From Botryllus schlosseri (taxonomy: Eukaryota), in NCBI GenBank assembly GCA_051294905.1, contig CM119381.1:19220001-19284000 (forward strand): a stretch of 64,000 nucleotides of DNA, written 5' to 3'. How positions within the stretch are numbered: position 1 is the first letter of the stretch; each line of letters starts with the position of its first letter. The notes below the pieces were generated by a model. That model made no database searches. It was not told the DNA's origin and saw only the letters and a list, made by a program, of their open reading frames with translations. This document shows, piece after piece, positions 1-64,000 of this stretch. The position numbers and the translations under genes are program-made.

Positions 1-595
1 CCCAATTGGGGGAGCGAGCTCGAAGGGGGCCCAAAATTATTCAGTGAATTAGCATAAATTATAGAGTATTTTATGAAATTTTATGCAACTTTTTCAACAA
101 TTTTTCGCGCTGGGCGCGATTTCCAAGTACCTTAATTATTGGGTACTTTTCCACCAAGATAAAATACGCAAGATTTATAGAAGTGGGCATATCGGCGTTG
201 GCCATTACCGCGCCACGACGCACGAAGACATATAAAGTTTTAGGCCATGTAACATGCGACTCCAAGTGTGCCAGAACGATCGGCAGCGGAGAACCTTGGC
301 CGAAAAGGACTGCCCTTACGCTGACCGAAAACGTCGTTATATATATACAAAATACATATAGGTATAATTGACCATAGGCGTCTAAATGACTGGCACCGAA
401 TGTTCCTGTCTTGGCAATCTGACCTCACGATACAAATAGGCTACCATCCAGCAGGAATGAATTATAGGCCTATGCCAGTGCAGAACTACCAATTTGAAAT
501 CGTGTGCATCTTTTAGTTTAGTACGTTTGGGCGAGTCTAGATTTTTGATATAGCAGACTGGAGGTCACGAAATAACATCATGTAACGAAGTCGTA

Positions 596-1278
596 CCAAC
601 GGGTCCGCCCGTCCGAATATGTTTAATTATTATTTACGTGCCCTACAGTTTCCAAGACACCTCACTCAGCTCTACCGGTAAATCTGATCACGTGAGCAGA
701 GAAGACAAGCAATTGATAGCAACAAATATGCAATGCCCGATCTTATTGACCTATTTTATTTTGAATTATCGACAATTTTCGCGCTCCACGCTGGCTCACT
801 AAACGAGGATCCTGATTTCGTGGCAGAAGCGAACAACGGGACGGGGGGTCGGTTTATCACCCTATGGGAGCTCAAGACCTAAGTGTTTTGGGTGGCCTGA
901 CGAAGTGCTGTTTCGTTCCTGCCAACGGGTATACGCCCGAAGATGTTTAATTATTATTGAGTGGTCCTACCTTTTGAAACACAACTCACTCGGCTCAACC
1001 TGTCAGTCTGATTACGTGAGCAGAGAGAGGATAAATATTGATACCAATATATTTGCAATTCCTGATTATATTGACCGATTCAATCATGAATTATGGAATT
1101 TTTTTTCGCGCTTCGCGTGATTAGTCGAGAGAAATTGGCTAAAACGGACACCCGATTTAGATGATAAATAGCGGTAAACAGCCATCTAGCCTAGGGGTGT
1201 GTGGTTCGGTTTATCACCCTATGGGGGGCCCAAGAGCAACGTTTTGGGGGTGCCTGACGAAGTGCTGTTACGGCCCTG
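596..1278. mobile_element. Two consecutive diverged right-hand ends of one hAT-type MITE family
   Basis: 596-921 and 922-1278 share collinear blocks (GATGTTTAATTATTAT-like, ACGTGAGCAGAGA, TCGGTTTATCACCCTATGGG, GCCTGACGAAGTGCTGTT). Each ends in a TIR-like terminus (...TTCGTTCCTG at 921; ...TTACGGCCCTG at 1278). Left ends were not identified. Confidence 0.6.
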
Positions 1279-3220
1279 AGTATTGATAACTAATTTACGG
1301 ATAGATGTTCAACAAGTGACTCACGATTGAATACGCCGAGATGCACAAGGCCATAGCTGCCGAGCACCACAAACTCAATACCAACAACAACAACGCCGAG
1401 ATGCGTACTGCTTACCCGGCAAAAAGCAGCATAATTGGTTGTCCTATATCTCGCGACCCAAGCGTCCGAATAATTTGATATGTCGGTGTTTATCGAAAGC
1501 AAGTGTCGTACTGATTCCAAAAATACGAATTGAAATCTCGCCAGGGCAATAAAACTACTCCGAAATAGCCAGCAAAGGTTGATTGTTCTGAACAACGGGA
1601 GCGCGGCAACACAAATGGCCAATGGCGTCAATCGAATGATCGGAACAATGCCAATTTTCATATTTTGGTGACAATTTTGGGTTCCTTTGATTGCCCTGGT
1701 ATTCGTGCGGCCCCGACCGTACTCTGAAATTCTCAATTTGGCCCTGTCACCGAAAAAGGTTGGGAACCGCTGCACCAGGCTATGCTTATAACGAAAATTT
1801 ATAGGTAGCTAGCCTACCTCTGGATCTCACCATCCAGCTAAAATTCAAAAGCATGTACAATGTACATAGACTTCTATAGATTCTATATTGATTATTTTAG
1901 CATTGATAGACGTAGATTGGATTGCTATACATTATAAACTGAAAATACATATCATTACTACATAGGTCGTTGTGTGATAGCTCTTTATACATTCCATCAC
2001 TTATTTACACAAGTTTTAAATACGATGCGTGATATTGGACTTATTGCAATTTATACTTGACTATAATTGTAAGCCGATATTTTGATGTTAGTAAAATTGT
2101 GTAGAAATTTACTCTTCATGGAGACGATATACAAAAGTTTATGACCAGCAGAACTCAAGATATATCCTTGTCTGCCGGGTATTCATCCATGCGTTTGACG
2201 CTAATATGAAAGAATTCTCTTTCACAGTTTTCTGAACCGGCCTTGGACGGCTTAAGGCATAAATAATATTCCTCATTTTAGCCATCATATACAGAAATTG
2301 ACGATAACTATCTGTAGAAAAACAACAACAAATGTCGTCTATTATATTTTTGTGGCATATTTATAGGTCAATCAGAGCCGCAAAAAGGCCATCTTGGAGT
2401 CGCACTGGCCTAATGTAACATACAGCGCGACTAAAACACAGCTCCAACTAATTTGTGTAATAAATTTAAGCACAATAAAAAAGATATACCCACTGAACAC
2501 ACAACACAGTATCAAACGGCAGCGATGTAAATTTGCGCAGGTTAGCAAAACAGAACAACTCGTCATTTTCTTACAAAGTCGCCGACCGAGGTGAATACAA
2601 GCAGCGTCTGAATTACAACTGATATGACACTACTAAATCATCGGAGGGATGTTTTATCTTAATGCAGGGTTTTATAAATATTGATGATGTATCATATAGT
2701 GGCCCTGTATCCAATGTGCCACACGTTTCTCTACAGGTAGTAGTAGGCGACAACATGCATTCTTTGATCGGCCATGGAATCAGTGTTGGGATGACTCGAG
2801 TCAGACTCGAGTCACCTTTTTCGTATGACTTGACTTGACTCGAGTTACTTTGCTAAAATGACTTGACTTGACTCGGCGCATCAGAAATGTGGATTGACTC
2901 GTAACTCGGAGCAAAATTCACGAGTCAATTTCAAGTCATCAAGTAATCGGTGTGATGAAAATCACTGTATATTGCATATGTTCGGATTGTTCGCGAAACG
3001 CTGGTCTAACCCGTGAGAGCGACCAGTCAATCATTCAATGATCGTGTGTTTTACTGGGCCTCCATTGTTCTCTCACAAATAAATTGACCGCAAACGAAGG
3101 GATCGAAACTTACAGCTTACGTTAGTATAGTAAAGTTAAGTAATTTAATAGTAAAATGTATATTTCTGTTCTCTGTTCATACCTTAACGGGCTTAACCGA
3201 ACCTCTTGTCTTATTGAAAT

Positions 3221-4169
3221 TAGGGATGGTGTGAGTGAACGTGAGGTTCACGTTCGCCTTCTGTGTGTGAACCTCGGCAATTTTGAGGTTCGCGTTCACA
3301 GCAGAACCTTGGTAGGTTCTGCAGTGTGAACCTTTTTCATATATTACAATTTTCACGTCAAACATCTTTGGTTCAGATTTATTGCATTTCAACTGCGGGC
3401 CACTTTATATGCATGGTGCTGGCAGCATAAACAATCAACACTAAGCGAGCATACACCTTGACAATCTCAAAAGTTTTCTCGAAATATCCAGCTTTCCGTT
3501 TTTGAATATTTATTAATGACTCTCTGCTGCGTGAGCTTGTGACCCGCAATCACACAGCATCAGCACCAAGAGCGAAATACACTACATGTAGTCAGCGAAT
3601 GATGCTTATTCAACCAATCAATGAGATTGATATCGTTTTCTGATGTAGAAATCTAGCAGGCGTACGGGGTCAATCTTGACTTCATAAGTTTACTTATCAT
3701 AAAAGTCAAATCCGTGCGATTGGGGTGTTGGCTACACCTGTATAACTTGTTAATGGGGCAATATCGGTAACAAGTATGGTAACCCGTTTGCACTCTGCTC
3801 AATATCCATGTAGCAATACCCAAACGCCGAATACACTGTCCGGTCTGGGCTGGACAGTTAGGGCGTAAGCTTATATTCCCTGGCAAGTCCTCGTCGAAAT
3901 TGTTGGCAAAGCGACGGAAGATAATGATTTTATGGGATCATTTGATTGTCTCAGATGATACATTTAGCGACGTATGTGGCCCGATTCCTCGCTAGGTATC
4001 GTGTACAAGTACATTAATATAGGCTATCACTTCATCGAAATATAGGGTTGAAAGTATCAATATGACGTCACGTGACGTCATGAGGTTCACGTTCGCGTTC
4101 ACACAGAACCTTTCAAAAAGGTTCGCGTTCACACGAACCTGAACCTTTCAGAGATTCACACCATCCCTA
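3221..4169. mobile_element. hAT-type non-autonomous element (TIR TAGGGATGGTGTGA) nested in 2781-5598
   Basis: 14-bp TIRs; perfect 8-bp TSD ATTGAAAT (3213-3220, 4170-4177); subterminal GAGGTTCACGTTCGC/GAACCT repeats; no transposase ORF seen. Confidence 0.9.
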
Positions 4170-4262
4170 ATTGAAATTGAATTCTAATATAGTTTATATA
4201 GTCCTTCAACCGTTGGTGCAGACTTGAATTGTATCATATAAATTTGTAAATGGGTAATGTAT

Positions 4263-5150
4263 CAGTGTTGGGATCAAGTCACTACCTTCGAGTCACGAGT
4301 CATTTCGAATCATTGCACATTTGACTCGAGTCAAGTCAAGTCAATCGGTTTTCGAAGGTGACTCGAGTCAAGTCAATTCACTCGATTTTTGGAGGTGACT
4401 CGAGTCAAGTCAAGTCAAGTCAAATCAAGTCACGAGTCAAGTCAAGATTCAAGTCAAGTTAAGTTGCCTTTTCGTAGTATGAGGCAAGATTACGTCATTA
4501 CATTTTGCTAGCTGTCTGAAATACAGATTGAGTGGTCATTGATTTTGAACCGATGAACGAATATAGAGTTGAATATACACCCAAAAATGCGCTATATCGC
4601 TCACATATACATAGCCTCAGTTTATAGTTACCAACCAAAATAGAGAATAGAGAAACGAATTGATAAGGTGCAATACATAACCCTTTACCCATTTACATAT
4701 TGATGTGATACAATTCGAGCCTGCACCAATGGTTGAGGAGTATATAAACTATATTGGAATTCAAAATCAATAAAACAAGAGGTTTGGTTAAGGTAGATAA
4801 TTTTCTAGTATATTACTTTACTAATAGTTTACGACAACGTAAACTGTTAGCTTCGATCACTTCGTTTGTGGTCAATTTATTTGTGAGAGAACAATGGAGA
4901 CTCAGTAAAACGCACGATCATTGAATGATTGGTCGCTCTCACGGGTTACACCAGCGTTTCGCGAACAATCCGAACATATGCAAGATACAGTGATTTTTTT
5001 CGACAGCGTTTACTTGATGATTTGAAATTGACTCGTGAATTTTGCTCCGAGTCACGAGTCAATCCACACGCCGAGTCAAGTCAAGTCATGCGAAAAAGGT
5101 GACTCGAGTCTGACTCGAGTCAAGTCATGACTCGAGTCATCCCAACACTG
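4263..5150 (-). mobile_element. Second copy of the CAGTGTTGGGAT family, inserted in inverted orientation inside the first copy
   Basis: Same TIRs; perfect TSD TAATGTAT (4255-4262, 5151-5158). 4263-4690 is the reverse complement of ~5159-5598, and ~4690-5150 is the reverse complement of 2781-3220 plus 4178-4262. Confidence 0.9.
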
Positions 5151-5696
5151 TAATGTATTGCATCTTATCAGTTCGTTTCTCTATTCTCTATTTTGGCTGG
5201 TAACTACAAACTGAGGCTATGCAATTACTTACGTAGTTTAGTAGTTCTACGTATATGTGAGCGATACAACGCCTTTTAGCGTGTATATTTAACTCTATAT
5301 TCGTTCATCGGTTCAAAATCAATGACCACTCAATCAGTATTTTAGACAGCTATATAGCAAAATGCAATGAAGTAATCATGCCTCATACTTTGAAAAGGCA
5401 ACTTGACTTGAATTGTGACTTGACTCGTGACTTGACTTGACTTGACTAGACTCGACTTGACTCGAGTCACCTCCAAAAATCGAGTAACTTGACTTGACTC
5501 GAGTCACCTTCAAAAATTGATTGACTTGACTCGAGTCAAAATTTGCAATGACTCGAAATGACTCGTGACTCAAAAGTAGTGACTTGATCCCAACACTGCT
5601 TGGAATATATAATTCAAAGTGTTCTCCCGGTGCCTGGATAAAAGTCGTCATCTGTTTTGTTTCGTTTCTTTGCCATTATCATGTCTAACTTTAATA

Positions 5697-8116
5697 TCAT
5701 ACAGCATGACTCCCCCAAAAAAGCAGTAACTTGTGAACTGCAGCGCCATGGAATAGTTCGCCATAACGTCTTGTTTTTAACGAGTATTCCCCCTTAAATT
5801 GATGCAGAGTATGGTTCCATATTTTCCATTTGCGATTCATTTTCCACACAACATGAGGTTGCGCACCATCCCAGGGGTAATACATAACTTCGTATTTTCT
5901 TCCAGATGGTGTTAAGACGGGCTTTACGTTCACGGTCGAATTTCCCAGCTTCTCTCTGAGTATACCTGTCATTGCATTTAATATATTTGAGGATAAGGAG
6001 ATGTTTCAATCTTTGTGCAATCAGCATTTCAGACGTCACCATGGCATACCCACTTAAAAGAGAACGATGACCTACCTGTTATCAAAACATCTTCTAAAGG
6101 AAAATGTGTGATGTTTGTTATTTCAGAAGCACATAAGATGGATCGGACCAAGGTGCCTTTCATTGTGTACATGCCCCCGTGACAAAACGTTGGATAACGC
6201 TGGTGTGAATATTGATCCTCATCAACAAACCTAAAATAACGCGTGTGAAACAATTTTCGAAGATATCAGGAGAATTGATCCTGGGTGGGTACAAACCATT
6301 TGTTTTTCTTTTGTCTAACCGGTGTGCCTTTAGAATTGAAATTAAATCCGCAAAATATATTTTCGTTTGCTTCCGACGGAAGCAACTGATCGAAAAACGC
6401 GTGTATGTTTGAAATCTTCATCATACAGTCGTTATCGGTGAACGTGTAAAAGGTTTCGGTGTTAGTATGCTGAATTATCCACAAGAGCGAATGAATAACC
6501 TGTATAGAGAGGTTAAAAGAGCATTTCAATATTACGAGAGACAGTCCACACCAAAGGGCACAATGACCATTGGGATGAGACCCCCACTCACACACGAATA
6601 GCCATATAGGGTTGCATAAAAAAATTTAATTTAAGCAAATATGTCTTTTATTGTGTTTTTTTAAAAGTCATAGTGGATTGACATCGACAATTAAAAATAT
6701 AAGGTGAATATTGCTCTTTTAACGAGATATCTACGTACTATAGCTGTTGAATCGACTATTTTTTGGGTTCCGACAATCCCATATCGTACACGTCGGCTTT
6801 TACATATATACACCATGTTTTTGGAAAGTATATACACAATTATGGCATAATTATACAGCTTGAAAGAAATGGTTTTTTGAAAAGACCCTTGCGTAAAACA
6901 TTGTTTAAAACATGTTTCAAGCAAAGTGTTTTAAACAACCATTTCTTTTAAATGCAACCCTACAAACAGAAGCTATCAAACAATAAGTTCATGGTTGATT
7001 ACAATGAAAATGAATATATATTATGCCGTAGCCTAGGGATCAGTTCATAATCTTTGGTATCTGTATAGTATATTACGAAACATTCGCCTTTGAAACCGCG
7101 CATAATCCTATAGGCAATATGAGAGAGATATACCACGAACCTTGTTCGGTAAATTTTTGTATGTGTCTGAGACAGGACATTGCAAAATATCGCCGAACAC
7201 AGCATTCTCCTCTTGTAGTGCCTTTTGCCACAGCTCAGAGTGGTTGGATGCGTTCGGTAATCCGATTAAAAATACCACAGAAAACAATTTTCCTTTGAAT
7301 GAAGCAACCGATCCCCACGTCGAACGAACTGTATTTCGAAACACGTAGTGGTGAGGAGCGGACTTGACGACGAACACCATCCAAGCTGTTAACAGAATGC
7401 TGGTGCAAACTTGGTTGCAAGAAATTTCACAAAAGTATCCATTTATGCAACTTTGACTTTATGTTGTTCAACCTCAATATATCTATAAAGGCGATGGAGT
7501 TGATCACGACCGAAAGTTGTTTTGGGGTCAAATATTTTTGAATGGCACGGAATGTTACACTTTGGAGAGTAAATACAATTTCACATTCTTTCGAAAATGC
7601 CTGGTGACGTGAACAGTTTATTTTATTAAAACAAACCAGTGATATGTATAATTATAATTGTTTATGTATAACCAATCAATGCATTACCTACAAAAACCCA
7701 CATTTTCCTACTTCTTCCAATGATCGCGGAGTCAATAGGTCTCCTTCTCCGCACATTGCGTATGATGACGGCGGCCACGTTATTCGGGCGTATTTCAAGG
7801 GTAATAGACTGCCTTTATCCGATGAAACATTCGCAACATCTCTGTGAGTGCACTCAACAGTTCCAATCTCCCAGCGGTACAATTTCGCTTGCGACCGAAC
7901 GCCCGACTCCGGAGAATACGTTTCATATGACAGTGTCGTGGATGTACTGACATCAGATATCGGCAAAGTTTGAAGTGATCGGTTTCGAATGAAGAAGGCA
8001 TTTCGATGTGAAATCTTCAATGCTTGTAATAGGTGGATGCAGACATTGCACAATAACGCAAGAAAAGCTGTGGCGATTACAAATTTCATATTCTTAAACG
8101 AAATGCATAATTTCAT
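5697..8116 (-). CDS. GT31-family beta-1,3-galactosyltransferase-like protein, about 5 coding exons (~8116-7700, ~7388-7141, ~6503-6297, 6230-6076, 5965-5697)
   Basis: N-terminal TM (MKLCISFKNMKFVIATAFLALLCNVC) and GT31 motifs VFVVKSAP..RNTVRSTWG, VVFLIG, ENAVFGDILQ..VSDTYKNLPNK, DxD (FTDND), PVRQKKNKWFV, YPTFCHGG, EDVLITGILR. GT-AG introns join in frame. The first donor is the least certain boundary. Confidence 0.85.
6607..6962. mobile_element. hAT-type MITE (TIR [T/C]AGGGTTGCAT) in a B3GALT intron; sister of 29815-30168
   Basis: TAGGGTTGCAT...ATGCAACCCTA; internal blocks shared with 29815-30168 (e.g. CATGTTTTTGGAAAGTAT); TSD not preserved. Confidence 0.75.
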
Positions 8117-9699
8117 ACCGCCTCTATTGAATGCTAAACCTGAACCCTGCAAATATATAAAACGAGAAGAATTAAATATAGATGGGTTGGGTAGCCGTGT
8201 CTGCAACTCGAGTATCCGAGCCGAGTACGCCTATTTTGGACCATTTTAACCAGCCGACACCCCGAGTTTTAATCGATGAAAAACCTTGATTTTATGAATT
8301 CTTTTGTCGCTTAATACTATACCTACTTTTCATTGCTAATGATTGTCATATTTCCTACTATATGTTTTGCTAAACGCAATTGTCATCTGTGTTTGGGGTG
8401 CAGTGATGTAATGCTATTATGTATGTGATCTGTGACGCAGCTAACTTGGCGACCAGCTTAATCTGGGTCCTGGCGGTCAAGCGTTTCTTTCCTTCCTCTC
8501 ACGCAGCTATGTTATCAGTGGTCGGTATCGCAACTGCCATGGCTTAAAATTGAATTTCTTCATGGTTTTATGTGGATCACGTTTAGATACCGCGAACCGT
8601 AATTCAATTTAGTTCTTTGTCATCAACTATAACTTGGTTCCGTCAAACTGTACATAGGATCTATTTTTGTTGATTTCGTAATATGTTATGCATATTATTA
8701 AACCGCCTAATATAGTCAATAGTCATTAATGTATTTTTAGCTTAGTTAGTTACAAAATATAGGCAACATCTATTCACTGGACAACAATAAAATTCATCAT
8801 GGTAGGTGAGAACGATTTTAGGGTAAATTGGGGGGCGGGGGCGCTGAGCTCGAAAATGATATTGGGTTCTGCAGATAGGCTCTATTTTTTAAGATATCGC
8901 CGAATTTGGATGTTTTTATTTTTAGTTTTTTTATTTTATTCAAACTATGTTACATTTCATCCTAACAGCCTATATGTTTTAGTAGGTCAGTCTGTACAGC
9001 AACCACGAGAATGAACACAATTAGATCGGCGGAACGAAACTGTGCTGCATAATTCTATTCTTTTTCCATATCGAACAAAAAATTCCCGATTTAGTCGTAT
9101 TTTCATCGGATTCTTCCAATATATTTTAGTTTGTGACAATAAGCTTCATATACCGATAAATGTGCTCGGGGCGAACTACAGATAGCAGTAATTCGGTAAT
9201 AACAAACCAAGAATGCATGAACCTACAAATAACGACAACTTGTAAACACAGACGAAATATACAAGCAAGAAATATTTTTGTCAACAATGAGTATTCAAAT
9301 CTTCTCGTAGAAATAAATCAATATCGGGATGCGCATTAGTGACGTTCTTAGATGCAAATCCTGTAATTAACTCAAGTTAGCTTGAAGTCATCTGTAGGAA
9401 AATCCTCTTGTACCATTTTGATGGGCAGTCACAATGTAAGCGATAATTTTCAGGATAAATCCAATCATTGCTTTATCAGTGCACTACAACGCACATGTTA
9501 GTACTACATCGGAGATGATATATACTAATCTAAGCCCATATTCACCTCCTCAAGCGCGAGTTAACCTATATTTCCCACAAAAATACCATTTTCATAGCAT
9601 ATGTGGGAAGAGGCAATATCTCAAAAAAATAGAGCCAATTCGGAAAAAGTAATGCCATTTGCGAACTCAGTGCCCCTGATATAACCCTACGGCCTAGAT

Positions 9700-9990
9700 C
9701 AGTGGTTCCCAACCTGTTTTAGACACGCCCCCTTTATGATAGTGAAAAATTTCGCGCCCCCTTATCGTCATATCACAAAATCCAACCGGGATGCTAGCAA
9801 CTCCAACAGATTTTTGGATGGCATGGACGGTTATAACTGTTGATGAGAGAATTATAAAGTATGAAATTCGGTGTGCATATATAGAGAAACACGCGTGAAT
9901 TGGAGGTAAATCGCGCAAAGCGCGAATTTTTTTTCAGTTGACCGCTTCTTCGCGTCCCCTTCCAAGCTTTCACGCCCAGTGAAAGGCTAC
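9700..9990. mobile_element. Left end of a Buster/Charlie-type hAT MITE
   Basis: CAGTGGTTCCCAACC terminus preceded by GCCTAGAT (nnnTAnnn); matching right end with the same TSD not found; right coordinate approximate. Confidence 0.5.
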
Positions 9991-10427
9991 TTCAAACGGT
10001 CGTTATTTCACATCACTACAATACCAATGCATTTCACTGTAGAAATCTCTGTCTATACTTATCGGAACTTTAAATGTCAACAGTGCTATACTACAGCGCA
10101 TTAAGCACAAAAGCCCTCAGTCATATTATTTCCCTCTTCTGACCGGTATAGTTCCGTGCCATCTACTTGAGACACTTGAAAGAAAATTTGATCGAAATCC
10201 ACGCCTGATGGATCCGGTTTACAAAGAAGATGTCATACTCATACGCATTCGTTCAAATTACCTATGGCGCCTAGCGAAAAATCGCGTTTGGGATAGGATA
10301 ATAAAAAATAATGATGCATTGTTTCTAAACAATTTCACGTGTCCCTGTACATCTAGCGTGCGTATTCAATCCCCAAGACACAGTGGCTATATATATGAAA
10401 TCCGAAATCTGCACAACTTCACGTATA

Positions 10428-10566
10428 TATATCGCGTATAGGATGTCTTTCTTTCGGAAATAGAGGCTATAAGATCTTTATAATTTCACTTGTATATCGC
10501 GTATAGGATGTCTTTCTTTCGGAAATAGAGGCTATAAGATCTTTATAATTTCACTTGTATATCGCG
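10428..10566. repeat. Perfect 65-bp tandem duplication (two units plus 9 bp)
   Basis: TATATCGCGTATAGGATGTC...TTTCACTTG starts at 10428 and 10493; partial third unit at 10558. Confidence 0.95.
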
Positions 10567-12035
10567 CATGAATTATGTGCGGCTTTAACTACTAAAGCTA
10601 TTTCTCTCGAAAGCAGATTTCCCTCTTTCCGATGATTTCTGCGACTTTCGTAGACGGAATAGTTCAACTAACTGGTTGCGGTAATCAAGGTACAGACTTT
10701 CAACGATACGCAAGAGACAAAATGCATATTATTCAAAATTGAACCAACGCTAGTGAATTATTTATTTGTATATTAGTTTTGAAGCGTGGCACTGTGACTG
10801 TCTATACAAGAGACTTATCGCCATCTCAAGCAGTTACCAACAATTCGACTCGGTGAATAATGGAACGACTTTGTAGTATACCCGATGGATATCAATTAGC
10901 ATCATCTTCAGAGGAGCTCACGGACGAGAACTTGGAGTCTGCTGCTTACGAAATCCTAAATCTCAATCCGTGCCGTCTGGTTCACGAAATATCAGAGCAT
11001 GGTTGAACCGGTCACTAAGACTCAGAACTTGATACTTGACACTTGATTATTTGTCTCTTTGGCCTGACAGTGATATTGGCACAGCCACAGGCATCTAAAA
11101 GGCCTTCTAATATACAATTCATATACTAAAACAACAAAACTGTAGACTTACAAAGGGATGATATTATCGCTGAGGTTTCCTTCATCAAAACAGTTAAGCG
11201 TTGACATTGTTAAATGACTGTACAGTGTACATTACTGAGTCGCGAGACGTATATTTCACTAGGCGTCTTCTCCGATGTATAGCACATCAGACGCGACCCG
11301 CGAGACGTCATATTGTTAAAAAGCTGTATGTCCCATGACAGTTGTATAAATGTATAGTATCGAGTCATAATGCAATATTTTCTGTGCCACATTTCATTAA
11401 AGCGAACTACTTCAGGAAGATTAAGATGTTATCCAACCATTAGTACGAAAATGCAACCCAGTTATTAACTATAGAGTATAGACTATGCAAATGCACATTG
11501 AAAATGACTCTCTGGGTTATTTTAAATATAGAACAGGGGTTCTTAACGTATAGTATGAAGTAACAAGGGTATAATTTTAGGACGCGACGGCACCAGAGCG
11601 ATCCTTTAATATGAGTGCAATGATCATTTAATTTCTTGCAACAACGAAATTTCATCGCGCTTCGTGCGATTTCCTGTGGATAGTTCGTACATATCAGAGG
11701 TTGCTGTGTCGGTTACTATAGCCAATAAGAGAGGCACGTAGAAAAGTCGTTACTCGCTATACAATATGGCTTGATCATGAAAATGTGTCAACCTTTGCAT
11801 TACACGAATATATCTGACCATTTTGATAAAGCTCTGTTCGGTAGGTACAGCTGTTTTCTGCGCGTTCTTTATGTCATACATGACCGTAAAATGTGTGATA
11901 ATTGGGTCGCCAGATGCCACTAAAACTCCGATTTGGGTCGCGGTCGAAAGAGTTTAAGAACCTTAATTAAACCTTAGTCGGAAAGAAAATGAGACCGGAA
12001 TCGCACCAAGTGCCCCAATCGTAACTAGTCGGCTT

Positions 12036-12083
12036 TTCACTAGCAGAGTCACTCAACTAATTGAGTGACTTTTTGTTCACTAG
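12036..12083. repeat. 32-bp hairpin insert flanked by an 8-bp direct repeat (hAT-like mini-element)
   Basis: TTCACTAG [CAGAGTCACTCAA-CTAA-TTGAGTGACTTTTTG] TTCACTAG. Confidence 0.7.
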
Positions 12084-14750
12084 GAGCGGAATCAGCTGTC
12101 CCAATTTTCCTACCACTACAAAATATACAGCTGTGTCCTAACGGGAAAAATGAAGAATAGTGGATTAGATTGAGCGCATTGCTACCCCAATTGTATATGC
12201 TTATTTATCAGTAATCACTAATCAGCTTTCAAAATCCAGAGATGGGTGGCGGAACACTTCCAAATTGGGTCGCAACCATAACTATGGTTGGGAACCACTC
12301 ATATAGGGAAACTGAAGACGCGGTAAATCGAATCCATAGGCCTATCTGTGCCGAGATAGCGTAGTCACAACGGTCCACAGCTGCAGTACCTACGGGTGGA
12401 GCTGGAGAGTTCGAGTCCGACCAATGTGGTGGCTTGCAAAAAGGCTAGCCCTAGAACGAAAGTAGGATATGCTAAAAGTCGAATGGTGGAATTTCGGTGT
12501 GGTAATGACCAATGTAGTTGAACACCATAAATAGTAAAACAAGAAACAGTCCATGTTTTGAAAGTGAACTGAAGTGCAAATAATAACTTGATGATTCAAT
12601 TTTAATAGCCTAAACGAGAACGTGATTGCTAATCATTGCGACACAGTATATGCAGACATAAGATGTCGACTTCCAATGATAATGCTAACATGATAGTGAG
12701 CTGTTCCAAGATATATATATTGGGATTTTGTGAGAAACGAACCAGTACGCTTGTTGGCAGCACCAGCTGATTGCACAAAGAATGCGCGTTTGGCTCTCGA
12801 GGGGTATCTCCCTCCAATCTTCACTCTCCGATTTACTTTCAGTAATAATACACCACGGAAATAAAAGATCGAAAGCCGTGTGGACATTTTCTGGAAAGTG
12901 GCTACTATTCAACTATGTAACTGTCTGTAGTATTTCTAATTTTTATTAATAAAATCAGGGTCTGTAAGGAGCACGCTCGAGACTCGGCGCGGACGCGGCG
13001 GTATACAAGCTCCAGAAGTTGGGCTCATAAGTTTATTACGTAGTGTTAATGTACATCAATTTGCAACGAGTACAAACATCTCTCAAATCCATATAATAAT
13101 TAATTTGGCAAATGCAAATAATATTATACACATTTATGAGTCAATATGGGTTGCGCCGGATATTGGTTCATGGCATCGCGGCCTCTTTATGTATAGGCCT
13201 ACTTACTTTCGAGTGAGATACACGGCAAGATTTAATTAACTCATAGCATCGTTGATCTCGAGGGAATCGTTGCGGTTGCACGTGAATATCAAGAGAGCGA
13301 GTTGGGTTGATACGGATATAGATAAATGGTATAGATAGAATATCAAAGCGATTTTTTATTAATTTGGCGTAAGTTCATAGCGCGAGCAAACACCGGAGAT
13401 GCGGTGCAGCATATAATATTTACTGATGGCATTTAGAGATAGCCATTGAACAGTCATTATCAAAGGGGTCAAGGGAACGAATATATACTATATTATATAC
13501 TATATTGACTTTCACATCCAGGTTTAAAACCGATAGTTTTATCTTGAGAAGTTTCATTGTCAGTTTTGCGATGCAAGCATTGATAGCGAGACAAACAATT
13601 ATAGATTACATAGAATACCAATCTTTCATTAAACATTTGTTCTTGAGCGTGAAACCTATATATGAATGATCATGCAATATAACGTTTTAGCGTCTTTATC
13701 AACAAAAGAAAGTCGCGACACCTTCTTATACTAGCCGACATACTATAGCTCCAAAATTTTCCTGGTGAAGCTTAGCATGACCTGCCCCGAGCAGGGAAGC
13801 TGCCCCCACAACAGACTACACAACATTGCATCAATACAGAATATACATCATTCAAAAGTTTACTGATGAGTTAACCCGATATATTAGTAATTATTAATAA
13901 TATATATTTCCAATTCCCGTCTCGACATTTGAAGTCCTAGTCCTAATCCAGATCCAACTACACAAAAATGGCAAATTCAAATTCCATGCGAATACGGTCA
14001 AAATTTGCCGACCTATTTTCAAACGGCTCATTCCCGTTTGCCGATGTGTAAAGATTCATTTCACTTTCGAATTTATTGACAGCGCATGTGCGATGTATAA
14101 ATATATATATATATATAAATATACAGCATGTATAATTTACATCAGTTCTTGCAGCCAATAAAGCTTTTTTCAAAATACTTCTGACCCCATGCACTTTTAT
14201 CAGATTCTTCATAATAATTGATTGATATATAGCATGGGCTTCGCTAACCTTCGCCCCTTTCTCTGGGTATCTTCGGCTCTTGCGAATTTATGTATTTTTA
14301 ACATGTGTATTGTATTTATTTTTCTCACATTCGACGCGATACTTTCGTGAACTGCACCAGATGACTTTTCTTAACTATGGAATACTTTCATCATTGCGTT
14401 TATATAACCAATTCTATTCTCGATACCGATCCATCGTTGCGTTTCTCACATTTTTCTGTTTACTTCTGATGATTACGTTACAGTGGCCATTTTCATTTCG
14501 AATTTGTATGCACTCACTTAGTCACTGACGATCGATTCGAAACGCTTCGAGTGAAATAACTTAGGGCTCAAGCGGAGGTCACACGTACAATATTCGAACG
14601 CGGCACCAATCTGGCATTAGTTTCATACTTTACTCCGCTCCTCCTATCTATAGTTTGCGTAAGTTCGCGCGCGCGCAGTGCGCGTGAGGAACGCTTTTTA
14701 GGCGATACAATCCTTGCCGCAACCTCGTTTTCAATGACCAAAAATATCTG

Positions 14751-14758
14751 TGACGTCA
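14751..14758. promoter_or_regulatory. Perfect CRE octamer TGACGTCA upstream of polycystin paralog A
   Basis: Exact match ending 73 bp before ATG 14831; function not demonstrated. Confidence 0.35.
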
Positions 14759-14830
14759 CAATGACACAAACTCCTCCGCTTTCAAATACCAAACTGATTG
14801 AACACGGTGCGAGTCTGGTACAGTTTTATC

Positions 14831-17800
14831 ATGCGGATAAGGTACCTGTTGCTATGCTCCGTTTATACCGGAGGAGTATTACTTCTCATTTTTGCAAGCT
14901 CCACAAGTGCAAGTGAGTTGTTTACCCGGCAAAATAGTGTAGCATATTCACTAAATGAAATATACGGTACACACTATTGTGATTTATGGGTTTATTGATC
15001 TTATTGCATTTTAGTGCAGTCATTCGTTTCCTACGACTGGGATTCGATAATGAACCCAGGAAAAAACTCCTTATTCATTTCGGTGGATGACGGGGCTCCT
15101 TGCGTAGCTCACTGCAATGTCCGCGATGATAGTCTGGCTGCGGTTGCGGTTACTTCATTTCAACAGCACATAAACGAGTCTCGGAAGATTTACGAGAAGT
15201 TGATAGACTTTCGTGCCGCCGGGAGATACGTTGTGAAATGCAATTTTATACCTCAAGGTAACGTTGACAAATATTCAAATATCGACAGATGATAAATGTT
15301 TTATATATGAACGCATTTCTAGTGTATTCCATAAGAGAAATATAAGAATACAGAGCGTGTTAATTATTCTTTGAATACGGGCAGATACATCGGTTGGAGC
15401 TTCAGAAATAGAGCTAAAGTTATTTATCAGCGAATCGGTGCATCCTGTTATTGGACAGACAGACAGCCCAAGGAAGATCGAAGAGGCGTTAAATGTTGAC
15501 ATCAGCTTCGGGTCATGGACAGACATAAGGCTAGTTACTGCGTGGATATATTTTGAGCCAAGTTCGTCGGAAAACGAATATGTTTTGGGGAAACCAGAAT
15601 ATATCGAACGGAAGGACAGTTCCAGCAATTTGTATGTGGGGCATGAATACAGCAAACCTGGTATATGGAAAATTCGAGCTGACATAGTTGTCAATCTTCG
15701 AAATGCATTGAAATACGTTCAGTTGCTATTGACTGCGGTGATCGCAGACGACATAGAATACGTTCGACTCGACACAAAATGCATCTCCCTGTGCAATGGA
15801 CAGAGATCGTACAGTATTTCGAAAAAAGATTATGAAGACGTGACAATGATGTTTCCTTACCAGGCAAGAATTGAGGCCAGTGTGTCGTCTAAAAGTATCA
15901 TAACAGAATGGGAGTGGTTTTGGGGGAGTGCCTCGTTCTCGCGACGGCACCCAGTGGAGATACGTATCGCTAATTACATGCCGATGTCCGTTACGGTTCG
16001 CAACGCGTTTTCTCAAATGACTTTTTCATTTGAATTGGAGTACAAGATTGTCATAGAAGACTCGGTTATCGCCTTTAATGATAGTACCGACGAAAAGGGA
16101 CCGGTGAACATCGCAGTTATTTTCACCAGTCCCCAAGATGCATATAGAATCACGAATGCGAAGCCGGTGGAGGTGGCCGTGCAAATAAAAAGCAGTAAAT
16201 CCTGGCCTATTCCTAAGGCGACTGCTGTCCCTCCAGCACAACAAAAGTGCTATGAAAATTCGACCGCATCCTTCAGTAGCTTTCTGGATTCATGGGATGG
16301 TTTATCAGGAGGAAATTACCGACAAGATATATTTACTTACTGCGTCAGAAATCTGCAATATTTTCCCGAATATCACGGGCCTTATGATGTGCTATCAATA
16401 GCACAAAATCGGGTTAGAGCAACAGCGAACTGCAAAAGGAGAGAGTTATGCATTTGACTGATCATGATGTGTTTTAGGTTTACAAACGCGAAGCCGAGTA
16501 TTCATTCTGCGTACGTAGATCACCAACTCTCTGTGCAAAGTCGTTCGAGGCAAAAATCAGACATGGCGGTCTCGGAACGACCACGACCGCTTATCAAAAC
16601 ATTGTATTATTTGGAGAATATTTAGCAGGGCATTGCGATTCAGCATACGACCACGAGCTCTTTTATAATTGGACACTAACGCAAAAAGGTGGATACATGC
16701 TACTGCACCAAGCCATCGAAAGTAGAAAATAACATTGAATTAATTTCAGACACAAGTACGCTGCTTTTGGTGGGATACGAAAACGAATTTTTCATCTCAG
16801 GGAAGTACTTGACTGTCAGCGAGTTCATTGTTACTCTGCAATTATCTAAAAGAGGATTATGTGGCGAACATGACGGGACTGCTTACGATACAAGGGAAAT
16901 AAAGACATATCAAGATATTGAACATGCGGTGACGATAAGTGGCGGTCAGGAATTAATTTTGTATGTGGATAATGCAACAAAATTACTGTTTGAAGTGGAA
17001 AATGCAGCAGCATACCACGCCGTCCAATATAAATGGTACTGCTGTAAAATGGAACAGGAGAAACAATTTGAAGCTAGCTATTACTCGGGAGATCTTGATA
17101 ATACAGGTAATCAGATAGAACCCAGAATGATTCCATTTTAAGCCAAATCTTTACCTTCTTGGATATGCTAAGGGGGCTGTCTCGGAAGTGGATTCCATCT
17201 TTCCGACGGAGTACGAAATATTTCTAGAACTGGATCCAGAATTTCAATTGATGCTGGAATGTTTCGAGATATTCCAGGAAAATTCAAAATTCGTGTATCG
17301 TTACGAAGTAAGAGCGTCTACGACGATCAGTATATTGAGCTTCGTGAATCAACTTCAGACCTCACAGACATCCTTGGTCAGATGCGTCAGTCGTAACACC
17401 AATTGTTTAATCCAGCATGGCATGTTTCTATTACAGGTTCTTATAACGGCTCAATATATCATCCTCGTTTGAGTATAGAATGCATTTTCAATTGCGAAAA
17501 GTATTTGGACACCTCGTCGACGCTAACTCTTAAAGGCCGATGCGACTTATGTGCAACTGATTCATCAGATCTTGAAACAATATATCAATGGAGTTTGCAT
17601 GGACCAGCTCACTCCAATCTATACTCATTGATCACGGACAGTTGGAGAGAATATTCTTTCACTAAACTAGACGAATTTCCCCAAGAAATAAGACTACGCT
17701 CGGCTGCATTCACTCGGACAGGAGCATATAAAATTCAGCTGACAATAGCAATCAGAAACGAGTCAACCTTTTCGCAATATCAACCTATCGGTTCCGCGTA

Positions 17801-20800
17801 CTATTACGTCATAGTGGCGCCGGACGTCTCGTCGACATTTTGTTATATACGTCCGTCATCTGGATATGCTGCAGCTACTAATTTTACATTGGGATGCTCA
17901 TCAAGTTTCAGTAAAGGGAGTAATGTTTATGAATTTCGCTATTCTGACTGTCTTTTGTGTGAGAATGAAGATTCGTATGAACTATTTTACAGAGGATATT
18001 CCGCGGATGTCTCAGGTAAGGAGATGGATTACAGTGACTCTTTCCGTGAGATTTATGATTTCGATGTTTTCCGCAGGAATATTGCTACCAAAAGGTGAAC
18101 GAAGATTCGGATACAGATTGATTATAAAAATAACAAAAACAAACATTGCTGATGGAAAATCTAGTAGCTCATATATATTCGTCCGAGTAAAGTCACCAAC
18201 CGTACAAAATGCCTTTGAAATTTTAAAAACATCATTGCAGGAAGGTTAGTTGCCTATGTGGGTGTACGAATGTACGATTAAGCTGTTCCTCTGGTCATTG
18301 CTCATTATTGTGACATTATGACGCTCTTCATTGAAATTCATCTGTATAGATAGAATATATTGTTCTTTTGTTCTTTGTTAATGCCCATCGCTCATCGCTG
18401 CTTACATAACACCATGTAACAAAAATTTAGTTGAGCCGATTTTTTGAGATTTCCCATACCCTATTCCTTCGTAAAACATGTTTCTGGCATTTACTTGCCT
18501 CAGGTGTCGTTTAAAAATGTCATTTTAAGCTTTATAAACTTCCCGTGTCATGTTTTTCAAGCTCCTTTATTGAATTTCGACGTCACATTGATCCATCATC
18601 CAATTCATAATAGTTGGTTGTTATAGTAGCAATCATCTTCTCAGTCTCAGTAAGTCAGTATTGGTTATAGGCTACAGCAAGCAATCGCAAATTTCTTTTC
18701 GTTTTGTTCTGTTATTGCACTGATTGTGGATCTAGTGAGTATAACCTCACCATTAATGTCAACACACAAATGTAATCTGCCTGCTGGCTGATTTTGATAT
18801 CTATGTGGACTGTATATCAGTTTGAAACAAGTTAAGTACAAAATATAGATAGAAGTAAGGTTTTTTATACTTATTAACTTTACTTTGGCCTGAAGATTGG
18901 AGATAAAGATGAAAACTGGGCATTTCATGTAATCTGCGAAACAGGCGGATGCAATATAAATGGCTGGCTAAGGGGAAATCAGCATTCAATGTCATTTGCT
19001 ATTAAAAGAATCTGAAGGGAAATTAGAAACCTGACAGATGACATTACAAGGTTCAGAATAACTAAAAAATGACTTGACATTTGATATCCTTCTATGCCAT
19101 CTTCTCTTAAGCACCTGCTCCTTATTGCAGTAAGTTTTCACTGCCCAAACTATCATCATCATCATCATCATCATTGGTTTATTAGCAATTTTATCAGTTC
19201 AATACACCACAAAATGCGATACAATGAAAAGACAGGAAGATGTCGAAGCGACAAGGAGTAGTCTATGGAATCTGACACCCACCTTGGCCTAGGCGATGTA
19301 AAGAGGAGGCATGCACACTGAATGAAAGTAAAGAAGATAGTATGGAAAAAGATGGTTCGTGGTACAGAACTTGAATATAGCTTTCAATACAACATCCATT
19401 GTAGCAGTATATTTATTAAACTCGAAGACTTTTCGGGTGCCTCTTTTCAAGAGTTATCGGCACACTAAAGGGATTTAAACAGATTTAAAAGCAAAACCAA
19501 AAAGGCAAAGTATGACGCAACAATCAAAATCACAGACCATGAAATTCGCATTGTATCAATGGCAACAATAACAAACTACGAAGAAAGATTTCCTCTATAA
19601 CCTACAAATTTCTCATTAGTGCGTGTTGTTCCGTGCGTGTAACTGTTTATTTACAAATTGTGCTGCTACTATAGTACCGTATGTCCGTATACTTCGTAGT
19701 TTGTTATTGTTGCCATTGATACAATGCGAATTTCATGGTCTGTGATTTTGATTGTTGCGTCATACTTTGCCTTTTTGGTTTTGCTTTTAAATCTGTTTAA
19801 ATCCCTTTAGTGTGCCGATAACTCTTGAAAAGAGGCACCCGAAAAGTCTTCGAGTTTAATAAATATACTGCTACAATGGATGTTGTATTGAAAGCTATAT
19901 AGAAAAAGAATGCGACAAGAAATAGGGCGGCATGTCATGGGAAGCGAGATCGATAGGTCAGTCGTGGTCCGGTAATCTTGAGGATGGACTGTATTTATTT
20001 AGTAGTAATTGCTTGTATTTCCACTTGAATGTGGACATGCTCGTCGACTGTCGGATGGCAGGCGGGATACTGTTCCACACATCAGACCTTAGGCATTAGA
20101 CCTCAGACATTAGACCAAAAAGCTCCAGAAGACTCGACAGCAGGGCTTAGAGTTAAGAAAATGACTCCGATTACGACTTCAACATCTCCCATGTAGATAT
20201 AAATCCAAAACCACACATTCTGAACCAACACGAACTTTGTGATTTAGTCGGGACTCACTAAATCAAATGAGTAAATTCTGACTCTAAGGTTGAAACTAGG
20301 GAACGATGCCCTTCGTCGAGAAAAGGACATGAACGATTTTTACGGTATTTTTCTGTGGCAGGTTCTCCTTGCATATGCGGGAATGTTGGCAATCTTGTAA
20401 ATCACTTGAAAATAAGATGACTGCGAGAGAAGCAGGAGCATTCAAGGCATTTCGAGATGTAGTTGAAAACTTTCTTGTAAATAAACGAAGCAATGAATAT
20501 AAACCTCTGGTAAACAATATGATCGAGATCTATGAAAAAATGAAGTGGGGCATGTCCTTAAAAACGCATTACCTGCACTTTCACCTTGATTTTATTAGTT
20601 CAAATATGGTTGATGTAAGCGTGGAACATATAGTGACGTGTTTCAGCCGGATATGCGTGTTCTGGAAAGACGATACTAAAAGTGGTGGAATTGCGTATTT
20701 GCGGTCAATAATTCCATCAGATTTCTCAGTCTATAGACCCAAATCATGCAAACAAATCCACTTCGGAAATTTTTTGAAGTGTTTCCATCCTTTTATGGTA

Positions 20801-23800
20801 GCCACTATTTGTGCATATTCCTTCGTTTTGTTAGTGCCTTTGACTGTTTGTACGCCCAATGAGGAATTATGCGCATTATTACAGGGCAATTTCGAGTAAA
20901 ACGAGAAATCACAAAAAGTGACATTTCCCAAAGACTAGGGACACGTCAGAAGAAATTTTTGTATTTTAGTGATTGGTTTGGAATAGCGAAACACAATACA
21001 TAAAAAATTTTAGCCAACTAAAACTTTTGGAAAATTTTGTTACATGGAGTTAATGCTTATATTTTGTATTTTAGTGATTGGTTTGGAATAGCAAAACACA
21101 ATTCATAAAAAATTTTAGCCAACTAAAACTTTTGCAAAATTTTGTTACATGGTGTTAATGCTTATACTTGATTGTTAACACATGAAACATTTTGGATTTA
21201 AACGTAGTTATAATCGATTAGATATCTTACATTCAATATACTAAAGGCCGTTTATTGCAAGGGTCGACAGTTACGCAGGGTATGATGCAGAAGGACGCCG
21301 TCAAGTCTGTCGCATTTGTCTCGTCATTACTCTCCGTGGCGGAAATCGTAAAAGGTTGTATCCTGAAATTTATTGCGCACCTTTGGTAATTTGAAAATCA
21401 GCATTTTTCTTGACAGATGAAGAAGTACGTCTCGAAATGGCCAACAGAGTATTGGAAGACTTGCAGAGGGTGAATCCGTCATCACTGGACACTATGAAGC
21501 ATTACACGTCAATGCTGAAAAAGCTTGCAATTTTTATCTCGGGACATAATAGTTCAAAATACGACGGTGTTGTAAAAGTCGCCGAAACAGTTTCAATCCT
21601 GGCCGAACAAATCAGCTACCTACTACAAACGAGTGAAGAATTGACGCAAGCACCATTCATGAATATGTTTGGAGTCATCGGCATTTGTATGAGGGATGCG
21701 AGAAATATGTCTAGCTCGAAGCTGAAGACTACGGTCAAATTATCCAAAGACCTGGCAAAACTAATTGTAGTAAACAAGAAACCCTTGGGTGAATATCCTA
21801 CAGTTCTGCAAAATGATAATCTTCTTGTTTCTATATCAAACTCGAGGTTTCAGAACTACCCTTCAAGAGTTAATTTACTGCAGACCGGTTTCGCAATGAC
21901 TGGTTTGCTTCAGCAAAATGTACCTCGCATAATACAAGCCGGCTTGGCGAAGTTTTCTTTCAACCCGATGGCTCAACAGGCAACAGACAATACACCAGTA
22001 GTTGGATTGGTGCTAGCTGCACAAAATGCAACTGGCGATACATATAGGCCAGCTAAGCAACGAGGAAGATCCACGCCACAGTTTATTGAAACGAGCTCTG
22101 TATTGCGCGGCACAATTCTCCATCTTCTTCTTCCAACACCAACATTGGAAAGGTCGATCGAAAAGACTATCCGTCTTCCTCAGCCTTGCTTGACATCAAA
22201 CGCCAGCACAGCGTCAACACTATCGCGCTCATCGACCGAACCCTGTGGATATGCACTGATCACCCTTTCATTCGATGGTTTTACAAACTCGGAAGGTAAA
22301 CATGACAGTGATTTTGCAATTAATATGTTGGATTACCCCTGTTTTGACATTTCAGAAGAGTCGAATCGTCTAACTGCAAGTGAAAGTTACGCTAACTTCC
22401 GACCCAGCAGGCCGTGTCGCATACCAACATCGCCTTGTATTGAGGTGCTAATGTTGCGCAGAATAGATGATCCCGCAACAATCCATAAAACCTTGGATAT
22501 TGAAGTGGAGGATTGCTCACCATTAGAAACTAATGATTGTGTACGGACATATGCTGTCTTAGAAACTGCCGTTCTACCAGCACATACTCGTGACACTCAA
22601 CTGCCTGATGAGTTTACACCCGATCCTTGGAGTGTATATTTGAACGACGAAGTGATCAACACGATCAATTCGGACGGTGTCACTTTAGTCGTTGTTATCA
22701 AACACTTACAGCGGGATATATATTCGCTGACTGAAGACTCACTGGATTCACATTTGAACGTAAGTGAATATCATATTTGCTACACGTATAGTAGCGTCTC
22801 GATGGATAAACATGTTGGATGGATTGGATGGTGGTGGTGGATGATGGGCCTAGATTCACGACAGGTTGTGATTAATGATGACCCTCATATCAAGTCCAGA
22901 TGTCTGGATATAAAAGGCTTATTTGCTGATATACACACCGCAAATATTACTCATCTCGCCACAAGCACGATTTTGAGAATACACGATCCTTGCTATACAT
23001 TTCAGATCACCGTAGACGTCTTTAGTGCTTCATGCCTGGTATGGAATGGGACTTTGGGGTGGCATGACCATTTTTGTGAGAGAGGTCGTCCGACAATTGG
23101 AGGAAGCATACATTGCGAGTGCAACGTAGATCAACTCAATTTTGATTCCCCAGATCAAGAGCCGGTAAGTGTAAGTTGGAGTGTAGTGCGGACGTACTAC
23201 GCCGGACACGTATGGAATTTATCCAAAGAAAGAACTGCAGACGGCTTCCATAATGGAGTCCAGTGCTTACGTGTTCGTTGGGAATCGCGTGTCTTTTCAG
23301 AACATTCTCATGGAAAAGTGCAGAATAGTGGTAGTGATAGTAGATATGATGTCAGATTTATGTTTAGTCTGAATAGCGAGTTGTTGGTTCAAAAGCACCT
23401 AAGCAAGTTGAATGTGATAGCCTGATCTGATGGTGCTGTATAGGTTTCTCAGATGAGCCTGAATTTGGGCGCCAAAAGTTGGGCCGATTTATAGATTGTA
23501 CGCCGTGCCCGAATTGTATTTGAGAGCAGATTTGGGAATGTTCCTAGCATTGAGAATATCAGGCATGAGGTAATACCAAATTATAGACTTGGATGTAAAA
23601 GTCAGGTGCAATGCATGATGTTAAAATGAGAATATGAAATCTACCCACAAAAGCTTATTGCGATGGGGGAGCTAAAAGTATTTGGAGAGTATTTACGATC
23701 TTGTGCGACTGATAAAATGAATAACTGTGCCATAGATCATAATCATAACCATAAATGCCCGCAAGTGAGGTTAGCAAAAATCCACGACCACATTGTTGCA

Positions 23801-26800
23801 ATGAGTGAAATCGTCCGGCATTGAATCATAGCCAACTGATTTACAAAATAACGAAGTCACAACGCTATTCCATCTCATAGAAATGACAAAACGCTTCTAC
23901 AAGATACACCCCAGTCCGGAACCTCCGAACTGCAATTAAATCGCAGCCGGAAAAGAATAGTAACTTCGCTTTGGTGTGACGTCACAATGATTTCATGTTG
24001 TGCTTTCACTTGGCTCGGCATCAAAGTCCCTTTTCCACACTCACAGTGATTGACCAATTTTTTGATTGAAAGCTAAAGCAAGACTTAAACGTCTGACAAC
24101 CCAAGCCTCCCTCATATAATATAATGCATTTTAATTATTACCATGCTGCGTTTTTGGTAATGTATGAAGTTCTTACTATTTCCAACGGTATGGTTACCTA
24201 GGTATCGTATATACGGTAGTATAGACACTATTATATTTGCTTAAAATGGCGACATGATGCACAAAATGTTCAAGCCATGATAATATGAATAAAAGATTAG
24301 GATGACTAATCTGTTTGATGTCAACTTTGACAAAAAGGATTATGTGCATGTACATACTAAATAATTAGCTTCCTATTCTTTTGAAGAACATGATATTTTT
24401 CACTGCGAATCTGGTAATCGCGCCAAATCGCATTGCCTTCGAAGATATCGTCTCCATATTGCTGCGGATCCGATCCCATTACTATGTGCTAGCGGTGGTG
24501 TTCCTCTTTTGGTTGATATTCATTTTATCGTTCCTCTGGGCTCGAAGGTGAGATACATGTCTAATGAGCGGGCGATGTGTCTTTAAAATACTTGGTTCAG
24601 GGACGATTCGATCGATGCATCTATGAGAGAGATTCAGATTCCTGTAGACAGCAACCTTTCTTACAACCATCTTTACGAGGTTGTGATATCGACGGCCGTG
24701 TTCAGAGCGGCGGGAACTTCTGCAAAAGTACAGATTATGCTGGAAGGTATCATGTTACGCTACTTCGTTACGACTGGGCATTATTGCATTATCTATCTAT
24801 GCTGCTGATCGTGACGCCTATATCAGGAGAGTACGGAACTACCACGGATATCAATACCATCAGCACTGAAAATCATTCCACCCTGCAAAGATCAGGAAAG
24901 GATTCGTTTCTTATCGCTGCTCCGCAATCCCTTGGCCAAGTTGTGAAGATACACGTTTGGCACGACAATGGCGGTACGGTCTTAATGATATAGTGTGGTG
25001 GAGATACCTCTACCAGGCGTTGTATTTTCTTTCGAAACAGGCGAATATCCTTCTTGGCATTTGAACAGAGTGGCTGTATTTGACTTGCAAAACAAAGACC
25101 AACCGCCATCGTATTTTCTTGTCAACTCCTGGCTATCGCAAGACATCTATCCATTTCGGTGCCATTTGACAGCAAATGTATCGAAAGACTCGGAACTTTA
25201 TTCTTTTCGCACGATGTGGGGAACGTACGCATTCAGCGCTATGAGTGAGCGGGATGTTTGGCTGACAACGTTCTTCAAGTACATCACTAATTACAAATAT
25301 TGCACATTGATATCAAGAGCTTTTATTTAAATAGACCTCGAGGAAGTCAGTTCACGAGAATGAGAAGATTGGCTTGCCTGTCGACGGCGTTTTTCGGGAC
25401 AATGTTGGTTACAAATATGTTCATACAAGCGGGATCGCAAAATTATTATTTCTTCAACCTTGGCTTCGCGGAAATCGATCTCTCACCTATCATCATCGCT
25501 ATCGAAAGTATCGTCCTCACTGCACCGGTTCATCTTCTCCTTGTCTACGTATTCAAGTACGCCTAACTACCGCGGGCTTTCTGGCCAAGTATTCTAGTCT
25601 TGATAGGCAATGACAGACATAGATCGATCGATATGCCTGCATCTATGTTTTGCAGTCGGATTGAAACGGAAGAAGAGATAGAAATAAACAACGCCCTCGA
25701 AATGTACAACAATGGACAGCAGTTTACTGAGGAGACACGCGAGGCTTCGACTACCCCATATATTCAGAGGCCTCGCAAATATGAAAACGGCACATATTCA
25801 AGAGTGCGGGAATGCTACGTATTAACAAAAGAAGTGCACTCGTTGAGGAGATTAAATGAAGGTTGGCATATCAAATCGATGGCCTTTGCCTTTACCTCCC
25901 AAATATAAATTTCATCGTATAGATTCCTTATTTCGAAATGAGGTGAATTGAATATAAATTATTGTCTTGCAAGCATCCTTAGTGACCAATATATTACCGC
26001 AGCATTCACCATCACATTCGTGTCGTCCTGCATGATTTACGAATTTTGAGCCTACGTTGATCGTTTTTCCCATTGTCCCAATACGTTCAATAATTTACGA
26101 TTTTACAACGTTGATTGTTTTGTCTTATTGTACCGGAATGTCATTTCTTGCAGTCTCATTTATGTGTGCCATGATTGGTCATAGTACATTGCTGTGCCTG
26201 ATTTTTTGTTTAATAAACAACAACAGGAACCTTCGCAGTGCCCATAGAGAAAGTTTGTTCTGCAGGTAGCAACGACGGTTATGATAGTTCAGACGACGAC
26301 TTCGATATTCACGAAACATTGAGCGACTGCCTGGACATCAAAAGAATCGCAGAAGAAATCGCAGCAAAATGTCCGGCGAAGTCCGCTTCTCAAGAACAAA
26401 GAAAAGTCAGAGTGAGAATAGTCGAAGAAGAAATTTCCCAAAGCACAACATCGTTGTCCGAATTGATCGGCGTTGAAAAACACGAGGTTCACGACGGACA
26501 AGCCGTTTGGTACAAACGATTTCGCGCCAAAAGAATTCTTCGCGCTTTCAGAAGAAGAAACAGCAACACTGGCTCGTCCGGCTTAGTACAATCGATCAAC
26601 GACAACCTGTTTCCTCGAGAGAGTCCGTACGAAAATACTCTGAACGCCTTGGAAAATTTTGCTTCCCTGGTCAATACTATCGTATTCTTACCACGAACCA
26701 AAGGCGCGATTCCGGAATGGGTCGGCGGAATCGTGTGGTGTTTGACTTGGATCTATGTTATTGTATGTTCGATCATCAGTGTGCTCTATGGGCTATCGTT

Positions 26801-28904
26801 CGAACGGTCAAAGTTTCTCATGTGGCTCACAACTTTTTTGCTTTCGATAGTACAGAGCATACTGATCGCGGCTCCGTTGGAACGTTCCCTATTGGCCCTG
26901 TTGGCGGCCATGATAGGAAAGAAAAGCATACACATCGATCAATGGGCGGCATACACCGGCAAAGCACAACGAATACACGCCGTTGTGAAATGGCGACAAA
27001 TGCAACGCGAAGAAAGACTGCACGGCGATGCGTTCGCCCGAAGTGAATTGACGAGAGAATCTTCTGAAAAACTGAAAGGCGACACCTCGTCATACCCACC
27101 TCCGTTTCTAAGCATGATAAAACGAGGGAAACGTGCCTTAGCTGTGCGTCAAGTGAAGCGTTACTGGTACGAAACTTTCGTCTGGATCGTAATCGCGACA
27201 TTTGTGTCCATTCTCATAGCTTACCAGCGGAACCCCCAACTCCTAAGAATAAATCAAGGATTGGCGAAGAAGCTGCAATATGATTTGGGACAAGTATCCA
27301 CAAGAGATGATGTCTATGATTTCTTACAACACAACTTAATTCCAGTATTATTCAAAGAGGACGAAATATCGATGTTTCTACAATTCAAACTGCTTGGACC
27401 CATTCACATGCGTCAGTTGCGCTTTACGGGCTTCCGAGACTGTACCTGCGACAGTCGAATAGACGTGAGACAATGCAAGTGCCTGCCGCTGTATGGTCAC
27501 GCAATTTCCACCGAGTCTTACGACAGTATCAGCTACACAGACAGTTGGAGTAATCCCATTACGAACAATACCTCAACCATAGATTTTCATTCTCCTTTCA
27601 TATATCAGCAATGCGCGGAAAGTGAAACTGATTATCCTTTCGGTAGTAACCTGTACCGATCCTTTTACCTGTGTGGAGGATACACAGTGGATTTGGGATT
27701 CCAAGCAAAGCAGGCTTCCGCAATAATCAACTCATTAAAATATTCTGGTTGGATCGACCGGTTTTCCGCTGCGTTGATCGTGGAGTTTGCAATTCTCGAC
27801 ACGCCTAGTGGATACGCCACTCCATTCCTCTACGTGATGGAGTTCTTGCCGACAGGCGGGATACACGTGTTTCAGTACTCCACCAGCTACCGCCAATTCT
27901 ACATTTATGAAATGAAGGACCTGGCCGTGATCGGTCTTCAAATTCTGCACGTAGCCATCTCCATATATCTCGTATACTCGACGTTAACTGAATACTCCGA
28001 TGTTAAATGGAATCCTAAAGCGGTCGTAGGGATTTTCATGAATCCGTGGCATCTCATTCAAATTATTGTGGCCGCGATCACGTTCATAGCGTACGGCTAC
28101 TACCTGAAACATATAACAGTGGCGGAAACGTCAAGCGGGACGTTCAAAGCAGATCCGAGCAAGTTCGTCTCATTCCTGAACGCGGCTTACCATTTTGTCA
28201 CGTACACGAACTTGATCAGCGTGGGCGCGTTTCTGTGTTACGTCCGCCTGTTGAAGATCCTGCGTGGTAGCGAGTCCGTTGTAGTCATGCTTAATACGAT
28301 ATCTGTGGCCAGAGACGGCGTGGGAAACGTGGCGTTCCTTATCTCCGCTGTAACCGTAGGATTTGCACTCACCGGAATCGCTTCCTTGGCTTCTACCAGA
28401 CTCAATTTCCGACACTTCCCGACTGCATTTACAACACTAACTAGTGTCGGCGCGGGAATGGACGTGCCTCACCCGGAACACGGAGTTACGGAAGAAATTC
28501 TATGGAGCATTTACTTCCTGCTGTTCGCTATCTTCGTGCTGACTTTTTATGCGAACCTCTACGCGACAGTCATATCGGACGCGTTGTTTTTCACGAAAAA
28601 CGAAAACTCGAAAGAGACCTCATACCAAGTGGAGACGTTGGCGCTGCATTGGGTGTACGAAAAATTGGTGTCGCTGTTTGGTTTCAAGTCGAGGGCGTTC
28701 TCCGGTAAATCGATCAAGCTCAGGCCTCCGCCTGGGTCTGTGCTCAACAGAGATGACATCGCGAAGGAAATGAGATTATCGCTGACGGTGGACCCGGACG
28801 AAGGGCCAGCACAGAAAAGATTGCTGACTAGACGAGGGAGCACTAAATACAGAAAACTGACGAATCTGTCGCCCGAGAATGACGGAAACCCTCGCGTCAC
28901 ATAA
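14831..28904 (+). CDS. Polycystin-1/PKDREJ-like 11-TM protein, paralog A (signal peptide, PKD-like repeats, REJ, GAIN/GPS-like, TM1, PLAT, TOP, channel domain); roughly 2,700 aa by my estimate
   Basis: Signal peptide MRIRYLLLCSVYTGGVLLLIFASSTSA; PKD-like FRAAGRYVVKC and HEYSKPGIWKI; REJ features (CIFNC, CYIRPSSG, LLPKG); GPS-like CLVW...W...C...CEC; PLAT YEVVISTAVFRAAGTSAKV...WHDNG; FTRMRRLAC; TOP GGYTVDLG...WIDRFSAALIVEF; six C-terminal TM segments in the 26270-28904 exon. The exons I traced join in frame through GT-AG introns. Confidence 0.88.
19375..19900. mobile_element. Foldback/MITE: perfect 209-bp inverted repeat with 108-bp spacer, in an intron of paralog A
   Basis: 19375-19583 is the exact reverse complement of 19692-19900; ends read TA|TAGCTTTC...GAAAGCTA|TA. 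Confidence 0.9.
20190..20700 (+). pseudogene. Internally deleted DNA-transposase relic, CMC/Chapaev3-like
   Basis: N-terminal KPHILNQHELCDLV..LTKSNE*ILTLRLK is joined to the C-terminal AFKAFRDVVENFLVNKRSNEYKPLVNNMIEIYEKMKWGMSLKTHYLHFHLDFISSNMVDVSVEH block; stops and frameshifts present. Superfamily assignment is from recalled motifs. Confidence 0.65.
20956..21165. repeat. ~105-bp tandem duplication with a few substitutions
   Basis: ATTTTGTATTTTAGTGATTGGTTTGGAATAG...TTAATGCTTAT occurs twice (~20956 and 21061). Confidence 0.9.
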
Positions 28905-29814
28905 CGAAGTACTTCAGTGTTTTTGTATTTTATGCGAAGAGTAAATTTTAAAACCTGGGGTGAGTTATTGGTCTTCGATTTCTGCCATAGTGTATATCAT
29001 ATAGCAAGCCGACCTATGGCACTTCCCACTGCTTCGTTTGGTAACGAATGGATGACGTGTATGGATTGAATAGATAAGTAATGAGTAGTTTTAATAAACC
29101 ACTTGTTTTCCTTCGTTCCGACCCCTTATAATATCATAATCGCACACATAATATCTATAACTACATCATAATCGCACACGCTAATAATTATCACGCGTAC
29201 AAATTTACGATAATTAAGACCCGCAGGAGGCGCAGCGTCGAGAAACATTAAGCTTCTGCGGAGTGATATACCAACTATATATACATTTAAGGTTGCATTT
29301 AAAACAAGAAGTGTTGTATAATAATGTCATAATTGTGAAAATACTTTCAAAAAAGCATTTATAGTATATATGAGCCTTGGGACGTCTTGCATTAGACACA
29401 TAGTCAACAGATACGATATGGAATGGTTGGATGAATCGTCGAAATCATCGACATTGTACAGTAGGCGTACACTTGTACGTACAATATATATATATATATA
29501 TATATATCGACTTTTCAATTAGATTTGTACGTACAAATAGGCCTGTATAGAAGCAACGCAGAAAGAGAGAGATTAACTAGTGTCCCGTATTGAACACGTA
29601 ATCAGGTAATGGAGATAGCATAAGGCTATCAAATATCAACATCATCCGGTATACCTACAGGCCAGTTGGTATTAGTTGGTGATATATTGGAGTTTGTGGC
29701 CGGGTGATAATGGCATGTTTTCACAATTCCAAACAGAAATTATTCGTTGACATTACATTGTTCATATTTTTTAATATAGTATGCTTTATCAAGTTTTTTG
29801 TCTCTCATCATACC

Positions 29815-30168
29815 CAGGGTTGCATTTAAAACAAAAATCAATTTAAAACATGTTTATTTAAAGCCATCACGTCACAAATATTCAATTGTGACGTCACAAT
29901 GGATTGGCACTGATAATGGAAAATACAGCTCCTTCGACGAAATATCTACTATAATTGTTGAACCGACTATTTTGAGGGTTTCTAACCATCCCATATCAAT
30001 ATACGCCGGTTAACTCGGGTGGTAATTGTCCGGACGCTCATACAACATGTTTTTGGAAAGTATTTATACAATTATGGCATTATTTTACAACTTAATAAAC
30101 TTTAAAACTTTAAAGGTCTTTGTTTAAAACACTGTTTTAAAACACCGTTTGTTCTAATTGCAACCCTA
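29815..30168. mobile_element. hAT-type MITE between the two polycystin genes
   Basis: CAGGGTTGCAT...TTGCAACCCTA; perfect TSD ATCATACC (29807-29814, 30169-30176). Confidence 0.88.
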
Positions 30169-31402
30169 ATCATACCTATGTTGTCCAAATGGTAAGATTT
30201 GGCGCATCGCACAGTTACCCGACGTGAGCTTGTTCGGTGCTGCGCATCGTGAAGCAAGCTTATTGAGGTTAATCGGAAGCACGAATGAACTCAATATTGA
30301 ATTGTTCATATACTATGTTCATTCAACTAATAAATTGGTTCTTATCCTTTTCCAACCTGCGGAACACCTACGCAACGTAAGCCTTCGCGGAACGCCATAT
30401 TTTCGCGAGTCACGAAAAAGAAACAGAATATTGGCACACAAAATGAAATGTGCACCAACAGAGTGTTAAAGACCATTAAAATATAATTTTCACACAAAAC
30501 GAAAACATGATAATGAATATTTATTGCGAATAGGTGTCTCTTCTTCTGTTCCCATTCAGATACCAGTTGAGAATCGCGAGACTTCAGATTGGAAAGTGTA
30601 ATCATATTATCGGATCGAAACGCAATGCGTGATATCAATTGCCTAATTCGAAATGAGCTGATCAATATCGGAGATAAAATTTCTATTTCAGAAAGACAGG
30701 GTTTCGATATCGAACCCTGAGCATCCCCTACGTAATGCGTATACGTTACTTCAGTGCACACGACGTACCACCCAAAAGTATCGGGCCTAATACGCCAATG
30801 ATGGTCTATGTCAGGGGTCGGAAACCATTAATTTTCTAAAGAGCCATATTGGTCCTATTTTTTCCATTTTAACCTCCAACGAGCCATACATATACTTGTC
30901 AATCCACTGTCACGTCACAATTGAAATTCCGTGACATCATTTTATCACCATAATTCGAATTCACTATACATGGAATCCGTCGTGTGCGCCACATTTTCCC
31001 CGTAAAAGCTCGTACTAATCATGCTGGTTTCCTTATGTAAGCTTGAGCTTAAAACCTGAGTTACGAGAACGTAGTCTCGTCGTTACGTTCCTTTCAAATG
31101 CGAGAACCCATGATCACATGCGTATGTGTAGCCAAACATGGTCACTGCAGCAGCATATATCCATACCCACTCTAAGCTGTGAAACATCAGTGGCGTCGGG
31201 TCAGGGAAGGCAAGTGAGGCAGTCCCTCACCTGTCGTCAGGATGAGTGAACGAAAATTGTGAAACGTTTAATTGCTATTGGTATTTTCTATCGCACGGAA
31301 CACCAGTTGAAAACCACAGACGTTTCGAATAACAATTTGCTTGATTTTGTTCGGCGAATGTCGTTAATCGTTGATGTGATGTTTCTTCCGTATTAGATAT
31401 TC

Positions 31403-31410
31403 TGACGTCA
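31403..31410. promoter_or_regulatory. Perfect CRE octamer TGACGTCA upstream of polycystin paralog B
   Basis: Exact match ending 86 bp before ATG 31496; function not demonstrated. Confidence 0.35.
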
Positions 31411-31495
31411 TAAAGAAGAAAATTGGTCGCAAAAAAAAATTATTGGATTTTGTGACTTCATTACTGTCAGCCTACGGCTACAGTCTTGCTTCAGT

Positions 31496-34400
31496 ATGGG
31501 AAGAGAAAATTCGCTTACTTTTATAATCCTCTCTCTACGTGCTATATTCGCCGCCGCAAATGGATATGGGCCCATCGATTTATGCCCAGCTTCCACACCT
31601 ACGATTAACGACTCCGTGGTGGAGCTGAACCTCGATCCCGATGACACAAGCGACGCAATTGACTCAGCGACAGTCGTGGACAAAGTAGATAAAGTGTTTT
31701 ACCCGGGACACGATGTGCTCGAACTATCCATCTCTCAGGGACTGCCATGCGTGGTTGCCTGCAGAATTATATCTGATGAATGTGAAGTTGCAATTACTAT
31801 ACCTGATCAAATACTGGAGAAGTCGAAAAACCACGAGGTTTCAGTCAGTTTTGGAGCACCAGGATTGTATCGAGTTTCGTGTCTGTTCAAAAATAGAGGT
31901 GAGACAGTTCGCCGTGTGGAATATTTACTTGGTAGAAATTTAATCAACCTTAGCATAACAATAATAAAAATTTTGCGTGGGACATCAAGTCTAAAGCGAA
32001 GGCTTTCTTTCCAACTGGTTATATCATACGTGCGGTTAAAAATAGGAGTTAATAAAGGGCGACACAAAATATTTTTTCGTGGAGTTATTCCGATATTTTT
32101 AGAAGCTGACATTATTTATGCACTGCATTGAACTCTCTCCCTCTCTCTCTCTCCCCCCTCTCTCTCTTTCTCTCTCTCGGTGGCGACAGCCATCTTTTCC
32201 ATCAGTGGCTCAAAATTTGTTACTTCATATCCAACAGCGAACGCCATCAACTCTTCAAGAACCATAGTGGTTAGTCAAAGAATTCGTCCAGTTCAGGTGG
32301 ACTTGAAGACCGACAAAGCGATTCCAGTGGGTGGAGATGCTCGGGTATCCATCGCTCTTGGAATACTATGGTTCGGCGTAAAAGAATTGTCAGGCAACAG
32401 CCAGGTCTTCTGGGTGGATCCAGACGGAAAGTACCACGAAGACGAATCGCAACGATTTGAATTCACTAATATTTTTATGAGTGCAACATTCAATTATCAA
32501 TTGAGCCGGATTGGAAACCACCTTTTACGCATCAATTTATTTCTTCGTAGCTACTTGACAGTAGAAACGATGTACTTACAATACGTGTTGCCTCTACCGG
32601 CTGTTAAGGATAAAATCGAGCATATACTAGTTTTGGCGATATGCAAGACGATTGATGGGAAGAGCGAAACAGTACATATTGATCGTCCGTACGTAGAAGA
32701 GTTGTTAGTGCCCATCGATTCGACTGTGATGTTAAATAGTTCCTCTCGAAATATGGTTACTCAATGGACGTGGATGGAAATGGACCAAGTATTGTCGAGG
32801 ACCAATCAGTTCGAATTCGTCACCAACAGAAGTACGGAAATTACGATTTCAGCGAAAAATGAGGTTTCGCAACTACGATACTCGTTTCGGATAACCTGGT
32901 ACGCTCCAATGGAAGAACTAATACTGCATACCAACACGACAATCATTGGAGTCGGTGAAGCACCCGAATTTCACATCATTTTTACAAGTCTGCATGTCAA
33001 AGAACAAGCTCAGAACGGATATATTTTATCGATAACTATTTTGGATGCGGATGCTATAGTCGCTGTTCCTGAGAAAGATGAGCAGATTTCAAATGAGAGT
33101 GAAATCTGCCGTGCTGTGGAGGAAAGACCGATCCATGTCCAACCATTAGATGGCCTCAATAACAAACATGCTGTTATGTCTGTGTGTGAGTATCGCTTTT
33201 CTTACACCTTCAAGCGATATACATCGTATGATGTAACAGCGAAGATAAAGCATAAACTTAGTCATGAATATGAGACGAACAATTCTCACGCGTTTTTTCG
33301 AAGCAATCTGATTCTTATGTCGACGATCAAAGTGTGTGTTTCGGGATATGTTCGATGCCGACCTCCAGTAGTCACGATTACCAACCCGAAGTTAAACGGC
33401 ATCATCCAGTTCGAATACAGGACAGATGTTACGATTATCGGAAATTATCTCCCTCGGGAATGTTCCGATGATTACTTTCAGGCTCCTTCCGAGCTGCGGT
33501 TTTCGTGGGAAATCATCCGTTTGCTTGGGAACAATAAAGATGGTAGAAAAGGTATGTTCGACTTGGATGAAAAAATTTTCCCAATCCTGATGTTATTATC
33601 ATGTTAGCTAGCGATCAATGTAGTGCGACAAATTAAATAGACCTATTTCAAGGCGCCTAAAGGAATGGCACAGATATGGCGAGAACATACTGTAGTTCCG
33701 GAAGGTTGGTGCCTCGCCGTACTCCCCTGTCTCTCAGCTATACCCTTGATATAATTCCTCTTCATTTGACATTATGTGAGTCAAAAACGGAAAGGCGTAA
33801 ATTTAGAGGAGATAATGCCATTGGATGAATACATAAAGTAGGGTTACCATATTTGAGATCCTAAGAAGAGGGCACTTTTCAAAAATTCTGAAACCTCCAG
33901 CACCGGACAAGAAACCTGGTGATTTTGAAAAATTTTCAACCGATAGTGTGTTAACTAAAAAAAAAGTCCCGAATTATACCCGCTTTTTTACAACGATATG
34001 TGGTGCTTACTGAAAAAAACATCACTTTGACTCGGCCCAAAAACAGGATATTTAGGCGTCCTCCGAGGACACTTTCATTTTATTGAAAAACAGGACGTAT
34101 GGTAGCCCTACATAAGAGAACCGAGGGTAATGCACAAACCTGCAACTCGCTGGTTGTGGTTCGAAAGACTCGAATGATACATAATATATACAATTATACA
34201 TAAGTCAATCCAGTATCATATTACAGATTCACTAGCTCCTGACGAAACGTGGCCTATGATTGTCGCGGATGGCCTGGAATTCTTTCGTCCAAGTGAATCT
34301 GCAATGCCAGTCGGAGTGTATAAAGTTACACTGCTGCTACAGGAATCGGATTATTGTGGAGACCAGGCTGCTACAATCAAGGACTCGGCCTTATTAGAAA

Positions 34401-37400
34401 TTACGCCAGGGCCGTTAAATCCGGAAATAATGGGGGGATCAGAATCGGTTATTTATATAATACCGAAATCTATACTCACTCTTGTTCGAGCGGACAGCGA
34501 ACATCCAGAGATGAAGGAAGTAAGGTGGTCCTGCCAACGAAGGATAGGTGGAACAGGACGCCAGGTACAAAGCGCGAGATCAAGTAACGTATTTCCCGTG
34601 ATCAAAATATACTCATTAGCAAATCCACCACTGCGTTTCTTTGCACAGGTAACATGGGATGCTTCCGAAGTGGATTGGACATTGATTTTGCTATATATAA
34701 TGACAGCGAAATAAACATACCTCTGGAATCGCTTTCTCGAATACCCGACACTGTTGCATTTACCCTTACGTATATTGGAATCGACGAGCAGAAGTATTCC
34801 ACCGAACAGATATTGTATTTAAGAGAGTCTTCCCATACAAAATTGGAATTATTAGGTACTGTTTTTATGCAGCCTCATCAAAATCTAAGGATTATATTGT
34901 AAATACATTTCTCATAGAATCTCTTCAGTATAAATCGCTCCAGCCGCGCGTCCTCGTAATCTGCATATCAAATTGTGGGTCACCTTCGGCCGTTTCAAAC
35001 TTCATTCGCCTTCGAGCTGACTGCGAACCGTGCCGTATCGCAAACAGCACGCAAATTCAATTGCAGTATCGGTGGAACGTGTTTCGCTTAGAACAAGGCA
35101 TACAATATGATTTGCCGGGGCACCTATCGTCTCTAGTATTGCCATCAAAGCAGGGATATCCCGACTTTCGAATGATGCCCGACATTCTGAAAAAGGCTGG
35201 GCAATACAGAATACTTGCGAAAATGGAGGCTGTGCGTGCAGGGAGTGAAAGAATTGAACTTGGACGGAGTTATTACGATATTAAAATCCCCGACGCGCCG
35301 GTTCCACCGTCGTGCTTTATACGTCCCTCGCAAGGAATAGCAATGGTCACGAAATTCAAATTAGTGTGCGTCGAAAATGACGCAACACTGCCGAACATGT
35401 ATGAACTGTATTACTCAGTCTGTCATGATTGCGAGCAAGACACAAAACGATATATGCTATTCAACAGAGGATATGAAAGTGTCTACAGAGGTAAGATGAC
35501 TCTCGACGTAGTGGAGATGCATACGCCATAAATACCGTTCTTTCGTCTCAGATCTTATGTTTCCGGTAGGAGATCCAGATTTCGGCTTTACGCTCAGCAT
35601 AAAAGTCACAGTTCGGTATACGCACCGCATGCAAAACGATGTATTTCTGGTCGTTGCTGTGAAACCGCCGGGTAGCAGTGAGACCGAAGATATACTCACG
35701 AAATTGATATCTCAAGGTAAAACAATCTCGGGTTAAACTGCAGATTAGCGCATCAAAATGCGTATCTACAGTAGGGCTCTTCAAAAATGACTTCTTTTTG
35801 TCAAATCGTTAGGTTACTCATACTGGCTACTCATACGCCCCTTTCCACTAATAAAAAATGTATTTTCAACGAGAATAATAGTTTCCGTGCTTTTACCCAG
35901 CGTCGAAGCCTTGAAGGGGCATGAAATAGATATGGTGGGAAAATACCTAACTATTTCTATGTGGTATTAATTATTATTATTGAACTACCATGATTTTCTT
36001 CGGGGGTCACATAAAACGTACACATTTGAATTTTTCACACCATCAATACTCCTATGGCGTCATAATAAGTGATACTAGAATACCCGACTTGAAGCCTAAT
36101 ACGCAATTCGGAATCGAGTCACACATATACTTGATTTTCCCGGGCCAACTACTCGTCTGTGCTGTTGAAAGAGCTAACTATACCTGCAAGTCGTTGTAGG
36201 TAGCTCTGGTGGCTATTACGGACGCCGTTACAACGATTTCAAATTTTGTCGATGGGCCGAATAACGAAGTACCCATCATTGGCTTCATTCAATATAACGA
36301 GGCCTATTCCTTAATATATATGTATACAGGAAATGGAATATCGAGAAATGATCCCACTGGATTCGTCAGGACCGCAACCACAGCTTTATCGTTGACAGAC
36401 ACGGTTGCAGGTATATTGTCATGTCTCGTATCCGTGCGCCGTATATTGGAAGAGCTCATGTTTTAGATGACGAACTGAAACTAAAAACCGTGGAATCGAT
36501 TTTGCAAAAAATAAGGACAGTGGACCAATCGTCGCCAAACGGAATCCGTTCAACATCCCAAGTCTTGACTAAATCCATGGGCGTTCTCGACAGCTCATCA
36601 GTTTCGGACGCTGTCATTATCAGCAACCTGGGTCTGGTAGAGGATACCGTGTCCAGTCAAATAAGTCATATACTGAGTAAAAATACTAGCCGCGGCACTG
36701 ACGACAGCGCTGCCCCAGACGTTGTTGGAACGATTGTGGAAGGAATCCGTCTCGCTACCTCAGTAAAATACAGCAACGTCAGTATATTGACTGGTCGTTT
36801 CGAGTCCAGCTTGGAGTCGGCAATAATGGGCTTTTCAGCGAATAAAATGTTAGGGGAGAAAGCGACGGAAATTCGCTCTGACCGATTTCAACTTAATGTC
36901 GCACTGCAAGAAGTAGAATTCACAGAAACAATTGTGAGACAACAGACAGGACTACTGCTTGGACGTGGCGCGAAAGTATCGGGGAGATACAAAATAAATT
37001 CCGGCGTCATGACGTTCTTTTTCAACCCTTCCAAAAGAGCCGAAAATAAGGAGGATGTTAACATCGTTGTGGATGTAGTTCTTAATAGTACTGCAGAATC
37101 GGGGGATAATCTGCCTGTCGAAAGAGTCGACATATTATTGCCTATTTCCGCCGATGCTAACCTCCAAATGAAACCCGTTTCTTTGCCTCCACCGTGCGGC
37201 GAAACAACCCAATCGTACAGCACACTGTGCGGCGCAATCAAGGCAGACATCCAAATTAGACTGCCAGCGAGCGATCATGAAAAGTCTACATTATCTGGCG
37301 GCGTTTACGTGATCTTGACACCTAAATTTGCATGTCGCCTTCCGCGGCAACCTTGCATTAATGCCACCTTCCAAGTAGCTCAACCGACAGCGGATGAATC

Positions 37401-40400
37401 TTGTAACCTGAATGGTTCTAATTGCGGACATGGCCACCGAATTTTAGCCCGAGTATCCTTTCCAATCGTACTCAAAGAGCCAATTGCCGACGAATTTCGT
37501 CATGATCCGTGGGCCTTAAAAGCTGATGAGCAACTCGCCAGAGTGTTATCAAAGAAGGATTCGCGTTTGACAGTGATTCTCGAATACCTGCAGACATACT
37601 TATCTAGCGACGACGACTTCCAATTGCAAGATGTAAGTCCATGTAATTAATTTGTACTAGGTTTAAATAGCCTATGTCACAGTGGCTAATGAGGGTCCCT
37701 CGCAATTGGGACAGTGAGCAGCAGGCACGATTCTTCGTGAATTTAGCGGCCTGGTAATGTATGGGGCAGCGATAAATCTTTTGAAACAGATGAGGTAAAT
37801 AGATCATAAAACTTATGCTAGTCGCTATAATGTCCTGGCGGAATGAGTGTAACCGTACCGAGTGCTCAAATTCATAGACCGACACATTTATTTCCTCAGG
37901 TTCGTATTGCAATCAGACGCGTTACATGCCTGCAGTGGAATAAGCAGGATTCAACGTGGTCAAGTGACGTCTGTCGAACCCGAGACATTGTCGTAGGAAA
38001 TAAAATCCATTGCTCTTGCACCTTAAGCAAGGCGACGCCAAGAAATTCTGCTGGTGGAGGAAAGAATAAAGTGGGGTAATTGCATCGACGGGTATTGAAT
38101 ACATATCAAAGGTTACACACTCACTTCAGGGCTCGACGAGATTCGCTTCTTCGGTAATCATCGTCCCCAATCAGATAGTCGTGGGGGATATTGCTTCGAT
38201 TATAAGCAGGATGCAGACTCGTTTTTACGTGATTACACTCATGACAAGCGTTTGCGTCGCCTTTATAGCGGGATATGTGATTACCAATCGGTACAAATGA
38301 TTCGCCCGTGACAGGCGATAATGTGATGTATTCCTATGTTATTAAAATAATTGGCTGTTGAACTGCAGGAAGGATCAAGAACAAAAGGGATCCCTAGATA
38401 TCGTCATCCCGCCAGGAAACAGCCCGCATAACGACTATTTATACGAAGTAGTGGTTATAACAGCGGCGTTGCGCGGTGCAGGGACGTCTGCTAAGGTCAC
38501 TATGATTCTGGAAGGTGAGCACGATACGTCAGTCAACTCAATTGTCCGGCATCTCTTTTTCACAATTGAACTCTTTTCAACAGGCGAGAATGGATCAAGG
38601 AGTGACCCCCAGATTATAAGTAATTCGGACCATTCTACTCTTCAGAGAGCTGGGCGGGATTCTTTCCTTGTTCCAACATCGGGATCCCTTGGTCAAGTTG
38701 ATACCATTCATCTCAGCCACGACAATACCGGTAAGCCAATAACAGATGGCAATATATCACTCAATCAATGCAAAGTGTAATTCATTTCTTAAAGGAAATG
38801 ACCCGGCATGGCATGTCAACGGTATAGTAGTATTTGATCTTCATGATGAATCCAGAAAGCCTTCATACTTCGTCATCAACTCTTGGATTTCATTTGACAT
38901 CTACCCGTATCGCTGTAGCATGGTTGCGAAGCGATCGACCGCCGAAGAAATTACATCTTTCGCAGTTTCTTGGAGGCTGCATGCCACTGACTTTTTGAAT
39001 ACTCGAGATGCGTGGTGGACATTCTACTTCAAGTACGCCTATATGTTTCAAAGGTCTTGGCGGTACAGCACTCTAGATAATGATATTGAAATTGTGATTT
39101 AGAGCGCGCCGGAGTGTATTCTCGTACCGGCGACGACTCACCTGTCTGGCCTGTGCGTTCTTCGGGAGTATGCTTGTAACTAACATGTTTATTGAAGCCG
39201 AATCCCAATATTACGTCTTCAAATTGGGTTACGTCGACATTGATCTCTCCCCTCTCATCATCGCAATAGAGAGTACACTCATCACGTTACCTATTGGATT
39301 CATACACCGGCGGGTATTCAAGTACACAACTACTCCGCTGTGTGGTCGTGTCCGATCGTTATGACTGTTTACGTATATGTTTCAGCGGGATCGCGAAGAA
39401 GGGTGAGGCGGAAGTCGACCGTCTTATTTCCTTGGCCAAATCAAGTGTTTCGGACACGGACACGTCCATGAATCAAAGCTCAGATTTCAGGCTTGACGAC
39501 AGGCGCTTCGGAAAGCAAAGTGAGAGTGAAAGAAGTGTTCGCTGTATGAGTTTTTAACAATGCCCGTGTGATCTGATTTAGGTAAATCACTGACGACAAA
39601 AGTCAGCTCAGGCATCGGTAGTGAAGATTTCGATATGACCGACACGCTGCAGGATTTTATCGAGATTAGGAGAATCGCAAAACAGATAATGGATGAATGC
39701 AAACAGATAACGCCGAACGAAATCAATCGACGGAATGTCAAGGTTACTGTCGGTGGTGCCCCGGTGGCAAGCGAACTGGAAGGAATTATCATGCAGGAAT
39801 CTGATCTGAGCCTACAAAGAAGAATTTTCGACAGATTGTTTGTGGATCGCTTCATGACGTTCATCGGAAGAGGTAAAACTGACAAGGAGCAAGAATTTGA
39901 TAATATCTGTAGCGTAGATAAGGATTTCGGGGAAGATTATGCTAATCTGCACGGAATACAGGAAACTAATCTGCTAACAGATGATCGTTCGAAGTTTCTA
40001 CGCGGCATCATCTTTCTACCGAGACAGTTCATGATTCCGGCATGGCTGAACTCGCTGGTGTGGGTCATAACAGTCTTGTATGTTATTCTTTGCTTGGTGC
40101 TTAGTCTCATATACGCTGTCAGTTATGACACGAAGATGTTCCTTTCTTGGCTGACCACATTCGTTATATCGATTGTGCAAAATATCTTCATAGTGTCCCC
40201 CTTGAAGGTATCGATCATCGCAGCAATACGGACGATGTTTACTAGATCAGTAGACCATAATCTCTGGGTCCCACATAGCGGTTCCGTAGCGCGGGCGGAA
40301 GCAGTCATTATGTGGAGATTGCGAAGAACCAGAATAGGCAGGGTGAAAAGAACGAGGTTCCAGTTTAGAAGTCCACAGGATAGAAACACGGTAACTCCGC

Positions 40401-42064
40401 ATGCGTTCGGCGACAGTCTCGCAAACGCCACATCGAAGACAAGGTACGCTATTGCCGTTCGACAAGTTAAAGATTTCTGTCGAGATTCAGTAGGCAGGGT
40501 GCTGCTCGCAGTTTTCGTAAGTCTACTCATATACAACCAATTCGGCCGCGAATTCGAACGGTCGAACACTGTGCTGACAAGAAAGTTGAGTAACAGCGTT
40601 GGGCACATTAAATCGTGCAAGGGAATATTCTCGTTCTTGAACGATGACTTTCTTCCGATCATATTTGAAACCGAGGAGACCGCTGAAATGAGCCCGACGA
40701 TCCCCCTCGGAACCATGCGATTTCGGCAACTGAGAAGAATTCACAGAAAAAGATGCGCCTGTATCCATGACCTGGAGTCGTGTGATTGTATAGGTCAAAG
40801 TTGGTATAACATACCGTATGACGAAGAGAATTATGCTGATAGTTGGATGCCAACCAATGATTCTGCGCAAACGAAAAATCCGTGGGCTTATAACGCTGCA
40901 CTCGGCACCCAGGAGTCGTGGTTACCACCGGGAACATGGTCAGAATTGAGATATCTTGTAACGGGTGGGTATGTCGTCGATAGCGCACACAATATTGAAG
41001 AAATCAGGGCGATACTCCGATCCCAAGAGCACCTCGGTTGGATTGATAATCGTACATTGATTTTCACAGCCGAATTTTCTACGCTGTCGCTGCCCACTGG
41101 ATACGTGACTTCTCATATCACCGTTGTCGAGTGTCTGTCGTCAGGTTCTGCCAGAAGTTCTCATCAATCAAACAGCTATCGTCCAGTATACTTTTATAGT
41201 GGTAAAGATATCATCATCGTATGCCTTCAAGTGTGTCATATCATAATCAATTTCATACAAATTTACGGACTTATTGCCAGGTGCTGGAAAGCGAAATGGC
41301 ACGCACTAGCGGTGCTCGATTTGTGCTGTGATTTGTGGAGTGTACTCGACATAATATCGTTCACCGTCACGATCGTCACGTACATTTTCTACATATACCA
41401 CGTTATGACGTCTGCGGAAGCCAGCACATGGTTGCGTAACAATCCGAGTGGATTTGTATCGTTCTCAAAGCCCGCATACCACAAGATCATGTTCATGAAT
41501 CTGTCAGGTTTATGCGTGTACCTGAACTATTTACGACTACTGAAAATCACGAGAGGAAGTGAAGCCCTGTCTCATATAACGGACTTGATCAAGAAATCAC
41601 GCGCAGGCGTCATCTCCTGCACACTTTCATTCATGACACTCATTACGGTATTTTCAATGACCGGACGGCTTATTACATCCATGATAACCTGGAGCGAGGG
41701 TCACATAGTCACACCTCTGATGGACATCTCGTATCTGGCTGTGTTAGGCAAACTCAAACCTCCGAATCATGCAGTCATAGAAGACATTAGCAGCAGAATC
41801 TACTTTTACGCTGCCGTTATTTGTATTTCCATCCTGCATGCTAATCTGATCGTGGTTGTGCTTCTGAGAACTTTTAAAGCGTCGGAAAAGTTGCGCAGGA
41901 TGAGCGGCGTTTCTCGCAAAGCCGAAACCGTGGCTGTACGGTGGATTTACGAAAACGTTTGCCGGATAATAGGTGTGAAGTCGAAAGCATTCTCCGGGAA
42001 AAGCGTTCGTCTTCGGATTCCTCCGGGTACCATTTTACATCGAAGGCCCTCGCAAAGAAAGTAA
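31496..42064 (+). CDS. Polycystin-1/PKDREJ-like 11-TM protein, paralog B; same architecture and largely the same intron positions and phases as paralog A
   Basis: Aligns to A throughout: YPGHDVLELSISQGLPCVVAC vs NPGKNSLFISVDDGAPCVAHC; CISNC; CFIRPSQG; DEFRHDPW vs DEFTPDPW; CLQW..W...C...CSC; PLAT YEVVVITAALRGAGTSAKV...HDNTG; TOP GGYVVD...WIDNRTLIFTAEF; terminal exon ~39582-42064. Confidence 0.88.
33839..34110. mobile_element. hAT-type MITE (TIR TAGGGTTACCATA) in a paralog B intron
   Basis: TAGGGTTACCATA...TATGGTAGCCCTA; degenerate TSD (ACATAAAG/CATAAGAG). Confidence 0.75.
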
Positions 42065-42255
42065 AGACAAATGGGGCACAGTGGAACTCTAAACACAAAC
42101 CAACAATTGTTGTTGTTAATTTCGTTCGTCGGTGTTCGGTGTTCATTGTCCATGTTCAATTGTTCAGCACTCTCGAGCCATATTATACAATATTCATGTT
42201 TATTATAATAATTCATAAATGAGCAAAACGATACCTCAAGTATTAGTCCATAACA

Positions 42256-42534
42256 TAGGGTTACCATATACCTCCTACTTTGGGAGGATTTGTCCTCCTC
42301 TTTCAGCAAATTCGAAATGTCTCCTAATGTTCTCCTTTTTGGCAATTCGTCCTCAGTTACAGCTTTTACAGCTAGGATAATGAACAGAGGTAACTGAAAA
42401 TGGTCTTATAAATTATGTGAAATAAAGATTTGAAGTAAATACTACAAAACCAGCTGTTTTCAGTTTCGGTCAACTAACTTTTATGATATGGTAAAAATGA
42501 CCTCCTTTCCCGATTCAAAAATATGGTAACCCTA
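42256..42534. mobile_element. hAT-type MITE (TIR TAGGGTTACCATAT) just 3' of paralog B
   Basis: TAGGGTTACCATAT...ATATGGTAACCCTA; TSD CCATAACA/CGATAACA. Confidence 0.85.
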
Positions 42535-43014
42535 CGATAACATACGCTACATTCGGGGTACTCAAATACAGCTGATTTACCTATACTTTCAGTACTATCG
42601 ATTCAAATGGTTGTGTTTGTGTTTGTACCTAGGTCCGAAACAGCACTTCGTAAGCCACCCTGAAAAAACGTTGGTATTGGTTCCCCCAGAGGGGGGTATA
42701 CCAAAGTCCACTCAAGTCACGAGTCAAGTCACATTGAATTTTCGAAATATGAGATGATGACTCGAAGTCATTACATTTTGCTGGCTGTGTGAAAGACAAA
42801 TTAATTGGCCATTTATCTTGAATCAAATAATGAATATAAATTCAAATATACATGTAAAAAGACCGTCTATCGCTCACGAACACGTAGAACTGCAAATAAA
42901 ATACGTGAGTAACTGTAAGCTACATGAGTACATGTCACAGTCTGTTATTATCAGCCAAAATAGACCATCGAATACGAAGCCTCAAGAAGTTGAAACAAAT
43001 TGATATGGTACAAT

Positions 43015-44316
43015 CAGAGGTGGTCAGTAACGAAGGACTTCTACTTTTTCGAAGTACTCAAGTAGTTTCCCCTCTACTTCTGGTACTTACACAAGTAGAT
43101 CTGATTTTCGCTACTTCTACTTCGTAATGTTTTGTGATCTACTTACTTACTTTCCGCTATTTTCAGTTTGTCAAGTAGAAGTAGTTTAATCTTTCAATCA
43201 GGATGATAGCCTGAGGAATTTCGGGGCTGTTTTCACGGAGTATCAATATTTAGTTTTCATAAAAGTTGAGTAAAGACAAAAATTTTCGTCGTGCTTCGCG
43301 CTCAGTGGATACGGAGTAGCCAGTATGATTTCACGAAAGTATCGGTGAATATAATTTGGGTAGCGGGTTGGCGTGGTTCCGTTCCCACCGCATTGTCGCC
43401 CTTTGCCCATATGGAATATTTCACCACATATATATGGCTCATCAGTCATCATAACGTTTGAAACTTATGATTCGCAATCTAGCATTTACTTATCATATCG
43501 TATTCTAGCAGTCCATGGCGTGTCCTAATCTGAAAAATTGAACTCTGACTAGTTTTAGAGCTGTTTTAGCACACCACCTTTGAAACTTTCTGTCAATAGA
43601 CATGAAATACATATTCCGCTTTTAGAAGTAGTATTTATATATTTCACTTTGAATTCCCAGTATCATACACTTTGAGCTCTAATTAATATCAGTTATTTTG
43701 TCTCGATAACATGCCATGTTGAAGTATAACAGCAAGTGCACATGTAGTAATGCCTTTAATACCCGGAAATAAAGCTACACAATATGGCATTTTCACGATC
43801 CACCATATTTTTTATTCACATTTACTAATCGCGCAAAGTGCTGACACCGTATCCTACACGACTTCTCCGTATTGCTCTTCGACTACACCACGGGCCTTAT
43901 AATATGGGGAGGGCGCCATACCATGATATTTTTTAGAACGATTTCTAGTTCGATTAAACAGACGATTAGTATCGCATTTCCATATCAATACTATCATTTT
44001 CATCCCATGATGCGGAAGAATGCTTATGCTGTCGAAAATTGATTACCTCCTGGTACACATCAATATGAATAGAGCTCGGCACCTTTCACATTGCTCAATT
44101 TGCACCTTTTGACAATCCATGTGAACGAATTAGGATCGTTTTCACAACTACTTACTTACTTGAGTAGATTTAAAGTCAGTCAGTTCTACTTCTACTTCAA
44201 GTAGTTTTGGGTTGCTTATGGAAGAATTACTTCTACTCGTACTTGAGTAGATTTTTTCGTCACTACTTCTACTTCTACTTGAGTAGTTTTCTTGACTACT
44301 TTGACCACCATCTCTG
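43015..44316. mobile_element. hAT-type non-autonomous element with CTACTT subterminal arrays
   Basis: CAGAGGTGGTCA...TGACCACCATCTCTG; perfect TSD GGTACAAT (43007-43014, 44317-44324). Confidence 0.88.
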
Positions 44317-44323
44317 GGTACAA

Positions 44324-45200
44324 TAGGGTGGGGTGAAAATAAAAAATTTTGAATTTCAAAATAAGTATCTTGATATGTGGTGCCAAATAGTAAACAAATA
44401 AATTCTATCATAGTTTTGGGTTCGTACACCCTCTAGTGGTCGTGCACTTCCACCGAACGAGCCGAAAATCGCCAATTTCGCCATATCTTGATAACCGCTT
44501 ACTCTAGAAAGCTAATTTTGGGCTTAAAAGATGAAGGAGCCACATGTTTCTATCTCACTTCCATAGAACTTACTCCTAAAAATGAACAGAAAAAAAGTTA
44601 CAAGCAAATTAGGTACTGAAGCAGTGGGATGTCAAAAGCAACATACGCCATCAATTACAACTACTTTTCAAAACTTGCTCAAACAAATGAAGCCCCCTCC
44701 AAGTGTAAATAAGGCTCGGACATTAATAGTGACTTCTAAAACTGTACCTAAAATGGCGTTCATCGGTAGTGCGGCCACGCGATATCGACAAGTTTAAAAC
44801 AGTGATGGTAAGAGATTTTTACCGACATGCTGTTGTGGGTTTGTATCACATGTATCACAAAGCTCCTGATTGAAAACACCAAAATTGGAAATCCACATTC
44901 AAAACACAAATATCAGTTCTATATTGGAAACAGAGAAAATTTGTAGTAGGCAGCACAAACATTACAATCATGTTTAGTTTTGAAAGATTTCATCTGCTTT
45001 CCAGACTTCAGTTTTTGTCTGACGAGGCCATCTCTACGTTTGAATCCTGAAACATGGGCAGATGCTTCAGTCACCACTGTCACATGTCTTTCCACTGCCT
45101 GGTTGTGGCAAGGATGACTGAGCCATAGAGGTGATGATCTTAGGTTTTCCAGCTCGAGATCTGACAAGTTCTTGATTGAAGGCGGCTGTTCAATATGTTT
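44324..45200 (-). pseudogene. 3' end of an hATm-like transposon (C-terminal transposase fragment plus terminus)
   Basis: Minus-strand ORF 44919-45167 reads PCHNQAVERHVTVVTEAS...RRDGLVRQKL and points toward a TAGGGTGG terminus at 44324; the rest of the transposase is missing. Family assignment is from recalled motifs. Confidence 0.6.
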
Positions 45201-45210
45201 GATGTTTAAG

Positions 45211-45246
45211 TATAGATAACTAACCTACATAGGTTAGTTATCTATA
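45211..45246. repeat. Perfect 17-bp inverted repeat with 2-nt spacer
   Basis: TATAGATAACTAACCTA-CA-TAGGTTAGTTATCTATA. Confidence 0.9.
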
Positions 45247-45744
45247 GTTTAAGTTGACAATTTGATGGAAAGATGTAGCCTCGATGTTCATAATTGGAAT
45301 TTGGTAGAATCTGATGCTGGTGTCAATGTTGCTGTTTTTAGGTTTGGTTTCATTTATATTTCATTTTTGGTTGGCCTTGCAAGTTCGCAATAAATTATCT
45401 GGGTAATTAATAATTTTATAGTATAACTAATTTCGAGAATTATCTCGCGGGCCACGGTGTTTATATAGCTCAGTGGTTGGCCGCGCCTGACCTACGTACA
45501 ACGAAAATATTGTCAATGCACTATTACAGAACCAGATTTATTTAGGAGTGTTTTATCTAATATCAGTAGCTGGCTGGCTGATTATTTATTTATTTGCGTT
45601 GTATGCACAGAAACGGATTTGTAAAAACAAGGTATTACCCTGACTTACATACGGAAGTTATTAGGTCTGGAAGAGAAACTGTACCATATCCAAAATATAA
45701 AGTGATTACAAGGCTCTAGTATCGTTTATGCACGGAGATAGAGG

Positions 45745-48700
45745 ATGAGCAATCAAAGGAAATATGGTTTTCAAGGTTTTGACATGACTGGTTCTACGCG
45801 GGCGCGAGGATCAGGTGCATACAGGATAGGCTCCAAACGTCGAATAAGCGTGAGTGTTGGTCATGATATCATTCTTTCTAAAAATAATATGATCACGGCT
45901 TACTTGAACACAGGAAGGGGAAGACGAGTATTTTTATGATGAAGATGATAACCACGATGATCGACAAAAGCGACGCGATATTGTCTCGGGATGCCCATTC
46001 CTTTCGGAAACAGAGAAGGAAGTACGTAGTTTTGGTCATTATTAACTTGCCATGACCAAGATCTGTATCGTGAACGGAACATACTGCTATCTTTGCAGAT
46101 AGATTGTTCATTTCTTGCAGATCACTGTCACTTGGGTCTTGTGTAACTTCTATAATTTAATCTAGGTACTTATGCGAATAACGAACTGTCACTGAAGCAT
46201 GAAGAGTAACCTATTTTGAATTTAACATTACTGAGAATAACAAGCCATAAAGGTTGCAGACCTTACTTAATGGCATCAAACAGACAGGGATTCCATTCCA
46301 GGCCTTATCACTAGACATTTGTTGTGTAATAATTTGTAGTTCCATGTTGGCATTATTCATCCTAACTGACTTTCTTCAAGTATTGAAGATCCCTAAAATA
46401 CCATATCTGAATCATGGCCAGGCAAGTGTACATCTGACATGCGTTTTAGTATTGATCGTTGTGCCGTATATTCTTTCCGCCCCATTCCATTACTGTTAGA
46501 TTTGAAACTACACAAATTCCTCATGTTGTAAAATATTCACCAATAGGATCTCATAAGAAAACAAGAAGAAGATGAAGAGGAAGAAGATCCACTTGACGCC
46601 TTCATGGCTGGAATAGAGAGCGAAGTCTGTTTGTGAATGATTTTTTTCCGATTGCCTGTCCGTTCTCTTATTTATTTTTTTACATAAAGGTGAAAAAACA
46701 AGACAAAAAGAATCCTTACGAGAAGCGAGACCCAAAGAAGGGTATAAGAGATGATTTGGAGAACTTAGATGATGAGGAGCAGTACTACAAATATATGGAA
46801 GAAAACCCCGATGCCGGTAAGATTCAAGTCTATCAATGTCAGATCATTTGTATAATGAGATTATTCCATTTTTTATGATCACAGGCAAACTTTTTCTTGA
46901 CACGGACGACCCGGTTGAGTACGACGAAGATGGTAACCCGATTCCTGGGACTGAGAAAAACATGAAAATGATCGATCCTCTGCCCGTTATTTATCATTCC
47001 GAAATTGAGTATCCTTCCTTCGAAAAAAATTTCTATGTGGAACATGATGACATCAAAAAACTATCTTCCGAAGAGGTATCCACGCTGCGGAATAAACTCG
47101 GGATACAAGTCTCTGGGTTTACTCCGCCGAAGCCTGTGACGAGCTTTGCGCATTTTGGATTCGACGAAAAGTTATTGAAAATAATAAGGTGATTGTTTCA
47201 AATTTATGGTCGCTGATTTGATTACAGTAAAGTATAATATTGTGTATTGCCTTTATGTTTTGTATAGATACTTTAAAGAAGATACTGCCTTTTTCCTACT
47301 ACAGTCATGCCGTACTCTTGTATGATTGCAATTATTGCTGCGGTGGTCGAAGTAATGACTTCTAGTGTAATTACCAGGGTTGTAACCAATTCACAAAGCT
47401 CCGAGTCACAAGTCAATCTCATTTTTATAGTTTTGACTCGAGTCAAGTCGATTCATTTTCAATTCACCACCGAGTCAAGTCCGAGTCATGATATTATGAC
47501 TCGAGTCAGAGTCCAAGCCATTGTGTTAACTGCTCAGTTTCCAGTTGAAGTCTTGTTAAACCGTCTATTTGGTGATATCGATTGGTTCGCATTCAAAGTA
47601 TACTAATTTCCTCACTTTTAGCAGTTTCTGGTCGCATTTTAAAGTACCAGTACTAATAGATGAAATACCATTAGTGTTGTTACATTACTATTCTTCGAAA
47701 TTACAATGAAATGTCGGTCGCGGCCGTCTGAGTCTCGAGTCGTATGACTTGGTTCGAGTCTTACGCAAGGACTCGAGTTCAAGTCGAGTCAATGCACAGA
47801 TTGACTCGAGTCGAGTCATTTCCGTATTTTGAGAAAATGAATCGAGTTAAGTCGAGCCTGGTAATTACCAAATTGTTTAAATTTAGTAGTATAAAAAACC
47901 TGCTTCAGTAAATGAGTTATTTGTTCTCAAAACCCCTGTTCTCAGGAAAATGGAATACACGTCACCGACGCCGATACAAGCACAAGGAACTCCCGGCGCT
48001 CTGATGGGAAGAGACGTAATCGGAATAGCCAAGACCGGTTCAGGAAAAACAGCCGCCTTCGTCTGGCCGATGTTAACGCATGTACTAGATCAGCCCGAAT
48101 TGCAGGAGGGGGACGGGCCGATAGCGCTGATCATCGCCCCGACACGTGAACTGTGTCAGCAAATCCATTCAGAAGTCAGACGATTCGGGAAGGTGAGATA
48201 AGTCTCATTGTGTTCACGCAGATCCGATGACTGCGTTGTTGATTTCGATAGGGTTCTGCGCTTTGTACGTTCGGAAGTTAATTCGTGATATTTCCACAGA
48301 TTTACGGGATACGATCAACCTCGTGTTACGGTGGGGGTAGTATGTGGGAGCAACAAAAATCGTTAGCAGAGGGGTCTGAGATAGTGGTGGCAACACCGGG
48401 AAGAATTATCGACCACGTGCAGAAAAACAACACAAACTTGAGACGAGTTACATATTTAGTGTTCGACGAAGCGGACAGGATGTTCGAAATGGGCTTCGAA
48501 TATCAAGTAGGTATCCTGTCTGCACGGTAGCGATATTCAGATGTGTGAAACCTAATGTCATTGAAGGTGCGGTCGATTGCCAATCATGTGCGGCCGGACC
48601 GGCAAACTCTCTTGTTCAGTGCCACCTTCAAGAGACGGATCGAAAAATTGGCGAGAGATATTTTGAGCGATCCCGTCAGGGTGGTTCAAGGAGACGTCGG

Positions 48701-51700
48701 CGAAGCCAACAAGGATGTGACCCAGGTGAGATTCTGTGGTGGTATGAGTAGGCTGACTGTTGAACCTTTAAATTGATGCAGAGGGGTGGGTGCTGGTCAA
48801 TGGTCATTGATAATACCTGGGCGCGATTAGTAGTGACGCTGTAAATATCTACTCGACAATTTGTAGTAGCGATTTCCAATACATTTCAATCATTACAGAT
48901 CTGAAAATTACTTGAGTACAGTAAAATTGGATCGGGATGCAGTTGCATACTTTCACTACTCTTTCCCTAAGAAAATCTAATATGAAAACAAAGTAGTGCC
49001 AAGTGGATTAAATCTACTGAATGCTGAATCATGCAGCCCCAAAACTGATGCAGATGAGTTGACTGTAATCGGGACAGATTATTCTGCAGCAATGACCGAT
49101 GAGCCTTGCCCTTGGTGAATGTGTCCACTGTTCATTTGACGTTAGCGAAAAATACTGTCCTTTCAAGTTACTATTTTAGGAAGTACTTTGTAAAAATGCA
49201 ATGGAATACTACAAATAAGGACTTTAGAAACGGGAACTGTTCAACTTGTCTAGTACGGTAGCAGCAAGTTATTGCCGACATTAGTAATATGACGTACTTT
49301 TTTGTCAGATTGTAGATATATTACCCAAGCAAGAAGAGAAATGGAAATGGCTGCTGAGGTGGATAGTTCCCCTCACCAGTCAGGGCAGCTTGCTGATATT
49401 TGTTACGAAAAAGGTAATGCCTCGTGAAATCTCAAACCTTCGACGGTTGACACAGTAATTTGCAATCAGGCCAATTCGGAAGACCTTCACAAGAAAATGA
49501 TGCAGGCCGGGTACGAGGCTTCCCTTTTGCACGGCGATATGAATCAATTCGACAGGAACAAGGTTATAGGGGAATTTAAAAAGCAACAGGCAAGTACATT
49601 TTTGATCGGTTTATTTCGATCATGTCACTCGAAACAGGTAAATCCAATAGTATGCTATTCGTTTCCAGGTATCCACAATGATCGCTACAGATGTGGCAGC
49701 TCGCGGCCTCGACATTCCATCGATTAAGAATGTAATCAACTACGACGTAGCCAGGGATATTGACACACACACGCATCGTATAGGAAGGTACTGTACTGCA
49801 GTCAAGTCGAAACGGTTACCAGTGAATTTGGCAGTAGAAATGTAATTATTACTAATAAAGGAACACGTCAACATTGTACAACTAAATTCGAAAATGAATG
49901 TTTCCTTGAATTGTGATATTTCGGCACCTGGTGAATTCGGCAATCTAAACTTGGTGTTTAATAACGTGGTTGATTAAGGTTAAGGTATATTAGGATTAGG
50001 GGTCGTCGAGTCCCTAATTCAACATGCCAAATTCACTGGTAACGGGCCAAATAATGTTGATTTTACCACGTGAACAAATCTCAGGACCGGGCGTGCGGGC
50101 GAAAAGGGGACGGCGTACACGCTCATGACGCACCAGGACATCGGTTTCGCCGGTGACTTAGTGAGGAATCTGGAGGGTGCGAACCAGGAAGTGCCGGAAC
50201 CGCTGATGCGTCTGGCGCTGCAGAATTCGAGGTTCAGGAAATCCCGGTATCAACACGGAAAAGGCAAGGGTTTTGTCGGGAAAGAAAGGCCTGGGTTGGG
50301 ATCCGGGGGTTCTAAAAGGTACGCATTTCGGCTTGCGGCAAGTTACCAGGTTGAATTTTTCATAGATGAGAAATAGCCTATTTGCACTGCTGCATATTAT
50401 GACCAAACTGCTTTAGCTGTGTTGCCATTCAGTAGTTTTAGAATGAGATATTTAACAATGAGGTCATGATATACTGTATATCAGCGCACTTCAACCTTTT
50501 TCGTTGTGGTACACCCTTTTAACGTTGACTCGAAACTCGTACACCCCTGATCACGTAACATGCTGATTCCGTACAGTCAGCATAATCCAGAGGTGTTGAC
50601 CTTTTTGCTATTCACGGCTTTATTTCGATTACATGTATAGCATACGGGCCGCATTCCGCCGAGAGTTGTCTTGGTCCATCTGGACCTCATATACTCATGT
50701 CCAATTAGCTACTGGGAACTTCACACAGCCGTGTGGTGTTTTGTGCCATCACTGCGTTTTTGAGATATACCCTGCGTATAAAAGTTTCTGATTGTAGAAG
50801 CAGAACACTCCCGTAAGGTTACTATATATGCACCAAAATAGCAAGTATCAGTGGAAGGAAAAGTTGTCTGGATTCCTTGTCTGCTCGCGGAGTGCGTGAA
50901 AAAATTTTCCACCTAGAAAATTAATTTTGTCGACAATGTTGGTTGTTTCATATAATAAATGTCAAAAAGATGTGGGAACCAGCTCGTTGATTCAATTGCA
51001 TATTGACAGCCGCCGATGCTTTAATTTAATTATGTGTAGACTTTAGAGGGCCGCATAGTTACTGTTGGTTGGCCACGTCTGGCCTGTTGCAATGCGAATG
51101 AGCAAGGCTTCAACGTATTATTGGAAATGATGAATACCAATTAGGACTTGACGTTACCTGACTACCATCTAACACAGTGGTTCTCAAACTCGACGCCCCC
51201 CTTGAGACTCCCTGGCTAAGCCCTTACAATTATTATACTGTGCTATTTATAAGGATCTCGCAGGAAGTAACAATTCAAATGTCTGTGCATTCGTGCTGTT
51301 TTCTTCGACAATCATTATATACAAATATGGTAAGCCGAACACAGTCAACTTCACCATGCTCTATGTTCTACCCCAAAAGGAATCAATAAGTCAAAAACCA
51401 ACTGTGAAATTATGAGAAACATTTGCCTACGACATCACAAAAGGAATGCCATATACATACAAGCTGCGTACAGCTGATATGAACATTGTACGATATTGCA
51501 CTCTCGGTTCACATGTTCTGAAGCTTAAACTTGTTGTGATAGCTAGCCATTGGTCCATTTCAATGCGGATCTGGTACACCCCAGTACACCCCCTCTCTGA
51601 GTGGTACACCCTTATGAAATTTTGGTACACCCTGGGGTGTACGAAACACCCGGTTGAAGAGCCCTGCTCTATATGCCTTTTATCAACAAGCAATTTCTGT

Positions 51701-52278
51701 TAGTTAGAATACATGTGTTGGAATACATTTTCGCGACGTCATGTTCGAACTGCAAATAGAAGATTCATGGAATGTCACACATCAATTCTTAGCCTATTAC
51801 TTTGCTGTTGCACGTTTTCGACGTAATCAAGCAATCACAGTGGCAACTATCTAAAATCCATTCTTAAGGGTTTGAACATGGTGACTTTCTGAGGGTAATG
51901 ACTGCTGCAAAAAAGTGTTCCCAACATTTTTTGCTCAATTTGAGATTGGATCATATTTGGAGAGCAGAGTCCCTTTAATATACGCAGTTACGCACTGATC
52001 AAATGAATCTTGTGAAATGTTGCATCGTTGACGATATTCACTCTTTCAGCTCGGGCTCGTCAATGACTACGGCGGCGTTCAGAGCGTCCACCAAAGGCGG
52101 TGTACTAGGAGGCAGAGCCGCGTCTATGAAAGACTATTTTCAAAGTCAATATAAAAGCAGTTTTGTTAAGAGCACCGAGGAGGCCACTTCCTGGGAACCA
52201 CACGGTTTCAAAGCACCGTTAGGCGATGGCGCCGGGTCCGGCCAGAGACGGAAGAAAAAGAGTCGATGGGACGCATGA
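45745..52278 (+). CDS. DDX42: ATP-dependent DEAD-box RNA helicase DDX42 (SF3b125), multi-exon
   Basis: [111 protein letters not shown] and C-terminal KKSRWD; GT-AG introns. Confidence 0.95.
47375..47860 (+). mobile_element. hAT-type MITE (CAGGGTTG.../...CGAGCCTG) with GACTCGAGTC arrays, in a DDX42 intron
   Basis: Perfect TSD GTAATTAC (47367-47374, 47861-47868); inverted sister at 53985-54463 and a half-copy at ~56041-56303. Confidence 0.88.
49815..50043. mobile_element. Unclassified TIR element in a DDX42 intron
   Basis: 19-bp perfect IR GTTACCAGTGAATTTGGCA; internal GAATTGTGATAT and GGTTAAGG/GATTAGGGG blocks recur at ~59878-60160 in a V-ATPase intron; no TSD read. Confidence 0.6.
50482..51666. 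mobile_element. Buster-type hAT element in the last DDX42 intron, carrying other MITE fragments
   Basis: CAGCGCACTTCAACC...GGTTGAAGAGCCCTG (13/15 TIR); TSD CTGTATAT/CTCTATAT; GTACACCC subterminal repeats at both ends. Confidence 0.75.
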
Positions 52279-52452
52279 TCGCGTTAATATGCTCATATTT
52301 TCATGAGCAGTCATGAATTGCACAGCTACGGCAGTACGAAAGCAAAAGGAAACCTCTCTACCTTGAGAAATGCGCGTATTTCATCTGAGGTGGAGTGTGT
52401 CTCACGACATGACCAACGGACGAGTTTTTTTTATGCAAATGTATAATTTGAC

Positions 52453-53103
52453 TTACGAATACTCGTCGTAACCTACGCCCATTACATGATTAAACATCTG
52501 TTTGTTTGGAATATCCGCTTCGTCAGATAAAAGAAATCTCCACGAATAGCCTTCGACTTTAGAATAATTGTGCTGGGTTTGTACGCCTCCGAGGGTGGTG
52601 GCCGAAACGTTCTCTCCACCGAATAAATGGTGAGTTATCAATGTAATACGACCGCTTGATGGCGTGAATAAAACTTTCTTTACGATCCTCCCGAAAGCAA
52701 AGTATCCGGCTGCCGTGAAAGCTATGGCGAGACCAAGGGCGGCAGGAATCAATATGAATCCGGCCTTCCCAGTGTATAAGTTGACTTGAATATTGGGATT
52801 TACTTCAGATTCAAATTCGTCTTTCGTGCGGACAGCGTGTATTGCTTCAGCTCCCGCAATCAAAGCTACCAATTGCATTCCGATACCGATCCGGCCGTAT
52901 CGCAGCATCTTCTTATTGGAATTCGCCTCGTCGTATATCACCATTCCTTTTTCTTTACTCGGCTCGCTTTGAAACGATCGATGTTGCGACTTTGGCTGGT
53001 TTAGTCTCGTATTTTTCACATGGTGGTCGACGTGCCTAAAACAACTGCGCGTCTGCGATAGTTTTATGCGATTCTTTGCCCGACACATCAGAGAACTCAG
53101 CAT
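52453..53103 (-). CDS. TMEM223: TMEM223-like mitochondrial inner-membrane protein, single coding exon (216 aa)
   Basis: Basic/hydroxylated presequence-like N-terminus, two hydrophobic segments, RIVKKV...ITLITHHLFG, and C-terminal KVEGYSWRFLLSDEADIPNKQMFNHVMG matching the recalled TMEM223 pattern KV.G..F.YLLD..G.F.N..LFD.TVG. Confidence 0.7.
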   Translation of the reverse strand: MLSSLMCRAKNRIKLSQTRSCFRHVDHHVKNTRLNQPKSQHRSFQSEPSKEKGMVIYDEANSNKKMLRYGRIGIGMQLVALIAGAEAIHAVRTKDEFESEVNPNIQVNLYTGKAGFILIPAALGLAIAFTAAGYFAFGRIVKKVLFTPSSGRITLITHHLFGGENVSATTLGGVQTQHNYSKVEGYSWRFLLSDEADIPNKQMFNHVMGVGYDEYS

Positions 53104-53577
53104 ATTTACTCTAATCTGCTAAAGAGGTAATAACAGTACAACACACTTAATAACAAGGAACATGTGAAGAAGTAGTAAAAGACGTTGAATTTTGACAGCT
53201 TCAATCAGATGTCTTAAAATGGATTTCAGACTCAACTATATAGCAATGGGTTTGCAGCAGATAACGAGGTCATGTTAATCATCAAAATCAACGGATAGTG
53301 CAGTTCAAATAGCTTGTTTCGATACAATGCTTCAACATGCAGTTAGTAATGTATGGCAAACTGTTGCGTACTGACATTGGGATAAAAACCACAAAGGTTT
53401 TTCATCCACGGAATAAAGACATGTTATTTACATGTCCACGCTAGCATAATTACAGACCAGAGTGGAATTGGTGGCGATGTCACGCAGAACTTTCTATTCG
53501 ATTACTTTATTATTCTATGCAGAAAAGCTCTCATCACGCAGGATATATTTTAAAAAATGAACCGAGATTCCATAGGG

Positions 53578-55055
53578 CAGTGGTTCCCAACCTTTTTCAT
53601 CTCGTGCCTCCCTTAGCCGAAATTTTAGCCAAAATTCCTCCCTTAGGATAAATCTGCCCGATGATTGAAAATGGTCATTTTTACCGCGCAAACACCTGTT
53701 GACTGAGAGAATAAGACGCGCGGTACCGCGCGTTTTTTCTAGCAGTGCTGTAATAACACTTTGTATACCTCCAAAAACCATGGTCTTGGTCCCAATCACA
53801 AAAATTCAGGAAGGCTTGACTCAACAGACCCCCACACTTTCATTTGTGTTTTCGGCTTACCATGCCCGAATCGCAAATACAACTGCTGTGAAAAATCAGT
53901 ATCCATAAATTTACTGTTCTCGTGATTTTTTTCTCAAAGTTTGCTTATGCATTTGGCCAACAATAGTGGTACTTTCATAAATAGCAGGGTTGACCAGACT
54001 CGAGTTTGACTCGTGTCATCATTTTCTGATAACTCGACTTGACTCAGTCAATTTCTCAAAATATGGAAACGACTCGAGACAATCTGGGTATTGACTCGAG
54101 TTCGACTCAGCCATATGACTCAAGACTATAAAACGGCCAAGACCGACATTTCATTGTAATTTCGAAGAACAGTAAAGTGTTGGAATTTCGTCTATTGATC
54201 CTGGTACTTGACAACGCGACAAGAAACTGCTCAAAGTGAGGAGAATTAGTATATCATAAATCCAAATCATTCAATATCACCAAACAGTGTTGACTTGAGG
54301 ATGACTTGGACTCGTACTCGAGTCATAATACTATGACTCGGACTCTACCGTCTGCTCGGACTTGACTCAATGATGAATTGAAAATTACTCGACTTGATTC
54401 GAGTCAAAACTGTGGAAGTGAAATTGACTTGTGACTCGGAGCATCGTGACTGGGTTAGCCTTGATATATAACATACGCGTGATCAGATTCCCTGCTGGAG
54501 TTCATGGAAATTTAGGACACCCATTACGTTTCGGCAACATTGCACCAAGTTTACCATGTCTTTTTTCGATCGGGTAGCTGTTCACTAAAAATAAAGCAAG
54601 GCTAGCGAACTCTTTGACTTGAATCGATGACGTTGGAATATTTAGTCACTGTCTGAAAATGTTGACTTGAAAATATAAGATAAATACTTTCACTAGAGGC
54701 CTTGTTGTGATAGATTCGGCACGACATTTATTCGCTTAGGATATATTTGATTGAGAGGCCGTCGCTGGCCTACAAAATTGTCTTGCGAACTGCAGCACAT
54801 CTGAACTAGTTTAAAAAAGGAGGGGGGGGGGGGTTTGTATGTGAAAAAGAGATTTCAAATAGCATTTGAAGATATACTTTCAGGAAACAAAAAACAGCCA
54901 TAAAGGAGCATACGCTGAGATATAACTGATTGACTACATGACAGTTCGAACATGAACAATTTGGGAAATCCGTTACAATTCTAAAGTGGAATTCCTCCCT
55001 AAAAATTGCAAAATTCCCCCCAAGGGGGGAATTCCTCCCCGGTTGGGAACCACTG
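53578..55055. mobile_element. Composite Buster/Charlie-type hAT element between TMEM223 and GINS3
   Basis: TIR CAGTGGTTCCCAACC...GGTTGGGAACCACTG; perfect TSD CCATAGGG (53570-53577, 55056-55063); contains the 53985-54463 MITE. Confidence 0.88.
53985..54463 (-). mobile_element. Inverted, older copy of the 47375-47860 MITE family, nested in 53578-55055
   Basis: Collinear reverse-complement similarity to 47375-47860; TSD ATAAATAG/ATATATAA (6/8). Confidence 0.8.
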
Positions 55056-55248
55056 CCATAGGGGATTAAAGATAGGTCTGAAAAATAATCTTCTCAGCCT
55101 GTTATCTGCTTACTCCCAGCCCTTGATTATACTACTTCCATATCTGAGTTGGAAAAGCATGCCAAGAAGATCAACTTCCCAGTTGGCTGTCACGAATGCG
55201 TTAATAAATAACGATTTCATATATAATCTGAATTCGAAAATACACAAA

Positions 55249-55869
55249 TCAGCTTTGTTCTTCACGCTTTCTTTTTCGATGACGAACAATCATTTCTGAT
55301 GCCCTTATTTTATGACTGTCACCAGATTCCCATTTGATTTGGTTATGTAATGACTGCTGCCCTAGTAAAAATAACTTCCGTTCCACTTCGTCCAGCTTTT
55401 CTTTGTGCTGCATGCAGTCTGCCTTCATGGAATTTGTCGACCAGTCCATTATTTTGCGGAATCTGTCCGAAAACGTTTGTACAAGACTTCGTGCTATGAA
55501 TATACTCTCATTGGAGTCGAAAACAAGCAACTGCTGGCCCATTGCGTAGTAATACGGGCCCAACTTCCGCAAATCAACAACAGTTGCATCAGCTTTTAGT
55601 ATCTGTCTATAAACCTCTCTATAAGGTTTTGTGATTTCTACGTTCGCGAATCTTCGGCCGGGGTGTGCCGCCAATACCGTCGCCAGCCAAAGAGGTAGAT
55701 CCATCTTTGTTCCTTCCGATATATCCCTTTTTCCACATGCTACGTCTAAATATCCCAGACCGTGCACCGAGTTTTGAAACTGGCAAGATATTTTCTCGCT
55801 TGACATTAGTATGTCATCAATGCTGAAGTAATTTTGTCTTTGAGTTCCACTGGCAGGAGCACAATCCAT
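55249..55869 (-). CDS. GINS3: DNA replication complex GINS protein PSF3, single coding exon (206 aa)
   Basis: NYFSIDDILMSSEK, GTKMDLPLWLA, ADATVVDLRKLGPYYY, QTFSDRFRKIMD, LDEVERKLF, HRKRK; aligns end to end with PSF3. Confidence 0.93.
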   Translation of the reverse strand: MDCAPASGTQRQNYFSIDDILMSSEKISCQFQNSVHGLGYLDVACGKRDISEGTKMDLPLWLATVLAAHPGRRFANVEITKPYREVYRQILKADATVVDLRKLGPYYYAMGQQLLVFDSNESIFIARSLVQTFSDRFRKIMDWSTNSMKADCMQHKEKLDEVERKLFLLGQQSLHNQIKWESGDSHKIRASEMIVRHRKRKREEQS

Positions 55870-56040
55870 ATTGTTACGAACGTAACCGCGCGCAATATTA
55901 ACGAAACTGGTAGCAAAGCAAAACGAAACGCCGAAGCTTGATGAAGAAATTCGAAATCTTTAAATGCCCGTCAAATCGTAACTGAAGCGAAGCGTATGAT
56001 CGCTCGGCTGTGTCATTAAAATAGGCCTTCCCAATCATTG

Positions 56041-56303
56041 CGACCAGAAACTGTTAAAAGTGAGGAAAATTAGTATATTATAAACGCGAACCATTCGATA
56101 TAACCAAACAGAATTATAAGAGTGGGTTTAAAAAGACTTTAACTGGAAACTGAGCAGTCAACACAATGACTCGGCCTCGAGTCATAATACCATGACTCGG
56201 ACTCGAACCTCTGCTCGATGGTGAAGTGAAAATGACTGTAGTCAAAACCATAAAAGTGAGAATGACTTGTGACTCGGAGCTTTGTGACTTGGTTACAACC
56301 CTG
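56041..56303 (-). mobile_element. Half-copy of the 47375-47860 MITE family upstream of GINS3
   Basis: Ends in GGTTACAACCCTG (reverse complement of CAGGGTTGTAACC); shares GACTCGG/GAGTCATAATA blocks; the other end is missing. Confidence 0.75.
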
Positions 56304-56735
56304 CGGCTCACCTAGAAACCAATTCACCGATGGTAACGAATCCAATAAACATTCACATATTACCAGCTTTACATAGGAGACTACCTATCTGTGCATTACA
56401 TCACGTTGTATGCCTTGTGCTGATAGAAATACCATCGCTGACGATTGATTGAAGCAACAGAACTACACTACGAAGACCGACCCACCTACCAACACCACGT
56501 AATACCTAACAACCTCAATTTCCACTCACCTCTGTGCAAGATGCTTCTACAAATCTCATCAAGCTAATTAATCAAAGTACCAAGAATAAGCCATCATTAA
56601 TATCTTATGTCGTACCTAAATGGCAGATATTTATTCAACCGGCAACAACGGGGACTAGGCACAGTATGGATGATTATCAAGTCATTATAATCTCAATGAT
56701 GATACTGCTTTCATATATTTCGTGATAATTCTTCA

Positions 56736-59700
56736 TCATTCGTCTTCAAGCTTCCCTTCCACGATCAGTTGGAATGAGAATGGCTCGAACTGGTAACCCT
56801 CGCCACTGTAAAACTTGTCCTGGAATTCCACCCAGTGAAGACGCAGAGCATGAAGAAATGCAGAAAGGCCCTCCATGCCAAGAAGAATTCCAACGGTCAA
56901 TGTAGCAAAACCCCTGAAGAAAATATAATTTGTTAATTATACCACCACACAAATCTAGATAGCACATCAGTGCGCTGGTCAGAAATTTCTCATGATTGGC
57001 TGCATGGTCAGTTGATCACGGTTAATGTTATGGTCAACTTTACTAGATAGTCGAACTGCTGATGTATCCACAACACAATATATCAATGCAGGATACAGAA
57101 TGTCTGAAGAATTCTGATTATATTGATGATGACCACTGGCCAGCCAATTTCCCCATACCAGTCCTAAATATATACAGCAGGGGTCAAACTACTTGAGGCT
57201 TTGTCAAGTGGAAGTAGTGACTCTCAAGACAAGCATAAAGTAAAATAGACAACATTACTAGACCAAAAATGAAACATGCGATATTGTGTGCGATCTAAAC
57301 AGGCTATATAGTAGGCTTACCCTGTCACATATCTGCGAACCCACTAGTCCTACCGATTGAAGATTAAATGAAGCATTACCAAAAGATGAAGAAATTCAAG
57401 AAGGCACCGATGATTCCAGGCCACGACAGTCCCATATGCATCACCATGGTCCACAGGACCTCGGAAAGTTCTGTGACAGAAATATTGAATCAACATCCGC
57501 CAGCCGGCTGGCTATCAGTATGTAGCGAAAGGCTTACCGGAATGAGCCAAGCTCAACGCCCACAATCGCAGGTAGGACGCCGTGTGAGATATGCAACTCA
57601 AGCAATACTCGATAGTCTCGATCATCTGATGTATCATAATCTCCATCATGTCGAACTGCAAATCATTCGCACGATAGATATAAATCGAGTGCTAACTAGA
57701 AGTATGATATAGTAGGGCATACCGGTTCCTCATCATCGTCCTGCGGGAAAGTGGTACTCTCTCCAACCGCGCCGTAAGACGGTTGTAGCTCGTTGACTAT
57801 AATCGGAGCGTTCTCACTCTCATCGATTCCATCCTCAATGGAAGATGGAGCCTGCAAAAGATGGGTTGCTTTCACAATCTTCACGGTAACATGCATGCTT
57901 TTATGAGGCGGACAAATGCAACGAAGCAGAATTGGACAACTAGAAAATTAGACTAGAATTACCGCTAAAGAGTTATTTCCAAATTAGATTAGGATTAGAA
58001 TTACTGAATCCGTGAAAATTCGGACATTGAATCAAGCTCCATTAATATCAAATAGTTCATTCTTATGAGTATGAGAAAAGTCAATGTCTGTACAGCAAGC
58101 TTGGCTCGTTTCACACTATACAGTTCTGTAGCATTTACTGGGAAACCGGAAACTAGAATTTAGATTAGAGCATAGAAATATTTCACAATTTAGATTAGAA
58201 TTAGAATAAGAGCAAAGAAACATTTCACAAAATAGATTAGCGGCACTTCGCTTTAATTAGTTCAATTAGACATCTAGAGTTATCTAGTTCTCCAAGTCTG
58301 TCACGAAGCACAACATTTGTTTCAGATTATGGAAAACCAAAATTCCGTGGAAAATTTGATCAATTACTGTAACACAAAATATTGTTGCTGCATTTCCTGG
58401 AAAACATTCAGTGTTCATCTGACGAAGCCAGTAGTGCTGAGTCCTGACTGAACGATCACTAAGATGATACAACAACCGATCGTGTCTTACCCTCACTATT
58501 CGTCTTTTGTGTCTCTGATATATTACACATGGTTTCACAAGGAGCATCCAGGGCACACAAATGGCTGCGACTCCGACCAGAATTATCTGTACCGTTTGCT
58601 GACCGTCGTAGAGCAGAGTGTGTGCAGCGCGTGTCGGCGTAGTGAACATGAACATGTTGATAAGTCCAATCAGAAGGCTTGGCGCTTCCTGAAATAAAGA
58701 ATTTAATAAATCCATGTAACAATCACAACAATAGTTATCAATGGATATATCAAAACCTCAATTACCTTCGACTCAGCAGCAGTCCAGGCAATCCACTTAT
58801 AGATGATCATGAAGACCAAATATCCAAATATGGAAAGAATGAAAAGCATCTGAGGCACAAATATGGTCCCTATGTTCAAATACTTTTTGAAGTGCCTGAA
58901 ATTAAACATGTTGTATTGTATTGCATTATATATTTCACAGGCATATTCTACATAGATAATTTAGCATTTGATAGTAAGATAATATCAGCCATATATTTCT
59001 AATTCACACTCTAGTACAGTGTAAGGATCATTGCTAACACAATCGCCACCTGATAGTTATCTTGATAAAAGATTTTGATTAAAAAACAGCATTATGTAAT
59101 GTTTTATGCTGAGTACATTGTAAAATACTCGCGATGCATTTGATATCAACAATTTGCTCGGAATTTCAGCCCTATTAGAAGACCAGTAGTTTTATTATAC
59201 TGCGGCCACATTCGTTAGGCAGAAATACAATATTGCATGTGACATAAGCAAAACGGTATGTCATCATGTTTCAAGGACCGGAAACACAGTTGCTAAAACC
59301 GCACTCGATTACATCTCAGCAGAATGAATCATAAATCACAGGAAAATATGTACATACAGATAGTCAACTACCGGTACTCACACGTAGTTAAACAAGCTGA
59401 GCACGATTCCAAACACCATGTGAGTGATGCCGATGATAACGGACCCTTTCATCTTGTAGGAGTTTAGGAAAGTGATCTTGTTGTTGGCGAATTGCCAAAC
59501 CTGAAACGGGGTTGATCTTTTCTGATAAATGTCAGCTGAAATACGACTAGCGGTCCACATATTTGAGAGAATTGAGCAATCGTGTTCCTAGAAACATCAA
59601 CTTTGGCCATTGCAGCGACACAAGAGATGTTTACGTTCAAGGAAATTACTTTCCGGACAGGTATTTTGATAAAAGCTGGCTATGGGTTCGGTATTAACCT

Positions 59701-62700
59701 AAGATCTTTTACCATTAAATATCAACTAACCCTCAACAAACCGCCAAGACTTTTACCGTTAAAGTGAACTGTTTACTGCTGTTGATTTTTGTCACTACAC
59801 TTCATCCAGAGCACATAATCCCAACTAAAACACTGAAATTCATTGCTGCTGGTATGTCGCTGAATTGACGTTGAAATGGTTACCAGCGAATTTGGCATGT
59901 AGAATTCGTCACTTTGTGAATTTGGCATTAGAAATGCAATAACTGTACCTATTACTATGATTATTATTATGAAAACAATGCATTAATAAATTCAAAAATG
60001 ATCGTTTTGCTGAGTATGAGCATGAATTGTGATATACTGCACTTGGTAAATTCGGGACTCAGCAGTTTGTATGTATGTTTCAATGTATTTAGGTTAGAGC
60101 TTACGATTAGGTCAGGGCTACGATTAGGGGCATGAAGAGCCTAATTCACTTGCAGTCATTTTAAAACACCGCTATAAATACCACCATTGAGCCGATCACA
60201 AAAATGAACCTACTGGATCGATTCCATAATAATATGGCGTGCTGGTGACGTTCGGGTAATCTTCTCCGTGCGATCCTCTCATCACTCCTGGCCGCGCCGG
60301 ATCCAAAGTCAAAAACTTGACGTTCGGATTAGTGAGTTCGTCGGTACTAGAAACATTCGACGATATACCAAGAAGAAATAAAAGACAACAAGCAAGAAGT
60401 TACTAGTTCATCGCCGAAACATTCCAAGAGCTACCGAATAAGTTCAAAGACCTCGAGAAGCATTCGTTGTATAACAGTCCCGTGTAAATCGAGAATAGCC
60501 CCATGAAAAACATGATGTACCGTCCGCCATATAACATCACCCAGAACTGTGAGAGAAAGATGCGTCGCAAAGATTTCCTCGAAAATGTAAATCAAACGAC
60601 TAACGCACCTCGCTGTTGGAAAACTTCTCCAGACGTTTCTCATAGATCACCATCCACAAGGCAAACAGGAACATGATCAGCCCGTGACCCATATCTCCGA
60701 ACATGACAGCGAACAGAAACGGGAAGGTAATGATGGTGAATGGAGCTGCAATTGAAATTGGATATCTTCAGGATGAAGCTCGGTTCAGAACCATATTATT
60801 AGCAGAGGCCGTCAGTAACGAAGTAGTACTACCCTTTTTAGTACTCAAGGAGCTTTTGCTTACTCGCAATGAAGTGGTTACGATTTTTTACTAATGCTAC
60901 GGCTAGAATACTCGCTTCTTCACTTAATGTACTTGTTAATCACTACGACTACTAGTACTCCAGTAGAAATTTACAATGTTACTTTTACTTCTACTTGAGT
61001 ACCGACGATGGCCTATTTGACGATCCCTGATTATTACAGATCTCCTTCTCCGTAGAAATATCGGTAAAGGTTGCATTTGTTGAGAAGTAATTGTGATATG
61101 TAATATTGTAAATTGGAACGCAGTCATCTGCGGTTACCTACAAAAAGTACACGAGCCATCGATCGAATCTGAATTTTGAAACTAAACTACAACCCGTACA
61201 TTTTCTACTTCCGCTTGTAGCACTTCCACATGTCCTGGAAATCGTCACCGCCACTTGTAACTGAGTAGAAATGTTCTGAATTAGTTCTACTTCTAGTTGG
61301 GCTTCGATCATCTCTAATTGTCTCTACCGCAACTGTTACAATTGAGAGGGTTTTCATTACTGTCAGACCAGGTGAAAACGCCAAAAAGTTGAGTTTCCTG
61401 GACAACGGTATACGCCGATTGTGATGAAAGTACCAGTTTCGTTCTCATACGGAGTTTGATTGTAAACAAACGAGTTTTTCAGTGATACATTTTGAAAATT
61501 ACTTCCACTAGCTTCCACTAAAAATTTCCAGTCGAAACGTGTCATATTTTTATGTCAGCATAAAATATTGGCTCAAAACACGATATCAACAGGTTCGACA
61601 CATTACTCCAGTGAATTCAAGGTAAGCGGCTAAGCACATAGGTCAAGAACTAAAACGCCCGCCATCTCACTAGGTGATCTAAATCTTGTAGCACTCACCC
61701 GGATTGACCTCTCTGTAATCAGCTATACCGTACGCGTCCACCATCCCTTGAAAGGCACTCGAAATTTTAGAAGTCTTGTTATAAGTGGGCGGTTCATCTT
61801 TAGTGTACACGACTTGTAATATCGAAGGCACGGCTGAACCGCTCAGCTCCTGAAAGCAGAGACAAACATAACGGCGACAGTACAACACGCAACCGCAAAA
61901 GCGCGCTTACTTCGCCCTTCCTCAAAGCGGCTTGAATATCGTCCAAATTGCTAGTCGGGCACCAGCACTCGGCGATCAGACACTTCTGATTGATGGTGAA
62001 CAGATTCAGAGTGTGATAGATCGCTTTTATCTTGCGTACCTGACAAAAAATGAATTTGTCTCAAGGTATTTTTGCAGCAAATGAGCAACGATCATTTACG
62101 CTAAGCAAGTAACGATTGTGCACACATAATGAGTTACATTCATGGTAACGATTTTCTGAAGATAACAATAGCTCTCCGTGTCAATACCTTAGTGCGTGGA
62201 TAAGAAGCTATGCAGGATAAAGGAAGATATCAGAATGGCTTGTTAACAAATGTCTCGATGCTGCATACATGGCGACATGACTGACAAATAAGAGAATGTA
62301 ACGTCCTACATCAAAATTTTCCATCATATCTTTGCGATGATTTCACCAATATAAATAATGCAAATCCACCTAAAATCTAAATTCTGTTTAGCAGAATTTG
62401 AAAGGTAGAAAGTAAGTACGGCTAGTTAATCAGTGAAAGTATATGGAGTGTCTCAAGTACGACTGAAAATGTGGGTGTTGTCTGTTACTGATCAAATCCA
62501 GCGCCACAACAGCAGAGATGTGATACCTCATCATAAAAACCAAACACAAGACTTACTTTAATATTCCAAATTCTCAGATGTTGGGCGACCCTTTCAAGAA
62601 CCTGCGCTCTGTGATCATCGGTCTCTTTCAGAACCTTAAAAAAGGAAATAAGTTGAGGGTGTACCAGGAAATAAGCTGAAAGCGCATCCGCACAGCTGTT

Positions 62701-63561
62701 TCAAGAGTTTGCAGTTAACGCCAACAATCTAGTGATAGAGCAAACATTTGAAATCAACAAACTGCAGAATACAGTCATATGGTCTGTGAAAGTCATATGA
62801 CTTGCGATTCAAAGGAAATGGAACCGACAACACAATTTGTCAATACAGCACGAACTGAATGATAGGTGCACACGTTGAAAGCTAAATATCAATATTGATT
62901 GTACTCAACGTAGGCCACCAAAAATGCTATTCCCGAGCCGGCATTTTAGGCACACAACCTGTTTAACAGTTTTATGAGGACATACAGCATACTGTTAGCA
63001 CATTAAGTATCAAATTTCCGAAAGACATTTCCTGGTATATGACTCAATATATTGGCAGGGAATGCGATTTCCATACATAGTAACCGCCACACAATAGGCT
63101 TACATGCTTCATGTCCGCGATTCTTCGAGATATTCCCTCACACGTCGATAGCCGTTCAGAAGCCCTTTCGGGACAAGGATAGATAACCGCTCTCAGGCTG
63201 GTAAAAGAGGAATTTGGGAACATTCGTGTTTTGTTTGTTCATTTGAACAAATCGAGTAATTATGACATCATCAATCGACCAACCTTTCCCCAATCTTCTT
63301 CACCCTGCCCTTCAATCTGTCGCCTTGGAAGAACACGATGAAGACACACTTGTCAACCTCTTCTCCCTGGAATAGGATTTTTTCAGTAAAATTCTTTCAA
63401 CTAAGAACGAAACTGAACAACTGTCAAATTTACAGTGTATGGGTCCTCGAAAGGCTCGGGTATGTCGGTGTAGCGCATGAAGACATTTCCCCTGCAGGCA
63501 CGCCACAGAATTCTTTCAAATCCATACACTTTGCTACGCGGTATCACTCCAGTGATAAACC
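56736..63561 (-). CDS. V-type proton ATPase V0 116-kDa subunit a (ATP6V0A family), 5'-incomplete. Exons ~63561-63445, 63368-63283, 63202-63106, 62638-62561, 62040-61911, 61850-61699, 60750-60612, 60553-60405, 60350-60213, 59499-59381, 58894-58766, 58688-58495, 57855-57724, 57648-57533, 57465-57375, 56913-56736
   Basis: [106 protein letters not shown] (essential Arg present), [23 protein letters not shown]; stop at 56736-56738. The vertebrate isoform orthology (a1-a4) cannot be assigned by eye. Confidence 0.95.
60803..61029. mobile_element. Short hAT-type MITE related to 43015-44316, in a V-ATPase intron
   Basis: CAGAGGCCGTCAGTAACGAAG...GATCCCTG; TSD ATTATTAG/ATTATTAC; CTACTT motifs. Confidence 0.7.
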
Positions 63562-64000
63562 TTAAAAATTAACAGAAATACATTTGATGAAACCATAAAC
63601 TTTCAAACTGCATCTTCAACTTTTAGTACTGGGATAACAAGTGAAACTTCTGAGGAGCAAATGACTAAATTTCGCAAAGCAATGAGAAAGCTAAATTGCA
63701 TAACTTTCAAGACCATAAACGTAATCGGTTTTTAATTTTATAGAAAGGGTTAGTCTCGAAAAAACTTGGATGTAATGCTTGTACAGGTTAAGCTTAAATC
63801 ACCGGATATACTACTGTGCAAGCGTCTTACAGTGTGAACAGAAAACACACAAACAAATGTGTAACCTGATTCATCAATATTCTGCATTGCGTACTCGGAC
63901 TGCCTTCCTAATGTGCAAACAGTATTTGTCAGTGAACCAATACACAGATATCAAGTTCGCGCAGTACGGTAATTGACAAAGCAGCAGTTAAAAATGGTTG

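Follow-up and report, generated by a model that had tools for sequence, protein, structure and literature searches.

The GPS canonically reads C-x-C-x-H-L-T/S-x-F, with five residues between the last cysteine and the phenylalanine, and it forms a kinked turn that is cleaved. Self-cleavage at this site is central to the maturation and signalling of polycystin-1 and the adhesion GPCRs. Adhesion-GPCR GAIN domains that are not cleaved are believed normally to keep the canonical loop length and to differ by substitutions or context rather than by a long insertion in the turn. PKDREJ and PKD1L1 lack HL(T/S) and are described as uncleaved at the GPS in PMC9672506, which cites Butscheid 2006 and Field 2011. 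In Ciona, the sperm self-sterility receptors s-Themis-B and s-Themis-B2 combine REJ, GPS and LH2 domains with 11 TM segments and a PKD channel (PMC7018956, PMC9265791).

We examined a window of 64,000 nucleotides from Botryllus schlosseri (contig CM119381.1, positions 19,220,001 to 19,284,000; coordinates below count from its first letter). Two polycystin-1-family genes, A (~15.3-28.9 kb) and B (~32.1-42.1 kb), lie there in tandem on the plus strand. Both encode, in this order, a REJ domain, a GAIN/GPS region, TM1, a PLAT domain and ten further TM segments with the channel half. Pfam detected REJ (PF02010) in both ectodomains, at 17397-18095 in A (E 2e-11) and 34704-35528 in B (E 3e-9). The PLAT domain of B starts 3' of TM1 at 38370-38777 (30 bits against a cut-off of 23); the homologous exons of A carry the same motif, YEVVISTAVFRAAGTSAKV, and the 48-residue piece alone gave no Pfam match. 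The large 3' exons, at 26217-28901 in A and 39572-42061 in B, contain the polycystin domain (PF20519, E 2e-20 and 1e-13, respectively) and the PKD channel (PF08016, E 4e-13 and 8e-12). The two proteins are only ~23-29% identical. The pair is best explained by a lineage-specific tandem duplication of a tunicate gene that belongs to the polycystin-1 family and is of PKDREJ type. Compared by their published description, s-Themis-B and B2 resemble A and B in being ascidian PKDREJ/PKD1 homologues that are arranged in tandem (PMC7018956, PMC9265791). A v-Themis-like fibrinogen gene on the opposite strand of the first intron, the hallmark of s-Themis, was not found when the window was searched by tblastn with two fibrinogen domains from the same genome (nothing at E < 4). 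The fibrinogen family is large in this genome, with 871 candidates in a Pfam scan, 150 of which were scored.

The exons of the gene A GAIN region were established from translation and from a spliced RNA contig of 4062 nt from run X1, here called X1. The exon at 21415-22295, one of the pieces of X1, encodes the helical subdomain and the start of the beta subdomain; its frame is open through the spliced model, and it aligns with gene B exon 36352-37647 and with residues 1043-1487 of Styela P0004. The next exon, 22356-22759, is preceded by an intron of 60 nt and followed by one of 246 nt, both in-frame and stop-free, and X1 shows the joints 22293/22354 (cut moved by +2) and 22759/23006 (donor AAC/GTAAGT). 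The GPS exon at 23006-23164, both ends of which are in RNA, encodes 53 residues that include the four cysteines and two tryptophans and end in ...HCEC-NVDQLNFDSPDQEP, with CEC at 23114-23122. CEC-N is followed by 13 extra codons, VDQLNFDSPDQEP, at 23126-23164 and then by a phase-0 GT..AG intron of 1222 nt (23165-24386), which lies just 5' of the HLT-equivalent residues and is skipped in X1. The exon at 24387-24547 begins with NMIFFTANLVIAPNRI and, as X1, translation and homology indicate, encodes N-M-I-F, which takes the H-L-T-x positions, followed by the final strand of the GAIN domain, FTANLVIAPNRI (through 24434), and by TM1; it is homologous to the strand-plus-TM1 segment of Styela, Ciona and gene B. 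The spacing from the last GPS cysteine to the phenylalanine of FTANL is 18 residues, and His-Leu-Thr is absent.

The first-pass annotation had placed the critical junction of gene A at 23164/24387, and this is what the RNA contains: X1 joins 23163/24386 with GT..AG ends, equivalent to 23164/24387 when the cut is moved by +1, with the donor CCG/GTAAGT at 23164/23165. X1 also joins the neighbouring exons at 24547/24601. The raw reads of run X12 included none on gene A and do not bear on the junction. It includes no micro-exon at the junction that would restore HLT, so splicing does not bring back HL(T/S) in the dominant isoform, the only one that such contigs show. We considered whether the insert was an artefact of a wrong splice choice at an in-frame GT after CEC-N; this was ruled out because X1 uses the downstream donor at 23164. 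The 1.2-kb intron was also considered as a high-copy transposon and rejected, as it is mostly single-copy, with only a stretch of ~58 nt recurring elsewhere in the genome.

The GPS exon of gene B, located at 37900-38070 by translation and Pfam, likewise encodes four cysteines and two tryptophans, with CSC at 38011-38019, and ends in ...HCSC-TLSKATPRNSAGGGKNK. The intron 5' of it is homologous to gene A 22760-23005. Its 16 extra codons, LSKATPRNSAGGGKNK, occupy 38023-38070. A phase-0 intron of 59 nt (38071-38129, GTGGGG...TTCAG) was placed from the sequence at the position of the 1222-nt intron of gene A. The exon at 38130-38290 opens with GSTRFASSVIIVPNQI and, from its sequence and its homology to A, would supply G-S-T-R where H-L-T-x is otherwise found, then the final GAIN strand, FASSVIIVPNQI, and then TM1. 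At 161 nt it equals gene A exon 24387-24547 in length, and the phases of the two exons agree as well. The junction 38070/38130 is probably correct as it was first drawn because the 59-nt intron has GT..AG ends, its donor is the sole in-frame one, no other in-frame GT donor having been found after CSC, and the 161-nt exon that follows matches that of A. With this junction the spacing from the last GPS cysteine to the last-strand phenylalanine is 21 residues, and His-Leu-Thr is again absent.

Both proteins retain the GPS scaffold: the four cysteines of the disulfides, the two tryptophans, a penultimate strand with CxC at its end and a last strand of the form F-x-x-x-L/V-I-x-PN-x-I. What is changed is the turn between the strands. 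The HLT positions are occupied by N-M-I in A, after 13 extra residues, and by G-S-T in B, after 16, and B retains a threonine at the +1 position. The insert has a net charge of -4 in A and +4 in B (+5 counting GSTR); translation bore out the residue counts of 18 and 21, the reading of the GPS and the opposite loop charges given in the first-pass annotation. The Pfam GPS model (PF01825) scores 14.7 bits on A and 18.8 bits on B, both below its cut-off of 22.5, and its alignment covers no more than positions 2-37 of the 45 in the model; with canonical controls the match extends to position 43, at 37-40 bits. The five-residue spacing is seen in coral PKD1L2 (CMC-NHLTS-F) and amphioxus PKD1L2 (CLC-NHLTP-F). 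PKD1, PKD1L2, suREJ3 and most adhesion GPCRs share with A and B the GAIN scaffold, the cysteines and tryptophans, the last strand and the position before TM1; compared with the canonical GPS of these proteins, A and B have a turn 13-16 residues longer and have lost the catalytic residues.

Since the histidine base is gone in both proteins, the threonine/serine nucleophile is gone in A and the tight, strained turn has become a long loop, it is a sound inference from sequence that self-cleavage is lost in A and B. In place of the sharp turn with His-Leu/Thr, which strains the scissile bond in canonical GAIN domains, A and B have a loop that is hydrophilic, little conserved and probably disordered. 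Self-cleavage by ester shift would be impossible, as neither protein has the general base or the strained kink and A also lacks a nucleophile. Each protein would remain one chain, with its last strand, the equivalent of a tethered agonist, permanently joined to the ectodomain, and signalling, if any, would be independent of cleavage, as has been reported for mouse PKDREJ and uncleaved adhesion GPCRs.

The first-pass annotation had regarded the insertion as a loop shared by A and B and not otherwise recognised. The insert is indeed present in both, but it is not special to them. A HMMER search with the GAIN exon of gene A gave 8 matches that led to tunicate orthologs, and word-based searches from Styela P0004 gave 6 and 2 matches. 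Four other tunicate proteins carry the loop, those of Styela and Ciona and two further sequences, P0007 and the exon fragment P0008, at spacings of 20-23 residues (23 in Styela, 22 in P0007 and 20 in Ciona). The alignment of GPS regions that had been proposed for tunicate and invertebrate PKD1-like proteins finds the insert in these tunicate relatives and a canonical turn in PKD1L2 of coral and amphioxus. Within the genome of A and B, three other polycystin-1 loci keep the canonical spacing, two of them with DHLTS-F; a canonical paralog on C16 reads CLC-DHLTS-F. At least 82 canonical GPS matches in the same genome reach model position 43-45.

Vertebrate PKDREJ was found to have the same construction. 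In all 117 proteins retrieved, from sharks to marsupials, CxC and the last strand are separated by 19-27 residues (mean 23.1), compared with 18-21 in A and B, and none of the 117 has a precomputed Pfam GPS match. They resemble A and B in domain order, in the four GPS cysteines and in the absence of both HL(T/S) and a Pfam GPS call, and the position of Leu(-1) is hydrophobic, being isoleucine in most vertebrate PKDREJ and methionine in A. The NCBI name of the Styela ortholog is 'polycystin family receptor for egg jelly-like'. There are also differences. The vertebrate loops are basic and rich in serine and threonine, whereas among the tunicate loops those of the A type are acidic or neutral and B alone has a basic one; and in A and B a phase-0 intron marks the 3' end of the loop. 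The loop sequences are not conserved between species. PKDREJ had been cited in the first-pass annotation as an example of an uncleaved GPS, which agrees with PMC9672506; that PKDREJ has the same insertion had gone unnoticed. In the open papers searched, we came across no account of the insert. Judged from these alignments, the insert is a trait of the PKDREJ-type protein group and is not peculiar to A and B.

A tree of 25 C-terminal regions resolved three well-supported groups, namely the tunicate insert-bearing proteins, vertebrate PKDREJ and the canonical proteins. The tree was built without PKD1, PKD1L1, PKD1L3 and echinoderm REJ sequences and leaves the order of the three groups as a three-way split; A and B are likened to PKDREJ by the insert and the domain order. 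BLAST of A gave 122 bits for amphioxus PKD1L2 and 92 bits for PKDREJ, which does not discriminate between the subfamilies. In the tree A and B group as sisters, on branches of 0.67 and 1.78, respectively. Since they are sisters and B is long-branched, the simplest reading of the basic loop of B is divergence after a recent tandem duplication.

The structure of the turn was examined on proxies, with models of turtle PKDREJ and the Styela ortholog standing in for the GAIN domains of A and B. The AlphaFold model of the turtle GAIN domain has a mean pLDDT of 84.4, and the value falls below 50 only at 368-382. This segment is the insert and lies between the strands at 358-364 (the CxC end) and 386-394. 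In a fold search this model matched the GAIN domains of BAI2 (Z 16.4), BAI3 (Z 16.0) and latrophilin-1 (Z 15.0), with unrelated folds at 7 or below; its best matches, BAI2 (8OEK) and BAI3 (4DLO), are uncleaved GAIN domains that are folded and intact. The Styela model is weak (pLDDT 51) and has the same strand-loop-strand order; Foldseek with this model gave no meaningful matches, nor did a PDB sequence search with the GAIN exon of gene A give a useful one. We consider it probable that A and B have a non-autoproteolytic GAIN domain of the PKDREJ type, with the scissile turn relaxed to a loop that evolves fast. The loop itself would then presumably have no specific function. Once catalysis was lost, the turn would have been free to lengthen and drift, which would explain why the length and sequence of the loop differ in each lineage while the flanking strands are kept.

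The loop could instead be a functional substrate that an outside protease, such as a proprotein convertase or a trypsin-like enzyme of sperm or egg, cuts on a trigger to separate the ectodomain and expose the last strand. Prediction places a disordered, exposed segment exactly at the old scissile position, the vertebrate PKDREJ loops have a mean net charge of +3.9, and the loop of B contains several lysines and arginines; the loops of A and the A-type tunicate proteins, however, are acidic or neutral and lack a basic site. The motif R-x-K/R-R occurs in 31 of the 117 vertebrate loops compared with 6.4 +/- 2.4 in shuffled loops. Kinship among the bird and reptile sequences inflates this enrichment, and dibasic pairs as such show none (73 versus 72.9). 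The excess of R-x-K/R-R hints that at least some vertebrate loops are not purely neutral. Given also that the loop sequence is unconserved across species and that PKDREJ is described as uncleaved at the GPS in PMC9672506, we regard a protease substrate as unlikely. The first-pass annotation had suggested an external protease or a mechanical or ligand switch, with the opposite charges making the paralogs specific; the analysis gave no support to any of the three. A broader form of this proposal is that the PKDREJ lineage exchanged the turn for an exposed loop cut on cue, by convertases in vertebrates and by trypsin-like sperm or egg-coat proteases in ascidians, with the charge tuning the protease or partner of each paralog. 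This seems to us quite doubtful; if true, fertilisation would include a regulated step in which the ectodomain is released and the tethered last strand exposed.

It is highly improbable that the loop of gene A is optional, with alternative splicing giving either a tight turn or a long loop. A GT at 23126-23127 falls exactly at the codon after CEC-N, and use of this donor (AAC/GTAGAT at 23125/23126) would join CECN to NMIFF in frame with the canonical five-residue spacing. The one transcript observed is spliced at the consensus donor GTAAGT further downstream, although the contigs represent the dominant isoform only. The upstream site has no G at +5, B has no equivalent site, a valine codon would occur there by chance about 1 time in 16, and the short form would still lack histidine and threonine. 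Nor does it seem credible that the odd GPS reflects degeneration of either gene or of both, fast-evolving B with its long branch and low identity to A being the likeliest case, given that every examined exon of both genes is open, with splice sites and exon phases retained, that A yields a correctly spliced transcript, and that intact orthologs across tunicates and vertebrates have the same type of GPS.

The relaxed, non-cleaving turn thus remains our preferred reading of A and B. The advance is a modest one, since any alignment of PKDREJ would reveal the insert. The PKDREJ exception to GPS cleavage nonetheless amounts to more than a few substitutions, for it includes an insert of ~13-22 residues, predicted to be disordered, at the scissile turn in at least five tunicate sequences and in vertebrates from sharks to marsupials. 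Because the Pfam GPS model misses such domains, the insert is useful as a simple sequence marker for this type of receptor. The proteins that bear it are a natural set of non-cleavable GAIN domains to compare with cleavable ones, and they offer a concrete loop to test in receptors of fertilisation.

The best matches to the window (C11:19220001-19284000 of the ~496 Mb Botryllus schlosseri genome) were ascidian proteins, from Styela clava and Ciona intestinalis. Two polycystin-1-family genes, A (~15.3-28.9 kb) and B (~32.1-42.1 kb), lie in tandem on the + strand. Pfam identified a REJ domain, a polycystin domain and the PKD channel half in each, and the exon of gene B after TM1 encodes a PLAT domain. 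The two proteins share ~23% identity in the GAIN region and ~29% in the C-terminal half. Translations inspected by eye also showed a beta-1,3-galactosyltransferase-like frame upstream of gene A (7100-7460, - strand), a DEAD-box helicase-like region with GSGKT and DEAD-type motifs in open frames (47890-50400, +) and a V-ATPase a-subunit-like gene (56700-63600, -).

The GPS exon of gene A (23006-23164, +), with codons for four cysteines and two tryptophans, closes with HCEC, N and 13 further residues; the following exon (from 24387, +) opens with N-M-I-F and continues through the strand FTANLVIAPNRI to TM1. In gene B, the GPS exon (37900-38070, +) ends in HCSC, T and 16 residues, and the following exon (38130-38290, +) reads G-S-T-R, then FASSVIIVPNQI, then TM1. 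Exon translations placed 18 residues (A) and 21 residues (B) between the last Cys and the Phe, in agreement with the first-pass annotation, and the inserted residues carry the opposite charges that it had claimed, -4 for the 13 of A and +4 for the 16 of B. The spacing is five in the canonical comparators, coral PKD1L2 (CMC-NHLTS-F), amphioxus PKD1L2 (CLC-NHLTP-F) and a paralog in the Botryllus genome (CLC-DHLTS-F). The Pfam GPS match to the isolated GPS exons of A and B ended at position 37 of 45 and fell under the cut-off.

An in-frame GT raised the suspicion that the insert in A was a splice artefact. This alternative donor, AAC|GTAGAT at 23125/23126 (window positions 23123-23133), lies directly after CEC-N. 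Splicing at this site would delete the 13 extra codons and yield CECN-NMIFF with exactly the canonical five-residue spacing, a short form still without His or Thr. The one transcript contig, of 4062 nt from RNA run X1, contains the junctions 22295/22356, 22759/23006, 23164/24387 and 24547/24601, all GT..AG. Its use of 23164/24387, the junction drawn in the first-pass annotation, indicates that the long form of A is the form in RNA and rules out the artefact. Neither use of the 23125/23126 donor nor a micro-exon restoring HLT was seen in this contig; since contigs lose rare variants, this evidence concerns the main form, and a minor short isoform is possible. The spliced gene A model has an open frame across GAIN, GPS, TM1 and PLAT. 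For gene B, the predicted junction 38070/38130, as drawn previously, is supported by sequence features: the intron is 59 nt, its donor is the sole in-frame GT after CSC, and the next exon, of 161 nt, equals that of A in length and phases.

Other features of the gene A introns were observed. The confirmed introns 22296-22355 (60 nt) and 22760-23005 (246 nt) both have a length divisible by three and contain no stop, so the frame is open from 21395 to 23164 and their retention would not break the protein. A contig from run X2, which may contain DNA, crosses the 60-nt intron unspliced. Although splicing removes the 1222-nt intron from the main transcript, its middle (window positions 23388-24114) is covered by contigs from runs X1, X2 and X3 at a depth of at most 11.7. 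These contigs could derive from pre-mRNA, from carried-over DNA or from an independent transcript. The region is no high-copy repeat: only ~58 nt (~24097-24155) recur, at 80-86% identity, in five other contigs.

A HMMER search of the whole library with the GAIN exon of A identified insert-bearing relatives in Styela clava (XP_039248072, P0004) and Ciona intestinalis (P0006 and the full-length cluster member P0014), together with P0007, a full-length, transcript-derived protein of another tunicate, and P0008, an exon fragment. All tunicate matches show CxC, then 20-23 residues, then F/V-x-x-x-L-[VI]-I-x-PN-x-I; the A-type loops among them have no conserved sequence and are either acidic or rich in Ser. 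The truncated P0006 parts from P0014 after ...GILTSV, four residues ahead of the Phe. This departure at the same point suggests that the phase-0 intron position of A and B may be common across ascidians.

A lizard PKDREJ-like protein among the Styela matches has ~20 extra residues in the same place, and a search with it yielded 117 vertebrate PKDREJ proteins from sharks, rays, a caecilian, a newt, turtles, squamates, birds and marsupials. The CxC-to-Phe spacing is 19-27 residues (mean 23.1) in all 117, none of which contains HL(T/S) or has a precomputed Pfam GPS match, a match that is present in PKD1L2 proteins. A furin-like R-x-K/R-R or K-R occurs at a similar position in the loop after CxC in many birds, lizards, turtles and sharks. 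The Botryllus genome itself contains at least 82 canonical GPS matches, and almost every one extends to model position 43-45. Canonical spacing is found, within a single exon and with no intron at that site, at polycystin-1-family loci on C16 (~5.98 Mb, CLC-DHLTS-F), C11 (~27.086 Mb, CYS-DHLTS-F) and C15 (~16.094 Mb, CVC-NKLSP, where K-L-S replaces H-L-T). With this distribution in tunicates and vertebrates, and canonical paralogs in the same genome, the inserted loop of A and B is real and is a feature specific to a single branch of the family, much older and more widespread than the A/B pair.

The position of the loop was modeled on proxies, the GAIN regions of Styela and turtle PKDREJ, in place of the window's own spliced proteins. 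The Styela model (43-row alignment) was weak, with a pLDDT of 51 and meaningless fold-search matches; it placed a strand at 478-483 (CQC at its end), a loop below 50 pLDDT at 493-501 and a strand at 505-514. The turtle model (P0040:1131-1538, 60 rows) was confident (pLDDT 84.4, pTM 0.83), and its sole segment below 50 pLDDT, 368-382, is the insert; it is flanked by strand 358-364, which holds the invariant C361 and C363, and by strand 386-394. It matched the GAIN domains of BAI2, BAI3 and latrophilin-1 with Z of 16.4, 16.0 and 15.0, compared with at most 7 for unrelated folds. The alignment extended to residue 395 on uncleaved chains and to residue 365, the cut position, on the cleaved latrophilin chain A. 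At the canonical Leu position, a hydrophobic residue is retained in most insert-bearing proteins (Met in A and Ciona, Leu in Styela, Ile in most vertebrates), which suggests that the loop re-enters the GAIN fold at the canonical point.

A maximum-likelihood tree of C-terminal regions (25 rows, including two exon-captured canonical Botryllus paralogs and excluding the short C11b capture) resolved three well-supported groups: tunicate insert-bearing proteins, vertebrate PKDREJ and canonical proteins. BLAST scores did not decide which of these are sisters, and as three groups alone do not show a sister pair, the tree is compatible with one origin of the insert in tunicates and vertebrates without demonstrating it. 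In the comparison with P0004 and P0007, A pairs with B within the tunicate group (support 97/96), Styela lying outside, and the branch of B is long (1.78 versus 0.67 for A). This looks like a recent lineage-specific tandem duplication, with B evolving much faster. The basic loop of B is then a derived state, which makes an ancient acid/base division of labour less plausible. The ascidian s-Themis-B/B2 proteins have been described as PKDREJ homologues (PMC7018956, PMC9265791). A fibrinogen-like gene is the hallmark of an s/v-Themis pair; the 64-kb window contains no such gene.

The His is missing in both genes, A also lacks a nucleophile, and a long, flexible loop has taken over from the strained turn, so that self-cleavage would not be expected. 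PKDREJ and PKD1L1, which are without HL(T/S), are reported to show no GPS cleavage (PMC9672506, citing Butscheid 2006 and Field 2011). We consider it probable that A and B have a non-autoproteolytic, single-chain GAIN domain whose turn grew and drifted after catalysis was lost. Loss of the His base and, in A, of the nucleophile would have abolished self-cleavage; the scissile turn may then have lengthened and drifted in sequence, and the protein would stay one chain, uncleaved at the GPS. We infer that A and B are not cleaved and that the loop has no specific role. The first-pass annotation had instead proposed that self-cleavage gave way to cutting of the exposed loop by an external protease. 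The vertebrate PKDREJ loops are indeed basic (mean net charge +3.9) and Ser/Thr-rich, with R-x-K/R-R in 31 of the 117 as opposed to 6.4 ± 2.4 in shuffles. However, that count is inflated by the relatedness of the sequences, plain dibasic pairs are not enriched in the vertebrate loops and the A-type tunicate loops have no basic site. Together with the report of PKDREJ without GPS cleavage, this makes a protease-cut loop unlikely.

That PKDREJ has lost both HL(T/S) and GPS cleavage is already known. No description of the insert as such was found in open papers, few of which treat PKDREJ with the GAIN domain; the insert is obvious in any PKDREJ alignment or model. With A and B, this known non-cleaving kind gains new members from a tunicate.
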